A stretch of 64,000 nt of DNA from an uncultured SAR116 cluster alpha proteobacterium (GCA_902517815.1 CABYED010000003.1:70048-134047); one strand, 5' to 3'; counted from the first letter of the stretch, positions 1-64,000 are shown. Numbers and translations: made by a program. The notes: generated by a model from the sequence alone, not told the origin.

Positions 1-13
1 TATAAAATAATAA

Positions 14-1441
14 TTATAAAAACTTGCTAACGTCAGGAAGTTGAGGCTCTCCCAAATAATTTTCTAAAGCTAGAGCAATTTCAACTGCTTGTTCATCTTT
101 GTTTTTACCGCATATGATTTGTAAACCAATTGGTAATGTTTTGTTATTTTTATTATTTAATAAGTTATGAATGGGAAAAGAAATTCCACATAATCCAAAA
201 ATATTTACAGGTTGTGTGTTTGCTGATGCAAGAAGGCTTCTTTCGTGAAGTTCTCCACCTATTGTTGATTTATCAACTTCAAGGGCCTGCATTACAGTTG
301 TAGGTGATATAAGAGCATCATATTTTGAAAAATATCTACTAGCTATATGTTCTAGCTCTAAATGTCTGTTTTTGGCTTCAATATATTCAAATGAAGATAC
401 ACTAAGACCCAACTTGGCTCTATTTCCAGTAACAGGGTCCATTTTTTCAACGTTCTTGATAAATCTATCTTTCCCAAATGCACTTACAATTTCTGATCCT
501 ACAATTACTGGAAACAAAGTAGCTTTTTCATTAGATTCAGGAATTATAACTTCTTCTATATTTGCACCTAATTTTTGAAGTTTACTAGAAATGATTTCAT
601 ATGCTTCTTCGACTTCTGTATCTAAGTTTGATGTAAAGGGTTCTTTAAGTTTTCCAAAAGTCAAACCATCAAGTTTTATGGGAGTTAGATCTTTGGTCGT
701 GCCGTTATATGTATTAAAAATTAATTTTGTATCTTTTACATTTCTTGCTAAAGGTCCTGGAGTATCTAAAGTAGGTGATAATGGAAAAATCCCATCGGTT
801 GGCCACCTATTTTTTGTTGTTTTTAATCCAACTATACCATTAATCGAAGCAGGAATTCTTACTGAACCACCAGTATCTGTTCCAATGGCAAAAGCAGCAA
901 GACCAGAAGCAACAGCTACAGCAGAACCACTACTTGATCCTCCTGGCATCCTGTGAATATTTTCATCCCATGGGTTTTTAGGGGTGCCTTTATATTTATT
1001 TAACCCAGTTGCACCCAGGGCAAATTCAACAGTATGGGTTTTACCTAAAATAACACAACCAAGAGATTTTAATCTTTTAACAAGACTTCCTTCTTGTCCA
1101 GTTATATCATCACTTTTTATCTGAGAACCATTTGTTGTTGGCATTTCATTTACAGAACAAATATCTTTAATTGCTATAGGTATACCCATTAGAGGTCCTA
1201 AATCAACACCGCAAGCAAATAGTTTGTCTATTCCATCTGCCCAAATGAGTCCTTGCTCTTCATTTGTGTAGATATAAGCATGAAGGTGTGGATTTAAAAT
1301 TCTTATTCTTTCATAGTAAATTGATGTAACTTCTTTACAGCTTAATAAACCATCTCTAAACTTCTTACCTAATTCTTCTATTGAAATGCCGTTGAGAGGG
1401 TCATTTGGTAAATTTATTTTTGAACTTTTCATTGAAATCAC
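14..1441 (-). CDS. Amidase-signature family amidase (GatA-like fold, substrate unknown)
   Basis: 475 aa ORF with KD, PGGSSSGSAVAV and GTDTGGSVRIPA amidase-signature motifs (Lys-cisSer-Ser triad). Confidence 0.85.
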   Translation of the reverse strand: MISMKSSKINLPNDPLNGISIEELGKKFRDGLLSCKEVTSIYYERIRILNPHLHAYIYTNEEQGLIWADGIDKLFACGVDLGPLMGIPIAIKDICSVNEMPTTNGSQIKSDDITGQEGSLVKRLKSLGCVILGKTHTVEFALGATGLNKYKGTPKNPWDENIHRMPGGSSSGSAVAVASGLAAFAIGTDTGGSVRIPASINGIVGLKTTKNRWPTDGIFPLSPTLDTPGPLARNVKDTKLIFNTYNGTTKDLTPIKLDGLTFGKLKEPFTSNLDTEVEEAYEIISSKLQKLGANIEEVIIPESNEKATLFPVIVGSEIVSAFGKDRFIKNVEKMDPVTGNRAKLGLSVSSFEYIEAKNRHLELEHIASRYFSKYDALISPTTVMQALEVDKSTIGGELHERSLLASANTQPVNIFGLCGISFPIHNLLNNKNNKTLPIGLQIICGKNKDEQAVEIALALENYLGEPQLPDVSKFL

Positions 1442-1443
1442 CC

Positions 1444-1842
1444 TTAATTTTTAAATTGATTTTTCATTGAACCAAAAATTCCTTTTAATCTTGGTGATGT
1501 GGAACAATCAGCTTCTAAGATCATTTTTTTTTCTACAGGAATGTGGATACCAACGTAGCGTACAGATTTATATTTTGGGTTAGATATGAGTTGTACTTTT
1601 CTATCTGATTTTAATCTATACCTTGCTACTCCTTTTTTGAATGGGAAAATTATGTCTGTACCTGGAACTGCAACTGCAAAACTATCATCATCAACAGAGC
1701 ATTTATTATTTAAAGTAATTGTAACAGAAATCACTTCTACAGGTTTAAAAGCTTGTTGAATATTAGGCATACCAAACCACAACATTAGCCCAATAACACT
1801 AATTCCTGAGAGAAAAAAAATAATTTTAGTTAAAAAACGCAT
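1444..1842 (-). CDS. Hypothetical protein with N-terminal membrane anchor or signal
   Basis: 132 aa ORF, hydrophobic N-terminus, ends 2 nt before the amidase start on the same strand. Confidence 0.6.
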   Translation of the reverse strand: MRFLTKIIFFLSGISVIGLMLWFGMPNIQQAFKPVEVISVTITLNNKCSVDDDSFAVAVPGTDIIFPFKKGVARYRLKSDRKVQLISNPKYKSVRYVGIHIPVEKKMILEADCSTSPRLKGIFGSMKNQFKN

Positions 1843-1953
1843 TGATACCTTAAAATAAACATATTACATCTTATCGTTAAGTTAATTATACCAAATTTAT
1901 AGCCGAAGTAATTAATTTTTAGATAATATTTTTAGGACGAATTGAAAAAAATT

Positions 1954-3141
1954 ATGCGAAACGAATTTGATAGAATTAAAAGATTGCCCCCATACGTCTT
2001 TGCTGAGGTAAATAATCTAAAAGCTAAGCTAAGATCCAAAGGTAAAGATATAATTGACTTTGGAATGGGAAATCCTGATATGCCAACACCAAAGCATATC
2101 AGGGAAAAATTAAAAGCAACTGTAGAAAGACCTGGCACAGGAAGATATTCTACTAGTAAAGGTATAAATGGGTTGAGAAAAGCACAGGCTGCTTACTATA
2201 AAAGGCGTTTTGATGTTAAATTAGATCCTGAAGATGAAGTAATCGTTACTTTGGGATCAAAAGAAGGTCTAGCTAACTTGGCCCAAGCAATAACATCACC
2301 TGGAGATATAATACTTTCTCCAAACCCCTCATATCCTATTCATCCATATGGATTTATAATTGCAGGTGCTTCATTACGTCATTTGCTAGCCATGGATAAT
2401 GGAGTTTTTAACCCTGAATTATATTTGGAAAGATTAGAACGATCTATAATGGAGAGTGTGCCGGCTCCGGTTGCGGTTATAGTATCTTTCCCCTCAAATC
2501 CAACTGCGCAAGTTGTATCTTTAGAATTTTATAAAGAAGTCGTTAAAATTGCTCTTAAGTATAATGTATATATTTTATCTGATCTCGCATATGCAGAAAT
2601 ATATTATGATAATTCCCCACCTCCTTCAATTCTTCAAATACCAAAGGCAAAAGAAGTAGCAGTAGAGTTTACATCTATGTCTAAAACCTATGCCATGGCT
2701 GGTTGGAGAATTGGCTTTGCAGTTGGTAATGTAAGGTTAATCAACGCGCTTACCAGAATTAAATCTTATTTAGATTATGGTGCTTTTACTCCTGTTCAAG
2801 TTGCAGCTGCAGCAGCTTTAAATGGACCTCAAGATTGTGTTAAAGAGATAAGAAATACTTATCAAAAGAGAAGAGATGTTCTTATAAATTCTATGGCAAG
2901 GGCTGGATGGAAAATTCCAAGTCCAAAAGCTAGTATGTTTGCATGGGCTCCAATCCCAGATAGATATAAAGATAAAGGATCTTTAGAGTTTGCAAAAGAA
3001 TTAATGCTAAAAGCAGATGTTGCAGTTTCCCCAGGTGTGGCTTTTGGTGAATTTGGTGAAGGTTTCGTTAGGGTTGGTCTAGTAGAGAACGAACAAAGGA
3101 TTAAACAAGCTGCTAAAAACATAAAAAAATTGTTATTATAG
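1954..3141 (+). CDS. PLP class I/II aminotransferase, AlaC/LL-DAP-aminotransferase-like
   Basis: RIKRLPPYVF, DFGMGNPD, SDLAY and SMSKTYAMAGWRIG (PLP lysine). ATG at 1954 preferred over TTG at 1942. Confidence 0.85.
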   Translation: MRNEFDRIKRLPPYVFAEVNNLKAKLRSKGKDIIDFGMGNPDMPTPKHIREKLKATVERPGTGRYSTSKGINGLRKAQAAYYKRRFDVKLDPEDEVIVTLGSKEGLANLAQAITSPGDIILSPNPSYPIHPYGFIIAGASLRHLLAMDNGVFNPELYLERLERSIMESVPAPVAVIVSFPSNPTAQVVSLEFYKEVVKIALKYNVYILSDLAYAEIYYDNSPPPSILQIPKAKEVAVEFTSMSKTYAMAGWRIGFAVGNVRLINALTRIKSYLDYGAFTPVQVAAAAALNGPQDCVKEIRNTYQKRRDVLINSMARAGWKIPSPKASMFAWAPIPDRYKDKGSLEFAKELMLKADVAVSPGVAFGEFGEGFVRVGLVENEQRIKQAAKNIKKLLL

Positions 3142-3200
3142 CTTTCGCTATACTAATTCATTTATATACTAAAATAATAATGAAAATAGCGTATGATTAA

Positions 3201-3986
3201 CTATGTCACTACATCTCTTTTTTGACCAAAATAAATTCGACCAAAAACAATTATCAATCCAATAATTCCACCGAATATTGATGAAATAACATAAACTAGC
3301 TTATTTCTAGGTGAAACTTTTGCGGGTACAGTGGGTCGATGAATATTGAATACATTTCTCCCCAACTGAATGCTGGTTATAAACCTATCATTTGGTAACG
3401 TTTCGGCAATAAAGTACCGTTCAGACATAGGATGATCCTTAACTTTTGATGATATAAGTTTCAATTCTTTTTTAGTTCTTAAAACATATTCTTTTTCTAG
3501 CAACTTTTTTATGTAATGATTGTAATTGTAAAAATCGTTTAAAATTGAAAGATCATTTGTCTTAATAAGAAAATTAACTTTATCAAGTTCTTGGGACATT
3601 TCGATCAATAAACTATTCCTATGTTTATCTGTTAATTCAGTGCCGTCTATAATAATTGTTTCAGAAATATTATTAAAATCCAGTGATTTTTTCTTTAAAT
3701 TATTTTTCCAATTATCGAAATTTTTTTTTGATAATAAATAATTTTTGAAATCAGCTGTTGCTAATGTTTTACCTTTTTGAGAATTACCGCCATAAAAAGG
3801 TGGATTATTTTCAATTTCTATTTTTAATTTTGACGCATAAACAGGATTTTTGAATTTAATATAAAGAAAACCTAATAAAATTCCAATCAACATAAAAGAG
3901 ATTATAAAAAATTTCCCTTTCCATATTGTTTTGAAAATTTCAATTAGATCAATCTCATCATTGTGAGTTGAAAAATTTTTAGACAT
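3201..3986 (-). CDS. wzz: Wzz-like polysaccharide chain-length determinant
   Basis: DEIDLIEIFKTIWKGK start, N-terminal TM, Pro-rich PTVPAKVSPR before a C-terminal TM. Confidence 0.75.
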   Translation of the reverse strand: MSKNFSTHNDEIDLIEIFKTIWKGKFFIISFMLIGILLGFLYIKFKNPVYASKLKIEIENNPPFYGGNSQKGKTLATADFKNYLLSKKNFDNWKNNLKKKSLDFNNISETIIIDGTELTDKHRNSLLIEMSQELDKVNFLIKTNDLSILNDFYNYNHYIKKLLEKEYVLRTKKELKLISSKVKDHPMSERYFIAETLPNDRFITSIQLGRNVFNIHRPTVPAKVSPRNKLVYVISSIFGGIIGLIIVFGRIYFGQKRDVVT

Positions 3987-4155
3987 TTTGGTTTTAACCT
4001 TATCACTTTGATTTAAAATACTTCTATCTAAACATTACGAACATATAATAGATGATTTAATTCTACAACTAGTTTGATGGTCAAAATAAATATAGAGAAA
4101 ATATATTCACTTATGAAATTTCCTTAGGTAAAACTAAAAAAAGGATAATAAAAAA

Positions 4156-5763
4156 ATGAATAAAATCTTAATTGGGAACAAGGTACGAGATTTTTCAAAA
4201 ATTGGAAGATCGAATGTATTGAGTTCAAATGTAATGTTAGCATCATCTCACCCAACGGCTGCATCAGTTGGGATTGAAATATTAAAAAATGGAGGCAATG
4301 CAGTTGATGCAGCAATTGCTATGAATGCAATTCTTTGTATTGCTGAGCCACACATGACAGGAGTTGGTGGCGACTGTTTTGTGATGCTATCTGCTGACGG
4401 TAGTACAAATATTAAAGCTCTTAATGGTTCTGGAAAATCTTCTTCAAATGCTAGGGCGAGTAATCTTCGTAAAAAACAATTATCAGTGATTACTCCAGAA
4501 ATGCCCGACGCTATTACAATACCAGGAGCTGTTGCTGCATGGAGTTTGCTCCATAAAGAGCATGGTTACATGCCCTGGAAAGAACTTTTTGGTCCAGCCA
4601 TTTACTTTGCAGCTCAAGGCATAAAAGTTCATGAGAGAGTGGCGCTTGATTGGTCAAAAAACATACAAAAATTATCTTTGGATTCTGACACATCCAAGCT
4701 TTTCCTTAAAAATGGGAAATCATTCAATTTCATGGATGATTTTAAGAATGAAAACTTATCAGAAACATTTCGAACAATTGCTCAAGAAGGCCGGAATGGT
4801 TTTTATCATGGGTGGGTTGCTAATGACATGTTCAAAAAACTTGAATCAATTGGTGGAAATCATACCTTAAAGGATTTTAGTAACACAACCGCTGAATGGG
4901 TAAAGCCTATTTATTCAGATTACAGAGGGTTTTGTGTCCATGAATGCCCACCTAATGGCCAAGGTTTGGTTGCATTAATTATTTTATCAATACTTGAAAA
5001 ATTTGATTTACAAAATATGTGTAAAGCTGACTACATGCACATATTTTGTGAGGCAACAAAAATAGGATATTTTCTAAGAGATGAGTATCTTGCAGATCCA
5101 GAACTAAACAAACTATCAGTTGGTTGTTTCCTAAATTCAAATTTGTTGGATCAATATGCGTCCTCCATTGATATGAAAAAAGCAAAGATTTATAGTTTAA
5201 GTGATTTTCCAGATCATCCTGATACAATTTACCTTACTGTAAGAGATAAAAATGGAATGACGATTTCATTCATCAACTCTCTCTTTGATGCCTTTGGCAG
5301 TGGTATTACAGCTCCTAAAAGTGGTGTTCTTTTTCATTGTAGAGGTAGAGCCTTTAATACTGTTGATGGTCATCCCAATGAGTTAAATCCAAATAAAAGG
5401 CCAGTGCATACCATTATCCCTGCTATGATTTCAAAAAATAATAAATTGATAGGTTCATTTGGTGTCATGGGTGGTCACTACCAAGCTGCTGGTCACGCTT
5501 ATGTTTTATCGCAAATGATTGATTTTGGTTTAAATCCACAACTTGCTCTAAATCATCCCCGTATTTTTCCTAATAATAATATCTTAGATATTGAAGAAAA
5601 TTTTGACTTAAATTTAATAAATAAATTAGAGTTAAAGGGGCACAAAATTAATTATCCAGCACCGCCTATAGGTGGTGGTCAAATGATTTTAATAGATGAG
5701 GAAAAAGATTTGTTAATTGGTGCAAGTGATTGGCGTAAGGATGGTCTTGCAATAGGATATTAA
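4156..5763 (+). CDS. ggt: Gamma-glutamyltransferase family protein
   Basis: GGNAVDAAIA, GVGGDCF, nucleophile DTIYLTV, FGSG, RPVHTIIP, GVMGG, ASDWRKDG. Confidence 0.9.
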   Translation: MNKILIGNKVRDFSKIGRSNVLSSNVMLASSHPTAASVGIEILKNGGNAVDAAIAMNAILCIAEPHMTGVGGDCFVMLSADGSTNIKALNGSGKSSSNARASNLRKKQLSVITPEMPDAITIPGAVAAWSLLHKEHGYMPWKELFGPAIYFAAQGIKVHERVALDWSKNIQKLSLDSDTSKLFLKNGKSFNFMDDFKNENLSETFRTIAQEGRNGFYHGWVANDMFKKLESIGGNHTLKDFSNTTAEWVKPIYSDYRGFCVHECPPNGQGLVALIILSILEKFDLQNMCKADYMHIFCEATKIGYFLRDEYLADPELNKLSVGCFLNSNLLDQYASSIDMKKAKIYSLSDFPDHPDTIYLTVRDKNGMTISFINSLFDAFGSGITAPKSGVLFHCRGRAFNTVDGHPNELNPNKRPVHTIIPAMISKNNKLIGSFGVMGGHYQAAGHAYVLSQMIDFGLNPQLALNHPRIFPNNNILDIEENFDLNLINKLELKGHKINYPAPPIGGGQMILIDEEKDLLIGASDWRKDGLAIGY

Positions 5764-5764
5764 T

Positions 5765-6679
5765 CTACTTTTTCTTAATTTCTCGGTATGTGATTAAAAG
5801 ACAAGAGCTAATTACAACTAAGCCACCAATAACTTGGTTGTATGTTGGTGTCTCACTCCAAATTATAAATCCAAAAAGCGTGGCTAATGGAATTGCCAAA
5901 TATCTTAGTGTTACTAAAATTGTAGCCTCTGCATATTTATAACTTTGGGCCATAAGATATTGTACAAATGAACCTATCATTCCAAGCGTGATCAAAGTAT
6001 AGAATATGTTGTTAGGCGTTATTAAAATTTCTATTCCATAATCGCCTGTTTTTCCATAGAACTTTGTTCCAAAAAAAATAATAGTAAAAGTGATAACTAT
6101 AGAAGTTACTAGATTATGAATTAGAGCTGTAGTGGCAGGATGTTCTGTTTTACCAATTTTTCTTAATATAAGAGCAAGCGCTGCGTGTGTTAATGCACTT
6201 CCAAATGCAAGGTATACACCTAATGCAGATAATTCTGATGTCTCATTAATAATACTGATTGGATTTATCATTAAAAAAACACCAATTAATCCAAATATAA
6301 CCGCTGACCATCTAACTAGTCCTATTTTTTCTCCTAAGACAATTGGAGATAAAAGAGTTACATATATTGCAGAGCTCTGAGCAAGAGCTGTAGTAAGTCC
6401 AATAGGAATTAGTTGTAGAGAAGAAAAAACCATTATCATAGTGACGAAACCAAAAAATGATCGTAAAGCAATGTTTCTCCAATTATTCACTTGAAACAAA
6501 AGCGATTTTCTAGCCACGTAGGCTAAAATAAATAAAATGGGTAATGAATATGCAAACCTAGAAAATAGAGTAATAATAAAATCCACTTCACCTGATAGAG
6601 ACTTGATTATCATGTGAGTAAATAGCGATAAAAATATAAATATGATCCAAATGAGAGAACCAATTATATTTGAAGACAT
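5765..6679 (-). CDS. DMT/EamA family transporter
   Basis: 304 aa, about 10 TM segments, LGEKIGLVRW motif. Confidence 0.85.
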   Translation of the reverse strand: MSSNIIGSLIWIIFIFLSLFTHMIIKSLSGEVDFIITLFSRFAYSLPILFILAYVARKSLLFQVNNWRNIALRSFFGFVTMIMVFSSLQLIPIGLTTALAQSSAIYVTLLSPIVLGEKIGLVRWSAVIFGLIGVFLMINPISIINETSELSALGVYLAFGSALTHAALALILRKIGKTEHPATTALIHNLVTSIVITFTIIFFGTKFYGKTGDYGIEILITPNNIFYTLITLGMIGSFVQYLMAQSYKYAEATILVTLRYLAIPLATLFGFIIWSETPTYNQVIGGLVVISSCLLITYREIKKK

Positions 6680-6783
6680 ATTAGGCCAAATAATAAAATG
6701 AACTTGAAAAATTAAATATTAAAGAATAACAATAAATTTCACAATCGAATAAATTATAGTTCCATCTAAAAGGATAAAATTAA

Positions 6784-8256
6784 ATGAAAAAAACAGTTAT
6801 AATTGTTGGCTCTGGTAACGCTGCTTTATCTGCAGGTATAGCCGCTTTAGAAAAGGGCGCAGATGTAACTATTTATGAAAAAGCAGACAAAAAAATGGCT
6901 GGTGGAAACACTAAGTATACAGCTGGTGCAATGCGATTTGCATATGACAATAGTAATCAATTGATGGGTCTATTAAAAAACCCTAATGATAAAAAACTTA
7001 AGGACACAGATTTTGGTTCTTACACTCAAGAAAAATTTGAAAAAGACTTGTTAAACTTTAATGACGGTCGACCACTAAGTCGTGAGCAAAAAATTTTGGT
7101 TTCTAAATCATTAGAGACAATAAGGTGGCTTTCTTCACATAATGTTAAATTTGAACCAATTTATTCAAGGCAAAGCTTTTTGAAAAATGGTAAGCATATT
7201 TTTTGGGGAGGGTTAACACTTGCATCACAAAACGAAGGTGTTGGTTTGTTTGATCAAGAATTAGCAGCATTTTTAGCATTAGGTGGAAAAATTTTTTACC
7301 AAAGCCCTGTTACAAATCTTTTTTATGAAGCTGGAGTGGTGAAAGGAGTTTATGTGAATGATGAAAAAGTAATTGCTGACGCAGTTATTTTAGCATCAGG
7401 CGGCTTTGAGGCTAATGATGAACTTCGAAAATCCTATATTGGCAAAAATTGGCTAAAGGCCAAAGTAAGGGGAACTCCTTACAATACAGGAGATGGACTG
7501 AAGATGGCCCTAGAAATTGGTGCTACCAAACATGGTTTATATGATGGCTGCCACGCCACTCCTATGGATTTACATATGAAAAATTATGGAGGTCTGGATT
7601 TAGAGCCAAGTGAGAGAAAAAATTACAGAAAAATATGCTATTTTTTAGGAATAATGGTTAACGCAAAAGGTAAAAGATTTTTGGATGAAGGTAAAAACTT
7701 TAGAAACTACACATATGCTCAATATGGGAAAAAAGTTTTAGATCAGCCTGGGCATTTTGCTTGGCAGGTTTTTGATAGTAAGGTTTTTGATTTACTTTAT
7801 GAAGAATATACATTTCATGATGCACATTTTGTTGAATCTGACACTATTGACGAGTTAATAAAAAAAATGGATGGGGTTGATAAAATTGAAACTAAAAAAA
7901 CAATTGAAGAATTTAATAAATCAGTAGATCTAAATACTTTATTTGATCCAACTATTCTTGATGGAAAATCAACTATTGGTCTCGAAATTGAAAAATCTAA
8001 TTGGGCACAGAAAATAGATAAAGGCCCCTTCAGAGCTTTTCCAGTTACTGGTGGTATAACCTTCACATATGGCGGACTAAAGATAGACAAAAATGGGTCG
8101 GTGTTAGATATGAAAGACAAACCTATAAAAGGTTTATTCGCTTGTGGTGAATTAGTAGGAGGTGTTTTTTTTAATGGTTATCCCGGTGGTTCGGGTTTAA
8201 CATCAGGAGCAGTATTTGGAAGGATGGCAGGTTATGGTTCAGTACAACAAGGATAA
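6784..8256 (+). CDS. tcuA: FAD-dependent tricarballylate dehydrogenase TcuA-like flavoprotein
   Basis: VGSGNAAL FAD motif, GGNTKYTAG, ASGGFEAN, RGTPYNTGDG, GITFTYGG, YPGGSGLTSGAVFGR. Confidence 0.75.
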   Translation: MKKTVIIVGSGNAALSAGIAALEKGADVTIYEKADKKMAGGNTKYTAGAMRFAYDNSNQLMGLLKNPNDKKLKDTDFGSYTQEKFEKDLLNFNDGRPLSREQKILVSKSLETIRWLSSHNVKFEPIYSRQSFLKNGKHIFWGGLTLASQNEGVGLFDQELAAFLALGGKIFYQSPVTNLFYEAGVVKGVYVNDEKVIADAVILASGGFEANDELRKSYIGKNWLKAKVRGTPYNTGDGLKMALEIGATKHGLYDGCHATPMDLHMKNYGGLDLEPSERKNYRKICYFLGIMVNAKGKRFLDEGKNFRNYTYAQYGKKVLDQPGHFAWQVFDSKVFDLLYEEYTFHDAHFVESDTIDELIKKMDGVDKIETKKTIEEFNKSVDLNTLFDPTILDGKSTIGLEIEKSNWAQKIDKGPFRAFPVTGGITFTYGGLKIDKNGSVLDMKDKPIKGLFACGELVGGVFFNGYPGGSGLTSGAVFGRMAGYGSVQQG

Positions 8257-8259
8257 AGA

Positions 8260-9216
8260 ATGAAAAAAGTTAAGGTAGCAGTTTTAGATGACTATCAAAA
8301 TGTTACTCATCATTTTGCCAATTGGGAATCACTGAATAAGAAAATAGAGCTTAAAATATTTAATAAATATATTGGAGATGATACTAACTTATCAGAAAAA
8401 CTTTTTGATTATGATGTTTTGTGTTTGATGAGAGAGAGAACTCCACTTCCTGGAATATTAATAAACAAACTTCCAAATTTAAAAATGGTCATTACAAGTG
8501 GAATGTGGAATGCTTCTGTCGATTCAGAAACTTTGAATAAAAGAAATATAATTTATTGTGGTACTGAAACTAAAATTCATTCTACCGCAGAATTAGCATG
8601 GGCTCTAATTATGAATTCTTGGAGAGGGCTGCAGACAGAGATTGAAAATATGAAAGAAGGTAATTGGCAAACTACAATTGGAAGAGGTTTAAAAGGTCAT
8701 ACACTTGGAATATTTGGTCTTGGCAAACAAGGAAAACAAGTTGCTAATTTTGGAAAAGCATTCGGAATGAAGGTTATTGCTTGGAGTCATAATTTAAAAG
8801 AAGAAGATTGTACAAAAATTGGTATTGAGTACGTAAATAGTTCAGATTTATTTAAATTATCAGATATCTTAACAATACATACAAGATTGTCGGATAGAAC
8901 AAAAAGTTTTATTGATTTAAATAAATTTAAAATGATGAAAAAAGAGGCTGTGATCATAAATACTAGTAGAGGTCCAATAATAAAAGAGGTGGATTTAATT
9001 CATTCTTTAAACGATGGAATAATCTCGTTTGCAGCATTGGATGTTTATGATCAAGAACCTTTACCAAAAGATCATATTCTTAGAAAAACAAAAAATTTAA
9101 TTCTTACACCTCATATTGGTTATGTCTCAGAAGAAGCATATGAAAAATTTTTTGGTGGTTACTTAAAAGCGATTGAAGCTTTTATAAATAAAAATCCAAT
9201 TAATCAAATTTCTTGA
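8260..9216 (+). CDS. D-isomer-specific 2-hydroxyacid dehydrogenase
   Basis: VLDDYQ, MRERTP, GLGKQG, INTSRG, DVYDQEP, TPHIGY. Confidence 0.9.
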   Translation: MKKVKVAVLDDYQNVTHHFANWESLNKKIELKIFNKYIGDDTNLSEKLFDYDVLCLMRERTPLPGILINKLPNLKMVITSGMWNASVDSETLNKRNIIYCGTETKIHSTAELAWALIMNSWRGLQTEIENMKEGNWQTTIGRGLKGHTLGIFGLGKQGKQVANFGKAFGMKVIAWSHNLKEEDCTKIGIEYVNSSDLFKLSDILTIHTRLSDRTKSFIDLNKFKMMKKEAVIINTSRGPIIKEVDLIHSLNDGIISFAALDVYDQEPLPKDHILRKTKNLILTPHIGYVSEEAYEKFFGGYLKAIEAFINKNPINQIS

Positions 9217-9218
9217 AA

Positions 9219-9956
9219 TTATAACCAGTTATCTAGAACCCATTGAGGAGTTTTTAATTGTTTATAAATTTTTTTGTAAATTTGTGATTCTTTTACTGGC
9301 CAGACACCATTAACAACGTCATCAGGATCAGGTTTGCCTGTAAAAGCGACTATGCTTGTTTCTTCAGGAAGTTTTGCAGGCTGCCATATTCTCATTGGCC
9401 ACTTGGGAAGAAGATTATGTTTAAAGCTTTTACACCACTCAGATGGCCAAAATGCTTGATCTTTAATTTGGTCACTCAAATATATTTGTTCTATGTGATA
9501 TTTTTTCCAATACTTTTTTGGATTTTTATTAAATTTCTCGAAAATTGAATTATACTTTCCAATTGGAAATCTAAAGCAACTTGTATTTCCAATATTTTGT
9601 CCTATTTGAGTCCAATTTTCAATTACGCAATAAAAGCCTAGCTTGTAGTCAAAAAATCGGTCTAGATTTCCTGTTATTACTAAATCTAGATCTAAAAACA
9701 AAACTTCCCCTTTTAAATTATATAGAGGGGATTGCCACAAACTCATTTTTCTCCATGGTGTAAAAGATATAGCTTCAGGCAAACAAATTTTTGGTAAGGG
9801 TTTACATATTACGTTTTGATCAATATTATTAGAATCATCAGTAAAACAGTAAAGTTGTGTTTTACGTTTAGTATGTTTTTTTATTGATTTGTAAAGTCTA
9901 TTTACGTATTCATAACCGTATTTTGAACCCCATTTCATGCATATGATTGTTTGCAA
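9219..9956 (-). CDS. Putative glycosyltransferase (ICMKWG family, DxD motif)
   Basis: ICMKWGSKYG start, FTDD, LFLDLDLVI DxD motif, FTGKPDP; TTG start. Confidence 0.7.
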   Translation of the reverse strand: MQTIICMKWGSKYGYEYVNRLYKSIKKHTKRKTQLYCFTDDSNNIDQNVICKPLPKICLPEAISFTPWRKMSLWQSPLYNLKGEVLFLDLDLVITGNLDRFFDYKLGFYCVIENWTQIGQNIGNTSCFRFPIGKYNSIFEKFNKNPKKYWKKYHIEQIYLSDQIKDQAFWPSEWCKSFKHNLLPKWPMRIWQPAKLPEETSIVAFTGKPDPDDVVNGVWPVKESQIYKKIYKQLKTPQWVLDNWL

Positions 9957-10040
9957 TTTAAAATCCTACTATAATTAAAGTGTTAAAATAAGAAAAATAA
10001 GTTTAAAACACGATTATTAATTTTACTCACAATATATAAA

Positions 10041-11138
10041 ATGAAAATAAATATTTTATTACCTTATAAAGAAAAGTTTGATGAAAATAAAGCTTCTTCG
10101 GTTTCAATAACTGTAAGGAATAACCTATGTCATTCTAAATATGTGAATCAAATAAGAGTTTTTGGTCAAAATGTAGATAATCCTCTTTTTAAAGATAATT
10201 TTATAGGATTAAAACATTCCATTTTATCATTTCAGAGTAAGAATAGATTTTTAGCATCTAAAATGATTGAAATTATCTCTAAAGACACAGATAATAAACA
10301 ATTGATTGAAATTCATAATAGACCTTATCTTCTTGATAAAATTGCAAAGGGACATAAATTTCCTATTAGCTTGTTTTTTCATAATGATCCTCAAACTATG
10401 AAAGGATCAAGGTCCATAAAAGATAGAAAAAAAATTTTAGAAAAGTGTGCTGCTATATTTTGTGTAAGTGAATTTATAAAATCAAAATTTTTGGAAGCAA
10501 TTGAAATGAATGTCAATAATGTTCACGTCTTGTATAATGGTGTGGAAAGAAAAATTAAAAAATTTCCTGAGAAGAAAAAAGAGGTTTTATTTGTTGGCCG
10601 ATTGGTTCAAGAAAAAGGTGTACACCATTATGTTGAGGCTATTAAATTATTAGTAAATAAATATCCTGAATGGACTTTCAGGCTTATAGGTTCTTATAGA
10701 TTAGGAGATAAAGAAAATAAAAATTTATTTGCAGATAAAATTATAAAAAAATTTAGATCTATTGGCCCTCAAGCTAAGTTTCATGGATTTAAAGAGCAAA
10801 AATTTGTAGAAGAAAAAATGAAAAACGCATCTATTATAGCTATACCTTCTGTATGGGAGGAGCCATTTGGTCTTGTGGCCGCTGAGGCAATGAGTAACGG
10901 AGCCTGTATTATTGCATCAAAAGTTGGAGGTATTCCAGAGATCATAAAAGATAATGGGATATTAATTGAAAAAATAGATTATAAAAAATTATCATTAAAG
11001 ATAGATTGCTTGATCCAAGACGATAAATTGAGGAGAAGTTATCAAATCAAAGCCTGGGAAAATTTTGAACTAAGTTCTAATATTTCAAGCCAAAAGTTAG
11101 ATGAATTTAGAAAAATTATTTTTTCCAACTTTAATTAG
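10041..11138 (+). CDS. GT4 family glycosyltransferase
   Basis: FVGRLVQEKG and PSVWEEPFGLVAAEAM (ExxxxxxxE) motifs. Confidence 0.9.
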   Translation: MKINILLPYKEKFDENKASSVSITVRNNLCHSKYVNQIRVFGQNVDNPLFKDNFIGLKHSILSFQSKNRFLASKMIEIISKDTDNKQLIEIHNRPYLLDKIAKGHKFPISLFFHNDPQTMKGSRSIKDRKKILEKCAAIFCVSEFIKSKFLEAIEMNVNNVHVLYNGVERKIKKFPEKKKEVLFVGRLVQEKGVHHYVEAIKLLVNKYPEWTFRLIGSYRLGDKENKNLFADKIIKKFRSIGPQAKFHGFKEQKFVEEKMKNASIIAIPSVWEEPFGLVAAEAMSNGACIIASKVGGIPEIIKDNGILIEKIDYKKLSLKIDCLIQDDKLRRSYQIKAWENFELSSNISSQKLDEFRKIIFSNFN

Positions 11139-12417
11139 CACTTCTCCATCCTTGATATTGGGATATTGCAAATCCTATAGCAAACCAAGAAAAGAGATTA
11201 CCCCATTGTCCAAAAAAACTCCCAAATTGTTGTATTGGAAAAAATATTGCTAATGGGACAACGAAAGCTGTAGCGGCCATTGGACAATCAAAAAAATCTT
11301 TTCTTGCACGGTAACATGAAAATATTATTGAGCCAAACATGACACAGCCAATAATTAGACCAATAATTCCTGTTTCAGCAAAAAGTTGAATATAAAAATT
11401 GTGCGGATGGTTTCCACAATAATTTTTACCTGGTAACCATGACGGTAGTTTAGTATCTAAATTTTTACACGTTTTTCTTGTTCCTGAAGGACCAATGCCC
11501 TTAATAGGAGTTATAAGTGCTTGTTGTATTCCTCCCCTCCATGCTCCCCAATGAGGATTGTTTTCAGAAGTATTTACAAGAGGTATATGATCAACAAAAT
11601 GTTTGACAAAACGATTTCCTAAATCAGGACGTGCAAACAAAAGTGTCATTACTGCAAGTATTTCAATTAATATTAACCATCCTAATAATATAAATTTTGG
11701 TTTCCATACCAAACTAGCTAATATTCCTCCACAAGCTCTGATAAGAAAGTTAGTCCTTTCTCCTGTAAGAACAGAAACGCTTATTGATAACATTCCTATT
11801 ATTCCTGAAAATAAACCTGCTTTGTTTTTTTTGCTCACCGCAATTGCAACTAAAACACAAAATAATGGAAGCGACACCCTAGAAATATAGCCACCAGGAA
11901 CTAAATCACCGTATGGCCATGTTAATCGTAATTTTGGTTCAATAAGAGTTTCTGCAATTAATATACAGCTCATAATTATTAAACCGATTAGCATAGATAA
12001 TAACATTACTATCCTAATATCTCTATCTTTAGCGAGCCATGCCTGAGCAGCTACAGCATATAGAGGAAATCTAATCCAAACAAATCCTTGTTGAAAAGAA
12101 AATATTGGGTCTTGGCTTGTAATTGCAGAAAATAACCCAAATAACCATAAACATAAAGCACTTTTAAACCAAAGTTGAGAAGCCCAGTCCCATTCTTTTT
12201 TCACAAAACATCTAAATAAAAAAGCAACACATATTAATGAGATCCATAAGTCAGCAGGATCTCTTTCTATTAAGTAAATAAAAGGACCCATTAGCCAAAA
12301 AAATGTGAAGAATTTATCTAGGTTGCTTAGTGAATTGATCTTTATCCAGCCATTTCTTATACTTTTGGATAAATTAAGCTCTGGAATAGAAATGTGATTT
12401 AATAACATTAGAACCAA
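11131..12417 (-). CDS. O-antigen ligase (WaaL/Wzy_C) family protein
   Basis: Multi-TM protein with TGERT, GIGPSG and HPHNFYIQLFAETGIIG motifs. Confidence 0.8.
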   Translation of the reverse strand: MVLMLLNHISIPELNLSKSIRNGWIKINSLSNLDKFFTFFWLMGPFIYLIERDPADLWISLICVAFLFRCFVKKEWDWASQLWFKSALCLWLFGLFSAITSQDPIFSFQQGFVWIRFPLYAVAAQAWLAKDRDIRIVMLLSMLIGLIIMSCILIAETLIEPKLRLTWPYGDLVPGGYISRVSLPLFCVLVAIAVSKKNKAGLFSGIIGMLSISVSVLTGERTNFLIRACGGILASLVWKPKFILLGWLILIEILAVMTLLFARPDLGNRFVKHFVDHIPLVNTSENNPHWGAWRGGIQQALITPIKGIGPSGTRKTCKNLDTKLPSWLPGKNYCGNHPHNFYIQLFAETGIIGLIIGCVMFGSIIFSCYRARKDFFDCPMAATAFVVPLAIFFPIQQFGSFFGQWGNLFSWFAIGFAISQYQGWRSAN

Positions 12418-12588
12418 ACATAAGAATTATCAATAATACTTGTTAATATACGGTTTATACTTAAAAACAAGAATTAATTTATTAACGGTGTATCATAGAT
12501 TTCTAAAGGTTAATTAATTTTGATACTTTCAAGCTTTACTGGGAATTATTTAAACATTAAAATTTTTTACACAATAGATTATTTATTA

Positions 12589-13956
12589 TCAACCAATTTG
12601 TATCTTGTTTTTTATAAACCATAGACAAATCAGAGATGGAATTACCATTATAGTTGTTAATAAAAAAAAAGTTCCCCAATCCCCATTTAACCAATCTACA
12701 AGAGTTCCCGAAGATGAAGCAAGAGTAGTTCGACCAGCAGTTCCTAATGACGCAAGTAATGCATATTGTGTAGCTGTATAAGTCCTATCAACTAGTAATG
12801 ATATAAATGCAACGAATGCTACAGTTGCAAATGCCGCTGTGATGTCATCAGCAATAACAGCTATTGCAAATAATAATTCTGATTTCTCAGTCCATGCTAA
12901 AACTGCAAATAGTAGGTTTGTTATAGCCATTAATCCCCCAGCAAAGAACATTGTTTTTATTGTCCCTGCTCTCATTGCCATTATCCCACCTAATAATGTA
13001 AACACAACAGTTGTAATCCAACCAAGCCCCTTTGAATAAATAGCAATCTCTCCTTTAAAAAATCCTATTTCTTTATAAAAAATAATAGACATTCTACCAA
13101 GAAAAGCTTCGCCAATTTTAAATAAGAAAACGAAACCTAGTATTCCAATAGCAATAGCAAAACCATTTTTTTTAAAAAAGCTTATTAAAGGGCCAAATAT
13201 AGTTCCTGAAATATAAGCAAAAATATTTGTAAAATAATTGTTGTATCCAAGTTTATCTATTATCATTTTGTCGGTTTCTCTTTGTTTATTTTGTCTATCA
13301 GTTTTTTTTGGCTCGTTAACAAATATCAAACAAAAATTCATTAGAATTATAATAACTCCTAAAACTAAAAAAGTTAATTGCCAGTAGTTTATAATACCAA
13401 GATTTTCAAAATATTCTGCTGTAAATAAAGCAACTACACCTCCTAATTTATAGCCTGTCCACCAACCAACTACTGCCATTGCAGCCCCAGCTGCCATCGT
13501 TTTCCCCTCATTTTCGTTTATTTGTTCAATTCTTAGAGCATCAATAGTGATATCTTGTGTTGCTGAAGCTATAGCAATTATTAATCCAATAGAAATTAAT
13601 AGAGCCAAGTTTTGAGAAGGATTTATAAAACTCCAAATTATTAAGCTTAATACAATTGTAACTTGCATCAAAATAATCCATGCTCTTCTATGACCTAGTT
13701 TTTTTGTTATTAATGGTATTTGAAATCTATCAATTAATGGAGCCCATAAATAATTAAACGCGTAAACACCAAAAATTAAACCTGCCCAACCAATAGTTGA
13801 TCTACTTAATCCTTCTTCCTTTAACCAAAGGCTGAGACTACTCGCAATAAGTACCCACGGAAAACCACTAATAGCACCAAGAAGTAAAATTTTTAGCATT
13901 CTTAAGTCTTTATAGACTAGAACAGATTGAAGCCAATTTTGTGTTTGATTTGTCAT
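12589..13956 (-). CDS. ampG: AmpG muropeptide MFS permease
   Basis: LLGAISGFP, YLWAPLIDR, ASATQDITIDALRIE, YTATQYALL motifs; about 12 TM. Confidence 0.9.
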   Translation of the reverse strand: MTNQTQNWLQSVLVYKDLRMLKILLLGAISGFPWVLIASSLSLWLKEEGLSRSTIGWAGLIFGVYAFNYLWAPLIDRFQIPLITKKLGHRRAWIILMQVTIVLSLIIWSFINPSQNLALLISIGLIIAIASATQDITIDALRIEQINENEGKTMAAGAAMAVVGWWTGYKLGGVVALFTAEYFENLGIINYWQLTFLVLGVIIILMNFCLIFVNEPKKTDRQNKQRETDKMIIDKLGYNNYFTNIFAYISGTIFGPLISFFKKNGFAIAIGILGFVFLFKIGEAFLGRMSIIFYKEIGFFKGEIAIYSKGLGWITTVVFTLLGGIMAMRAGTIKTMFFAGGLMAITNLLFAVLAWTEKSELLFAIAVIADDITAAFATVAFVAFISLLVDRTYTATQYALLASLGTAGRTTLASSSGTLVDWLNGDWGTFFLLTTIMVIPSLICLWFIKNKIQIG

Positions 13957-14048
13957 AAGATAACAACTTGAGAAGATTAATCATTAAATTACACTAAATT
14001 GCTACAAAAATATATGTTTTTGTTTAATTAAAGTATCTATAATAAGTT

Positions 14049-14585
14049 ATGCAGAAAAATTGGTTAGTTATAAATCTAAATAAAAAATCTTTTCTAAAAG
14101 TTGGTAATAAAATTTTTGAATGTCAAATAGGAGAAGGAGGTTTAAAAACAGCAAGAAAGAAAATTGAGGGAGATAAAACAACACCTATTGGGAAATGGCA
14201 TTTAGAAACAATTTTTTACAGATCTGATAAAATATTGAGACCAAAACTTAAGAAAAAAAATATTTTAAAAATAAATAGAATTACAAAAAATTGTGGTTGG
14301 TGTGACGATATTAGGAGTAAAAAATATAATCGCTACATAAAAATTAATAATTTTCAATCGCTAAACTTAAATTATGAAAAGTTATGGAGAGAAGATGAGG
14401 CATATGACATTATAATTGTTACTTCACACAATGTTAAACCAACAATTAAAAATAAAGGTAGCGCAATATTTATTCATTGTAGTTCCTCAAACAATAAAAA
14501 AACTGCTGGTTGTATTGCATTGAAAAAAAATGATATATCTTTTCTCCTCAAAAACCTTTGTCACAAAACATATATAAAAATTTAA
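14049..14585 (+). CDS. YkuD/L,D-transpeptidase catalytic-domain protein, no signal peptide
   Basis: EGDKTTPIG, WCDD, GSAIFIH...TAGCIAL (His/Cys catalytic motif). Confidence 0.8.
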   Translation: MQKNWLVINLNKKSFLKVGNKIFECQIGEGGLKTARKKIEGDKTTPIGKWHLETIFYRSDKILRPKLKKKNILKINRITKNCGWCDDIRSKKYNRYIKINNFQSLNLNYEKLWREDEAYDIIIVTSHNVKPTIKNKGSAIFIHCSSSNNKKTAGCIALKKNDISFLLKNLCHKTYIKI

Positions 14586-14669
14586 AATTCATAGAAAAAA
14601 ATATAAAACTTTACAGATTAAATTAATCGAATTAAGAATAGTGTTTTTAAATAAAGTAAAGGTTTATAA

Positions 14670-16676
14670 ATGCCATATTCATTAATATCAGTTGTTCTTG
14701 GTCTTCTAGGTCTGTTATCAGCTTATTTAGTCTATCTGAAGGTAAAGTCTTCCTCTGAGGGTGAAGGACGAGTTAAAGAAATTGGAGATGAAATCCACCT
14801 TGGTGCTATGGTTTTTATGTCTGCGGAATATAAACGATTAGCTATTTTTTGTTTAGTATGCATAGTTGCATTATATCTTTCTCTTGGTTGGCAAACTTCT
14901 ATTTCATTTTTACTTGGTGCTTTGTGTTCAGGCACAGCTGGTTTTATTGGAATGTATTCAGCAACAAAAGCAAATGTAAGAACGGCGGTTGCTGCTAAAG
15001 AAAAAGGTGCTTCTGAAGCCCTAAACATAGCTTTTTTTGGTGGGTCAATTATGGGACTAACAGTTGCTGCAATGGGATTGTTGGGTGTCGGAATTTTATT
15101 TTATTATTTTGCAGGTGATATCAAAACAATACACGCGATTGAAGGCTTTGCAATGGGAGCTTCATCTGTTGCATTATTTTCAAGAGTAGGTGGTGGAATA
15201 TTTACTAAGAGTGCAGATGTTGGTGCTGACCTAGTAGGTAAGGTAGAAGCAGGTATTCCAGAGGATGATCCAAGAAATCCTGGCGTTATTGCCGATAACG
15301 TGGGAGACAATGTTGGTGATGTTGCTGGAATGGGTTCAGATATTTTTGAATCATATTGTGGATCTATGATTGCTTGTATAGCCTTGGCTGCTTCAATGAC
15401 TAGCGCTACTATTAATTCATTAGGAGGGAACCAATATCTACTTCAATTTATGCCTTTAGCTTTGGCCTCTTTAGGTATTATATGCTCTTTATTAGGAATA
15501 TTAACTGTTAAAGTTTTTTCCTCAAAAAGTGCAGAAACAGCTCTAAGATATGGAACGATAGGATCAGCTGTACTTTTTGTATTATTATCATACTTTATGA
15601 TTGATTTAATGAATGTTGCTGTTGGTGTTTGGATAGCTGTGCTTGTTGGGTCAATTGGAGGTATAGTAGTTGGATTAATTACTGAATATTATACTGGTGG
15701 AAGCCCTGTAGAAAAAATAGCTAAAGATGGAGAAACTGGTTCTGCTACTATTTTAATATCGGGTTTGGCAACGGGCATGCAATCAGTTGCAATACCAGTT
15801 TTAACAATTGTATCTATAATTTTTATATCAAATATTTATGCAGGGCTCTATGGAGTTGGTATAGCTGCAGTTGGAATGCTAAGTACCGTTGGTATCACTA
15901 TGGCAATAGATGCTTATGGACCAGTTGCTGACAATGCTGGAGGCATAGCTGAAATGTCTGAGATGGGAAAAGAAACCAGAGAAATTACAGATTCACTAGA
16001 CGAAGTTGGAAACACTACTGCAGCTATTGGTAAGGGTTTTGCAATAAGTGCTGCTGCTTTAGCTGCATTGGCCCTTATTAGCGCATATATAGAAAAAATA
16101 TCAATTTCAGATGAGAATTTTGTATTAGCTATTAATGATCCATTAGTTTTATGTGGTATGTTTCTAGGAGGTATTTTCCCATTTTTAGTTAGTTCTATTA
16201 CAATGACTGCAGTTGGTGACGCTGCTTTTGATATGATTAAAGAAATAAGACGGCAATTCAAGGAAATACCAGGTCTATTGGAGGGCAAAGCTAAACCAGA
16301 TACTGCGAGATGTGTAGATATCGCAACTAGAGCTGCTTTAAGAAAAATGATAGCACCAGGAGCTTTAGCTGTTTTGTCACCAGTAATTATTGGATTTCTA
16401 CTTGGTCCAAAAGCTCTTGGAGGAATGTTAGGTGGTGCACTTATATGTTGTGTTATGATGGCCTTGATGATGTCAAATGCAGGTGGGGCTTGGGACAATG
16501 CTAAAAAGTTTGTAGAAAAAGGAAACTTTGGTGGTAAAGGTTCAGAGGTTCATAAAGCAGCTGTAGTTGGTGATACTGTTGGAGACCCTTTAAAGGATAC
16601 ATCTGGTCCTTCAATGAACATCTTAATAAACGTAATGGCAATTGTGAGCTTAGTTATTGCACCACTATTGATTTAA
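14670..16676 (+). CDS. hppA: Membrane-bound pyrophosphatase, K+-dependent, probably Na+-translocating
   Basis: DVGADLVGKVEAGIPEDDPRN, DNVGDNVGD, GNTTAA, GDTVGDPLKD motifs. Confidence 0.95.
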   Translation: MPYSLISVVLGLLGLLSAYLVYLKVKSSSEGEGRVKEIGDEIHLGAMVFMSAEYKRLAIFCLVCIVALYLSLGWQTSISFLLGALCSGTAGFIGMYSATKANVRTAVAAKEKGASEALNIAFFGGSIMGLTVAAMGLLGVGILFYYFAGDIKTIHAIEGFAMGASSVALFSRVGGGIFTKSADVGADLVGKVEAGIPEDDPRNPGVIADNVGDNVGDVAGMGSDIFESYCGSMIACIALAASMTSATINSLGGNQYLLQFMPLALASLGIICSLLGILTVKVFSSKSAETALRYGTIGSAVLFVLLSYFMIDLMNVAVGVWIAVLVGSIGGIVVGLITEYYTGGSPVEKIAKDGETGSATILISGLATGMQSVAIPVLTIVSIIFISNIYAGLYGVGIAAVGMLSTVGITMAIDAYGPVADNAGGIAEMSEMGKETREITDSLDEVGNTTAAIGKGFAISAAALAALALISAYIEKISISDENFVLAINDPLVLCGMFLGGIFPFLVSSITMTAVGDAAFDMIKEIRRQFKEIPGLLEGKAKPDTARCVDIATRAALRKMIAPGALAVLSPVIIGFLLGPKALGGMLGGALICCVMMALMMSNAGGAWDNAKKFVEKGNFGGKGSEVHKAAVVGDTVGDPLKDTSGPSMNILINVMAIVSLVIAPLLI

Positions 16677-16704
16677 TAATTTGTAAATAAATTAATTTAT
16701 TAAT

Positions 16705-16985
16705 GGCTTTATTTACTATATCAATTAATTGATGATTTATTATTCATAAGATCAAATAAAGTTTACATAAAATCGTAGATTGATCGCTTCCAACTACCAT
16801 AAAAGCAAATGTACCATTTTCTCTTCAACAACACCCTTTTAAAACGGGTGCATCAAGCGATAAAATATTATGTAAAATAAATTTTTATTAAGAGATTTAG
16901 CTTAACAACATCATAGCTAACAACTTCATAATTATATTTCAATATAAATATCGATATGGCAGTATAAGATTATTAAAACTAACAC
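16705..16985 (-). pseudogene. mmsB: Decayed, internally deleted copy of mmsB
   Basis: 16788-16870 aligns to intact mmsB 21708-21790 (reverse strand reads ILSLDAPV...GTFAFMV vs ILSLDAPVSGG...TLTFMVGG). 16905-16935 matches YEVIGYDI and about 16705-16735 matches the mmsB 3' end. Frameshifts and stops present; boundaries approximate. Confidence 0.8.
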
Positions 16986-16995
16986 TTAGACAATT

Positions 16996-18090
16996 TTAAA
17001 TACTTTCAAAATATTTTTTTATAACTTCACTAATTGAAAAAATGTCTTCTTCTTTCAAATCTGGGTAACTTGGTAAATTAAGGCCTTTGGCAGCCAATGA
17101 CTCAGCAATTGGAAATGTTTCATTTGATTTAAATGTACCCATTGTGTGCATAGGAGTAAAGAGTGGTCTTGTTTCTACCCCGCGAGCTTTTAAATATTCT
17201 CTGATATTATCTCTATCTTTTTCATTTTTCATTAAAATAGAAACCATCCAAAAACTATTTACACAATCCTTTTCACTTTTTTGAAAAGTTATATCAAAAT
17301 CCTTTAGAAATTTTTGATACCACATAGATATCTTTTGTTTTTTTTGTAATATTATATCTGCCTTTTCTAGTTGAGCTAATCCGATGGCAGAGCATATATT
17401 AGTCATTCGGTAGTTGAAACCAAGTTCATCATGCCAATATTCTTTTTCTTTAGACACAGCTTGACTTTTTAAATAGGCTACACGGTTTACCAATTCTTTA
17501 TTACTTGAAGAAACCATTCCTCCTTCACCGGTTGTAATAGTTTTGTTACCAAAGAAACTAAATGTTGAGATATTTCCAAAATTACCCATATATACACCCT
17601 TATATTTACTCCCAAAACTCTCTGCAGAATCTTCAATTAATAATAGTTTATACTTCTCACAAATTTCCATAATTTTATCCATTGAACATGGATTTCCATA
17701 TAAATGTACAACTAATATTGCTTTAGTATTTTTAGTTATTTTAGAGATTATTTTTTCTGGATTTATATTCCAAGTATCTCTATCAGAATCAACAAAAACA
17801 GGCTTTGCACCTACATATGCCACTGAGTTAGCTGTTGCCACATAAGTTAGCGTTGGTAATATAACTTCATCATTAGGACCTATACCAAGAGTATGCAAAG
17901 CCAAATGAAGAGCAACAGTTCCATTGCTAACTGTTGTAGAGTGTTTGATACCTAAGTAATTTGAGAAACTTTCTTCGAACTTTGAAATAAACTTTCCTCT
18001 AGAAGATATCCAATTACTTTTAATACATTCATTTACATATTTTTCTTCTAAGTCACATAAAAAAGGTTTGTAAACAGGTATATTTAACAT
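16996..18090 (-). CDS. per: DegT/DnrJ aminotransferase, GDP-perosamine synthase-like
   Basis: IPVYKP, WISSRGKFI, NGTVALHLAL, IEDSAES, FSFFGNKTITTGEGG, GFNYRMTN, GLNLPS. Confidence 0.85.
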   Translation of the reverse strand: MLNIPVYKPFLCDLEEKYVNECIKSNWISSRGKFISKFEESFSNYLGIKHSTTVSNGTVALHLALHTLGIGPNDEVILPTLTYVATANSVAYVGAKPVFVDSDRDTWNINPEKIISKITKNTKAILVVHLYGNPCSMDKIMEICEKYKLLLIEDSAESFGSKYKGVYMGNFGNISTFSFFGNKTITTGEGGMVSSSNKELVNRVAYLKSQAVSKEKEYWHDELGFNYRMTNICSAIGLAQLEKADIILQKKQKISMWYQKFLKDFDITFQKSEKDCVNSFWMVSILMKNEKDRDNIREYLKARGVETRPLFTPMHTMGTFKSNETFPIAESLAAKGLNLPSYPDLKEEDIFSISEVIKKYFESI

Positions 18091-18226
18091 AAAAATAATT
18101 CTTTCTTAAAATAGGAAAATAAACTTTCTAATTTACCTGTTTTAAGTAACATATTTCAAAAGCTAAAAACAAGATTCTTTTAAAAGAAAAATGAATTGAA
18201 ATTATAAAAAATTTTTATGAAAGTAA

Positions 18227-19462
18227 TTAAATACTTTTTAATTTTTTTATTTCTAAATCTGAGATAATTATTAAAAATTCTTGCAATTTAATAAGCTCTG
18301 ATTTTTTTAATGTCCAATGGCACGGGATATTTATTATTGAATTAGATATTTTCAAAGAATTGATATGTGAATGTATTCTAGAGTTTGAAAGTTCCCACTT
18401 TGGAGGAACTTCAGAAAACCATCTACCAGTTTCAATACCAATTTCAGCACCTTTAATTATTATTTTATCTATTAGTTTTTTATCAACTATGATTGGTAAT
18501 CTTGGTGTAACAATGAATTCATTTGAATTTTCAATAATTGGACAGTTCAAATTAAGTTTAATCGCTTTGTCGAGTAGAAATTTGTAATTATGTCTTGAAA
18601 TTTTATAAAAATTTGTAAAATTGGGATAGATATAGTTAAATAGTTTAATACTTATTGGACCCATTCTTTCTTTAATATTTTTAGGAGGCAGAATATAAGT
18701 AGAAGAAGTCCTAAAAATCTTTGTTCCGTATAAAAAATACCATAACAAAATCCCAAAACTTGGTTGAAAGTTAGTTAAAAAAACACTTAACCATAATTGA
18801 ATAAATCTTCTACAATCTGCAAATACTGAAATTTTTCTTAATGAAAAGTACCTTGAAATCATTTTGTCTTTATAAAGTTTATTATTAATCTTAACTAATC
18901 CTCCCCATCCTATTGTTATTGTTTTTGAAACTTCAAGCGAAAAAAAAGATATGTCACCAAATGATCCTAAATTTATATCATTGATTTTACTACCAATAGA
19001 GAGAGCACAATCCTCAATTAAAAATATTTTTTTAGCTTTTATTTTGTCTATTGTTTGTTTTTTTAATCCAAGACGACCAAATGTATTTTGAAATATAATT
19101 GCCTTTGTTTTAGCATTGATAGCATTCAGCACTTCTCTATCGTTCATTGTTAAATCGTCATTTATATCAACGTAGACAATTTTTGCACCTGTTCTTTTTA
19201 CGGCAAATGTAACTGCATCACATGTGAAAGAAGAAATAATGACTTCATCTTTTGTACCAACATCATTCGCAATCAAGCAATTGTAAAGTGCTGAACGTGC
19301 AGATTCATATTTAAGTAGCTGTTCTTTTTGGTTGGATAATTGTGATTTGGATTTGTAAAAAACTTTGCTTAAAAAACTATTGAGTAATTTTTGGTTCATT
19401 CCTCTCCATAATAGGCCTGTTCCTTTTCCAAATTTAGATGGTGTTGATTTAAAAAAATTCAT
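18227..19462 (-). CDS. Divergent DegT/DnrJ-family PLP enzyme
   Basis: SARSAL, DEVIISSFTCDAV, IEDCAL, FFSLEVSKTITIGWGG (Lys retained), INIPCH. Confidence 0.7.
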   Translation of the reverse strand: MNFFKSTPSKFGKGTGLLWRGMNQKLLNSFLSKVFYKSKSQLSNQKEQLLKYESARSALYNCLIANDVGTKDEVIISSFTCDAVTFAVKRTGAKIVYVDINDDLTMNDREVLNAINAKTKAIIFQNTFGRLGLKKQTIDKIKAKKIFLIEDCALSIGSKINDINLGSFGDISFFSLEVSKTITIGWGGLVKINNKLYKDKMISRYFSLRKISVFADCRRFIQLWLSVFLTNFQPSFGILLWYFLYGTKIFRTSSTYILPPKNIKERMGPISIKLFNYIYPNFTNFYKISRHNYKFLLDKAIKLNLNCPIIENSNEFIVTPRLPIIVDKKLIDKIIIKGAEIGIETGRWFSEVPPKWELSNSRIHSHINSLKISNSIINIPCHWTLKKSELIKLQEFLIIISDLEIKKLKSI

Positions 19463-19535
19463 TTAATACCATTTTTTTATAAAGATACTTTTAATATTTA
19501 GATTAGATTAATGTCAAATTTTGGAGTTCATATTT

Positions 19536-20594
19536 TTAAGTTAATATAGAATTTTCACGTAATATTTTTTTTAAGTTTTTTAATCTAATTTTGTAAGTAA
19601 ATTCTTTTTCAACACGTTCCAAGACAGATTTTGAATATTTATTTCTTTGAGAATTTTTTAATGAAACAAAATTTAAAAGAAGTTTACCAATTGTTTTACC
19701 TCTCATATCCATAGCTATATAACCAGTATTACCAACCACTTCAGGTTGAGAAGTATATCTCGATACCAATGCTGGAACCCCTAAAGCCATAGCTTCAAGT
19801 ACCGCGTTTCCAAAACCTTCACACCATGAAGGTTGAATATATAAGTCACTTTTTAAATAAAACTTTATTTTTTCAGATTGAGGAACATCTATATAAACTT
19901 TAACTTTATCTTCTAATTTAAGCTCTTTAATTCTTTTCTTTAAACTTAATACTCCATCTCCATCTTTACCTATTATTGACCACTCAAAATTTTTTTGTGT
20001 TTTTTTATTCAAGTAAAAAATACCATCTAAACTTTCATAGATACCCTTCCTAATATGTTGTTTATTTGTATGCCACAATGTAGTTAAAAAATGAATTTTA
20101 TTTTCATCATTAGAATTTCTTTTTCTTTCTAAAAGGATTTTTTTTATATCCAAAAGATCACTTTTTTTAAGTGAAGAGCGAAGAGTGACTGGATTTTTAA
20201 CTTTAAAATGGGTTGTCACCTGATTGTATTGGTCAAAAGAAATAAATAAATTACAATCGGCAAAAGCCATTGCAAACCTAATCATAAATTTATAAATCCA
20301 GTTTAATTTAAAAAAAGTAGTAACTCCAGATAAATCAAACACATGAATTGCTCCAATTGTAAAAACTTTTTTTTGAAATAACTTTCCTAAAATTAACGCA
20401 GGTATTGATCTACCCCACCACCAACAATAAATAAGATGAGATCCTCTAATATTTTTTAATAAATCCCAAAATGTATTGCAGACTATTACCTCAGTAAAAA
20501 GATCTTTTAACATATCAAGTTCTACTTGATAATATTCCCAATCAGAAATAAATTTTTTATCTACTGGAAGATAATAAATTACTTTTTTCTTCAT
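19536..20594 (-). CDS. GT4 family glycosyltransferase
   Basis: PSWCEGFGNAVLEAMALG motif. Confidence 0.85.
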   Translation of the reverse strand: MKKKVIYYLPVDKKFISDWEYYQVELDMLKDLFTEVIVCNTFWDLLKNIRGSHLIYCWWWGRSIPALILGKLFQKKVFTIGAIHVFDLSGVTTFFKLNWIYKFMIRFAMAFADCNLFISFDQYNQVTTHFKVKNPVTLRSSLKKSDLLDIKKILLERKRNSNDENKIHFLTTLWHTNKQHIRKGIYESLDGIFYLNKKTQKNFEWSIIGKDGDGVLSLKKRIKELKLEDKVKVYIDVPQSEKIKFYLKSDLYIQPSWCEGFGNAVLEAMALGVPALVSRYTSQPEVVGNTGYIAMDMRGKTIGKLLLNFVSLKNSQRNKYSKSVLERVEKEFTYKIRLKNLKKILRENSILT

Positions 20595-20904
20595 AAAAAA
20601 ATCCTCTTAACAATTTATCGTCTAATTTTTTTTTAAAGTTCAATCTATATAATTACTAATAATATAATAAAAGTTCTAAACCTAAAAACTTTGATTATAT
20701 TTTTTTCTTATGTTGTTGAAGGTTATTGATCTAATAATGAAAACTAACAACCATCTTGTATAGATTAATTTAAAAGTTAACAAATTAAAAATAAGAAAGT
20801 ATGTCAAATAATTTAAATATTCTTTGACGAATACTTTTTCTTGTAAAGATTACTCATAAGATAAATAACAATATAATTACAAATAATATTTTTATTACTT
20901 AACA

Positions 20905-21211
20905 GTTTTGAAGTCAAAGTTTTGTATTTACTATAATAAAAACCAAACTGCTTTATAAAGATAAAAATAAATAGATATAATATTGTTTTATGATGGCATT
21001 AATGATGTATAACCTTGGCTGTTGATTGGGATAAAGCTGAAAAGTTTGTACAAAAAAGGAAACTTTGATTGTAAAGGATCAGAAATTCATAAAGTAGCAG
21101 TTTGGTGATACAGTAACTGACCCATTGAAAGATATTTAAGGACCGTCAATGAATACTTTAATAAATCTTATGGCTATCGTTAGTTTAGCTGTAGCTCCAC
21201 TTTTGATTTAA
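20905..21211 (+). pseudogene. hppA: Decayed 3' fragment of a second hppA allele
   Basis: 20981-21211 aligns to hppA 16446-16676 (MMALMM, WDKAEKFV, KGSEIHK, PSMNTLINLMAIVSLAVAPLLI*) with frameshifts and stops; weaker matches near 20905-20965. Confidence 0.9.
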
Positions 21212-21242
21212 CAAAAACAATGATAAAGCTATTTAAATAGCT

Positions 21243-22115
21243 TTATTTATTAAATTTTATAATAGCTGAAAAGTCTAATGATCCTTGGTTTTCATTAACC
21301 ATTCTTTTATAATTTTCTTGTGAGTTTTTACCAAATGGTGCTGAAGTATTTGTACTTTCAATAGCCTTTAGAGCAATAGTAAGATCTTTTAGCATCAGAT
21401 CTGATGAAAAACCAGGTCTAAAGTCATTATCTGCTGGACTTGTTGGCCCAACACCTTTTATTGGGCAATAGCTATTTATAGCCCAACAGGAACCAGTTGA
21501 GGTTGACAATATTTCGAATAATTTTTTTGGATCCAAACCTAAATTCTGTCCTAAAGAAAAAGCTTCCCCTACTCCAATCATAGTAGTTGCTAATAACATA
21601 TTATTACATGCTTTTGTTGCTTGTCCTAAACCGGAAGAACCACATAATAATGATTTTTTACCCATTACTTCAAACAGGGGTAACATCATTTTATAAGCAT
21701 TTTCTGTTCCACCTACCATAAAAGTTAATGTTGCTTGTTCAGCTCCACCAACACCCCCTGAAACTGGAGCATCAAGAGATAAGATTTTTTTATCTTCACA
21801 TTTTTTATGAAGTTCTCTTGCTTTATCTACTTCAATGGTTGAGCAGTCTACAAATAGAGTGCCACGCGTGAACTTATCAATTATATTATCATAAACTTCT
21901 TCTACAATGTCACCATTAGGTAACATTGTAATTACAATATCCGTATCTTCCGCGATATCACTTAAATTATTAGCTGGCTTAAGGCCTTTAGGTAATAGAT
22001 TTTTCACAAATTCTTTATTTATATCATAACCAATAACCTCATAATTAGCTTTAAGAAGATTCATTGTCATTTTAGCTCCCATATTACCTAAGCCAATAAA
22101 ACCGATTTTTTTCAT
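21243..22115 (-). CDS. mmsB: 3-hydroxyisobutyrate dehydrogenase
   Basis: IGFIGLGNMG, ITMLPNG, DAPVSGG, KACNNMLL, YCPIKG, LMLKDL. Confidence 0.9.
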   Translation of the reverse strand: MKKIGFIGLGNMGAKMTMNLLKANYEVIGYDINKEFVKNLLPKGLKPANNLSDIAEDTDIVITMLPNGDIVEEVYDNIIDKFTRGTLFVDCSTIEVDKARELHKKCEDKKILSLDAPVSGGVGGAEQATLTFMVGGTENAYKMMLPLFEVMGKKSLLCGSSGLGQATKACNNMLLATTMIGVGEAFSLGQNLGLDPKKLFEILSTSTGSCWAINSYCPIKGVGPTSPADNDFRPGFSSDLMLKDLTIALKAIESTNTSAPFGKNSQENYKRMVNENQGSLDFSAIIKFNK

Positions 22116-23272
22116 TCCAATTCTCCTTTTAATAAAAATTCAGATAGAGGTGCAGTTTGAGTTTTAATCTTTCGTTCTGAGGTTAAAAGCTTTTCACTTA
22201 TTTGTAAATCTTGCTTCAATCCAAAAATGAAAGGATACCATTCTCTTGACAAACCACCTTTCCATTTCCATAAAAGGAAATCTAGTGCTTCAAAATCTTC
22301 ATCATTAACATTTACTTTTTGAGCTGGAGGGTTAGAACCAAAATCTGGTTTTAAAAAAAATTTTTTTATTTTTATAAATAATTTTGGGACACCGTGAATT
22401 TCCAACAATTTTGACCATTCTTTAATATTTTTCTGACCTCTGAAATTATTGGAGTAAATGTCTAAAATCAGAAGATCGGTTTTTATTAAACCTGTAGGAT
22501 TAATCATTACATCATTAATATTCTGTCTTCCAACATAAGGTCCTATAAACAGACGTCTAGGACAATAGTCATTTGAATAGTAATTATCCCAAAAAATTAC
22601 CCTATTTTGTAATGTTGTCTTAATCAATTTATAATTTGATAAATTTTTAGAAACAACATTTTTACCACAATAGAACATAATTATTTTTGGATCCAATATC
22701 TTACTTAAGTCTTTTAAATAAAAAGGTTCATCTTGAATTAATTCATCAGCGTATATTCTAGGCACAAAGAAGATACTTTGTTCTAATTCTTTTGAAAGCT
22801 TGTTCGCCAAAATAGCATGATATGTTCCTTCGGACACATCAACGCCAAATTTATTTTTGAAATTAGGTGGAATGTCATCTAACAATAAGGCTATTGAAGT
22901 TGCACCATCATTAAGTAATTGCCTTGCTTTACGTAAAAGAACTTCAAAATCTGATTTTTTATTTGTTTTGGTTTTTTCTTTTAGTTGTCTGAAATTAAAG
23001 TCTAACCCAGGTGCAAGTCCTGCGATAACATCAATTTCATATTTTTTACTTACGTCTGTAAATTTACGAAAATTTAAACGCCAACTTTTGCTATATTTTT
23101 TTTTCCAACATAATCTATGATATGTGTCTTCTTTTGGGGCATAGAAATAGGTGTTCATATTATTTTTGTACAGAGACTTAATTATAAGTTCTCTATGTTC
23201 CCATGACAGAAGTCTTCCATAATAACCCTCTATATAGCCTCTGATACTTTTTTTAGCTGTTCTTTTTTTCAT
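22112..23272 (-). CDS. GH84 beta-N-acetylglucosaminidase (O-GlcNAcase-like) catalytic-domain protein
   Basis: RGYIEGYYG, YFYAPKEDTYHR, APGLD, catalytic LLLDDI, WDNYYSNDY; no signal peptide; stop overlaps the mmsB start by 4 nt. Confidence 0.85.
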   Translation of the reverse strand: MKKRTAKKSIRGYIEGYYGRLLSWEHRELIIKSLYKNNMNTYFYAPKEDTYHRLCWKKKYSKSWRLNFRKFTDVSKKYEIDVIAGLAPGLDFNFRQLKEKTKTNKKSDFEVLLRKARQLLNDGATSIALLLDDIPPNFKNKFGVDVSEGTYHAILANKLSKELEQSIFFVPRIYADELIQDEPFYLKDLSKILDPKIIMFYCGKNVVSKNLSNYKLIKTTLQNRVIFWDNYYSNDYCPRRLFIGPYVGRQNINDVMINPTGLIKTDLLILDIYSNNFRGQKNIKEWSKLLEIHGVPKLFIKIKKFFLKPDFGSNPPAQKVNVNDEDFEALDFLLWKWKGGLSREWYPFIFGLKQDLQISEKLLTSERKIKTQTAPLSEFLLKGELE

Positions 23273-23328
23273 TTGATATCTTTATTAATATTTGAATATT
23301 ATAATATCGAAATTAGGAGAAAAACATA

Positions 23329-24018
23329 ATGAAAATTTTAGCTATTGGCGCTCATCCTGACGATATAGAAATCTTTATGTATGGTTTAGTTTCTACTTAT
23401 AAAAAAAAGGGGAACCAAGTATTTACTATGATTGCAACTGATGGCTCTAAAGGAGGATCCACAAAAGACGATTTATTGTCCAAAAAAAGAGAAAAAGAGG
23501 CTATAGCTGGGTTAAAAAAAATATCAAAACCGATTTTTTTAAATATACCTGATGGTGAATTAGGTGAAGATCCTGAGCATCGCAGAATAATAAAAGAAAA
23601 CATTTTAAAAATTATGCCAGATTTGATCATTACTCACTTTCAAAATGATTATCATTCTGATCATAGGTCTTTATCATTTATAACAAGCAGTGTTGTAAGT
23701 CATTATATCCCGGTAATATACTGCGACACTTTGATGGGTATAAATTTTAATCCTAACTTTTACATTGATATAACAGAGCATTTTTTGTTAAAAAAAGAAG
23801 CAATTCTAAAACATGAAACGCAAAAACCGCAAAGATTTATAGATTTGGCTAAATTAATGAATAGTTATAGGGCGGCACAGTGTAATGCTCCAAAAGGTAA
23901 ATATGCTGAAGCATATTTCTTCGAGCCGTCTTTCCCTTTTGCTGATATAAGGCACATTTTACCATCACCTCTCAAACTAAGACCTTTTCATATAGACAAT
24001 CAGCATGGATTTTTATAA
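23329..24018 (+). CDS. PIG-L/LmbE family N-acetyl-sugar deacetylase
   Basis: GAHPDDIE and DYHSDH metal motifs; AGGAG SD upstream. Confidence 0.85.
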   Translation: MKILAIGAHPDDIEIFMYGLVSTYKKKGNQVFTMIATDGSKGGSTKDDLLSKKREKEAIAGLKKISKPIFLNIPDGELGEDPEHRRIIKENILKIMPDLIITHFQNDYHSDHRSLSFITSSVVSHYIPVIYCDTLMGINFNPNFYIDITEHFLLKKEAILKHETQKPQRFIDLAKLMNSYRAAQCNAPKGKYAEAYFFEPSFPFADIRHILPSPLKLRPFHIDNQHGFL

Positions 24019-25104
24019 GCATTTATACAACTTACCTCCTGACTGAGGTTTTGATACTCCGGTAGTTGAAGGAAAAGTAAATGGAAGTTTATAAATTGAT
24101 CTTGCTGATAAATAAGCAATTAATTCTGCCTCTATATAATCAAAATTAAGGCCTATTTCTGTTTCATAAATGAAATTTATTTTTAATCTTTCTTTAAGTC
24201 TTTTCATCAAGTAAATATTTTTATACCCACCACCAGTTATTAAAATATTATTAATTTTTTTAGGCAAGAGTTCTATGCCACTAGCAACAGTTTCAACTGT
24301 AAACTCAGCCAATGTTGCCATTATATCTTTTAATGAATATTTTTTTTTTATCAATTTTTTATATGTATCTAAAAAAGTACCTCTATCTAAAGATTTAGGA
24401 GGAGGTTGTTTGAAAAAATCATTTTCTAGAAAATTTTTAATTTCATCATTTATAGGATATCCACTGGATGCTATATTTCCATCTTCATCAAAGTTTTTAT
24501 TTAAAACAGCTAACATATAATCATCCATAAGTGCATTCCCTGGTCCAGTATCAAACCCAATAAGATTATAACCATCCCAATATGTTATATTAGAAACACC
24601 ACCTATATTTAAAATGCAAGTTGGAAGTTTTAAGTTTGTTTGTTCAATAACATATTTATGATATATAGGTGCTAATGGAGCACCCTGACCTCCGAATAAA
24701 ATATCATTTGATCTAAAATCAAAAATAACATTTTTATTGAGCAACATTGATAATTTTTTTGGATCGCCAAGTTGAATAGAAATTTGTTGTTTTGAGTTAT
24801 GATATATTGTTTGTCCATGAAAACCAATTAAGTCACTCTTCTTAATAATATCTAAATCTTTAATAGCTAAATAATGTTCATTTGTAACAAACTCATCTAA
24901 ATATTTCTTTCTTTTTAAATTAAAATTTATGTCTTGTTTTAAAATATTAATTAATTTTTTTTTGGTGTTAGGGCTATATTTGTAAAAATAATTTTCATTT
25001 AACCTTTTTAAATTAAGACCATTAGTTTGAACCAAACTAATATCAATCCCATCCATGCTAGTTCCGGTCATTAAACCAACAATATTTAAGAAATCATAAT
25101 GCAA
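24013..25104 (-). CDS. anmK: Anhydro-N-acetylmuramic acid kinase
   Basis: GLMTGTSMDGID, GFHGQT, GGQGAPL, LNIGGVSN, FDTGPGN, PPKSLDR, TFPSTTG. Confidence 0.95.
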   Translation of the reverse strand: MHYDFLNIVGLMTGTSMDGIDISLVQTNGLNLKRLNENYFYKYSPNTKKKLINILKQDINFNLKRKKYLDEFVTNEHYLAIKDLDIIKKSDLIGFHGQTIYHNSKQQISIQLGDPKKLSMLLNKNVIFDFRSNDILFGGQGAPLAPIYHKYVIEQTNLKLPTCILNIGGVSNITYWDGYNLIGFDTGPGNALMDDYMLAVLNKNFDEDGNIASSGYPINDEIKNFLENDFFKQPPPKSLDRGTFLDTYKKLIKKKYSLKDIMATLAEFTVETVASGIELLPKKINNILITGGGYKNIYLMKRLKERLKINFIYETEIGLNFDYIEAELIAYLSARSIYKLPFTFPSTTGVSKPQSGGKLYKCL

Positions 25105-25151
25105 ACTAAAATTATTCCTTTTAAATAAACATAAATTATTTAATATGAATC

Positions 25152-25898
25152 ATGTCTCAAAATATACCTAAAACTGAACTTTTATATAAAAAAAGTAAGC
25201 CCATCGATAAGTTAAGTTTATCTGATGGTATAATCTTAATGACAAAAGAACAAAAAAACGCTTCATTAGAAGTTAAAAAAGCGTATAAATCAATTGAGAT
25301 ATCAATTAATAAAATTTACAAACATTTAGTGGCAAATCCAAATTCAAGATTGATATATGTTGGAGCGGGGACATCCGCAAGGATTGGTGTACAAGATGGG
25401 GTTGAACTTTTCCCAACATTTAATTGGCCAAAGAGTAGGTTAGATTTTATAATTGCTGGTGGCAATAAAGCTATTTTAGGTGCCGTAGAAAATGCTGAAG
25501 ATGATATAATTCAAGCTAAAAAAGCGGTATTACAAAAATTATTATGCGCAAAAGATGTTGTAATTGGTTTGGCCGCTAGTGGTAATACCCCTTTTACCTG
25601 TAAAGTTCTAGAAGAGGCTCAAAAAAAAAATGCTCTTACAATTGCAATAAGCAACAATCCAGAAGGAAAATTATTGAATTTTGGAAAATGTAATATCATT
25701 CTTGATACAAGAGAAGAGTTGATTTCAGGATCAACAAGATTAAAAGCTGGTACCGCTCAGAAAATTTGTCTAAATATAATATCTTCTATGGTTATGCTAA
25801 AAATGGGGAAAATTAAAAACGGAACAATGACTCATATGGTCCCAACAAATCAAAAACTTAGAGATAGAAAGCAGAGAATTGATATGGGAAAATATTAG
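25152..25898 (+). CDS. murQ: N-acetylmuramic acid 6-phosphate etherase (short form)
   Basis: GAGTSARIGVQDGVELFPTF, AVENAED, AASGNTPF, GSTRLKAGTAQK. Confidence 0.9.
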   Translation: MSQNIPKTELLYKKSKPIDKLSLSDGIILMTKEQKNASLEVKKAYKSIEISINKIYKHLVANPNSRLIYVGAGTSARIGVQDGVELFPTFNWPKSRLDFIIAGGNKAILGAVENAEDDIIQAKKAVLQKLLCAKDVVIGLAASGNTPFTCKVLEEAQKKNALTIAISNNPEGKLLNFGKCNIILDTREELISGSTRLKAGTAQKICLNIISSMVMLKMGKIKNGTMTHMVPTNQKLRDRKQRIDMGKY

Positions 25899-26042
25899 AG
25901 CTTTTAACAATAATTAATAAACTATTAAATTATAATAAGAATTTAAATCTAATTTTCTAACCAAAATTCAGAATTTGCATGATCCTAAACAATAGTAAAA
26001 AAATAATTATGTTATTAAGATTAAAATATTAAGGAGAAAAAA

Positions 26043-27053
26043 ATTAAAAAAATTGTTTTAATAACAGGATCTTCTGGATTTATCGGTTTTCATATAGCTA
26101 AATATTTTTTATTGAAAAAATGGTTAGTTATAGGTCTAGATGCGATGACAGATTATTACGATATTAACTTAAAGAAAAGTAGGCTAAAACTCTTAAAAGG
26201 CAATTTTAAATTTATTAGCTATATTGGTTTAATACAGGACAAAAAAATATTAAATGAAATTTTTTTAAAATATAACCCTAAAATTATTATTCATCTGGCA
26301 GCACAAGCCGGAGTTAGATATTCAATTGAAAATCCAAATTCCTACTTAGAGTCGAATATAGTAGGAGCTTTCCACCTTTTAGAAATTGCAAGAGAATTTA
26401 GACCAATTCATTTATTAATGGCATCAACATCTTCGGTATATGGTAACAACAAAGATATTCCATTTCAGGAAAATCAAAAATGTGATAGCCAAATATCTTT
26501 TTATGCAGCGACAAAAAAATCAAATGAGTTGATGGCGCATTCATATTCACATTTATATAATATACCTATTACCATGTTTCGTTTTTTTACTGTTTATGGA
26601 CCATGGGGAAGACCTGATATGGCTTTATTTAAATTCACCAAAAACATCTTACTAGATAAACCTATTGAAGTCTATAATCAAGGAAACATGTATAGAGATT
26701 TTACATTTATAAATGATTTAGTAACAGCTGTTTATTTATTGACGCAAAAAATACCTTTAAATAAAAATTTAAGAAAAGAAACTTTTAAAAATGATAGTAT
26801 TTCAGATATTGCTCCGTTTAGAATAGTAAATATTGGAAATTCTAAAGCAGTAAAGTTAATAGACTTTATAACTGAATTAGAATTTGTTCTTGGGAAAAAA
26901 GCTAAGAAAAATTTTCTAGAAATGCAAAATGGAGATGTTTACAAAACACATAGTAATATAGAATTGTTGAAGGCTATTACGGGGTTTAGGCCAAATACAA
27001 GCTTACGTGAGGGGATAACTGCATTTGTAAAATGGTATAAGTCATATTATTGA
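26043..27053 (+). CDS. UDP-glucuronate 4-epimerase-like SDR
   Basis: HLAAQAGVRYS, YAATKK, YGPWGRPDMA. The Rossmann motif ITGSSGFIG lies in frame upstream of the track start 26112, so the start is extended to ATT at 26043, 6 nt after AAGGAG. Confidence 0.8.
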   Translation: MKKIVLITGSSGFIGFHIAKYFLLKKWLVIGLDAMTDYYDINLKKSRLKLLKGNFKFISYIGLIQDKKILNEIFLKYNPKIIIHLAAQAGVRYSIENPNSYLESNIVGAFHLLEIAREFRPIHLLMASTSSVYGNNKDIPFQENQKCDSQISFYAATKKSNELMAHSYSHLYNIPITMFRFFTVYGPWGRPDMALFKFTKNILLDKPIEVYNQGNMYRDFTFINDLVTAVYLLTQKIPLNKNLRKETFKNDSISDIAPFRIVNIGNSKAVKLIDFITELEFVLGKKAKKNFLEMQNGDVYKTHSNIELLKAITGFRPNTSLREGITAFVKWYKSYY

Positions 27054-27085
27054 TTTTTTAAAAAATGCAATTACACAAACTATTT

Positions 27086-27841
27086 TTAATTAAAATCCAT
27101 CATTTTTATTATATTAAAATCTTTACCTATTCTCTTAATTATTTGAAGTAGAGGTTCTGTTTTTGTCTTCATGTGAAAAGCATTTGCATGAATACAATTT
27201 AAGTTATCTATCATAATACCTACATGACCTTCCCAAAAGATTACACATCCTCTTTTCAAATCATCAATATTTTTAATATTCCTTTTTTTTAATTGTATTT
27301 GTTGTGAAGTATTTCTGGGTATATTTTCTCCATAAGTTTGATAAGATAATTGTAATAAAGCCGAGCAATCTAGTCCAATAGTATCTCTTCCGCCCCATTT
27401 ATAAGGAGTGTCTTCTAGTAATTGAGCAACCTCTACCCAATCCGCAAGCTGATGATCTAGTTTAACAATGTGCTTGGCTGGCACGTAACCAATTTGTATT
27501 TCATTATTATAATTAAAACTAATTTCTGCCCAATCAAATCTAATATTTTCTACTAAAATCTTAGCACCCATTGGAAGATATAAAAGAGAGTTAGATCTTG
27601 AATTTTTATTTATATAAATAAAGGATCTACTTGCGATAACTCTATGCGTTGGATTTTTTGATTTACCCAATCCCTTTTTCTTAATCCACCCACAATAATT
27701 ATCTGTCTCTAATTTACAATATACCCAATCAAAATGCTTGTCTAAAATCTCAACAGTTTCACCAAACAAACATTCGGTTTCGAGAGGGGATGTCTCAATG
27801 GGTTCTGATTTCATAACTACTGAAGAAGTTATAATGTTCAT
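27086..27841 (-). CDS. SH3-NlpC/P60 (C40) peptidase, gamma-D-Glu-diamino acid endopeptidase-like
   Basis: PYKWGG, DCSAL, GHVGI, IHAN Cys-His-His triad; N-terminal LFGE...YCGWI SH3-like domain. Confidence 0.85.
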   Translation of the reverse strand: MNIITSSVVMKSEPIETSPLETECLFGETVEILDKHFDWVYCKLETDNYCGWIKKKGLGKSKNPTHRVIASRSFIYINKNSRSNSLLYLPMGAKILVENIRFDWAEISFNYNNEIQIGYVPAKHIVKLDHQLADWVEVAQLLEDTPYKWGGRDTIGLDCSALLQLSYQTYGENIPRNTSQQIQLKKRNIKNIDDLKRGCVIFWEGHVGIMIDNLNCIHANAFHMKTKTEPLLQIIKRIGKDFNIIKMMDFN

Positions 27842-28248
27842 GGGAATTTATCTTTAACCCATGATTTTACATCAAAATTTGGACAAGTTTTATTAGTATC
27901 ACCTGTATCACAATGTCCAACTATAGTAGCTTTAGGGTATAAAGATTTCCATTTTCTTAAAATTCTTTCCAATGATATATATTGCTTTATTGTAAATTTA
28001 GTTCTTCCAATTAAACATACACCTAAACTAATATCATTTTTTCCTTTAACGTGAGCTCCAACCCAGTATTCGGGTCGTCCATTTTCAACTTTGCCAGATC
28101 TGTTGATTATTTTGTGATACCCCACGCCATCCCAACCAAATTTTAAATGCATTTTGTGCAGATCTAAGGCACTTAAATTTTGACTGTCTTCAGTGTCTGA
28201 GCAATGAACTACAAGTAACTTAATTTTTTCGCGAAATAAAATATTCAT
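27838..28248 (-). CDS. T7-lysozyme-like N-acetylmuramoyl-L-alanine amidase (amidase_2)
   Basis: VVHCS, GWDGVGYH, GAHVKG, GH and KTCPNFDV Zn-amidase motifs; 4-nt overlap with the NlpC/P60 gene. Confidence 0.9.
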   Translation of the reverse strand: MNILFREKIKLLVVHCSDTEDSQNLSALDLHKMHLKFGWDGVGYHKIINRSGKVENGRPEYWVGAHVKGKNDISLGVCLIGRTKFTIKQYISLERILRKWKSLYPKATIVGHCDTGDTNKTCPNFDVKSWVKDKFP

Positions 28249-28384
28249 ATATTTAAATTGAGTCTATCAAACATCACCTAAATCATTTAAAAAATAATTG
28301 AAACAGAATTTCATATATAATATATATAGTGCAAATTTTCCTAAGTAAATATTGTTTACAAATAGGATATTATTACCAATATAT

Positions 28385-28417
28385 CCTGGTTTATTATGTT
28401 AATCCAGTGCGGTAGCT
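28385..28417 (+). promoter_or_regulatory. Degenerate JUMPstart/ops-like element upstream of the polysaccharide island
   Basis: tgttaatccagtgcggtagct resembles the enterobacterial JUMPstart tail (TGTTAAGCCAAGGGCGGTAGC); 7/8 match to the ops core GGCGGTAG; expected position and orientation. Confidence 0.4.
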
Positions 28418-28586
28418 ATTACTTAGTAAGAGACACTAGTATTTTACTAAAATAACAATGATAAAACTTTTATCTTTTAATTATAAAAGTTAAAAATAAA
28501 TAATTAAAATGCCTTTCCTTTTATTACTAGTTATTACTTTTGTTAGTTCATTTAAGGTGGCATTCTTATAATAGCTGACTAACTTA

Positions 28587-28888
28587 ATGTTGATTTTTGC
28601 GTTATGGTTATCATTTTAGCTACGCATGGAAATTTGGTACTGGCCTATTGATAATCCTTTAATGATGCTAATGTTGTCTGCTCTATTATTAGCTATCCCG
28701 GTTTTTATACAACTTGGGCTTTATTGAGTAATTATTCGCTATCTTGGTTTTAAAGCTTTTTTTTCTAAATTTAAAGCTGTGATAATTTATGAAGCTGCCT
28801 GGGGATTATAGTCTTTTTAACCGGTGTACAAGGCTTACCACGTTCCGTAGTGCCTATAAATGCAATGATCACATATTTTGCTCAATAG
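28587..28888 (+). pseudogene. Remnant of the N-terminal membrane domain of a WbpM/CapD/PglF nucleotide-sugar dehydratase
   Basis: Reads FALWLSF*LRMEIWYWP...AIPVFIQLGLY*VIIRYLGFKA...GVQGLPRSVV with stops and a frameshift; catalytic domain absent. Confidence 0.75.
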
Positions 28889-29086
28889 TTATCAGGTAAG
28901 GTAAGAGATGTAAATAGAGTTAAAAAACAACAATTATTATTAAATTTGACAATCTTTTAAGTAATTGCATAAGTTTAAAATTAAAGTTTTTAAACCTGAT
29001 TTTAAATTATACTCTATAATTAGTTGCAATATTTGAAATCTAAAATATTTAAAGATTAAAATCTAATTAAATGGAAATTTATTAAA

Positions 29087-30508
29087 ATGGAAATAATTCC
29101 TGTTATTCTTTCAGGTGGATTTGGAACAAGGTTATGGCCCTTGTCTCGCAAACAAAATCCTAAGCAGTATCTATCTTTAATTAGTGATTACACAATGCTT
29201 CAAGAAACCATTCTGCGTTTAAGTACTTTTGATAGCATCGCGGATCCAATTATTTTATGTAATGTTGATCATAGGTTCCTTGTTGCAGAACAGTGTCAAC
29301 AAATTAATATTAAAAATCCAACAATTCTGCTTGAGCCAGTTAGTAGAAACACTGCACCGGCAATAACTGCAGCGGCTCTCTATACAATAAAAAAATCACA
29401 TGACGCTATGCTATTAGTGCTATCCGCTGACCATGTAATACAAGATGTTGAAGAATTTCATAAGGCAATTAGTATTGCAAGCAAGCAAGCACAAAAAGGT
29501 AAATTAACAACTTTTGGTATTGTACCAACTAATGCAAATACTGGATATGGCTACATCAAATCATCGAAAGAGAATAACGGTGGTGCATATAAGGTTGAAG
29601 AGTTTGTTGAAAAACCAGATCGTATAACTGCTAAAAAATATTTAGATCAAGGTGATTATCTTTGGAATTCTGGTATGTTTATGTTTAAAGCCAATACGCT
29701 AATTGATAAGTTAGCTGTTCATTCTCCAGATATAGTTAAATTAGTAAGTGATGCTGTTAATAAAGCCACACAAGATCTTGATTTTATAAGACTAGATAGG
29801 CAAATTTTTGAAACTTCTCCTTCTGTCTCTATTGATTATGCACTCATGGAAAAAAGTGATAGTGTGGTTGTTGTGCATTTAGATGCAGGATGGACTGATG
29901 TTGGATCTTGGTCAGCACTTTACAATATTAGTGAAAAGGACAGTAATGGAAATATTTTCAAAGGAGATGTTACGGCAAAAGATACAACTAATTCGTATAT
30001 CTATGCATCTAACCATGTGGTAGCTACAGTTGGTGTAGACAATTTAATTGTGATACATACCTCCGATGCTACTTTTATTGCCAGCCAAGACAAGGCGCAT
30101 GAAGTGAAGACTATTGTTTCATCTCTAGAAAAAAAGGGCATTGATGAGGCTCACTCTAATCGCAAGGTATTTCGTCCTTGGGGCTGGTACGATTCTATTG
30201 AAAAGAGTGAGAACTTCCAAGTAAAAAAATTATACGTTAAACCTGGAGGTAAACTTTCACTACAAATGCATCACAAACGTGCAGAGCACTGGGTAGTTGT
30301 AAGAGGCATAGCAACCGTAACTAAAGGTGACCAAACTTTTACATTAGAAAAAGGTGATTCCACTTATATTCCTCTGGGAGTTACACATGGCCTAAGTAAC
30401 ACAGCAAATAAGCCATTAGAAATCATTGAAGTACAAAGTGGAACATATTTGGGTGAAGATGATATTGTTAGATTTGAAGATATCTATGGAAGGATTAAAG
30501 AGAATTAA
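29087..30508 (+). CDS. manC: Mannose-1-phosphate guanylyltransferase/mannose-6-phosphate isomerase
   Basis: GTRLWPLSR, RNTAPA, FVEKPD, WNSGMF, C-terminal cupin RPWG/HRAEHW-like. Confidence 0.95.
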   Translation: MEIIPVILSGGFGTRLWPLSRKQNPKQYLSLISDYTMLQETILRLSTFDSIADPIILCNVDHRFLVAEQCQQINIKNPTILLEPVSRNTAPAITAAALYTIKKSHDAMLLVLSADHVIQDVEEFHKAISIASKQAQKGKLTTFGIVPTNANTGYGYIKSSKENNGGAYKVEEFVEKPDRITAKKYLDQGDYLWNSGMFMFKANTLIDKLAVHSPDIVKLVSDAVNKATQDLDFIRLDRQIFETSPSVSIDYALMEKSDSVVVVHLDAGWTDVGSWSALYNISEKDSNGNIFKGDVTAKDTTNSYIYASNHVVATVGVDNLIVIHTSDATFIASQDKAHEVKTIVSSLEKKGIDEAHSNRKVFRPWGWYDSIEKSENFQVKKLYVKPGGKLSLQMHHKRAEHWVVVRGIATVTKGDQTFTLEKGDSTYIPLGVTHGLSNTANKPLEIIEVQSGTYLGEDDIVRFEDIYGRIKEN

Positions 30509-30514
30509 ATATTT

Positions 30515-31660
30515 ATGAAAAAAGTATTAATTGTATTTGGAACTAGACCTGAAGCAATAAAAATGGCGCCATTGATTAGCGGATTTAAGAAAGATTCTAC
30601 TAATTTCAATGTCAAAGTGTGCGTTACAGAGCAACATAAAGAATTGTTAGATCAAGTATTAAGATTTTTTCAGATAAAAACTGATTACAACCTTAATATT
30701 ATGAAGACAGGTCAAAATCTATATGAAATTACCGCAAAAATTTTACTAAGAATAAAACCTTTCTTGGAAGACTTCGCCCCAGATTTGGTTTTAGTGCATG
30801 GTGATACATCCACAACTTTTGCAACTAGCCTTGCGGCTTATTATAAAAAAATTAAAATAGGGCATATTGAAGCAGGTTTGCGAACAAGTAATTTATATTC
30901 TCCGTGGCCTGAAGAAGGTAATAGAAGATTAACTGGAGTTATAGCTGATTATCATTTTTCACCAACAGAGAATAGTAAGAAAAATTTATTAAATGAAGGA
31001 GTGAAAAAGTCATCGATTTTTGTTACAGGTAATACAGTTATAGATTCATTGAAATTGGTTCTAAATCGAATAAATAGTGATAGGTCTCTTAAATTAAATA
31101 TAGAAAAAACAATTATTCAATCAGGTTTTAAAGAGATCAATTCTAAATTTATATTAATAACAGGACATCGCAGAGAAAATTTTGGAAAAGGTTTTTTAAA
31201 CATTTGTAAAGCGCTAAAAGTGTTGGCAAAAGATAATCCAAATATTAACATTGTGTATCCAATCCATTTCAACCCTAATGTAAGAAAGCCAGTTGTTGAA
31301 TTATTATCAAACATTAACAATATCAAGCTATTAGAACCATTTCAATATGAAGAGTTTGTCTATTTAATGAGTAGGTCTTATTTAATACTAACTGATAGTG
31401 GTGGCATACAGGAAGAAGCACCAAGCCTAGGTAAACCTGTTTTAGTAATGCGAGACACAACAGAAAGGCCTGAAGCAGTTGAAGCAGGAACTGTTAAATT
31501 GGTAGGATCTAATCAATTTAAAATTGTAAAAGAGGTTCAAAAGTTACTAAATGATAAAAGTGAATATGAGAAAATGAGCAAAACTAACAATCCATTCGGA
31601 AAAGGCAACGCCACAGAAAAAATTTTAAATATTTTAAGAAACGAATTTTATGAAAAGTAA
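30515..31660 (+). CDS. wecB: UDP-GlcNAc 2-epimerase (non-hydrolysing)
   Basis: FGTRPEAIKMAP, HIEAGLRT, PWPEE, TDSGGIQEEAPSLGKP. Confidence 0.95.
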   Translation: MKKVLIVFGTRPEAIKMAPLISGFKKDSTNFNVKVCVTEQHKELLDQVLRFFQIKTDYNLNIMKTGQNLYEITAKILLRIKPFLEDFAPDLVLVHGDTSTTFATSLAAYYKKIKIGHIEAGLRTSNLYSPWPEEGNRRLTGVIADYHFSPTENSKKNLLNEGVKKSSIFVTGNTVIDSLKLVLNRINSDRSLKLNIEKTIIQSGFKEINSKFILITGHRRENFGKGFLNICKALKVLAKDNPNINIVYPIHFNPNVRKPVVELLSNINNIKLLEPFQYEEFVYLMSRSYLILTDSGGIQEEAPSLGKPVLVMRDTTERPEAVEAGTVKLVGSNQFKIVKEVQKLLNDKSEYEKMSKTNNPFGKGNATEKILNILRNEFYEK

Positions 31661-32870
31661 GAAAAAGGTATGCGTAATGGGCTTGGGATATATAGGTCTC
31701 CCCATTGCAGTTTTATTAGCCAATCGAGGGTATCAGGTACATGGTGTTGATATTAATCAGAAAACTATAGATATAATTAATCGTGGTGAAACACATATTG
31801 TAGAGCCTGAACTTAATAAATTTGTTTATTCTGCTATAAAACATAGAAATTTTAGGGCAAATATAAAACCTGCAGAAGCGGATATTTTTATAATTGCAGT
31901 ACCAACCCCGTTTCATAAGGACAAACTTAATAAACTAACAAATTCACCAATTCCAAATATTAATTACATTGTGGAGGCAACAAAGCAGATAGCGTCTTAT
32001 CTTAAATCAGGTAATTTGATATTGTTAGAATCTACGTGTCCTGTGGGCACAACGGATATGATATTAGAAATATTAAGTAAAGAAGGTGTTGATACCAGTG
32101 GTATATATGTAGCCTTTTCTCCAGAACGAGTGCTTCCTGGCCAAATTATGAAAGAGCTGATTGAAAATGATCGGGTGGTAGGAGGGGTCAACAATGTATC
32201 TACAAAAAAAGCTGCTGAATTTTACAGGACGTTTGTAGTTGGTGAGGTTGCGGAGACAAGCGCCAAAATAGCAGAAATGACTAAGCTAACTGAAAATTCT
32301 TTTAGAGACGTTAATATTGCGTTTGCTAATGAGTTATCAATATTGAGTGATGACATGGGTATTGACGTTAGTCAATTAATTTCATTAGCTAATAAGCACC
32401 CTAGAGTCAAAATTTTAAATCCTGGTTGTGGTGTTGGAGGGCATTGTATCTCTGTAGATCCTTGGTTCATTGTTGATAGTTCAAATGGCAAAGCCCAATT
32501 AATAGAGCAAGCAAGACGGACCAATGATTATAAGGCTGACTGGGTCTTAGAGAAAATCAAGAATGCTTTGCTACAATTTGAAATTAAACATAAAAAAAAA
32601 CCGACAGTTACTTGCATGGGCTTATCATTCAAACCCAATATAAGTGATTTGAGACAATCACCAGCACTGTATATTGCTAAAAAATTGAATGAGTTTATAA
32701 CTATATCATCTGTTGAACCAAATATTAGAGAATGTAAAGGATTGGATTTAGTTGATATAAAGACTGGATTAGAATCTGACATTTGCGTATATCTAGTTAA
32801 TCATAAAGAATTTAGTATTAAAAATATAAAACACGCTGACCTAGATTTCTGTGGAATTAACAATTATTAA
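31650..32870 (+). CDS. wecC: UDP-ManNAc dehydrogenase
   Basis: GLGYIGLP, PERVLPG, ENSFRDVNIAFANE, GVGGHCISVDPWF. Confidence 0.9.
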   Translation: MKSKKKVCVMGLGYIGLPIAVLLANRGYQVHGVDINQKTIDIINRGETHIVEPELNKFVYSAIKHRNFRANIKPAEADIFIIAVPTPFHKDKLNKLTNSPIPNINYIVEATKQIASYLKSGNLILLESTCPVGTTDMILEILSKEGVDTSGIYVAFSPERVLPGQIMKELIENDRVVGGVNNVSTKKAAEFYRTFVVGEVAETSAKIAEMTKLTENSFRDVNIAFANELSILSDDMGIDVSQLISLANKHPRVKILNPGCGVGGHCISVDPWFIVDSSNGKAQLIEQARRTNDYKADWVLEKIKNALLQFEIKHKKKPTVTCMGLSFKPNISDLRQSPALYIAKKLNEFITISSVEPNIRECKGLDLVDIKTGLESDICVYLVNHKEFSIKNIKHADLDFCGINNY

Positions 32871-32885
32871 AAGCAAAAAATAAAT

Positions 32886-33923
32886 ATGAAAAAAGCATTT
32901 TTAACTGGAATTACTGGGCAAGATGGATCTTATCTTGCTGAACTCTTATTAGAAAAAGGCTATGAAGTTCACGCGATCATTAGGAGATCATCAGTTTTTA
33001 CTACACGTAGAATTGATCACATTTATGATAAAAATGAAAGATTATTTATCTACCATGGAGATTTGATGGATTCTAGTAATATTCATAGATTACTTATGAA
33101 TATAAAGCCTGATGAAGTTTACAATCTAGGAGCTCAATCGCATGTGGCAGTATCCTTTGAAGTACCTGAATACACTGCTGATGTTGATGGTTTAGGAGCA
33201 ATCAGATTACTAGATGCCGTTCGTGATTTAGGTCCAAAATGTAAATATTATCAAGCCTCTTCTTCGGAGATGTTTGGTGGAATACCGGGAACTGAGCCAC
33301 AAAATGAAACGACACCTTTTTATCCTAAGTCTCCCTACGGTGCAGCAAAAGTATATGCTTATTGGGTAACCGTAAATTACAGAGAAGCATACAATCTTTT
33401 TGCATGTAATGGTATTTTGTTTAACCATGAATCACCAAGGCGAGGTGAAACTTTTGTAACTAAGAAAATTACAAAAGCTGTTGCTAGAATTTATCAAGAA
33501 AGACAAAAGGTTTTAAAATTGGGTAATCTTGATGTTAAAAGAGACTGGGGTCATGCAAAAGATTATGTATATGCGCAATGGTTAATGCTTCAACAAGACA
33601 GCCCTGCAGATTATGTTATTGCAACAGGAGAAACACATACCGTTAGAGAGTTTGTTGAGCTTGCATTTAAAGAAGTAGGAATTTATATTCAATGGAAAGG
33701 TCAAGGTGTTAATGAAAAAGGGGTTGATAAAAAGACTGGAACAACTTTAGTCGAAGTAGATGAGAGGTATTTTAGGCCTGCAGAAGTTGAGGTGTTATTA
33801 GGGGATCCATCAAAAGCTGAGAAAGAGCTAAATTGGAAGAGAAAGGTTTCATTCCAAGAATTAATTTCTCGAATGGTACAGTACGATTTACAAAATGACA
33901 ATTATGGTGGATTAGAGACTTAA
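32886..33923 (+). CDS. gmd: GDP-mannose 4,6-dehydratase
   Basis: [39 protein letters not shown]. Confidence 0.95.
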
Positions 33924-33935
33924 TATAGGAGAGAT

Positions 33936-34934
33936 ATGTTAACAGAAAAATCAATTTTAGTTACTGGCGGAACTGGTTCTTTTGGGCAAACTTTTATTCC
34001 AATGACTTTGAATAAATATAATCCTAAGAAAATTGTTGTATTTTCTCGTGATGAGATGAAGCAATGGGAAATGGCAAAATTATTCAAAGATGACCTCCGT
34101 GTTCGCTTTATTATTGGTGATGTAAGGGATAAAGATAGACTATATCGAGCTCTTGATGGTATTGACTATGTTGTTCATGCTGCAGCTACTAAAATCGTCC
34201 CTACTGCTGAATACGATCCATTTGAATGTGTTAAAACTAATGTATTAGGTGCTATGAATGTTATTGATGCATCTATTGACAAAGGTGTTAAGCGGATTAT
34301 TGCTTTATCTACAGACAAGGCTAGCAGCCCTGTAAACCTTTATGGTGCAACTAAGTTAACCTCTGACAGATTGTTTATATCTGGTAATTCGTATACTGGT
34401 AGTCATAGCACAAGTTTTTCAGTTGTGAGATATGGAAACGTAATGGGATCTAGAGGGTCAGTTATACCGTTTTTTATGTCAATAGTAAAAGATGGCGTAT
34501 TTCCAATTACAGATAATCGAATGACGAGATTTATGATTTCATTAGAAGAAGGCGTTGAGTTAGTATGGCATGCTTTTGAAGATATGAGGGGTGGTGAAAT
34601 TTATGTTAAAAAAATTCCTTCTATGAAAGTAACAGATATTGCATTGGCTATTGATAATAAGGCAAAACAAGAAGAGGTTGGAGTTAGACCGGGTGAAAAA
34701 TTACATGAGCAAATGATTGGTTCAGAAGATGCACCATATACTTATGAATATGACAAATATTATAAGATACTTCCTGTTATTAATGGCTGGGGACATGATC
34801 CAGATCGTATTAAAGGAGGACGCTTAGTTGCACCAAATTTTATTTATAATAGTGGAACTAATAATCAATGGATGTCGATCAATGAACTTGTTGATTGGAT
34901 TAGATCAAATCAACACAAACTAGGCTCAGTATAA
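33936..34934 (+). CDS. pseB: UDP-GlcNAc 4,6-dehydratase (inverting)
   Basis: GGTGSFG, SRDEMKQ, ALSTDKA, NLYGATK, RYGNVMGSRGSV, RPGEKLHE. Confidence 0.9.
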   Translation: MLTEKSILVTGGTGSFGQTFIPMTLNKYNPKKIVVFSRDEMKQWEMAKLFKDDLRVRFIIGDVRDKDRLYRALDGIDYVVHAAATKIVPTAEYDPFECVKTNVLGAMNVIDASIDKGVKRIIALSTDKASSPVNLYGATKLTSDRLFISGNSYTGSHSTSFSVVRYGNVMGSRGSVIPFFMSIVKDGVFPITDNRMTRFMISLEEGVELVWHAFEDMRGGEIYVKKIPSMKVTDIALAIDNKAKQEEVGVRPGEKLHEQMIGSEDAPYTYEYDKYYKILPVINGWGHDPDRIKGGRLVAPNFIYNSGTNNQWMSINELVDWIRSNQHKLGSV

Positions 34935-34936
34935 TA

Positions 34937-36097
34937 ATGATTCCATATGGTAGACAAGATATAACAGAAAGTGACATTCAAGCAGTAGTTGATGTTTTGC
35001 AATCGGAATTTTTAACTCAAGGCCCTACAGTTGAGAGATTTGAGCGGAGAGTGGCAAATTACTGCGGTGCCTCCAATGCTTTAGCCCTTAATAGTTCCAC
35101 AAGTTCATTACACTTAGCATGTTTGGCTCTTGACGTTGGACCTGGAGATATTGTCTGGACAAGTCCTATAACTTTTGTAGCTTCATCTAATTGTGCCCTT
35201 TATTGTGGTGCCGAGATTGATTTCGTTGATATAGACCCTATCACTTATAACATATGTTGTGACAAGCTAGCTGAAAAGCTTCATGTTGCAAAGCTCAAGG
35301 GCACCCTGCCAAAGGTAGTTATTCCTGTGCACTTGACTGGTCAGTCTTGTGACATGGAAAAAATATCTAAGTTGGGCTTACAGTATGGTTTTCGAATTAT
35401 TGAGGATGCTTCTCACGCAATTGGTGGACACTATAATGGACAGAGAGTTGGTTCATGCAAATATAGTGACATATGTGTTTTTAGCTTTCATCCAGTTAAA
35501 ATTATTACTACAGGTGAGGGTGGTATGATCCTTACTAACAGTGACGAGTTAGCTGTTAAAATGAAACATTTGAGAAGTCATGGAATAACTAGAGATCCTG
35601 TTTATATGACAAATAAAGACCCTTGCCCTTGGTACTATGAGCAAATAGCTCTAGGTTTCAACTATCGCATGACTGACATTCAAGCGGCAATAGGTCTGAG
35701 TCAGTTAAATAGGTTAGACGAATATGTATCTATCAGAAACCAACTATCTAAGCGGTATGACCTTCTGTTAGCCGATTTGCCAGTAATCACCCCTTTTCAG
35801 TCTCAAAATTGTTATTCGAGCAGACATCTTTATGTTATAAGATTGAGACTGGATGTGATTGCTAAATCTAGGCGTGAAGTTTTTGATTATCTAAGGGAGC
35901 AAGGAGTAGGTGTTATAATACACTACATTCCAATACCAAGTCAGCCATATTATAAAGATATGGGCTTCTCGGAGAAGAGCTATCCAAATAGCTTGTCGTA
36001 CTATAATGAGGCAATTTCTCTTCCTTTGTTTCCGAAAATGACCCAGCAACAACAGGATAAAGTTGTATCATTGCTTAAAGAGATATTGTTGCAATGA
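34937..36097 (+). CDS. pseC: UDP-4-amino-4,6-dideoxy-AltNAc transaminase
   Basis: MIPYGRQ, LTQGP, FSFHPVKIITTGEGG, LRSHGITR; follows pseB. Confidence 0.9.
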   Translation: MIPYGRQDITESDIQAVVDVLQSEFLTQGPTVERFERRVANYCGASNALALNSSTSSLHLACLALDVGPGDIVWTSPITFVASSNCALYCGAEIDFVDIDPITYNICCDKLAEKLHVAKLKGTLPKVVIPVHLTGQSCDMEKISKLGLQYGFRIIEDASHAIGGHYNGQRVGSCKYSDICVFSFHPVKIITTGEGGMILTNSDELAVKMKHLRSHGITRDPVYMTNKDPCPWYYEQIALGFNYRMTDIQAAIGLSQLNRLDEYVSIRNQLSKRYDLLLADLPVITPFQSQNCYSSRHLYVIRLRLDVIAKSRREVFDYLREQGVGVIIHYIPIPSQPYYKDMGFSEKSYPNSLSYYNEAISLPLFPKMTQQQQDKVVSLLKEILLQ

Positions 36098-36960
36098 AGC
36101 TAGCCATCGGGACAGCACAGTTTGGTCTTGATTATGGTGTTTCTAATACAGATGGGCAGGTATCAGAAGAGGATGTAGACAAAATCCTACGGGCTGCAAT
36201 AAAAGCTAAAATCACAACAATAGATACGGCATCAAACTATGGAAATAGTGAACGGGTCTTGGGGAAGATTGGGGTTAAATGCTTTGATGTAATCACGAAA
36301 ATTGGAGCTGTGCCCGAAAGTGTAACTGATATTAAAAGGTGGGTATTTGAACAAATCGAGGGAGCGTTGGTTAGACTTAATCTGACTTCTATCTATGGAT
36401 TTTTATTACATCGACCTAATCAACTTTTGGGAAAGCATGGAGACATTATATTTGATGCTTTAAGCGAAGCTAGATCCCAAAGGTTGATAAAAAAGATAGG
36501 AGTGTCTATCTACGATCCTGCAGAGCTTACCAAATTAATTAATAGGTTTGATTTTAATATTGTGCAGGCGCCAATGAATGTTATTGATCGGCGAATGTAT
36601 TCCTCTGGCTGGCTCGAGCGACTTAAAAGATTGGGCGTAGAGGTCCATGTAAGGTCTGTGTTTTTACAAGGACTTTTGCTTATGAAACCAGAATTGAGAC
36701 CAGATTATTTTAGATGGTGGAATTTAATAATGCAAGATTATGATGGTTGGTTGAACACATCGAAAATTCCTCCAATTGAAGCTTGCATTGGCTTTGTTAA
36801 ACAATTTAATTCTGTGGATAAAATAATTGTCGGCGTAGTTTCTCCAACTCATCTTGATGGTATATGTAAAGCTGTTTCGAGAAATTATGTAATTACAGCT
36901 CCTTCTAATATACAGTCAGATGATATAAATTTAATTAATCCTTCAAAGTGGATTTTATGA
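36094..36960 (+). CDS. Aldo/keto reductase
   Basis: GTAQFGLDYG, IDTASNYG, KIGVSIY, RSVFLQGLL. Confidence 0.85.
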   Translation: MKLAIGTAQFGLDYGVSNTDGQVSEEDVDKILRAAIKAKITTIDTASNYGNSERVLGKIGVKCFDVITKIGAVPESVTDIKRWVFEQIEGALVRLNLTSIYGFLLHRPNQLLGKHGDIIFDALSEARSQRLIKKIGVSIYDPAELTKLINRFDFNIVQAPMNVIDRRMYSSGWLERLKRLGVEVHVRSVFLQGLLLMKPELRPDYFRWWNLIMQDYDGWLNTSKIPPIEACIGFVKQFNSVDKIIVGVVSPTHLDGICKAVSRNYVITAPSNIQSDDINLINPSKWIL

Positions 36961-37850
36961 CAATTAGATTAGGGATCATAGGAGCTTCGGAAGGTAATGG
37001 GCATCCATATTCGTGGAGTGCAATATTTAATGGTTATAACCCTAAAGAAATGCAAAAATGTGGGTATCCTGTAATTCCAGCATATCTAAGTAATCAGTGT
37101 TGGCCTGAAGTACAAATTTCAGGAGCTACTGTTTCATCGGTTTGGACGCAAGATTTGCAATTATCGAGGCACATAGCTCAGGCCTCTTGCATTGGTCACG
37201 TTTCATTGTCACTTGATGAACTCAAAGATCGAGTTGATGGAGTTTTATTGGCTCGTGACGACTCAGAGAACCATCTTGATATTGCAAAATCATTTCTAAT
37301 AGCAGGAAAACCAATTTATATTGACAAGCCTATTGCAACTTCGAAAATAGCATTACATAATTTATATAAGTTTCAGCAATATGATGGGCAGATTTTTACT
37401 TGTTCGGCTTTAAGGTATTCCCCAGATTTGATATTGTCAATTGAAGATAAATTGGCACTCGGTAAAATTGTAGATATTTCAGCCTCAACTCCAAAGTCTT
37501 GGAAAAAATATGCGGTACATATAATCGAACCAGTCCTTAAGATGATTTCGACTGACGATAAATTATTAAAAACTAAACTTATACTTAACTCTAATGAATC
37601 AAGAACGCTTAACATTTTTTGGGAAAGTGGTATAAGCACTAATTTTACTAATTTAGGTGAAGTGCAAGACGAAATCCAAATTAAAATTAATGGAGAGCAC
37701 AGTTCTAAGACTTTAATCTTTAAAGACACATTTACAGCTTTTAAATTAGCACTTCAAGATTTTGTTGATGGTATAATTCATAATGAATGCCGTTCTTCCT
37801 TTGAATTCAATATTAAAGTAGTAAATTTAATAGAAAAAGGACTGAAATGA
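36957..37850 (+). CDS. Gfo/Idh/MocA-like oxidoreductase
   Basis: LGIIGASEGNGHPYSWS, LARDD, GKPIYIDKP, SALRY; ATG at 36957 overlaps the upstream stop (ATGA). Confidence 0.65.
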   Translation: MTIRLGIIGASEGNGHPYSWSAIFNGYNPKEMQKCGYPVIPAYLSNQCWPEVQISGATVSSVWTQDLQLSRHIAQASCIGHVSLSLDELKDRVDGVLLARDDSENHLDIAKSFLIAGKPIYIDKPIATSKIALHNLYKFQQYDGQIFTCSALRYSPDLILSIEDKLALGKIVDISASTPKSWKKYAVHIIEPVLKMISTDDKLLKTKLILNSNESRTLNIFWESGISTNFTNLGEVQDEIQIKINGEHSSKTLIFKDTFTAFKLALQDFVDGIIHNECRSSFEFNIKVVNLIEKGLK

Positions 37851-38605
37851 CTAAGCAAACCATTCTTATAACTGGTGGCACCGGAAAATTGGGAAAAATA
37901 TTTTCAAAGCATTTTGCTGATAATGGTTGGAAGGTTGTTGTTACTTCTACAAACATCGAAAAAGCAAATGAATTAAAAAAAAGTATTAAAATGCACGAGA
38001 ATATCAAAATTTTTTTAAGCGATTTAAGTAAACCAAATGCCCCAAAAGAATTAATAGAGTCTATACTAGATCAAGGGATAGAAATCAACCATTTAGTAAA
38101 TAATGCTAGGTCTTTAAAAAATCTTTATGTAGATGACAGTGGTTTTTCAAGTCGTAAAGACATGGCTCAAGAGTATTTATTGGATGTTATAGTCCCTTAT
38201 GAACTTGCAACTAACTTATACTTGCTACAAAAAGATGCTCTTAAGACAATAATTAACATTGGATCACAATATGGAAGTGTAGCCGCTAATCCACATTTAT
38301 ATAAGGACAATTTAGCGCATTCTCCTATTCAATATTCACTTGCTAAAGCCGGCGTTCATCATCTTACAAAAGAATTGGCAGTAAGATTTGCAAAAAATGA
38401 TATAAGAGTTAATTGCGTGGCATATGGTGGAGTTGAGGGCAGAGTAGATAAAGATTTTGTTAAGCGTTATTCATTACTAGCCCCAATGGGTCGTATGCTT
38501 ACAGAGGAAGAAGTTCTTGGTCCGATAGAATTTTTATTAACTAACTCAAGTTCCTCAGTTACTGGCCATACAATTGCTGCGGATGGAGGTTGGACAATAT
38601 GGTAA
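37847..38605 (+). CDS. SDR oxidoreductase (PtmA-like)
   Basis: TGGTGKLG, VNNA, YSLAK, IRVNCV, DGGWTIW. Confidence 0.85.
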   Translation: MTKQTILITGGTGKLGKIFSKHFADNGWKVVVTSTNIEKANELKKSIKMHENIKIFLSDLSKPNAPKELIESILDQGIEINHLVNNARSLKNLYVDDSGFSSRKDMAQEYLLDVIVPYELATNLYLLQKDALKTIINIGSQYGSVAANPHLYKDNLAHSPIQYSLAKAGVHHLTKELAVRFAKNDIRVNCVAYGGVEGRVDKDFVKRYSLLAPMGRMLTEEEVLGPIEFLLTNSSSSVTGHTIAADGGWTIW

Positions 38606-38624
38606 TAAAAAAATTGAATATAAA

Positions 38625-39320
38625 ATGAAAGAAAATATAGCAATAATACCTGCACGAGGTGGATCAAAGCGAATTCCTAAAAAAAATATAATTGATTTTA
38701 ATGGTAAGCCTATGATTGCTTGGACTATCAAAGCAGCTCTAGAAACAGGTATTTTTTCTAAAGTTTTAGTTTCAACAGACTCTGAAGAGATCGCATCGCA
38801 TTCACGTGATTTTGGAGCTGAGGTTCCTTTCTTAAGAGATGAGTTTTATGATGATATTACACCAGTGAGCAAAGCAACTTGTGATGCACTCATTAAAGCC
38901 CAAGAATATTGGGGGATAGAGTTTAATACTGTCACTCAATTAATGGCCAATTGTCCACTACGAAAAGCTGAACATATAAGTAGTTTTTATAAAAAGTTTG
39001 AAGATTATGAAGTTGATTTTTTGTTAAGTTGTTTTAAGTTTGGTTGGATGAAACCTCTGTGGGCTTTTAAAAAAAATGATGATAATAGTCATTCATTTCT
39101 GTTTGCAGAAGCAATAAAAGAGAGATCACAAGATCTTGATGAATTATTTTGTCCGACAGGTTCTATATGGATGGCAAAGGCTCGAGCATTAATTAAGTCA
39201 AAATCATTTTACGGACCTGGGCAAGTATTTGAAGAAATAGACTGGATTGCTGCTGTGGATATTGATGATTACAATGATTTAAATATGGCTAAGTCATTAT
39301 CTCAAACGAGTTTAAATTAA
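38625..39320 (+). CDS. Acylneuraminate/nonulosonate cytidylyltransferase (PseF/NeuA-like)
   Basis: IIPARGGSKRIPKKN, VSTD, DID. ATG at 38625 preferred over the track start. Confidence 0.9.
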   Translation: MKENIAIIPARGGSKRIPKKNIIDFNGKPMIAWTIKAALETGIFSKVLVSTDSEEIASHSRDFGAEVPFLRDEFYDDITPVSKATCDALIKAQEYWGIEFNTVTQLMANCPLRKAEHISSFYKKFEDYEVDFLLSCFKFGWMKPLWAFKKNDDNSHSFLFAEAIKERSQDLDELFCPTGSIWMAKARALIKSKSFYGPGQVFEEIDWIAAVDIDDYNDLNMAKSLSQTSLN

Positions 39321-39498
39321 AGAAATATCAAACTTTATTTAGTTATCTGAACAGTCTAAATATTTTCACCAATTTTTATGATATAAATTTTAATAGTTAT
39401 ATGGCAGAGAAGGGAATATATTTGAAATGAGAAGAGTTTTTTATGTATATAGCTTTTTATTGTTATTATTTTTAAAATTGAGTTAGGAAAAAATATTA

Positions 39499-40185
39499 AT
39501 GCGTGAAAAATCAAAAGATATTCTTATTGTAGTTGCTCACTCTGATGACGAAACTCTAGGTTTAGGAGGTACAATAAAAAAGCATGTTCAAAAGGGAGAT
39601 AATGTTTATGCAATCTATATGACCGATGGCGTTACTGCGAGGAAGGGCAATCAATCGCAACAAGTAATTTTACGCAAAAACGCTGCCATAATGGCAAGCA
39701 AAATTTTAGGTTTTAAGTGGGAAACTTCATATAGATTCGATGATAACAAAATGGACTCCTATCCATTGTTAGATATCATTAAAAAAATTGAATTAGCAAA
39801 ATTTAAAATTAATCCTGATATTGTATATACTCATAGTGTTGCGGACTTAAACATTGATCATCGTAGAGTATGCGAAGCAGTTCTTGTGGCATTTCGTCCT
39901 CAACCAGACGAAAAATGTCGTGAAATTAGGTTGTTTGAAGTTGTGTCAGCAACAGATTATGGACATGAAAATGTAACAGGTAAATTCGTTCCAAACTTAT
40001 ATATTGACATCAGCGGTACTTGGGAAAAGAAAGAAGAAGCATTAACTTGTTACAACCCTGAAATGCGCAAATATCCACATAGCCGTTCCATAGAGGCAAT
40101 AAAAAATCTAGCACGGTACAGAGGAAATCAAGTTGGATTGAATTTATGTGAGGCTTTTCAAGTTATCCGTAAGATAGAGATTTAG
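39499..40185 (+). CDS. PIG-L family deacetylase
   Basis: AHSDDETLG, DLNIDH, PHSRS motifs. Confidence 0.85.
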   Translation: MREKSKDILIVVAHSDDETLGLGGTIKKHVQKGDNVYAIYMTDGVTARKGNQSQQVILRKNAAIMASKILGFKWETSYRFDDNKMDSYPLLDIIKKIELAKFKINPDIVYTHSVADLNIDHRRVCEAVLVAFRPQPDEKCREIRLFEVVSATDYGHENVTGKFVPNLYIDISGTWEKKEEALTCYNPEMRKYPHSRSIEAIKNLARYRGNQVGLNLCEAFQVIRKIEI

Positions 40186-40186
40186 C

Positions 40187-40867
40187 ATGAAATTAATTAT
40201 AGCATCATCAAAAAAATGGTTTAAAATCGATAAAAAACTATATAATCAGCATGAAGTAATGGAGATTACTAAAAGTTCTGAATTAACTAAGGTAAATATC
40301 GATAATTTTTGTCCAAACTTTATTTTTTTCCCTCACTGGAGTTGGGTTGTCCCAGAAAGTATTTATCTGCCCTACAGATGCATACTATTTCATACTGCCC
40401 CATTGCCATATGGTCGTGGTGGAAGCCCCATTCAAAATTTAATTTTAAATGGTTACACTAAGGCTCCAGTTTGTGCTCTAGAGATGGAAGCAGAACTTGA
40501 TGCAGGAAATATATTAGGAAAATTTGACATAGACCTCAACGGCAAACTTTCAGATATCTTTATAAGAATGAATATGGCCATAAATATTTTAATCAAGAAA
40601 ATCATTACTAGTTACCCTAAACCATTGCCTCAAAAAGGTGATGTTGTAGAGTTTAAGCGTTTGAAACAATCTGATAATGAGATACCGAAGGAATTGTCAA
40701 TTAATCAGATTTTTGACCGAATTAGAATGTTAGATGCTGACGAATACCCCAATGCATTTATGATTAAAAATAATTATAAAATAGAGTTCTTTAATGCAGA
40801 GAAATCTGGGGAAACATTAAATTGTATGGCTAAGATATCTCTATTAAATAAGGACAAGGCGAATTGA
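40187..40867 (+). CDS. Formyltransferase-like protein
   Basis: FPHWSW, FHTAPLPYGRGGSP, LDAG, RMLDADEYP. Confidence 0.75.
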   Translation: MKLIIASSKKWFKIDKKLYNQHEVMEITKSSELTKVNIDNFCPNFIFFPHWSWVVPESIYLPYRCILFHTAPLPYGRGGSPIQNLILNGYTKAPVCALEMEAELDAGNILGKFDIDLNGKLSDIFIRMNMAINILIKKIITSYPKPLPQKGDVVEFKRLKQSDNEIPKELSINQIFDRIRMLDADEYPNAFMIKNNYKIEFFNAEKSGETLNCMAKISLLNKDKAN

Positions 40868-41499
40868 CTAAAGTTGCTTTTTTATTTGATAAGAAAAATG
40901 ACTGGCTGAAAAGTTTCGTTCCCTCAAATCTATATAGTTTTAAAGGGGTTACAATAAAGGTTTCATGTAACTACATGGAAATTTTATCGTATGATATAGT
41001 TTTTGTCTTAGGCTATACCAAAATATTACCAAACGAATTTATTACAGGAAATAAATTGGTTTTATTAGTTCATGAGAGTGATTTACCAGAAGGAAGAGGT
41101 TTTGCGCCTGTTCAATGGCAGATACTTGAGGGTAAAAGTAAAATAGTAGTTAGTTTAATTGAGATGACACAAGAAGTGGATGCAGGTTGTATAGTAGAGC
41201 AGACTATGATTGAGTTTGATGGTACTGAATTATTTCAAGAAATCCGAACACTTCAAGCTGAGGCTACATTTGCATTAATTAAAAAATTTCTCACCTCCTA
41301 TCCCGTATTTTCGAGACGATTGCAGAGAGGAGAGCCTACTTATTATCCTAAAAGAACTTTATCGGATTCAGAGATAAATGTAGACCTAAGTATAAGGGAA
41401 AATTTTCAAAAATTGCGTCTTGGTAATAATGACGAATGGCCATCGTTTTTTTATTTGAATGGAGTCAAATATATTCTCAAAATTTTCAAAGCAGACTGA
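40864..41499 (+). CDS. Formyltransferase-like protein (second)
   Basis: VHESDLPEGRGFAPVQWQILEG, VDAG; TTG start overlapping the previous stop. Confidence 0.75.
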   Translation: MTKVAFLFDKKNDWLKSFVPSNLYSFKGVTIKVSCNYMEILSYDIVFVLGYTKILPNEFITGNKLVLLVHESDLPEGRGFAPVQWQILEGKSKIVVSLIEMTQEVDAGCIVEQTMIEFDGTELFQEIRTLQAEATFALIKKFLTSYPVFSRRLQRGEPTYYPKRTLSDSEINVDLSIRENFQKLRLGNNDEWPSFFYLNGVKYILKIFKAD

Positions 41500-41520
41500 T
41501 TAAACTAAAAAAAGGTATTT

Positions 41521-41955
41521 ATGACTAGTTTAGAAACTAAGATCCAATTTGATAGAGTTATTGGGAGTAAAGAACAAGTACGAATTTTATACGACCTCTT
41601 AATTAGTAGGACTCATTCCATAAGCCATCAAATTCTACCTACTTATAAATCGCATAAAGAGTTTGTTTTATCGCATCCTTACTTAGCTTGGTTCATTGTT
41701 CGAAGCTATAGCGAAATTGTTGGGAGTTTTTATCTGAAACATGATAATTCAGTTGGGTTGAATCTAATTGATCAAGACGCTTTATATGTTTTTGAAGTTA
41801 TGCATTTTATAAAGTCCAATTTTGATCCTCAACCAGCTATGCCGTCTACAGTACCTCCTTATTTTTATATAAACGTTGCCTTTTCAAATGTAGAGTTAAA
41901 AAAAATATTGAAAAAACACAAACTTATGCCGTTACAAACATCATTTATGTTATAA
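41521..41955 (+). CDS. Hypothetical protein, possible GNAT acyltransferase (PseH-like)
   Basis: 144 aa; SH..PTY..H..FV..HPY..W..GSFYL pattern reminiscent of small GNATs; lies inside the pse module. Confidence 0.5.
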   Translation: MTSLETKIQFDRVIGSKEQVRILYDLLISRTHSISHQILPTYKSHKEFVLSHPYLAWFIVRSYSEIVGSFYLKHDNSVGLNLIDQDALYVFEVMHFIKSNFDPQPAMPSTVPPYFYINVAFSNVELKKILKKHKLMPLQTSFML

Positions 41956-41970
41956 GGAGTTAATGAAACA

Positions 41971-43014
41971 ATGAAAATAAGTGGTAGGGAAATAGGTAAA
42001 CTTTTTAAGCCATACATAGTAGCAGAAATTTCTGCAAACCATGGAGGGTCTATTGAACGGGCTAAAAGGACCATACATGCTGCAGCTCGATGCGGTGTCG
42101 ATGCAGTAAAAATCCAATCATATACCCCTGATACAATGACTATTAATAGTAATAAAAAAGACTTTTATATAAAAAAAGGACTATGGGCAGGACGTAGTCT
42201 TTATAATTTATATCAGGAAGCACATACACCTTTTGAGTGGCATGAAGAATTATTTAAATGTGCCTCAAACGAGGGCGTTACAATATTTTCTACACCTTTT
42301 GATGAGACAGCTGTTGACTTATTAGACAGTCTGGAAACTCCTGCTTTTAAAGTCGCTTCTTTTGAGTTAACAGATCTTCCTTTAATGAGATATATTGCTA
42401 GCAAAAAAAAGCCCATTTTAATTTCAACTGGAATGGGTTCATTAGAAGAAATTGAAGAAGCAGTCAATACTATAAAGGAACGCAACAATCAAGACATTAT
42501 ATTATTTCACTGTATTAGTAGTTACCCTGCTCCTACCAATGAATCCAATCTTTCAAATTTAAAAATTCTAAAAAATCAATTTTCTGTTGAGGTGGGTTTG
42601 TCAGATCATACTTTAAGTAACGTTGCGGCTATTGCTGCAGTTGGGATGGGAGCTGTTGCAGTGGAAAAACATTTCAAATTAGATGATACAGATTGTGGTC
42701 CTGATTCAACTTTTTCACTTACGCCACCACAAATGTCAAAATTAGTCCAAGAGTGTAGTGAGGCCTGGACAGCTTTGGGCCAAGACACTTTTTCTCGATC
42801 TAAAATTGAAGAAAAAAATATCGTATTTAGACGATCGCTTTATTTCATTCAAACTGTTAAAAAAGGGGAAAAAGTCAAACGTACAGATATTCGGAGAATT
42901 AGACCTGGCTATGGACTTAAACCAAAATTCTTTGACAATGTTTTGGGGAAAACACTCATAAAAAATGTTGAAAGTGGTGATCCTGTAACATGGGATTGTT
43001 TTCGCGAAGATTAA
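41971..43014 (+). CDS. pseI: Pseudaminic acid synthase
   Basis: AEISANHGG, KIQSYTPDT, AHTPFEWH, GLSDHT, EKHF, C-terminal RRSLY/IRPGYG SAF domain. Confidence 0.9.
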   Translation: MKISGREIGKLFKPYIVAEISANHGGSIERAKRTIHAAARCGVDAVKIQSYTPDTMTINSNKKDFYIKKGLWAGRSLYNLYQEAHTPFEWHEELFKCASNEGVTIFSTPFDETAVDLLDSLETPAFKVASFELTDLPLMRYIASKKKPILISTGMGSLEEIEEAVNTIKERNNQDIILFHCISSYPAPTNESNLSNLKILKNQFSVEVGLSDHTLSNVAAIAAVGMGAVAVEKHFKLDDTDCGPDSTFSLTPPQMSKLVQECSEAWTALGQDTFSRSKIEEKNIVFRRSLYFIQTVKKGEKVKRTDIRRIRPGYGLKPKFFDNVLGKTLIKNVESGDPVTWDCFRED

Positions 43015-43093
43015 ACAATTCAGGTCAATGATTTTAATTATGAAGATTTTTTTGTTTGAAAATTTTAATTTAAGATTATTAGGATATAGATAA

Positions 43094-44743
43094 ATGATAC
43101 CTTATTTGTCCAAGATTTTAAAATCAATAATTGGGGAAGGTCGGTTTTATTTATTTATCTATAATGCGGCATACATAATTAAAGCAAAATTTATTGTGGC
43201 TCCGAATTTAGCAAGGTTATTCAAGAAAAGTATATCAACTAAAATTATTGATGAATCAAAACCTTTAGTAGTTGTGCCTATTCTAGAGACGAATCATCAC
43301 ATGCATTTGCATGTATTAGGAATCGCAAAAGCATTTTCTGTAAGGGGGTTTGAAGTTCTGGTGATTGTTTGCGATGAATACCTTCCTGCCTGTGAGATTA
43401 AGAGTTGCAGAACACCACTGAATTCAAATCCATGCTTCAAATGTAATACTAATAGAAAGTATTTACTAAATTTATTTGGTCTTAAAACGCTAACATTATC
43501 ATCAATATTTTCAAGCTTAGAAAATCCAGTTGAGTATGGTAAAAAAGTAATTAAGGATTATGGACTGGATCAATCTCATTTTAATAGGACTATAGGTGAC
43601 TCAGTAACTAGACATTTTTATGGTGCTGAAGATTCTTTTCCTGAAAAAGATGTTTTGAAAATCAAACAAAGACATGTTGACACAGCCCTTATGTCCCTTG
43701 CTTTAGGTCGTTTGCTTTTAGAAGATTATTCTCCATCCATTTGTTTTAATGTTATGAGTAGTTATAGTGCATGGGGACCAATATATCATTTTTTTGAGTC
43801 AGTTGGAGTGGCACCAATTACGATGTCTCAAACACAATTTGATATTAGATCAGTAAGATTTAATAACCCCGATCTCTTTCGTCACAAAAGAACATACCAA
43901 AGGTATTTAAGTGCTCGAGGTAATTATTATCTTAAAGATACTGAGCGCAAAGAGTTATTAAATTTCATGAATATAAGAAAGTCAGGTAATGATCCTTTTT
44001 TGAAGAAATGGTACTATTTTGAAGGCGCAGTTGATACAAATTTGGCTATTAATAAAGATAAAAAGAATGTTTATTTGTTTACTAATGTACCTTGGGACGT
44101 TGGTCTAAATGAGTTTGCAGGTCCATTTGAGGGAGTAATTGATTGGGTTTATCAAACTATTGAATATTTCAAAGATAATAAAGAGATTGATATATGGATT
44201 AAGCCACATCCTGAAGAGGTTCTGAGTGCCTCAAACTCAATGAAGTCTGTGAGCGATTTTGTTAGAGAAAAATATCCTCTGCTTCCAAGCAATATACACA
44301 TAATTGAACCAACATTAGGCATCAATACTTATAATTTATTTCAATATATAGATGTTGGGGTAGTCCTTACAGGAACCTTGGGTTTAGAAATGGCTCTCGA
44401 TGGTATCCCGGTGGTTTCTGCGGGAATTAATCCTAGTTATGGTCTTAGTCTATTATCAGAACCAAAAGATTTAGATAGTTATTTTGATGCAATTATATCT
44501 AGCGATAAAATATCATATAAAAAAACACAATTAGAGTTTTTTTGCTATTTTTATTTTATTCATCAAAGTTTTCGATGGCCACTTAGTAATAAGTCTTTTG
44601 GTGACAATTTTTCGGGATTTACCATTAATCATGAAGATCAGTTAAAGCCTGGTAAAACAGAAAGTGTAGACGCTATATTTAATGAAATAAAGTTTCTTGT
44701 TGAAGACTATAAAGAAAATTATATTAATAATACGAAATTATGA
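43094..44743 (+). CDS. Capsule-biosynthesis-like protein (KpsS/KpsC-like C-terminus), possible nonulosonate transferase
   Basis: FTNVPWD, IKPHPEE, GTLGLEMALDGIPVV; Cys cluster near the N-terminus. Confidence 0.55.
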   Translation: MIPYLSKILKSIIGEGRFYLFIYNAAYIIKAKFIVAPNLARLFKKSISTKIIDESKPLVVVPILETNHHMHLHVLGIAKAFSVRGFEVLVIVCDEYLPACEIKSCRTPLNSNPCFKCNTNRKYLLNLFGLKTLTLSSIFSSLENPVEYGKKVIKDYGLDQSHFNRTIGDSVTRHFYGAEDSFPEKDVLKIKQRHVDTALMSLALGRLLLEDYSPSICFNVMSSYSAWGPIYHFFESVGVAPITMSQTQFDIRSVRFNNPDLFRHKRTYQRYLSARGNYYLKDTERKELLNFMNIRKSGNDPFLKKWYYFEGAVDTNLAINKDKKNVYLFTNVPWDVGLNEFAGPFEGVIDWVYQTIEYFKDNKEIDIWIKPHPEEVLSASNSMKSVSDFVREKYPLLPSNIHIIEPTLGINTYNLFQYIDVGVVLTGTLGLEMALDGIPVVSAGINPSYGLSLLSEPKDLDSYFDAIISSDKISYKKTQLEFFCYFYFIHQSFRWPLSNKSFGDNFSGFTINHEDQLKPGKTESVDAIFNEIKFLVEDYKENYINNTKL

Positions 44744-44889
44744 TGTTTAAGCGTTTACTAAACTTTTAAAAGTAAGAGTCTTACGATTTATGAGTTTAAG
44801 CCTGAAATAATAAAATTTTAGATCAATTATGGAACTTTATGTTATATAAAGAACTTATGATTGTTGAATAGAAGTAAACAAGAGGAAAT

Positions 44890-45609
44890 ATGAACAATTT
44901 AGCTAAATACCCCAAGTTGAAAGGTTTTCTAAAATTTTTATATTACTCAATATTTCATCGTAAATTGTACAGTGCTCATATTAATTATAAGTTTTCTGAC
45001 GAAAAGTTAAAATTCACCCACATTCTTGAAGCAGTTAACTATTTAAGAATTGCAGAGTTGCCTTATAATTATTATGAGTTTGGATGTCATTCTGCTAGAA
45101 CATTTTCTGCTGCTGCTAATGCTTTCAAGTATCTAAAAATTGACCAATTTAAGCTTTATGCATTTGATTCATTTGAAGGATTACCTAATACTATAAAAGA
45201 AGAAGATGGGTATTTCGAAGGTGGAACTTTTTCTACCAGTATTTCAGAATTTCTTTATTTGGTAAAAAAACAAACTGGATTAATTTTAAAGCCAGAAAAT
45301 TGTATTAAGGGCTATTATGAAAATACACTAACTAGAAAACTTCAATCAAAAATGCCAAGAGTTGGTATTGTTCATATAGATGTGGACTTATACTCATCGA
45401 CAGTAGAAGTGCTTGAGTTTATAAAGCCACTTATGGTTCGTGGAACAGTGTTACTTTTTGATGATTGGTATTGCTTTAACCCTGGGGAGAGTAAAGGTGA
45501 AAAACGAGCTTTTGAAGAATTTTGTTTAAAATATCCTAATTTCAAAACTGAAGTATGGAAAAACTATTCAACTTTTGGCAGATCTTTTTTTGTCACTAGT
45601 TTGCCATAG
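44890..45609 (+). CDS. TylF/MycF family O-methyltransferase
   Basis: YEFG, FDSFEGLP, HIDVDLYSST, FDDW. Confidence 0.85.
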   Translation: MNNLAKYPKLKGFLKFLYYSIFHRKLYSAHINYKFSDEKLKFTHILEAVNYLRIAELPYNYYEFGCHSARTFSAAANAFKYLKIDQFKLYAFDSFEGLPNTIKEEDGYFEGGTFSTSISEFLYLVKKQTGLILKPENCIKGYYENTLTRKLQSKMPRVGIVHIDVDLYSSTVEVLEFIKPLMVRGTVLLFDDWYCFNPGESKGEKRAFEEFCLKYPNFKTEVWKNYSTFGRSFFVTSLP

Positions 45610-45662
45610 TGAATATACGATTCATTTTGATATAATAATCTTAGTGAACTCGTTTTAAAAAA

Positions 45663-46088
45663 ATGAAATAAATTCTAATCTATGAGCCTAAACTGTCAGG
45701 TAAAGAGAAGAAATATATAAACATATGTTTAGGTAGTTCGTGAATATAAAAAACAAAATTAGTAAATTGGTATCGAGAATTTTTAGATGGTATTTAGGTT
45801 AAATGTCAAGATGAATAAGAGGGCTCAACACATAGTCATTAGGCGGTCACAGTGTTAGTTAAAGATAAAAAAACTAGAGATCAAGTAAGATTGTACCTTA
45901 AAAATAATAATGTTGTAACCAAACCAACTTTTTATCAAGTCCATAGAATGCATGCCTTTTACAGTCAAAAAACTTTACCAGTTTCTGCATCAATTAGTGA
46001 AAAAGGCATTAACCTACCTAATTCTCTAAATCTCACGAAAAGTAATATTAAGTATATTTATAAACTTTTTGCTAAAGCTATAAAATAG
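45663..46088 (+). pseudogene. Internally deleted perosamine-synthase-like (per) pseudogene
   Basis: N-terminal MK*ILIYEPKLSGKEKKYINICL joined to C-terminal KQKLVNWYREFL...RDQVRLYLK...KGINLP; matches both ends of 16996..18090; in-frame stops. Confidence 0.8.
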
Positions 46089-46099
46089 TAGAGATATCT

Positions 46100-47419
46100 A
46101 TGACGTTTACAGACAAATTATTTTCTTTATTTACTAGAGATGTTGTTTTGTTTGGAACTACATTACTTACTAGTGTGGTTATAGCACGTTACTTAGGTCC
46201 AGAAAAGATGGGGATTTGGACACTCTTATTATTGATTCCTGGGTATGCTGAAGCATTTGGGAGACTTCAGATAGACGTTTCTTCAGTCTATTTCATTGGG
46301 AAAGGTAAAGTAAAACTTGGGGAGGCTACATTTATTTTGCATTTAGTATCTGTGATTATATTGAGCGTGATAGGTTTAGTAGGTTTTTTAAATATAGATT
46401 TTTTACATAATCAAATTTTTAAAAATGTCGAAATGGATGTTAAAAATTTAATGTATGGTGTTTTTCTAATAATACCGCTGAGATTTATATATATTAACTA
46501 CAGTTACTTGTTGATTGCACGTGAAGAAATAAAATCTTACAATAAACTAGTAATTATTCAAGCGGTAACAACATCAACATTAAGCGTGGGAATGGTTATG
46601 TTGTTGGATTTTGGAATTCTGGGAGCGTTAATAGGAAGTATTCTTGGTTTATTAATTTCAATAAGTTATGGGATTGCCAAAGTTAATCTTTTGGAAAAGA
46701 TAAGGCCAAATTTTAATATATGCTTGATCATTGAAATGGTAAAATACTCCATACAATTATATATCACGGGATTAATTGCTTTTTTTCAAAATAATATAGC
46801 CACTTTGATAGCCGCTCTTTATGTTGCACCCGCACAAATTGCTTTTTTTTCATTAGGAAAATCTATTAGTGAAATATCTACTAGGATGGTACCAACTGCA
46901 GTAAATACAATATTATTACCTCGCATTTCTTCATCTAACGATGAGAGAAAGTCAATTGATCTTGCAATTAGGTCATTTAGGGTAACGTTTTTGATAATAT
47001 CAACAACTACAATAATTTTATTTTTTTTAATCAAGCCAATCATATTTATATTATATGGTAGTAATTATTACCCTTTGATTGATATTTTTGTAATCATTAT
47101 AGTAAGCGTTGTAGCTGTTCAATCATCATCTGTTTTTGTTTCTTATTTGACCGGCAGTGGTAATGTTCAATTATTACCAAAAATTTCAATTCTTCCATTA
47201 TTATTGCAAATTATTTTATCTTTTTGTTTGGTTTCAGACCTTGGTATAGGAGGTATAGCTATTAGCTATGCCATTTCTTGTGCATGTTTGTTTGTTTTTC
47301 AAGTTGCTTTTTTTCTAAAATTAACAGGAACAAAAATAGGGTCTCTTTTTATTAGATACGAAGATTTTAAAACTATTAAAAATTTTTTTATTTACAAAAT
47401 TAAAACTCTACTGAAATGA
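46100..47419 (+). CDS. wzx: Wzx oligosaccharide flippase
   Basis: About 12 TM, ARYLGPEKMG, LLPRIS, ILYGSNY. Confidence 0.8.
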   Translation: MTFTDKLFSLFTRDVVLFGTTLLTSVVIARYLGPEKMGIWTLLLLIPGYAEAFGRLQIDVSSVYFIGKGKVKLGEATFILHLVSVIILSVIGLVGFLNIDFLHNQIFKNVEMDVKNLMYGVFLIIPLRFIYINYSYLLIAREEIKSYNKLVIIQAVTTSTLSVGMVMLLDFGILGALIGSILGLLISISYGIAKVNLLEKIRPNFNICLIIEMVKYSIQLYITGLIAFFQNNIATLIAALYVAPAQIAFFSLGKSISEISTRMVPTAVNTILLPRISSSNDERKSIDLAIRSFRVTFLIISTTTIILFFLIKPIIFILYGSNYYPLIDIFVIIIVSVVAVQSSSVFVSYLTGSGNVQLLPKISILPLLLQIILSFCLVSDLGIGGIAISYAISCACLFVFQVAFFLKLTGTKIGSLFIRYEDFKTIKNFFIYKIKTLLK

Positions 47420-47691
47420 AAAAATTACCATTTAAATTCGGCAAGGGAATTAGGCTATTATGGTGTGAAATGAGCTTAAAAATTTTTTCTCAGTTTTTGC
47501 TTAACACAGTAAAATATAGAAAATTGGGAAGAACTAAAGATAATAATAATGAACTATTTTTTGAATTTTCTAGATCAGCACTATTTAATTGCCTAATGTC
47601 TCAAAACATAGGGAAGGGAAATGAAGTGGTTATCTCTTCTTTTACTTGCGATGCTGTCATGAAAACAGGTACTACGTATGAATTATTATAA
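47416..47691 (+). pseudogene. Truncated homologue of the DegT-like gene at 18227..19462
   Basis: KFGKGIRLLW, SRSALFNCL, EVVISSFTCDAV match the first ~85 aa of the 411 aa protein, then stop. Confidence 0.8.
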
Positions 47692-47696
47692 ATTGA

Positions 47697-48998
47697 ATGC
47701 TAATGAATAGATTGTTTTATTTTTTTGGTCTAATTATTCCAATTCCTCTATTTTTTGACCTGTACTCATTAAGTTTTTTTATAAATGATGTGACTACTAA
47801 TACTCTAAGCATACCTCATTTATCTCTTTCAACTTATACTTTTAATGCACAAGATGTTGCGCATTATTATAATTATTTTTCCGGTAGTTATAATTCTCCT
47901 TTTGCACCTGTTCCAATAGGCATTATTACATTTGGGTTCGTAGCTTTTTTACCTCTGCTTTCTATAAAACAAAAAATATACACTATTAGCGTAGAGGCAT
48001 TAATTTTAACATTCCTCTTAATATTTTTTACTTTATTATCTGTCTTGAATATAGGTGTTTTAAAAACATTAATGTTGCTGTTTCCATTTTGGTGTATGTT
48101 CTTTGTAATTCAGTTAACAAAAAATGTTAGTGTTTTTGAAAAGACTTGTTCAGGTTATATTGTTTCTTTTTTGTTATTTATTTTACTTCATTTTTTAAGT
48201 ATAATTTACGATATTATCAATTATATAAAAACTCCTTTTATTCTCTTTAATTATTTATTTGGCATACAGATCTACCAAGCATTGGTATCATACTCTGCTG
48301 TGTTGTCCTATGCAGTAATTACATTAACTATTTTTACAATGTTCAAAAGAAATTATTTACAAAGAATACCTATTTATTTTTTTGTTTTAATTATTCTGTT
48401 TTTACTATCTTTAGGTGCAAGAAAAGCTGTCTTATTAGATATTGGTATTTTAATTACTTTATTGTTTTTATTTGAGTTTATAAGAGCCATCTTGATGCAA
48501 AAAATTATAAAGACTCATATTGTGGCTTTGTTTTTATGTACTATATCAATAATCTTTCTTTTAATCTTTACAGGTTATGCTGAAAGAGGTTTTAACTGGG
48601 ATATTATTATGGGGCAAAGAAAAGCACCTTATATTTTGTTCTATAACAATATTGCTAATGCTGATTTTTCACAATTATTATTTGGGCATGGAGGAGGTTG
48701 GGGTGGATACAGTAATATATATATAGAAATGATATATAGATTGGGTATATTAGGCTTTTTCATATATATAATTTCTTTTTTGGTAGGATTAATAATTATT
48801 AGAAAACATATAAAAAATTTATTTAATTTTAATAACCATAATTTTTACTTTACGTTATGGTTTTGGTTTACAATATTAACAATCGTGTTATCGAATGTGT
48901 TTAATATGAACTTACAATTACCTTACTACTCAATGAATATTATAATGATTATGATGGTTTTTCTTTATAAAACTAAAACTATTTTTACACAAAGCTAG
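47697..48998 (+). CDS. Wzy-like polymerase / O-antigen membrane protein
   Basis: 433 aa multi-TM, GARK, LLFGHG, YSNIYIEMIYRLGILG. Confidence 0.6.
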   Translation: MLMNRLFYFFGLIIPIPLFFDLYSLSFFINDVTTNTLSIPHLSLSTYTFNAQDVAHYYNYFSGSYNSPFAPVPIGIITFGFVAFLPLLSIKQKIYTISVEALILTFLLIFFTLLSVLNIGVLKTLMLLFPFWCMFFVIQLTKNVSVFEKTCSGYIVSFLLFILLHFLSIIYDIINYIKTPFILFNYLFGIQIYQALVSYSAVLSYAVITLTIFTMFKRNYLQRIPIYFFVLIILFLLSLGARKAVLLDIGILITLLFLFEFIRAILMQKIIKTHIVALFLCTISIIFLLIFTGYAERGFNWDIIMGQRKAPYILFYNNIANADFSQLLFGHGGGWGGYSNIYIEMIYRLGILGFFIYIISFLVGLIIIRKHIKNLFNFNNHNFYFTLWFWFTILTIVLSNVFNMNLQLPYYSMNIIMIMMVFLYKTKTIFTQS

Positions 48999-49009
48999 AT
49001 TTTTATCAT

Positions 49010-49490
49010 AAAAAAGTTATTTATTATTTGACTGTTTCTGAGCAGTACATCTCGAAATGGGAAAATTATCAAGTTGATCTTGAGATGCTTGAGGATACAC
49101 ATGCTAATCTTGTTGTAAATCTTGATACAAACGTGTCTATTGTATTCGATAAATCAGAATCTGTAGAAAATGATTATTATTTAAAGTCAGATCTTTACAT
49201 AAAACCATCATGGCATGAAGGTTTTGGTAATGTAGCTTTAGAGGCGATGAGTTTTGTTATTCTTTCACTTGTTTAAAGGTATACAGCACGGCCACAAGTG
49301 ATCGGATTTACTGGCATCATCGTTCATAAACTATCTGGATAAGTTATTTATAATAACTTACCCGATTTTACAAATCTTGATTTAGATACAAGAAAGAAAA
49401 ATATTAACAATAGTTCTAAGAAAATTAGTGAAAATTTTTTCTATTAGGTGCGTTTAAATCACTATCAAAATATTTTAGATTTGGATAATA
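49010..49490 (+). pseudogene. Internally deleted homologue of the GT4 gene at 19536..20594
   Basis: KKVIYYLTVSEQYISKWENYQVDLEML fused to YLKSDLYIKPSWHEGFGNVALEAM...V*RYTARPQVIGFTG; no start codon, internal stops; end approximate. Confidence 0.8.
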
Positions 49491-49508
49491 AAAAGAAAAG
49501 GATTAATT

Positions 49509-51407
49509 ATGTGTGGCATTTCAGGATATTATGATTTTGCAAATAGTATTGTCTCTCTTAATGAATCATTAAATCTTTTACAGCATCGAGGTCCTGATGA
49601 TGGCGGGACATATGTGGATAACTCTTCAAATATTGGCTTGGGGCATAGAAGATTATCCATTATCGATACATCAATATTAGGGCATCAGCCTATGTTAGAT
49701 TCAAAAGAAAAAATTGTTTTAGTATTTAATGGTGAAATTTATAACTTTAAGGAATTGAAAATTGACCTAATAAAAGAAGGTTTTAATTTCAAAGGTAATT
49801 CTGATTCTGAGGTTTTATTAAATTTATATATTTCTAAAGGGATTAAGATGCTATCCCAGTTAAATGGTATCTTTTCTTTTGCCATTTGGGATAAAAATAT
49901 AGAACAGTTATTCTTGGCCCGTGACTCTTTTGGTGTCAAACCTCTATATTACTCTGTTTCGGAGAATAGCTTTTGCTTTTCAAGCGAAATTAAGTCACTA
50001 TTACCTTTGATGCCAGTTGTTATTGATCAAACTGTTGATGCTGTATCTATTGCCAAGTATCTTTCATTTTTATGGTGCCCAGGGAGCGGTACACCTCTAA
50101 ATTCTGTAAAAAAACTACCACCAGGTGAGGCAATGATTGTAAAAAATGGATACATTGTTAATAAATGGTCATGGTTCCGCCTTCCAGTCTTTAGTCAAAG
50201 CCAAAAGCAATTTAACAAAGAACAATCAATTTCAGGTGTTAGGAGGCATCTAAGACAAGCAGTCCATCGACAAATGGTGTCAGATGTACCGGTAGGAGCG
50301 TTTCTTTCAGGTGGATTAGATTCCAGCTCAATTGTAGCATTTGCAAAAGAATTGGCTCCAGATATAAGATGTTTTTCAATTGATACACGCGGAAAAAATG
50401 ACAATGGTTTTGTTGATGACTTGCCTTATGCTAAATTAGCAGCAAAATTTCTAAAAGTTCCATTAGATATTGTAACTATAGATTCTCATAATATGGCTAA
50501 CGATATTGAAAAAATGATTTTTCAGCTTGATGAACCCTTAGCGGATCCTGCAGCACTAAATGTTCTCTATATTAGTCAGTTAGCAAGAAAACAAGGTATT
50601 AAAGTATTGCTTTCTGGAGCAGGTGGAGATGACTTGTTTACTGGATATCGTCGACATTACGCACTTGAAATAGAGAAATATTGGAATTGGATACCAAAAA
50701 GTGTTCTTCTAAGTTTTGAAACATTAACTGGGTATTTAAATACTAGTAACCATATAAAACGCCGTATCATTAAACTATTTTCTGGAGCAAACCTCTCAAA
50801 AGAAGATAGAATTATTAATTATTTGAGATGGACAGATAACACAATATTAGAGTCTTTGTTTATTCCAGAATTACGGAGTAAGATTAAGTGTAATAATCCA
50901 AATACTGTCATGTATAATTTTATAGAGCCTCTCATTAATAATAAAACAAAATTAGACTGTATGCTTGCATTAGAGCAAAGATATTTTTTAACCGATCACA
51001 ATCTAAATTATACTGATAAAATGTCCATGGCAGTTGGTGTAGAGGCAAGGGTTCCTTTTTTAGATAAAAATTTAGTTGAATTTGCATCAAAAATACCAAA
51101 CAAATATAAGCAAAATGTTAGTGTAGGAAAATGGGTGCTAAAAAAGGCAATGGAACCATATCTTCCTAAAGAGATAATTTATAGACCAAAAACTGGCTTT
51201 GGAGTTCCGTTAAGGAGTTGGATAAAGTATGAACTTAGAGAAATTATAGGTGATTTACTATCAGTAGATAGTTTAAGAAAAAGAGGATTATTTGATCCTA
51301 ATGCTGTAAATTCTCTAATTTCAGATAACAAATTGGGAAAAATTGATGCTAGTTATACTATTTTTTCCCTACTTTGTATAGAAATTTGGTGTCGTAAGTT
51401 CTTATGA
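49509..51407 (+). CDS. asnB: AsnB-type glutamine amidotransferase (sugar amidation)
   Basis: MCGI, HRGPD, GHRRLSIID, FNGEIYN, LSGGLDSS, SGAGGDDLF, EARVPFLD. Confidence 0.9.
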   Translation: MCGISGYYDFANSIVSLNESLNLLQHRGPDDGGTYVDNSSNIGLGHRRLSIIDTSILGHQPMLDSKEKIVLVFNGEIYNFKELKIDLIKEGFNFKGNSDSEVLLNLYISKGIKMLSQLNGIFSFAIWDKNIEQLFLARDSFGVKPLYYSVSENSFCFSSEIKSLLPLMPVVIDQTVDAVSIAKYLSFLWCPGSGTPLNSVKKLPPGEAMIVKNGYIVNKWSWFRLPVFSQSQKQFNKEQSISGVRRHLRQAVHRQMVSDVPVGAFLSGGLDSSSIVAFAKELAPDIRCFSIDTRGKNDNGFVDDLPYAKLAAKFLKVPLDIVTIDSHNMANDIEKMIFQLDEPLADPAALNVLYISQLARKQGIKVLLSGAGGDDLFTGYRRHYALEIEKYWNWIPKSVLLSFETLTGYLNTSNHIKRRIIKLFSGANLSKEDRIINYLRWTDNTILESLFIPELRSKIKCNNPNTVMYNFIEPLINNKTKLDCMLALEQRYFLTDHNLNYTDKMSMAVGVEARVPFLDKNLVEFASKIPNKYKQNVSVGKWVLKKAMEPYLPKEIIYRPKTGFGVPLRSWIKYELREIIGDLLSVDSLRKRGLFDPNAVNSLISDNKLGKIDASYTIFSLLCIEIWCRKFL

Positions 51408-52675
51408 TTAATAAAATTTTTTCTTCTTCAACTAATAAGAACATTAAAGTAACAAATATTGCTGCGTTTAATTTTTTTAAAAAGCAAATATCATTTATAT
51501 CACTGATAATATTTTTACCCTTATTTATATCTATTTCCCTTGAAACAAATAATTTGATTTCTTTAGATCGCAGTGTATGGCTACCAGGAGAATTTCTAGG
51601 CACTGCAGGAAATAGGCATGCTTCTCTAGACATGACGCCATATTTAGTTAGTTTCCCCTTGTCTCTAATATTAGTGTTTCTTTTTGCAATAAAGTATTTC
51701 TCAAAAATTATAGTTAATAAATCGTATCAACTAACAATAGGTTGGATTTTATTTATATTAATTATTAACTTTATTTTCGGAAATATTAGTGAAATGTTTA
51801 TTAAAATTATAGGAGCAATGGTTATATTTTCTACTTCGATTTTGGTGTTTGATGAGTACTTTTCAAGATTGAATTCTTCTACAAATAGTACTAAAGAAAA
51901 AATTCATCTCGAAGATTTTTATATTTTAAAACCTTTTTTCCTTATTGCTTTCATTTTGTTACTTAGTCATATTATTTATGGGGATGATACCTTAATTATA
52001 CCTTGGTTAAAGATTTATAGTTTTGATCAATATTTGACATATAGTTTATTTATTTTTATAGGCGTTTTGTTCAGAAAAAAATGGCAATTAATTTTCTCTT
52101 TTTCTTTAGTAGCATTTTTTGCGCATGCTTCTATGAGCGATGGTATTAAAATTATGCTTATATTTTTATTTATTGGTTATTTGATATATGTTTCAAATTT
52201 CAATTGGCTAAAAAAATATAGTTTTAACATTATAAAATTTGCGATTTTTTGTATTATTTTATACCAATTTCTTTGTTATTATTTACCGAGTGCAAAAGAT
52301 TTTGCACCTTATGGTTTATCATTGCGAATGGATCGGATATTCGTATTTTACAATACTGTCAGCTTAAGTGATCTTTTTATTCCTTTGCATTCTGATCCTA
52401 AGATAATCGATTATCTTCACAATGAAGTTCTTACAATTTTATCTGTCGTTGGTTTTTTTGGTGTTTTTTTGTATTATAGGACTTTATACAAAAAAATTAA
52501 AATTATATTAGTTAAAAACACTGGCGTTGCTATGTCACTATCTATTGTAGTTATTATTGGTAGTGTATTAGTGTTACCAACACTTTTCCCATCCACAGGA
52601 ATCTTAATCGCCTATCTGGTTTCATTTTATTCTACTATTGGAAATAATTTGATTGAGACTGATAAAAAATTTTGA
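51404..52675 (+). CDS. Multi-TM membrane protein, Wzy-like
   Basis: 423 aa, many TMs, LHNEVL motif near the C-terminus; overlaps the asnB stop. Confidence 0.55.
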   Translation: MINKIFSSSTNKNIKVTNIAAFNFFKKQISFISLIIFLPLFISISLETNNLISLDRSVWLPGEFLGTAGNRHASLDMTPYLVSFPLSLILVFLFAIKYFSKIIVNKSYQLTIGWILFILIINFIFGNISEMFIKIIGAMVIFSTSILVFDEYFSRLNSSTNSTKEKIHLEDFYILKPFFLIAFILLLSHIIYGDDTLIIPWLKIYSFDQYLTYSLFIFIGVLFRKKWQLIFSFSLVAFFAHASMSDGIKIMLIFLFIGYLIYVSNFNWLKKYSFNIIKFAIFCIILYQFLCYYLPSAKDFAPYGLSLRMDRIFVFYNTVSLSDLFIPLHSDPKIIDYLHNEVLTILSVVGFFGVFLYYRTLYKKIKIILVKNTGVAMSLSIVVIIGSVLVLPTLFPSTGILIAYLVSFYSTIGNNLIETDKKF

Positions 52676-52844
52676 AATTATTTTTAAAATTTTTTAACTT
52701 TCTTTTTGTATTGTTAATGACATATACAAAATTATAATTTAATTGCTATTGTAGAAAAATCATTTATTTATTGAGGAATTTGAATAACACTAAAATATGA
52801 TATTAAATTTTATACATTTTAATTAACAGCTTGAGTCTTTCTAA

Positions 52845-53981
52845 ATGAACAATTACCAAATATGCAAGAGTTGTGTTATGGACACAACAGATCCTTTAAT
52901 AAAATTTGATAATAATGGTATTTGCAATTATTGTTTAAATTTTGAAAAAAACATAGTACCTTCTTGGAATTTTGGAATATCTTGTGAAGAAAAGCTTCAT
53001 AAATTATCAAAAGATATTTCAAGTAATCAAAATGGTGAATTCAACTGCATAATAGGTTTAAGTGGTGGAACAGATAGTTCTTATGTAGCCTATGTTGCTA
53101 AAGAGAAGATGGGATTGAGACCTTTACTATTTCATGTAGACGCAGGCTGGAACTCAGATCAAGCTGTTGGAAATATAGAAAAAATTGTAGGAGGTCTTGG
53201 GTTAGATCTTTACACTGAAGTAATTAATTGGGATTCAATGAGACGAATGCAAGTAGCTTTTTTGAAGGCTGGAATACCTGATCAAGACTTAGTTCAAGAT
53301 GCAGTATTTTTTTCTTGTTTATATAAGTTTGCGAGGAAATATAAGGTTAAGCATATTATCACAGGTTATAATTACTCAACTGAATGTTGTAGAGAACCTG
53401 AAGAGTGGGGGGGATATGTTGGTATAGACACTACATTATTTATGGATATCTGGAAAAAACATGGGGATGGAAAACCCATTGATGATTTTCCTTTAGTTGA
53501 CATATTTAGATATAAAATATGGTATCAAAGAATTTTGGGTCTTAAAGTTCATTATCCTCTAAATATGGTACCTTATATTAAAAAAAATGCGGAAAAGGAG
53601 CTTAATTCATTGTTTGGCTGGTTGCCATTCCAACACAAACATCATGAATCAAGGTTTACTCGATTTAACGAAGATTTTTGGTTATCTAAACGTTTTGGCT
53701 TTGAGAAACGTCGTTCTCATTTTTCAAGTTTGATAATGACTAAACAGATGAAGCGTCAGGACGCTATTGATCGACTAAAAAAACCAGAAATGGATGAACA
53801 TCTAACCTTAAGAGAATTTGATTACGTAGCAAACAAACTTGAATTAACTACTGATGAGTTAAATAAATTATTTGAATTACCTAAAAAAACATATCACGCT
53901 TTTAAAAATAAAAGAAATTTGATCAGTCTAGGGGCTCGTATTAGTAGAAAATTAGGTATTGAAAAAAGGTATTTTAGATGA
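52845..53981 (+). CDS. N-acetyl sugar amidotransferase (WbuX/WbpG/PseA-like)
   Basis: CKSCVMDT, CNYC, GLSGGTDSS PP-loop, VDAGWN, KHHES. Confidence 0.85.
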   Translation: MNNYQICKSCVMDTTDPLIKFDNNGICNYCLNFEKNIVPSWNFGISCEEKLHKLSKDISSNQNGEFNCIIGLSGGTDSSYVAYVAKEKMGLRPLLFHVDAGWNSDQAVGNIEKIVGGLGLDLYTEVINWDSMRRMQVAFLKAGIPDQDLVQDAVFFSCLYKFARKYKVKHIITGYNYSTECCREPEEWGGYVGIDTTLFMDIWKKHGDGKPIDDFPLVDIFRYKIWYQRILGLKVHYPLNMVPYIKKNAEKELNSLFGWLPFQHKHHESRFTRFNEDFWLSKRFGFEKRRSHFSSLIMTKQMKRQDAIDRLKKPEMDEHLTLREFDYVANKLELTTDELNKLFELPKKTYHAFKNKRNLISLGARISRKLGIEKRYFR

Positions 53982-54595
53982 TTGCCATTATTGATTATGG
54001 TGTTGGTAATGTGCAGGCGTTTTTAAATTTATATAAATTTTTAGGTTTCAAAGCGTACAGAGCATCAAATTCAAAGGATCTTAATATAGCTCAAAGGATC
54101 GTTTTACCGGGTGTGGGACATTTTGATCATGCAATGAACAAATTAGTATCTTCTGGAATGATAACAAAACTAGAAGAGTTAGTAATGTCTAAAAAATTAC
54201 CCATTATTGGAATTTGTGTAGGTATGCAAATGCTTGCTGAAAGTTCTGAAGAAGGTGATTCACCTGGTTTAAATTGGTTGCCTGGAAAAGTGCGTGCATT
54301 TAATAATTACAATAAATCTTTTAATTTACCAACTCCGCACATGGGTTGGAATAACTTGATTCCAAATTCAAATAGCAGATTATTTTCAAAAGGTTTTGAA
54401 AATGGAGCACAATTTTATTTTTTACATTCATTTTTTTTTGATTGCACTGATAAAGAAAATGTGGTTGCAAAAGCGAATTATGGATTTGACTTTGATGCTG
54501 TAGTTTCTTGTGACAATGTTCATGGAATACAATGTCATCCAGAAAAGAGTCATCATTGGGGATTTCAATTATTAAAAAATTTCGCTGAGATTTAA
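53978..54595 (+). CDS. HisH-like glutamine amidotransferase subunit (WbuY-like)
   Basis: DYGVGN, LPGVG, GICVGMQ, PHMGWN, HPEKS. Confidence 0.9.
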   Translation: MIAIIDYGVGNVQAFLNLYKFLGFKAYRASNSKDLNIAQRIVLPGVGHFDHAMNKLVSSGMITKLEELVMSKKLPIIGICVGMQMLAESSEEGDSPGLNWLPGKVRAFNNYNKSFNLPTPHMGWNNLIPNSNSRLFSKGFENGAQFYFLHSFFFDCTDKENVVAKANYGFDFDAVVSCDNVHGIQCHPEKSHHWGFQLLKNFAEI

Positions 54596-54597
54596 TT

Positions 54598-55410
54598 TTG
54601 TTACGTCCTAGAATAATACCATGTCTACTTGTTCACAAAGGTGGTTTGATTAAAACTAGAGGTTTTAAAGACCCCAAATATGTTGGTGACCCAATAAATG
54701 CTATAAGAATTTTTAGTGAAAAAGAAGCTGATGAATTGATGGTTTTTGATATAGAAGCGACTATAAATAAATCTACCCCAAATTTTAATCTCATAAATAA
54801 GTTAGCATCTGAATGTAGAATGCCTCTTTGTTATGGTGGAGGTATTACTTCTTCAGATCAAGCGATTAAAATAATAGATCAAGGTGTTGAAAAAGTTGCA
54901 ATAAGTGCTGCAGCAATTAAAAATCCTTCTATATTGTCAGAAATTGCGAATTCAGTTGGATGCCAATCTGTAGTTGCAATCATAGACCTTAAGAAAAAGA
55001 AAAGTATATTTGGTGATAAATATGAGGTTTATTCTCATAACGGATTGGTTAAACACTCTATAGATCCATTTGCATTAACAAAAGAATTTGAAAATGCTGG
55101 TGCAGGTGAAGTTGTTATAAATTTCATTGACAAAGATGGTTTAATGGAGGGGTATGATATAGATATGGCTATTAATTTCAAAAAAAAAATAAATATCCCT
55201 TTGACTATTTTAGGTGGTGCAGGCTCCCTTGAACATATTGCTGAATTAATAAGAAATGTCGGAATTATAGGTGTTGCTTGTGGAAGTTTATTTGTATTTA
55301 AAGGAAAATATCGAGCTGTTCTTATAAACTATCCAACACGTGAACAAAAAATTAAACTCTGTGAAAAAGCTCTAGACTTTTATTTTTCTGAAAGGCAAAA
55401 TCATGTTTAA
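54598..55410 (+). CDS. HisF-like cyclase subunit (WbuZ/AglZ-like)
   Basis: RIIPCLL, YVGDPINA, YGGG, DG...GYD, AVLINYP. Confidence 0.9.
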   Translation: MLRPRIIPCLLVHKGGLIKTRGFKDPKYVGDPINAIRIFSEKEADELMVFDIEATINKSTPNFNLINKLASECRMPLCYGGGITSSDQAIKIIDQGVEKVAISAAAIKNPSILSEIANSVGCQSVVAIIDLKKKKSIFGDKYEVYSHNGLVKHSIDPFALTKEFENAGAGEVVINFIDKDGLMEGYDIDMAINFKKKINIPLTILGGAGSLEHIAELIRNVGIIGVACGSLFVFKGKYRAVLINYPTREQKIKLCEKALDFYFSERQNHV

Positions 55411-55521
55411 AAAGCATTTTCATGTTCCCCGTGTTAAGCGTCAATTATCTAAAAAAATATGTTTAGATTTTCTGGCGTTTTGGTTCAATATAATAAATTA
55501 TAAAAACATGAGCGATTTCTC

Positions 55522-56703
55522 TTGAAAATATTATTTTTAAGTTTTTATTACCCACCTGATTTGTCTGCAGGTTCCTTCCGTGTATCTAGCCTTGTTAAAT
55601 CCTTGTTGATAGGTTGGCCGGAAACGGTTGAAATCGAAGTAATTACCACACAGCCAAATCGATACAAAAGTATCGCAAAAGAAGCGCCTACGGTTCAGAA
55701 GCATAAAGGGCTTTTAATCAGGCGAATTAGAACAAATCAGCATAATAGTAGTTTTCTAGGCCAATCAATAGCCTTTGTAGCTTATTTAAAGGGTGTTTTA
55801 AAAGCCATAAATGGTAACGATTATGACCTAATTTTTGCTACGTCAGGCCGTTTGATGACGGCTTTCCTGGGTGCTTATATTTCTAGGAAGTTGAAAAAAC
55901 CCTTATATTTGGATATTCGTGATATTTTTACGGACACAATTGGGGATGTGCTTCCTTTCAAATTTGGAAAGCTACTAAAGCCAATTTTTCTTGCTCTGGA
56001 ACATTATACCATAAATGCTAGTAGTAAAGTCAACCTAGTTTCAGCTGGATTTCTTTTATATTTTAAAAAATGTTATCCCAATAAGGAATTTCACTTATTT
56101 ACTAATGGTATCGACAATCAATTTTTAAAAGCACAAACAATAAAAATTATCAAAAAAAAATCAAAGGAATTAACAGTTTTGTATGCTGGAAATATTGGAG
56201 AAGGTCAAGGTCTTCATAAAATTATACCCAAGTTAGCAAAAAAAACACAAGGTAAATTAATTTTTAAAATTATTGGTGATGGTAGTCGTGTAAGTAAATT
56301 GTTATCTGCTGTGAGTTCCTTAGGATGTAAAAATGTTGTTTATTTGCCGCCAGTAAAGCGTGATGCTTTAATTAAGATTTATAAATCTGCAGATATTTTA
56401 TTTCTTCATCTGAATGATTTTAACGCTTTTAAAAAAGTGTTACCCTCTAAGCTTTTTGAATATGCTGTTACCGGCAAGCCTATTTGGGCCGGTATTTCTG
56501 GCTATGGACGTGATTTCATAACCTCAAAAATTGAAAATGCAGCTGTATTTTTACCATGTAATATAGACTCTGCCTTATTAAACTTAAAAAAATTGGACAT
56601 AAAAACGATCCCGCGCACAAAATTCGCAGACGAGTTTGCCCGTGACAAAATTATGAAAAATATGGCTAAAGAGATTGTGCGTCTGGGTCAAAATGATCAA
56701 TAA
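55522..56703 (+). CDS. GT4 glycosyltransferase (WbuB-like)
   Basis: FYYPPDLSAGSFR, DIRDIF, YAGNIGEGQG, PSKLFEY. Confidence 0.85.
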   Translation: MKILFLSFYYPPDLSAGSFRVSSLVKSLLIGWPETVEIEVITTQPNRYKSIAKEAPTVQKHKGLLIRRIRTNQHNSSFLGQSIAFVAYLKGVLKAINGNDYDLIFATSGRLMTAFLGAYISRKLKKPLYLDIRDIFTDTIGDVLPFKFGKLLKPIFLALEHYTINASSKVNLVSAGFLLYFKKCYPNKEFHLFTNGIDNQFLKAQTIKIIKKKSKELTVLYAGNIGEGQGLHKIIPKLAKKTQGKLIFKIIGDGSRVSKLLSAVSSLGCKNVVYLPPVKRDALIKIYKSADILFLHLNDFNAFKKVLPSKLFEYAVTGKPIWAGISGYGRDFITSKIENAAVFLPCNIDSALLNLKKLDIKTIPRTKFADEFARDKIMKNMAKEIVRLGQNDQ

Positions 56704-56754
56704 TAATCCTTTATTTAATTTTAACTTAAAATTTTTTTTGCATAAATTCTAAAA

Positions 56755-57993
56755 ATGGTATCTGTCGAAAGAAAAGCTATTTATCTATATATTATCTCTG
56801 GATTATTTAGATTTGTTATTTCATTCATGACATTTTATATTATTTTAAAGTCGCTGAGTACGTTTGAATATGCTCAATATGGTTTACTAGTATCTTTATC
56901 TGCAATTTTCACTGTGGTGTTAATAGTTAATACAGATTCAGCATTTCAGAAGTTATACTCTAAAAGAAGTTTATATAAAAATGTTAATGGGAGTTTAGTA
57001 TTATTATATACTATATTAGGGTTAACATTTTTATTAATTATAGTGATAATTAAATATATCATGTCGACATTTTTTGCAGATTCGCAAATTGCAAAAGTTT
57101 TAGATAATAATTATATTTTCTTATTTTTTTTATTACATGCAATAAGTATAATGGGTATGTCCTTGGTAAATGCCTTAAAGCGTAGTTTAGACTTCGCTTA
57201 TCTCACAAGCGTGCCAAGCGTTCTAATTTTATTAGGAATTGTTAATAGTCCAGTTGTTACGCTTGCAAATATAATATTAATATTATGTGTTAGTCATGGC
57301 CTGACTTTTTTTTTATATATCATATACAATATAGGAGGTATTTTAAAAATAAAAATCTCTTTCAAAAAATCTCTTCGTTTGATTAAATATATAATTGCAT
57401 ATTGCAGGTATTCTATTTTAACCATTTTATCGAAAAATTTTCTAGACCTTACTCTGAGAACATTACTAATGGAACGATTTGGGTATATTTCGCTTGCCTC
57501 TTATAACCTAGCTTCTACATTCATGGGTGTTTTTAAAGAAATAGCAGAAAATGTTATGATGGCTATAACACCATATTTTTTAGAATCTAAGAGTGATCAA
57601 AAACAAAAAATTAGAAACGCAATTATTACAATGCGTCTTCAGATAGGAATATTATTAATTATTCTTTCAACAGCCATCTTCTGGTATGACCTTTTAAGTT
57701 TCATCTTTCCAGACAAAGAGAAAGAGATATTTGATGTTAAGTATTTGCTTTATGCCGGAAGTATAATTTTAATATCCTACTACGAGAATTACATAATTAT
57801 GTTTTTAAAGCAAAGTTGGATAACAATTTCAAAGTTATATATCATAACATTTATCTTTAACATGCTTTGTGTAGTTATGGTTTTTCTGTTTGGAATGACA
57901 GTTCATTTGTCATTGATCTTTGTTACAATATGCAGCTTATTAAATTGTTACTTTGTACACAATTTAAAGCGCAAGTACTTTGTCAATTCTTAA
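56755..57993 (+). CDS. Second Wzx-like flippase
   Basis: 412 aa multi-TM, LSTFEYAQYG and YNLA patterns. Confidence 0.6.
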   Translation: MVSVERKAIYLYIISGLFRFVISFMTFYIILKSLSTFEYAQYGLLVSLSAIFTVVLIVNTDSAFQKLYSKRSLYKNVNGSLVLLYTILGLTFLLIIVIIKYIMSTFFADSQIAKVLDNNYIFLFFLLHAISIMGMSLVNALKRSLDFAYLTSVPSVLILLGIVNSPVVTLANIILILCVSHGLTFFLYIIYNIGGILKIKISFKKSLRLIKYIIAYCRYSILTILSKNFLDLTLRTLLMERFGYISLASYNLASTFMGVFKEIAENVMMAITPYFLESKSDQKQKIRNAIITMRLQIGILLIILSTAIFWYDLLSFIFPDKEKEIFDVKYLLYAGSIILISYYENYIIMFLKQSWITISKLYIITFIFNMLCVVMVFLFGMTVHLSLIFVTICSLLNCYFVHNLKRKYFVNS

Positions 57994-58080
57994 AGATACT
58001 AATGTATTTAAAAGGCATAAATTTTACTAACAGCTTAAGTACTAAAACATATTTAAGATAATTGACAAATTTTTTGAATT

Positions 58081-58230
58081 AGTGTTATTGGTTAACAAAA
58101 GCTACGTCTTATAAGTTCCTTGAAACAGTTCTTTCAAAGGAAGAGTTGACACGGCACAAGTTAGTAAGATTATGTTGAAATATATATGATTATTGAAGAT
58201 TAAAATATGACAATGTTTTCTATAGGGAAT
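58081..58230 (+). pseudogene. Possible remnant of the C-terminus of an FnlA/WbjB (CapE) dehydratase
   Basis: SVIG ... KFLETVLSKEEL resembles IIGTRHGEKLYETLLSREEM; sits just upstream of the FnlC-like gene; heavily decayed. Confidence 0.4.
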
Positions 58231-58340
58231 AACTTTTTTTGCTAATAATATTATCAAACCCTTTAGAGTATGGCGTAGCTCTTAAGCATCGAGCTGGTAA
58301 AAATACTTTCAAAAAAGGTTTTAATAAGGGGCTTAAGTAA

Positions 58341-59468
58341 ATGTATAAAATAATGACAATTGTTGGCACTCGTCCGGAGCTTATCAAGATGAGTAGACTT
58401 ATAGCACTTTTAGATGAAATTAGTGAACATATTCTTGTACATACGGGACAAAACTATGACTATGAATTAAACCAAGTATTCTTTGAAGACTTAGAAATTA
58501 GAAAGCCAGACTTTTTCTTAAATGTTGCAGATACAAGTCTTGCAAAAACTATAGGTAAAATTATTGAAAAATCTGACGAAGTATTTGAATCACAGCAACC
58601 AGACGCACTTCTTTTATATGGCGACACTAATTCATGCCTTTCGGTAATTGCAGCTAAAAGACGTAAAATTCCAATTTTTCATATGGAAGCTGGAAACAGA
58701 TGTTTTGATCAACGAGTGCCAGAGGAATTAAATCGTAAAGTTGTTGATCACTTAAGTGACGTTAATCTAGTTTTAACTGAGCATGCAAGGAGATATTTAC
58801 TGGCAGAAGGCATTCGTCCACAATATATTTTCAAAACTGGGTCAAATATGTTTGAAGTTTTAAATTATTATAAAAAGAAAATACAAGATTCAAAAATTTT
58901 AGGTAGATTAGACCTAAAATCAAAAAACTATTTCTTAGTTAGTCTTCACAGAGAGGAGAATGTCGATACAAAGGATAATCTAGAGAAATTGACAGCAGCC
59001 TTAAACAGAATTACAGAATTTTGTGCCATTCCTGTTATAGTGTCTATGCACCCACGAACGAAGAAGAGGATAGAGGATTTTAATTTAGGTGACCTGGCAC
59101 CTCAAGTTCAGATTCATCCACCATTTGGTTTTTTTGATTATATCAAGCTCCAGGTTTCCTCGAAGTGTGTTATTTCAGATAGTGGGACTATCTTTGAAGA
59201 AAATTCAATTTTAAATTTTCCAGCAGTTACCATTAGAAATGCTCATGAACGTCCAGAGGGAATGGATGCTAGTTCAGTTATATTAAGTAACCTTGAACCT
59301 AAAAATATTGTACCTGCCGTCAAAGCTGCCATTTTATTCTCAAAAAAAAGATTTACCCATAGGCCTGTTGTTGATTACGAGGCAAAAAATGCCTCAGAAC
59401 ATATTTCTAGAATAATTTTGAGTTATATTAACAATATTAACAGTCAAATTTGGAGAAAAGGTAATTAA
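58341..59468 (+). CDS. UDP-2-acetamido-2,6-dideoxy-L-hexose 2-epimerase (FnlC/WbjD-like)
   Basis: VGTRPELIK, HTGQNYDYELN, HMEAGNRCFDQRVPEE, SDSGT, HERPEG. Confidence 0.9.
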   Translation: MYKIMTIVGTRPELIKMSRLIALLDEISEHILVHTGQNYDYELNQVFFEDLEIRKPDFFLNVADTSLAKTIGKIIEKSDEVFESQQPDALLLYGDTNSCLSVIAAKRRKIPIFHMEAGNRCFDQRVPEELNRKVVDHLSDVNLVLTEHARRYLLAEGIRPQYIFKTGSNMFEVLNYYKKKIQDSKILGRLDLKSKNYFLVSLHREENVDTKDNLEKLTAALNRITEFCAIPVIVSMHPRTKKRIEDFNLGDLAPQVQIHPPFGFFDYIKLQVSSKCVISDSGTIFEENSILNFPAVTIRNAHERPEGMDASSVILSNLEPKNIVPAVKAAILFSKKRFTHRPVVDYEAKNASEHISRIILSYINNINSQIWRKGN

Positions 59469-59539
59469 ATTACCTCTACTAAAACACTTTATAATTACAG
59501 AAACGTTTTTACCAAATAATAACGTAGCACCTGTTTAGT

Positions 59540-59891
59540 TATAAGGTCGGAAAACCTGATATTTTTCTAACTTAGTTAAAAGAACATAATTCCTAACCTT
59601 TATAAAATTTAGATTTCCTATGATGGAAGTTTTAAAAGCTAACATAGAAAAAATTAAATAAAGTGATATTATAGAAACAGAAAGCTTGGACGAAGATACC
59701 TTTATAATGTCTGGGTGATATAAAGATATAATAATTCAATCAATCGAAATGGTCAAAAATGAGCACAGAAAAAAAGATCCACGAAGAAAGCATCAGATTA
59801 TGACGTGGAAAATATCTCAATGAAAATATTAAGAATTATCTTGTCTTATATCGACTATATTAAAAAAATTTTATGGAATAAAGGGATATGA
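59540..59891 (+). pseudogene. Collapsed remnant of a second FnlC/WbjD-like 2-epimerase
   Basis: Fragments KPDIFL, MMEVLKANIEKIK*SDI, ESLDEDTFIMSG and DYDVENISMKILRIILSYIDYIKKILWNKGI*; its TGA overlaps the ATG at 59888. Confidence 0.75.
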
Positions 59892-60757
59892 GCTTGCATA
59901 ATAAAGTTCTTATACTAGGATCATCTGGTTTAATTGGCCACCAAATATACAATTACCTGCAAGAAAATAGCGATTTCAATTTATCAAATATTTCATATAC
60001 AAGAAAACTAAATAATGAAACTATTCAATTGGATGCTAGAAAAGAGAAGTATTTTTTTGATCAGATTAGATACATACAGCCAAACTATATTATTAATTGC
60101 ATAGGAGTATTGATTAATAAATCAAAACATGATCCTAAAAGTGCAATGTGTCTTAACGCACGTTTGCCTCATAAGTTATCAAAATTGGCAAATTCTCTTA
60201 ATGCAAAATTAATTCATATGTCAACAGATTGTGTATTTTCTGGTGACAAACAATTACCATATGTTGAAACTGATGAAAAGGACGGAAGAGACACGTATGC
60301 GAAAACTAAATCTCTAGGAGAGATTTATAGTAAAAATCACTTGACTATAAGAACTTCTGTAGTAGGTCCAGAGATAATAAATGGGAGTGGGGAACTGTTT
60401 CATTGGTTTATGAATCAGTCTGGAGTTATACAGGGGTTTACTTCAGCCATTTGGTCAGGTGTCACAACAATTGAACTAGCAAAAGCTGTCAAATGGTTTA
60501 TAAATAACAATACGACAGGTTTATACCATCTCACAAATGGTATCCCCATTAAAAAGTATGATTTACTTCATTTGTTCAAGAAATATACCAATCATAATAT
60601 AGAAATTGAAAAGGTGGATGGGGTAGTAACAAATAAAAGCTTTGCGGATACAAGACTAGAAATAAATTATAAATTACCAAAATATGACAATATGATTAAA
60701 GATATGGTGTTACTAATAAAAAATAAAAAAAAGCTTTACAGCCATTACTATCTATAG
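59888..60757 (+). CDS. RmlD-like SDR 4-reductase (QnlA/WbvR-like)
   Basis: GSSGLIG, INCIG, HMSTDCVFSG, YAKTK, IRTS, WSGVTT; no cupin domain. Confidence 0.8.
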   Translation: MSLHNKVLILGSSGLIGHQIYNYLQENSDFNLSNISYTRKLNNETIQLDARKEKYFFDQIRYIQPNYIINCIGVLINKSKHDPKSAMCLNARLPHKLSKLANSLNAKLIHMSTDCVFSGDKQLPYVETDEKDGRDTYAKTKSLGEIYSKNHLTIRTSVVGPEIINGSGELFHWFMNQSGVIQGFTSAIWSGVTTIELAKAVKWFINNNTTGLYHLTNGIPIKKYDLLHLFKKYTNHNIEIEKVDGVVTNKSFADTRLEINYKLPKYDNMIKDMVLLIKNKKKLYSHYYL

Positions 60758-60796
60758 AGATAATCCATAACCTTATAAATAAGAGTTTCAATATTC

Positions 60797-61981
60797 ATGA
60801 ATTTTATTATACTCACAGATTATTATCATCCTATTGTAAAATCTGGATCAATTATAATTGGAGACCTTGCAAGTGAACTATTCCAACAAGGTCATAAAGT
60901 AACTATTGTTACTTTTGTTGAATATCAAAATAAAGCATTTCAACTTGTTTCTGAAGACGGAATACAAATAATAAGAATTAGGTCTGTAACTAGGGATAAA
61001 AAGTATGGCAGAATTGGGAGATTATGGGCTGAGCTTTGTTATTCTAATAAAATTATAAAAAATTTAAAAAAAATTCAAAATATTCATTGTGAGGCAATCA
61101 TTTGTTTTTCTCCATCTATTTTTTACGGAAAGGCTATTAGATGGTTTAAAAAAAAATATCACTCGAAGGCATATCTTATAATTAGAGATATATTCCCAAA
61201 ATGGACCTTAGAAACTGGTTTGCTTAAAAAAGGCCTTCTTTACAAATATTTGAAGGGTGTTGAGCGAGATTTGTATAGTTCTTTTGATGTAATAGGAATT
61301 GAAGCAAAGTCTGACCTTGAATATTTTAAGAATTATGGGCTTAAGAATTCAATCAAAATAGAAGTATTAAATAATTGGGGTTCAGATTTGGGTAGTATAG
61401 ATGATTATTCTATATCTGACAATCTTTTAGATAATCAGAAAGTGAATATAGTTTATGGAGGGAATATGGGTGATGCACAAGATATATTATCTTTAGTTAA
61501 TTCGATTGATTATTCAATACTTGAACAAAAAGCTGTTATTTTATTAATAGGCGATGGAAACCAGTTTGATAAAATAAAGAAGACTATAAATCAAAAAAAT
61601 CTAACGAATATAGTTTTAATGCCAACAATTGACAGGAAAAGATATTTATCAATTATGTCAAAAGCAGATATTGGGCTGGTTTGTTTAAGTAAAAAAATGT
61701 CTTCTAATAATTACCCTCTAAAAATGCTTGGCTACATGCAACTAGCTAAACCAATCTTGGCCTCAGTAAATAAAAATAATGAGATAATTAAAATGATTGA
61801 GAAAGAAAAAATAGGTTTGGTTTCAGTAGCTTCTGATACAAAAAGCTTTAATGAAAATTTAGAATATATTATAAATAATGAAGCTTTTAGAAAAGAACAA
61901 GGCCAAAACGCATTCAAAGTTTATAAAGAAAAGTTTACTGTTGAGGCAGCTGCACTGCAGATTTATGAACATTTTCTATGA
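60797..61981 (+). CDS. GT4 glycosyltransferase (WbuB/WbjE-like)
   Basis: IIRDIFP, YGGNMGDAQ, YPLKMLGYM..KPILA. Confidence 0.85.
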   Translation: MNFIILTDYYHPIVKSGSIIIGDLASELFQQGHKVTIVTFVEYQNKAFQLVSEDGIQIIRIRSVTRDKKYGRIGRLWAELCYSNKIIKNLKKIQNIHCEAIICFSPSIFYGKAIRWFKKKYHSKAYLIIRDIFPKWTLETGLLKKGLLYKYLKGVERDLYSSFDVIGIEAKSDLEYFKNYGLKNSIKIEVLNNWGSDLGSIDDYSISDNLLDNQKVNIVYGGNMGDAQDILSLVNSIDYSILEQKAVILLIGDGNQFDKIKKTINQKNLTNIVLMPTIDRKRYLSIMSKADIGLVCLSKKMSSNNYPLKMLGYMQLAKPILASVNKNNEIIKMIEKEKIGLVSVASDTKSFNENLEYIINNEAFRKEQGQNAFKVYKEKFTVEAAALQIYEHFL

Positions 61982-62092
61982 TTGATATTTCACAAAATTA
62001 TTATCCTGATATGATAGTTTGGCAATCTTAGTTTTTGGCATTAAATTTTTTAGAATTAATCACTTTTGGTAATGTATTGAAACTTATATAAA

Positions 62093-64000
62093 ATGAAGCA
62101 GATAATTCAAAATATGGCTAATGGAGAAACTAATGTTATTGATGTTCCTTGTCCTAAAAATAAGCCTGGAAGTCTTCTAATTCAGTCTAAAAATTCATTG
62201 TTATCAGTTGGAACTGAAAGAATGTTGGTTGATTTTGGAAAAGCAAATTTATTGAATAAGGCACGTCAACAACCTGATAAAGTAAAGATGGTGTTGAATA
62301 AAGTTCAGACTGATGGTCTTTTACCAACTATTAATTCAATTCGAACAAAACTAGAAAAACCTCTAGAACTTGGTTATTGTAATGCTGGTGTAATTATAGA
62401 ATCAGGTGTTAATGGTTTTCTTGAGGGGGATCGTGTAGTTTCTAATGGACACCATGCTGAAGTAACAAGAGTTTCTAAAAATTTGTGTGCATTAATTCCT
62501 GATGAAGTTGATGATGAATCAGCTGCATTTACTGTTCTTGCATCAGTTGGCTTGCAAGGGATTCGCTTATTAAAACCTACATTGGGTGAAAATATAGTTG
62601 TATTTGGATTAGGCTTAATTGGTTTAATGACTATTCAAATTTTAAAAGCTAACGGTTGTCGTGTTCTTGGTGTAGATTTTGATACTGTAAGGTGTAAGCT
62701 TGCTAACAATTTTGGAATAGAAACTGTTGATTTGTCTAAAGGACAGGATCCACTAGTTAATGCTAAATCTTTTTCTAGAGGCTATGGTGTTGACGGTGTA
62801 ATTTTGGCAGTTTCAACTCAGAGTAATGACGTAATTCATCAAGCTGCACAAATGTGTAGAAAGCGTGGACGTATTGTTCTTGTAGGTGTTTCCGGATTAA
62901 ACCTTCGCAGGGATGATTTTTTTAAAAAAGAGATTTCTTTTCAGGTTTCTGCTTCTTATGGTCCTGGCCGATATGATAAGCTTTATGAGGAGAAAGGTCA
63001 GGATTATCCAATTGGATTTGTTCGTTGGACTGAACAGAGAAATTTTCAAGCTGTTTTAGATATGATGGCAACCGGCTCCCTAAATGTTAAGCCATTGATA
63101 ACTCATAGATATAAAATTGAAAATGCTAAGGAAGCATATGGTTTACTCGATGACCCTACTGCTCTAGGAATATTGTTAGAATATCCTATTCAGGATCAAT
63201 CGATACTTCAATCTTCAGTTATAAAATTAAATTCTCCTACCAAAACAAATCAGTTTGATAAAAAAATGCCAGTGGTTGGTTTTATTGGTGCTGGAAATTA
63301 TGCATCTGGCACTTTGATTCCATCATTTAAGAAGGCTAAAGCTCAATTGGATACTTTAGTTACAAGTGGGGGAGTTAGTGCAGTTCATTATGGAAATAAA
63401 TTAGGGTTTAGATTTGCATCCACAGATCTAAAGAAAATATGGAAAAACTCCAAAATTAACACTGTTGTTATTGCTACTCGTCATGATACTCACTCAAATT
63501 TAGTTAAATTAGCATTAGAGTCCCGTAAAAATATATTTGTAGAAAAACCCCTTGCATTAAAATTAGAAGAGTTAGACTTAATTAATTCTACGTTTCGTCA
63601 TATAGTTAACCACAAAAAAAATTCTTTACGCTTAATGGTTGGTTTTAATAGACGTTTTGCACCCCATATCGTGAAAATGAAGTCCCTTTTGGAAATCAAA
63701 CAGGAACCAAAGTCAATAGTTATGACAGTTAATGCTGGTGCTATTGCTCCAGATCATTGGACACAAGACACAGAAATTGGTGGGGGTAGAATTATTGGCG
63801 AAGCTTGTCATTTTATTGATTTGATGCAGTTTTTGGTTGGATATCCAATTTTAAATCACCACGCTGTTATGATAGGCAATTCTTCCGAAATTAAGGTAAG
63901 AGATGATAAGACGTCAATTACTTTATCTTTCGAAGATGGTTCGTTTGGAACAATTCACTACTTTGCAAATGGAGGTCAAGTTTTCCCTAAAGAACGAATT
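62093..64000 (+). CDS. Bi-domain oxidoreductase (Zn-type dehydrogenase plus Gfo/Idh/MocA), partial, runs off the window
   Basis: Not in the ORF track. ATG at 62093 reads MKQIIQNM...SVGTERMLV, LGYCNAG, SYGPGRYD, RWTEQRN, IGAGNYA, FVEKPLA, VGFNRRF, GGGRIIGEACHFID; appears open to 64000. Confidence 0.85.
   Translation, partial: MKQIIQNMANGETNVIDVPCPKNKPGSLLIQSKNSLLSVGTERMLVDFGKANLLNKARQQPDKVKMVLNKVQTDGLLPTINSIRTKLEKPLELGYCNAGVIIESGVNGFLEGDRVVSNGHHAEVTRVSKNLCALIPDEVDDESAAFTVLASVGLQGIRLLKPTLGENIVVFGLGLIGLMTIQILKANGCRVLGVDFDTVRCKLANNFGIETVDLSKGQDPLVNAKSFSRGYGVDGVILAVSTQSNDVIHQAAQMCRKRGRIVLVGVSGLNLRRDDFFKKEISFQVSASYGPGRYDKLYEEKGQDYPIGFVRWTEQRNFQAVLDMMATGSLNVKPLITHRYKIENAKEAYGLLDDPTALGILLEYPIQDQSILQSSVIKLNSPTKTNQFDKKMPVVGFIGAGNYASGTLIPSFKKAKAQLDTLVTSGGVSAVHYGNKLGFRFASTDLKKIWKNSKINTVVIATRHDTHSNLVKLALESRKNIFVEKPLALKLEELDLINSTFRHIVNHKKNSLRLMVGFNRRFAPHIVKMKSLLEIKQEPKSIVMTVNAGAIAPDHWTQDTEIGGGRIIGEACHFIDLMQFLVGYPILNHHAVMIGNSSEIKVRDDKTSITLSFEDGSFGTIHYFANGGQVFPKERI

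Follow-up and report, generated by a model that had tools for sequence, protein, structure and literature searches.

Probable replacement of NagZ and NagA by GH84 and PIG-L family enzymes in a muropeptide recycling gene cluster of SAR116 bacteria

Peptidoglycan recycling in Escherichia coli employs AmpG, NagZ (GH3), AmpD, LdcA, Mpl, MpaA, AnmK, MurQ, NagK, NagA, and NagB. AmpG takes up GlcNAc-anhMurNAc-peptide, and MurQ yields GlcNAc-6-P, for which a deacetylase is needed. The substrates imported by AmpG are products of lytic transglycosylases, and the recycling set of Caulobacter crescentus consists of AmpG, AmiR, NagZ, AnmK, MupP-AmgK-MurU, and NagA1/2 (PMC13046382). Caulobacter and Agrobacterium are without LdcA, and a cytoplasmic L,D-carboxypeptidase appears to be lacking in both (PMC13046382, PMC9790009). 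A cytoplasmic L,D-carboxypeptidase of the YkuD family, ElsL, is described in Acinetobacter baumannii (PMC8649774), and the SH3b-NlpC/P60 amidases of the YkfC/AvPCP type are described as functional equivalents of MpaA (PMC4600125).

The window analyzed here is a stretch of 64,000 nucleotides from an uncultured SAR116 cluster alphaproteobacterium. In a preliminary description, ampG, anmK, and murQ were proposed to be clustered with five hydrolases lacking signal peptides, each a stand-in for a missing recycling step. A total of eight intact open reading frames were recovered with matches to the expected families (Table 1). The five hydrolases are without evident signal peptide as judged by a rough hydrophobicity proxy: the top-scoring 11-residue segment at the N-terminus gave 0.36-1.36 for these proteins, 1.15-1.89 for the cytoplasmic LdcA, MpaA, and NagZ of E. 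coli, and 2.27-2.34 for the exported MppA and LdtC. In alignments of homologs, the metal- or catalytic-site residues were conserved in each of the five.

Table 1. Features of the SAR116 locus, numbered from the first nucleotide of the window
Feature	Position	Strand	Family model
ampG, muropeptide MFS permease, 455 aa	12589..13956	-	TIGR00901
Small YkuD-family protein, 178 aa; candidate L,D-carboxypeptidase	14049..14585	+	PF03734
hppA, H+-pyrophosphatase, passenger	14670..16676	+	PF03030
Inserted cassette, two DegT aminotransferases and one GT4; outside pathway	16677..21242		
hibA, 3-hydroxyisobutyrate dehydrogenase, passenger	21243..22115	-	TIGR01692 (over cut-off)
GH84 beta-N-acetylglucosaminidase, 386 aa; proposed NagZ replacement	22112..23272	-	PF07555
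PIG-L/LmbE-family deacetylase, 229 aa; proposed NagA replacement	23329..24018	+	PF02585
anmK, anhydro-MurNAc kinase, 363 aa	24013..25104	-	NF007141
murQ, MurNAc-6-P etherase, 248 aa	25152..25898	+	NF003915
NAD-dependent sugar epimerase, passenger	26112..27053	+	PF01370
SH3b-NlpC/P60 protein, YkfC-like, 251 aa; proposed to cut gamma-D-Glu-mDAP in free stem peptides	27086..27841	-	
T7-lysozyme-type Amidase_2, 136 aa; proposed AmpD replacement	27838..28248	-	PF01510

All three members of the AmpG-AnmK-MurQ route exceeded the curated cut-offs, with 370 bits for AmpG (cut-off 350), 370 bits for AnmK (352), and 262 bits for MurQ (168). The ampG gene is single in the assembly and present in 46 of 80 GH84 loci. 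MurQ is a short form that lacks approximately the last 50-55 residues of E. coli MurQ; this form is kept in relatives (homolog cluster median, 249 aa), and the catalytic residues E83 and E114 of E. coli MurQ have their aligned counterparts in E85 and E116.

The segment at 16.7-21.2 kb was rightly regarded as an insertion: hibA directly adjoins hppA in four relatives of the same genus, the right edge is marked by a degenerate duplicate of the 3' end of hppA (about 20975-21212; 76% identical across 231 alignment columns that include indels), and a single metatranscriptome contig joins 16677 to 21363. The hppA gene lies within the clusters of close (low-GC) relatives and is missing from distant high-GC clusters, hibA has a 4-bp overlap with the GH84 stop and adjoins GH84 only in close relatives, and the epimerase gene is placed between murQ and nlpC in some close relatives only. 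These three are lineage-specific passengers outside the pathway.

The absence of nagZ, ampD, ldcA, mpaA, and nagA from the window extends to the whole assembly (88.97% complete), which was searched genome-wide, and mpl is likewise missing from it. No member of GH3, GH20, or S66 (the LdcA family) was detected in the assembly, NagA gave only weak amidohydrolase fragments and Mpl only matches below the cut-off, and E. coli NagZ, NagK, NagA, NagB, MpaA, and LdcA used as blastp and tblastn queries gave no hit; the canonical pair of GH3 NagZ and amidohydrolase NagA is therefore missing from it. The only Amidase_2 gene in the assembly is that of the window. The sole PF01182 match is not NagB but Pgl, within a zwf-pgl-edd operon, and neither a NagK-family (ROK) kinase, an L-Ala-D/L-Glu epimerase, nor an M19 dipeptidase, carried by many relatives, was found in the assembly. 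The assembly encodes GlmS, GlmM, GlmU, MurA, and a lytic transglycosylase resembling Slt. General family models applied to this 89% complete assembly gave three APH-family matches as AmgK candidates, one being homoserine kinase and two unassigned; the NTP-transferases that are candidates for MurU are ManC, GlmU, and a 287-aa protein read as GalU by size and neighbor only. Judged from these sequences, the route would resemble that of E. coli in its working but differ from the canonical gene set.

The GH84 protein (163 bits to PF07555) consists of an O-GlcNAcase-like barrel and a short helical part, and carries D132-D133, K47, and W228-D229-N230, all invariant in 90 of 90 homologs, with D132-D133 aligned to the Asp-Asp pair of human OGA. 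The predicted structure (pLDDT 89.7) has the OGA fold, with OgOGA as the top Foldseek match (TM 0.75). GH3 was detected in none of the 60 order-level relatives, including three single-contig genomes rated 100% complete, and in none of six Granulosicoccaceae, as against 51 of 59 other alphaproteobacteria; GH20 was missing from all five genomes searched. Among the 60 relatives, GH84 and AnmK are both present in 38, both absent in 18, and discordant in 2 + 2. All sampled GH84s linked to the cluster fall in one clade of a quick tree (29 of 53 rows, SH-aLRT 99). In another family, a distant GH84 clade is adjoined by murQ and a BadF-type (NagK-type) kinase in three of the four genomes that carry GH84; nagA is also there in two, and anmK, ampG, and D-lactate dehydrogenase in one. 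A partial GH3 match was found in one of 13 cluster-bearing genomes, no recycling gene occurs within the flanking DNA compared for 17 GH84 homologs of Fibrobacterota, SAR86, and other gammaproteobacteria, and in the class sample six of the seven GH84s that belong to other families of alphaproteobacteria likewise have no recycling gene nearby. Linkage does not always mean replacement, because one genome (G485) has both a GH84 linked to anmK/murQ and short, NagZ-sized GH3 genes. The earlier suggestion that GH84 stands in for NagZ is well supported, and the putative cleavage of GlcNAc-anhMurNAc rests on the gene context and the anti-correlation with GH3. No report of a muropeptide disaccharide as a GH84 substrate was found in the literature searched.

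The PIG-L protein has the PF02585 domain with the motifs H9-P-D-D12 and H109-x-D-H112 (43 of 43 homologs), and belongs to a separate clade in which the basic residues R54, R113, K155, and R181 do not vary. It falls below the BshB cut-offs, with 74 bits against 182.5 for TIGR04001 (BshB1) and 28 against 195 for TIGR04000 (BshB2). Among the 60 relatives, PIG-L is present in 34 and NagA in eight, the two never together, and nagA adjoins murQ/anmK in six clusters without PIG-L; all of six Granulosicoccaceae are without PIG-L and have a NagA match. GH84 or anmK adjoins close PIG-L orthologs from metagenomes in 13 of 16 cases, and one ortholog of 46% identity lies outside any cluster. The proposed substitution of PIG-L for NagA is supported by these distributions, and deacetylation of GlcNAc-6-P is its putative activity on the basis of mutual exclusion and shared neighborhood. 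GH84 and PIG-L likely do the jobs of NagZ and NagA because they stand where nagZ and nagA are missing. For either family this would be a role without earlier description.

The amidase has T7 lysozyme as its top solved relative (E 2e-23), and H15, Y44, H112, K120, and C122 are conserved in 51 of 51 homologs, including His/His/Cys and Tyr as in T7 lysozyme, from which we assume the zinc ligands and the role of Tyr. It scored 29 bits against the cut-off of 143 for the AmpD equivalog NF008758, and it was matched in one of 60 other alphaproteobacteria. It is a likely replacement of AmpD, but it is not unrelated to AmpD, being a distinct subfamily of the same PF01510 family. Its gene and the start of nlpC share 4 bp; in 16 of 80 loci the two are fused as judged by length, with the domain content confirmed for one. 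The NlpC/P60 protein (SH3_16 and NLPC_P60 domains; top solved relatives 3H41, 3PVQ, and 3NPF) has the triad C159/H206/H218 in 51 of 52 homologs and gate Tyr49 in 49 of 52, aligned with the tyrosine of 3PVQ; by a numbering offset computed here, Tyr49 may be Tyr80 of PMC4600125. In the YkfC type, the Asp contacted by the free amine of L-Ala is strictly conserved (PMC4600125); the SAR116 protein has Asn at this position, 177, and its 52 homologs divide into 26 with Asp and 25 with Asn. A recycling role stays plausible despite Asn177, because a single Ala-to-Tyr lysin mutant became peptide-specific (PMC4600125). The YkfC layout with its gate Tyr agrees with a probable assignment in place of MpaA, which is not new (PMC4600125).

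The YkuD protein has the YkuD domain with H143 and C155 (45 of 45 homologs) and no signal peptide by the hydrophobicity proxy only, as expected for an ElsL-type protein; it gave no NCBIfam match, no PDB match under E 0.2, and only unnamed YkuD clusters in the Atlas. The gene is present in 36 of 80 GH84 loci. The use of YkuD for LdcA has a published precedent in ElsL (PMC8649774), but this gene is of general occurrence among alphaproteobacteria (32 of 60 other genomes have a member of the clade; YggS-like gene adjoining in 11 of 20 inspected) and is lost in cluster-bearing lineages (four of four such genomes of one genus, six of six Granulosicoccaceae). There is no evident need for YkuD because Mpl is missing, and its candidate function as L,D-carboxypeptidase is the least secure of the hydrolase assignments.

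The compact cluster is shared by SAR116 (Puniceispirillales), and Granulosicoccaceae have parts of it. Two checks proposed earlier bore out the core claim, the neighborhood being conserved among relatives and the canonical genes missing genome-wide. At least one of seven partner genes accompanies GH84 in 60 of 80 loci, at least four in 45, and all seven in 17, with many contigs ending early. The genomes are kin, and the counts are therefore not independent. In some relatives, NagB-like, NagA, and ABC genes lie beside anmK/murQ.

Taken together, the cluster probably recycles the cell's own anhydromuropeptides. AmpG, by its family, would import GlcNAc-anhMurNAc-peptide, GH84 would likely remove GlcNAc, the T7-type amidase is with equal confidence predicted to free the stem peptide, and AnmK and MurQ, as members of their families, would convert anhMurNAc into GlcNAc-6-P and D-lactate. 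PIG-L would then, with moderate confidence, form GlcN-6-P from GlcNAc-6-P, free GlcNAc being the alternative substrate. Since no NagB was found, GlcN-6-P would return into GlmM/GlmU/MurA. The YkfC-like peptidase probably cuts gamma-D-Glu-mDAP in free peptides, and YkuD might remove D-Ala, a tentative step. Freed GlcNAc would pass through an unlinked candidate glucokinase, because neither a NagK-family kinase nor NagB was found. The missing NagB and the intact de novo pathway make the route look like salvage into new wall rather than feeding. The near-complete route to amino acids claimed earlier falls short here, no epimerase having been found and the M19 dipeptidase being missing from the assembly. 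The clustering and the missing canonical genes were confirmed, GH84 and PIG-L gained comparative support, and the amidase, NlpC/P60, and YkuD are the less novel of the stand-ins.

The substrate of PIG-L could instead be free GlcNAc, the disaccharide, or some derivative of MurNAc, and the enzyme would then bypass NagA in a recycling locus where GH84 still replaces NagZ. Archaeal Dac deacetylates GlcNAc and chitobiose, and the solved relatives of PIG-L are BshB-type enzymes and diacetylchitobiose deacetylases (8BGN, 3WE7, and 3WL4; E 1e-9 to 2e-11), none of which has a name that points to a sugar phosphate as substrate. The assembly gave no NagK-family kinase, and four GH84-bearing relatives, one of them a closed genome (G049), have neither PIG-L nor NagA. 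This is nevertheless unlikely, as the MurQ product requires a deacetylase, nagA takes the place beside murQ/anmK where PIG-L is missing, and NagB-like genes lie beside distant PIG-L relatives in 10 of 64 loci. Use of the cluster chiefly for scavenging wall fragments of other cells from seawater as food would suit a streamlined marine heterotroph, as the organism appears from its relatives, with no Mpl and peptide apparently degraded, and with the NagB-like, NagA, and ABC genes of some relatives; it is improbable with only Pgl in place of NagB in the assembly, no secreted hydrolase or outer-membrane receptor in the cluster, and import by AmpG of lytic-transglycosylase products (PMC13046382). 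Recycling and scavenging rely on identical enzymes.

A large glycan island, with a second PIG-L gene at 39499-40185, adjoins the locus, the top structural matches of GH84 are O-GlcNAcases, and an intracellular OGA/OGT pair has been reported in Thermobaculum (PMC4683255). GH84 might accordingly be a protein O-GlcNAcase or surface-glycan enzyme and PIG-L derive from LPS/EPS genes, with inherited synteny near anmK. This is likewise improbable: GT41 is missing from four of five genomes tested, the SAR116 source included (present in G049), the eight genes of distant relatives are contiguous without glycan genes, the linkage outlasts reshuffling and transfer to gammaproteobacteria, and the genomes would hold AmpG, AnmK, and MurQ but no enzyme splitting the disaccharide. 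Returning to recycling, a broader statement is put forward tentatively: all five hydrolytic steps of SAR116 muropeptide salvage may use non-canonical enzymes, with the splitting of GlcNAc-anhMurNAc the ordinary job of compact cytoplasmic bacterial GH84 "O-GlcNAcases" recruited at least two times and the PIG-L clade a second, structurally unrelated GlcNAc-6-P deacetylase.

Compared with E. coli, the SAR116 system shares AmpG, AnmK, and MurQ over cut-offs and the same proposed order of reactions, but no GH3 NagZ, NagA, S66 LdcA, MpaA, Mpl, ROK NagK, or NagB was found in its genome, which has GH84, PIG-L, the T7-type amidase, and the YkfC-like and YkuD proteins clustered in their place; the genes form one locus, and MurQ is shorter by approximately 50-55 aa. 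Caulobacter crescentus (PMC13046382) is likewise alphaproteobacterial and AmpG-based without LdcA or Mpl, but has GH3 NagZ and NagA and no MurQ, whereas the SAR116 genome has MurQ and, by general family models at 89% completeness, no recognizable AmgK/MurU. The NlpC/P60 protein is similar to YkfC/AvPCP (PMC4600125) in SH3b and NlpC/P60 domains, Cys-His-His triad, and gate tyrosine, but differs in Asn at the specificity-Asp position (25 of 52 homologs), frequent fusion to the T7-type amidase, and no YkfB epimerase beside its gene. The YkuD protein is, as ElsL (PMC8649774), a small YkuD domain with catalytic His/Cys and no evident signal peptide in a genome without LdcA, but its clade is alphaproteobacteria-wide, beside a YggS-like gene, and Mpl is missing here. 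GH84 is similar to the O-GlcNAcases (human OGA, OgOGA, CpNagJ, BtGH84, and TtOGA) in fold, Asp-Asp pair, and active-site motifs, but is compact, is without an OGT partner in four of five genomes, and has a context that suggests the muropeptide disaccharide. PIG-L shares the HPDD and HxDH metal motifs with BshB, archaeal Dac, and LnmX, but is different from these PIG-L/LmbE deacetylases in being a clade of its own, below the BshB1/BshB2 cut-offs, that alternates with NagA across genomes.

The eight genes placed by the preliminary description in the families of ampG, ykuD, GH84, PIG-L, anmK, murQ, nlpC (NlpC/P60) and a T7-type amidase were all found by family matches to be real and intact. The residues D132-D133 of GH84 are kept in 90/90 homologs, HPDD/HxDH of PIG-L in 43/43, H15/Y44/H112/C122 of the amidase in 51/51, C159/H206/H218 of NlpC/P60 in 51/52, and H143/C155 of YkuD in 45/45. 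The AlphaFold model of GH84 (pLDDT 89.7) matches the O-GlcNAcases, with OgOGA as the best match, and its nearest named homologs are those of Ca. Marisalimonas, Ca. Levibacter and SCGC AAA536-K22 (63-68%), followed at greater distance by Ca. Puniceispirillum and Puniceispirillales; the organism is accordingly taken to be a probable low-GC member of SAR116. The source assembly (2.04 Mb, 31% GC, 88.97% complete) was searched as a whole for the canonical recycling genes, and no GH3, GH20, NagA, S66 peptidase, MpaA, ROK-family NagK or NagB was detected, nor any match to Mpl over the cut-off; the absence of nagZ, nagA, ldcA and mpaA reported for the window thus holds beyond it. The single Amidase_2 copy in the assembly is that of the window itself. 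Retained are GlmS, GlmM, GlmU, MurA, an Slt-like transglycosylase and glucokinase. Several matches were rejected upon closer comparison: the PF01182 match is Pgl and not NagB, the GlmU-like match is CysE and not MurU, and two enolase-superfamily matches, considered as Ala-Glu epimerase, score best with sugar-acid dehydratase models.

A total of 176 GH84 relatives were identified by scanning one genome per species, and the best 80 of these 176 were used as loci. Within the DNA fetched for these 80, the partners were anmK (50), ampG (46), the amidase (44), nlpC (44), murQ (42), ykuD (36) and PIG-L (34), and all seven stand together at 17 loci, indicating that the neighbourhood, the conservation of which had been left to be checked, is kept across relatives. 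Distant relatives, with GH84 37-44% identical, carry a contiguous amidase-nlpC-ampG-ykuD-murQ-anmK-PIG-L-GH84 array of about 7.5 kb, free of hppA, hibA and glycan genes. The amidase and NlpC/P60 form one open reading frame in 16 of the best 80 loci as judged by length, with the domains confirmed in one, and seven loci of Granulosicoccaceae hold amidase and GH84 with the rest of the cluster in varying subsets. Of the 20 loci without any partner, 17 come from Fibrobacterota, SAR86 and other gammaproteobacteria, and three are alphaproteobacterial, on short contigs or at the edge of a contig. A quick tree built from 53 selected rows places the sampled ones among these outside the GH84 clade that is linked to the cluster.

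Two further genes accompany the cluster in relatives, neither of which has an ortholog in the source assembly. An M19 dipeptidase adjoins it in 38 loci, usually directly after GH84, and is a candidate for cleavage of L-Ala-D-Glu or mDAP-D-Ala, the pathway showing no epimerase. A HAD phosphatase, divergent from and located before the amidase in 22 loci, could reflect inherited synteny or the removal of excess sugar phosphate; its identification as MupP was rejected, since it scores 39 bits where the MupP model requires 359 and there is no MurU candidate. At five loci (L007, L062, L073, L030 and L054), a longer and more divergent ampG-like permease (28-36% identity) takes the place of ampG.

With respect to GH84 as the proposed substitute for NagZ, GH84 and AnmK were each detected in 40 of the 60 order-level relatives (both in 38, neither in 18, four discordant; the genomes are kin and the counts not independent). 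GH3 was detected in 0/60 of these relatives, again kin, vs 51/59 other alphaproteobacteria without GH84, in agreement with the anti-correlation expected from the replacement; the Granulosicoccaceae gave 0/6, and 13 additional genomes bearing the cluster gave a single match, a partial one. Five genomes, each at least 90% complete (G015, G019, G038, G042 and G045), contain no GH84, GH3, AnmK or T7-type amidase, and the recycling route seems to have been lost there as a block.

GH84 is rare in the class (10/401 genomes, seven of these 10 outside the order). One of the outside genomes, G485, carries gntR-anmK-ampG-gntR-murQ-BadF-type kinase-GH84-D-lactate dehydrogenase. In its family, GH84 was found in 4/118 genomes, three of which have it with murQ and the BadF-type kinase (L136, L230 and L231); nagA is also present in two of these three loci, and anmK, ampG and D-lactate dehydrogenase in one. 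Since the G485-type GH84 is only 27% identical to that of the window and forms a separate clade in the quick tree, the link of GH84 to wall sugars appears, from sequence comparison, to have arisen twice. Against GH84 as a replacement of NagZ, G485 also carries NagZ-sized GH3 genes, and six of the seven GH84s outside the order show no recycling neighbours like those of G485. Among the homologs of the G485-type GH84 at about 60% are proteins assigned by name to Gemmatimonadota, Marinobacter and Phenylobacterium. In gammaproteobacteria, four small genomes of SAR86 type (G075-G078; loci L068, L070, L072 and L083) have an unlinked GH84 near hemA-prfA-prmC, GH3 genes only of the long type (>800 aa), and AnmK in three of the four; GH84 may replace NagZ in trans in this group.

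The PIG-L ortholog, proposed in place of NagA, was identified in 34 of the 60 order-level relatives, always with GH84, and NagA in eight; the anti-correlation was borne out, the two never occurring together. Six GH84-bearing relatives lack PIG-L: in two of them NagA lies elsewhere in the genome, whereas the other four, including one closed genome, lack NagA as well. The clusters of G049 (locus L084), G055 and G037, one of them a closed genome, contain MurQ and neither PIG-L nor NagA. A nagA-family gene adjoins murQ or anmK in six PIG-L-less clusters, probably of one lineage, and all three checked exceed the TIGR00221 cut-off; all six Granulosicoccaceae lack PIG-L and have a NagA match, two over the cut-off. 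A profile search against protein representatives gave 124 PIG-L matches at 1e-30. In a metagenome scan covering three of 64 parts, the best 80 of 539 matches included 16 orthologs of at least 40% identity, 13 of which adjoin GH84 or anmK. The remaining 64 of these best 80 are more distant; 10 of them adjoin a NagB-like gene, and four of five checked match NagB models below the cut-off. These loci (L166, L169, L170, L175, L178, L184, L198, L200, L203 and L212), with ROK, SIS, PfkB and sugar ABC genes nearby, are possibly NagA-free operons of amino-sugar catabolism.

The assignments in the peptide branch are of unequal standing. The amidase is T7-lysozyme-like and scores too low for the AmpD equivalog model; with a match in only 1/60 other alphaproteobacteria, it is specific to the cluster. 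As to NlpC/P60 acting for MpaA, the likeness to YkfC and the free-peptide Tyr stand, but Asp is replaced by Asn; according to PMC4600125, the Tyr/Asp pair sets free-peptide specificity and YkfC is functionally equivalent to MpaA, so that the equivalence is already published. YkuD acting for LdcA has a precedent in ElsL, a cytoplasmic YkuD protein shown in PMC8649774 to replace LdcA; the ortholog set of that paper (Data Set S3) may include the YkuD clade of the window. On the other side, this clade is widespread (32/60 other alphaproteobacteria, with a YggS-like neighbour in 11/20 examined and a recycling gene within 1.5 kb in 0/20) and is missing from 4/4 cluster-bearing genomes of one genus. 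Arguments against a cytoplasmic L,D-carboxypeptidase in Caulobacter and Agrobacterium are given in PMC13046382 and PMC9790009. The move of YkuD beside ampG in SAR116 is only suggestive.

The 4.57-kb glycan cassette was correctly recognized as an insertion; a decayed second copy of the end of hppA forms its boundary. Because an epimerase stands at the same site in L009, L100 and L102, the site is suggested to be a replacement hot spot. The epimerase of the window may start at ATT. No operon structure was drawn from the promoter and terminator scans, both at chance level (91 vs 100 +/- 9 and 5 vs 6.8, respectively). Only one RNA run contained 5% of the words; its contigs reach 29/30 bins, mostly at 85-95% identity, and since they give neither level nor strand and may include DNA, expression is not claimed.

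Positions of the features discussed, in the window or in loci of relatives
Feature	Position	Remark
Window	G000:C3:70048-134047	G000, the source assembly
Decayed hppA duplicate	window 20975-21212	last ~235 bp of hppA; right edge of inserted cassette
Epimerase, start region	window 26031-26112	GxxGxxG motif before first ATG/GTG/TTG
Epimerase, in-frame ATT	window 26043	preceded by AAGGAG
Second PIG-L gene	window 39499-40185	26% identical; within polysaccharide island; apart from recycling-linked clade
HAD phosphatase (example)	L088:3337-4095	
M19 dipeptidase (example)	L088:10691-11719	
ampG-like permease	L007:8087-9580	
GH84 locus of G485	L136:2963-12391	

Taken together, the cluster probably serves to salvage the wall fragments of the cell itself to GlcN-6-P, which would be reused via GlmM and GlmU, each enzyme activity being predicted. 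It is unlikely that PIG-L acts on a different substrate; free GlcNAc could still be the substrate, as it is for archaeal deacetylases of known structure that are related to PIG-L. Feeding on foreign wall material by the same set of enzymes is judged quite improbable. Roles in unrelated glycans or in protein O-GlcNAc, of which PMC4683255 reports an intracellular OGA/OGT pair in Thermobaculum, are the least probable, GT41 being absent from four of five genomes.

Salvage of own wall fragments would bear on two enzyme families. Bacterial GH84 enzymes are the standard structural models for human O-GlcNAcase. Their physiological roles were described as unknown in PMC4683255, and the cluster points to a natural substrate together with a direct assay. 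In searches of the open-access literature, no report was found that places the GH84 or PIG-L family in recycling or describes this SAR116 cluster. If PIG-L indeed acts as NagA, it would be a new analogous enzyme at a central amino-sugar step, and metabolic models in which SAR116 is scored as incapable of reusing the sugars of its wall would be corrected. The cluster also illustrates how an abundant ocean lineage may save nitrogen and carbon. It is a real and conserved cluster for a known pathway in a new form, with two well-argued candidate new enzyme roles, those of GH84 and PIG-L. The logic of the pathway is that of the textbook, and precedent exists for two of the five enzyme swaps.
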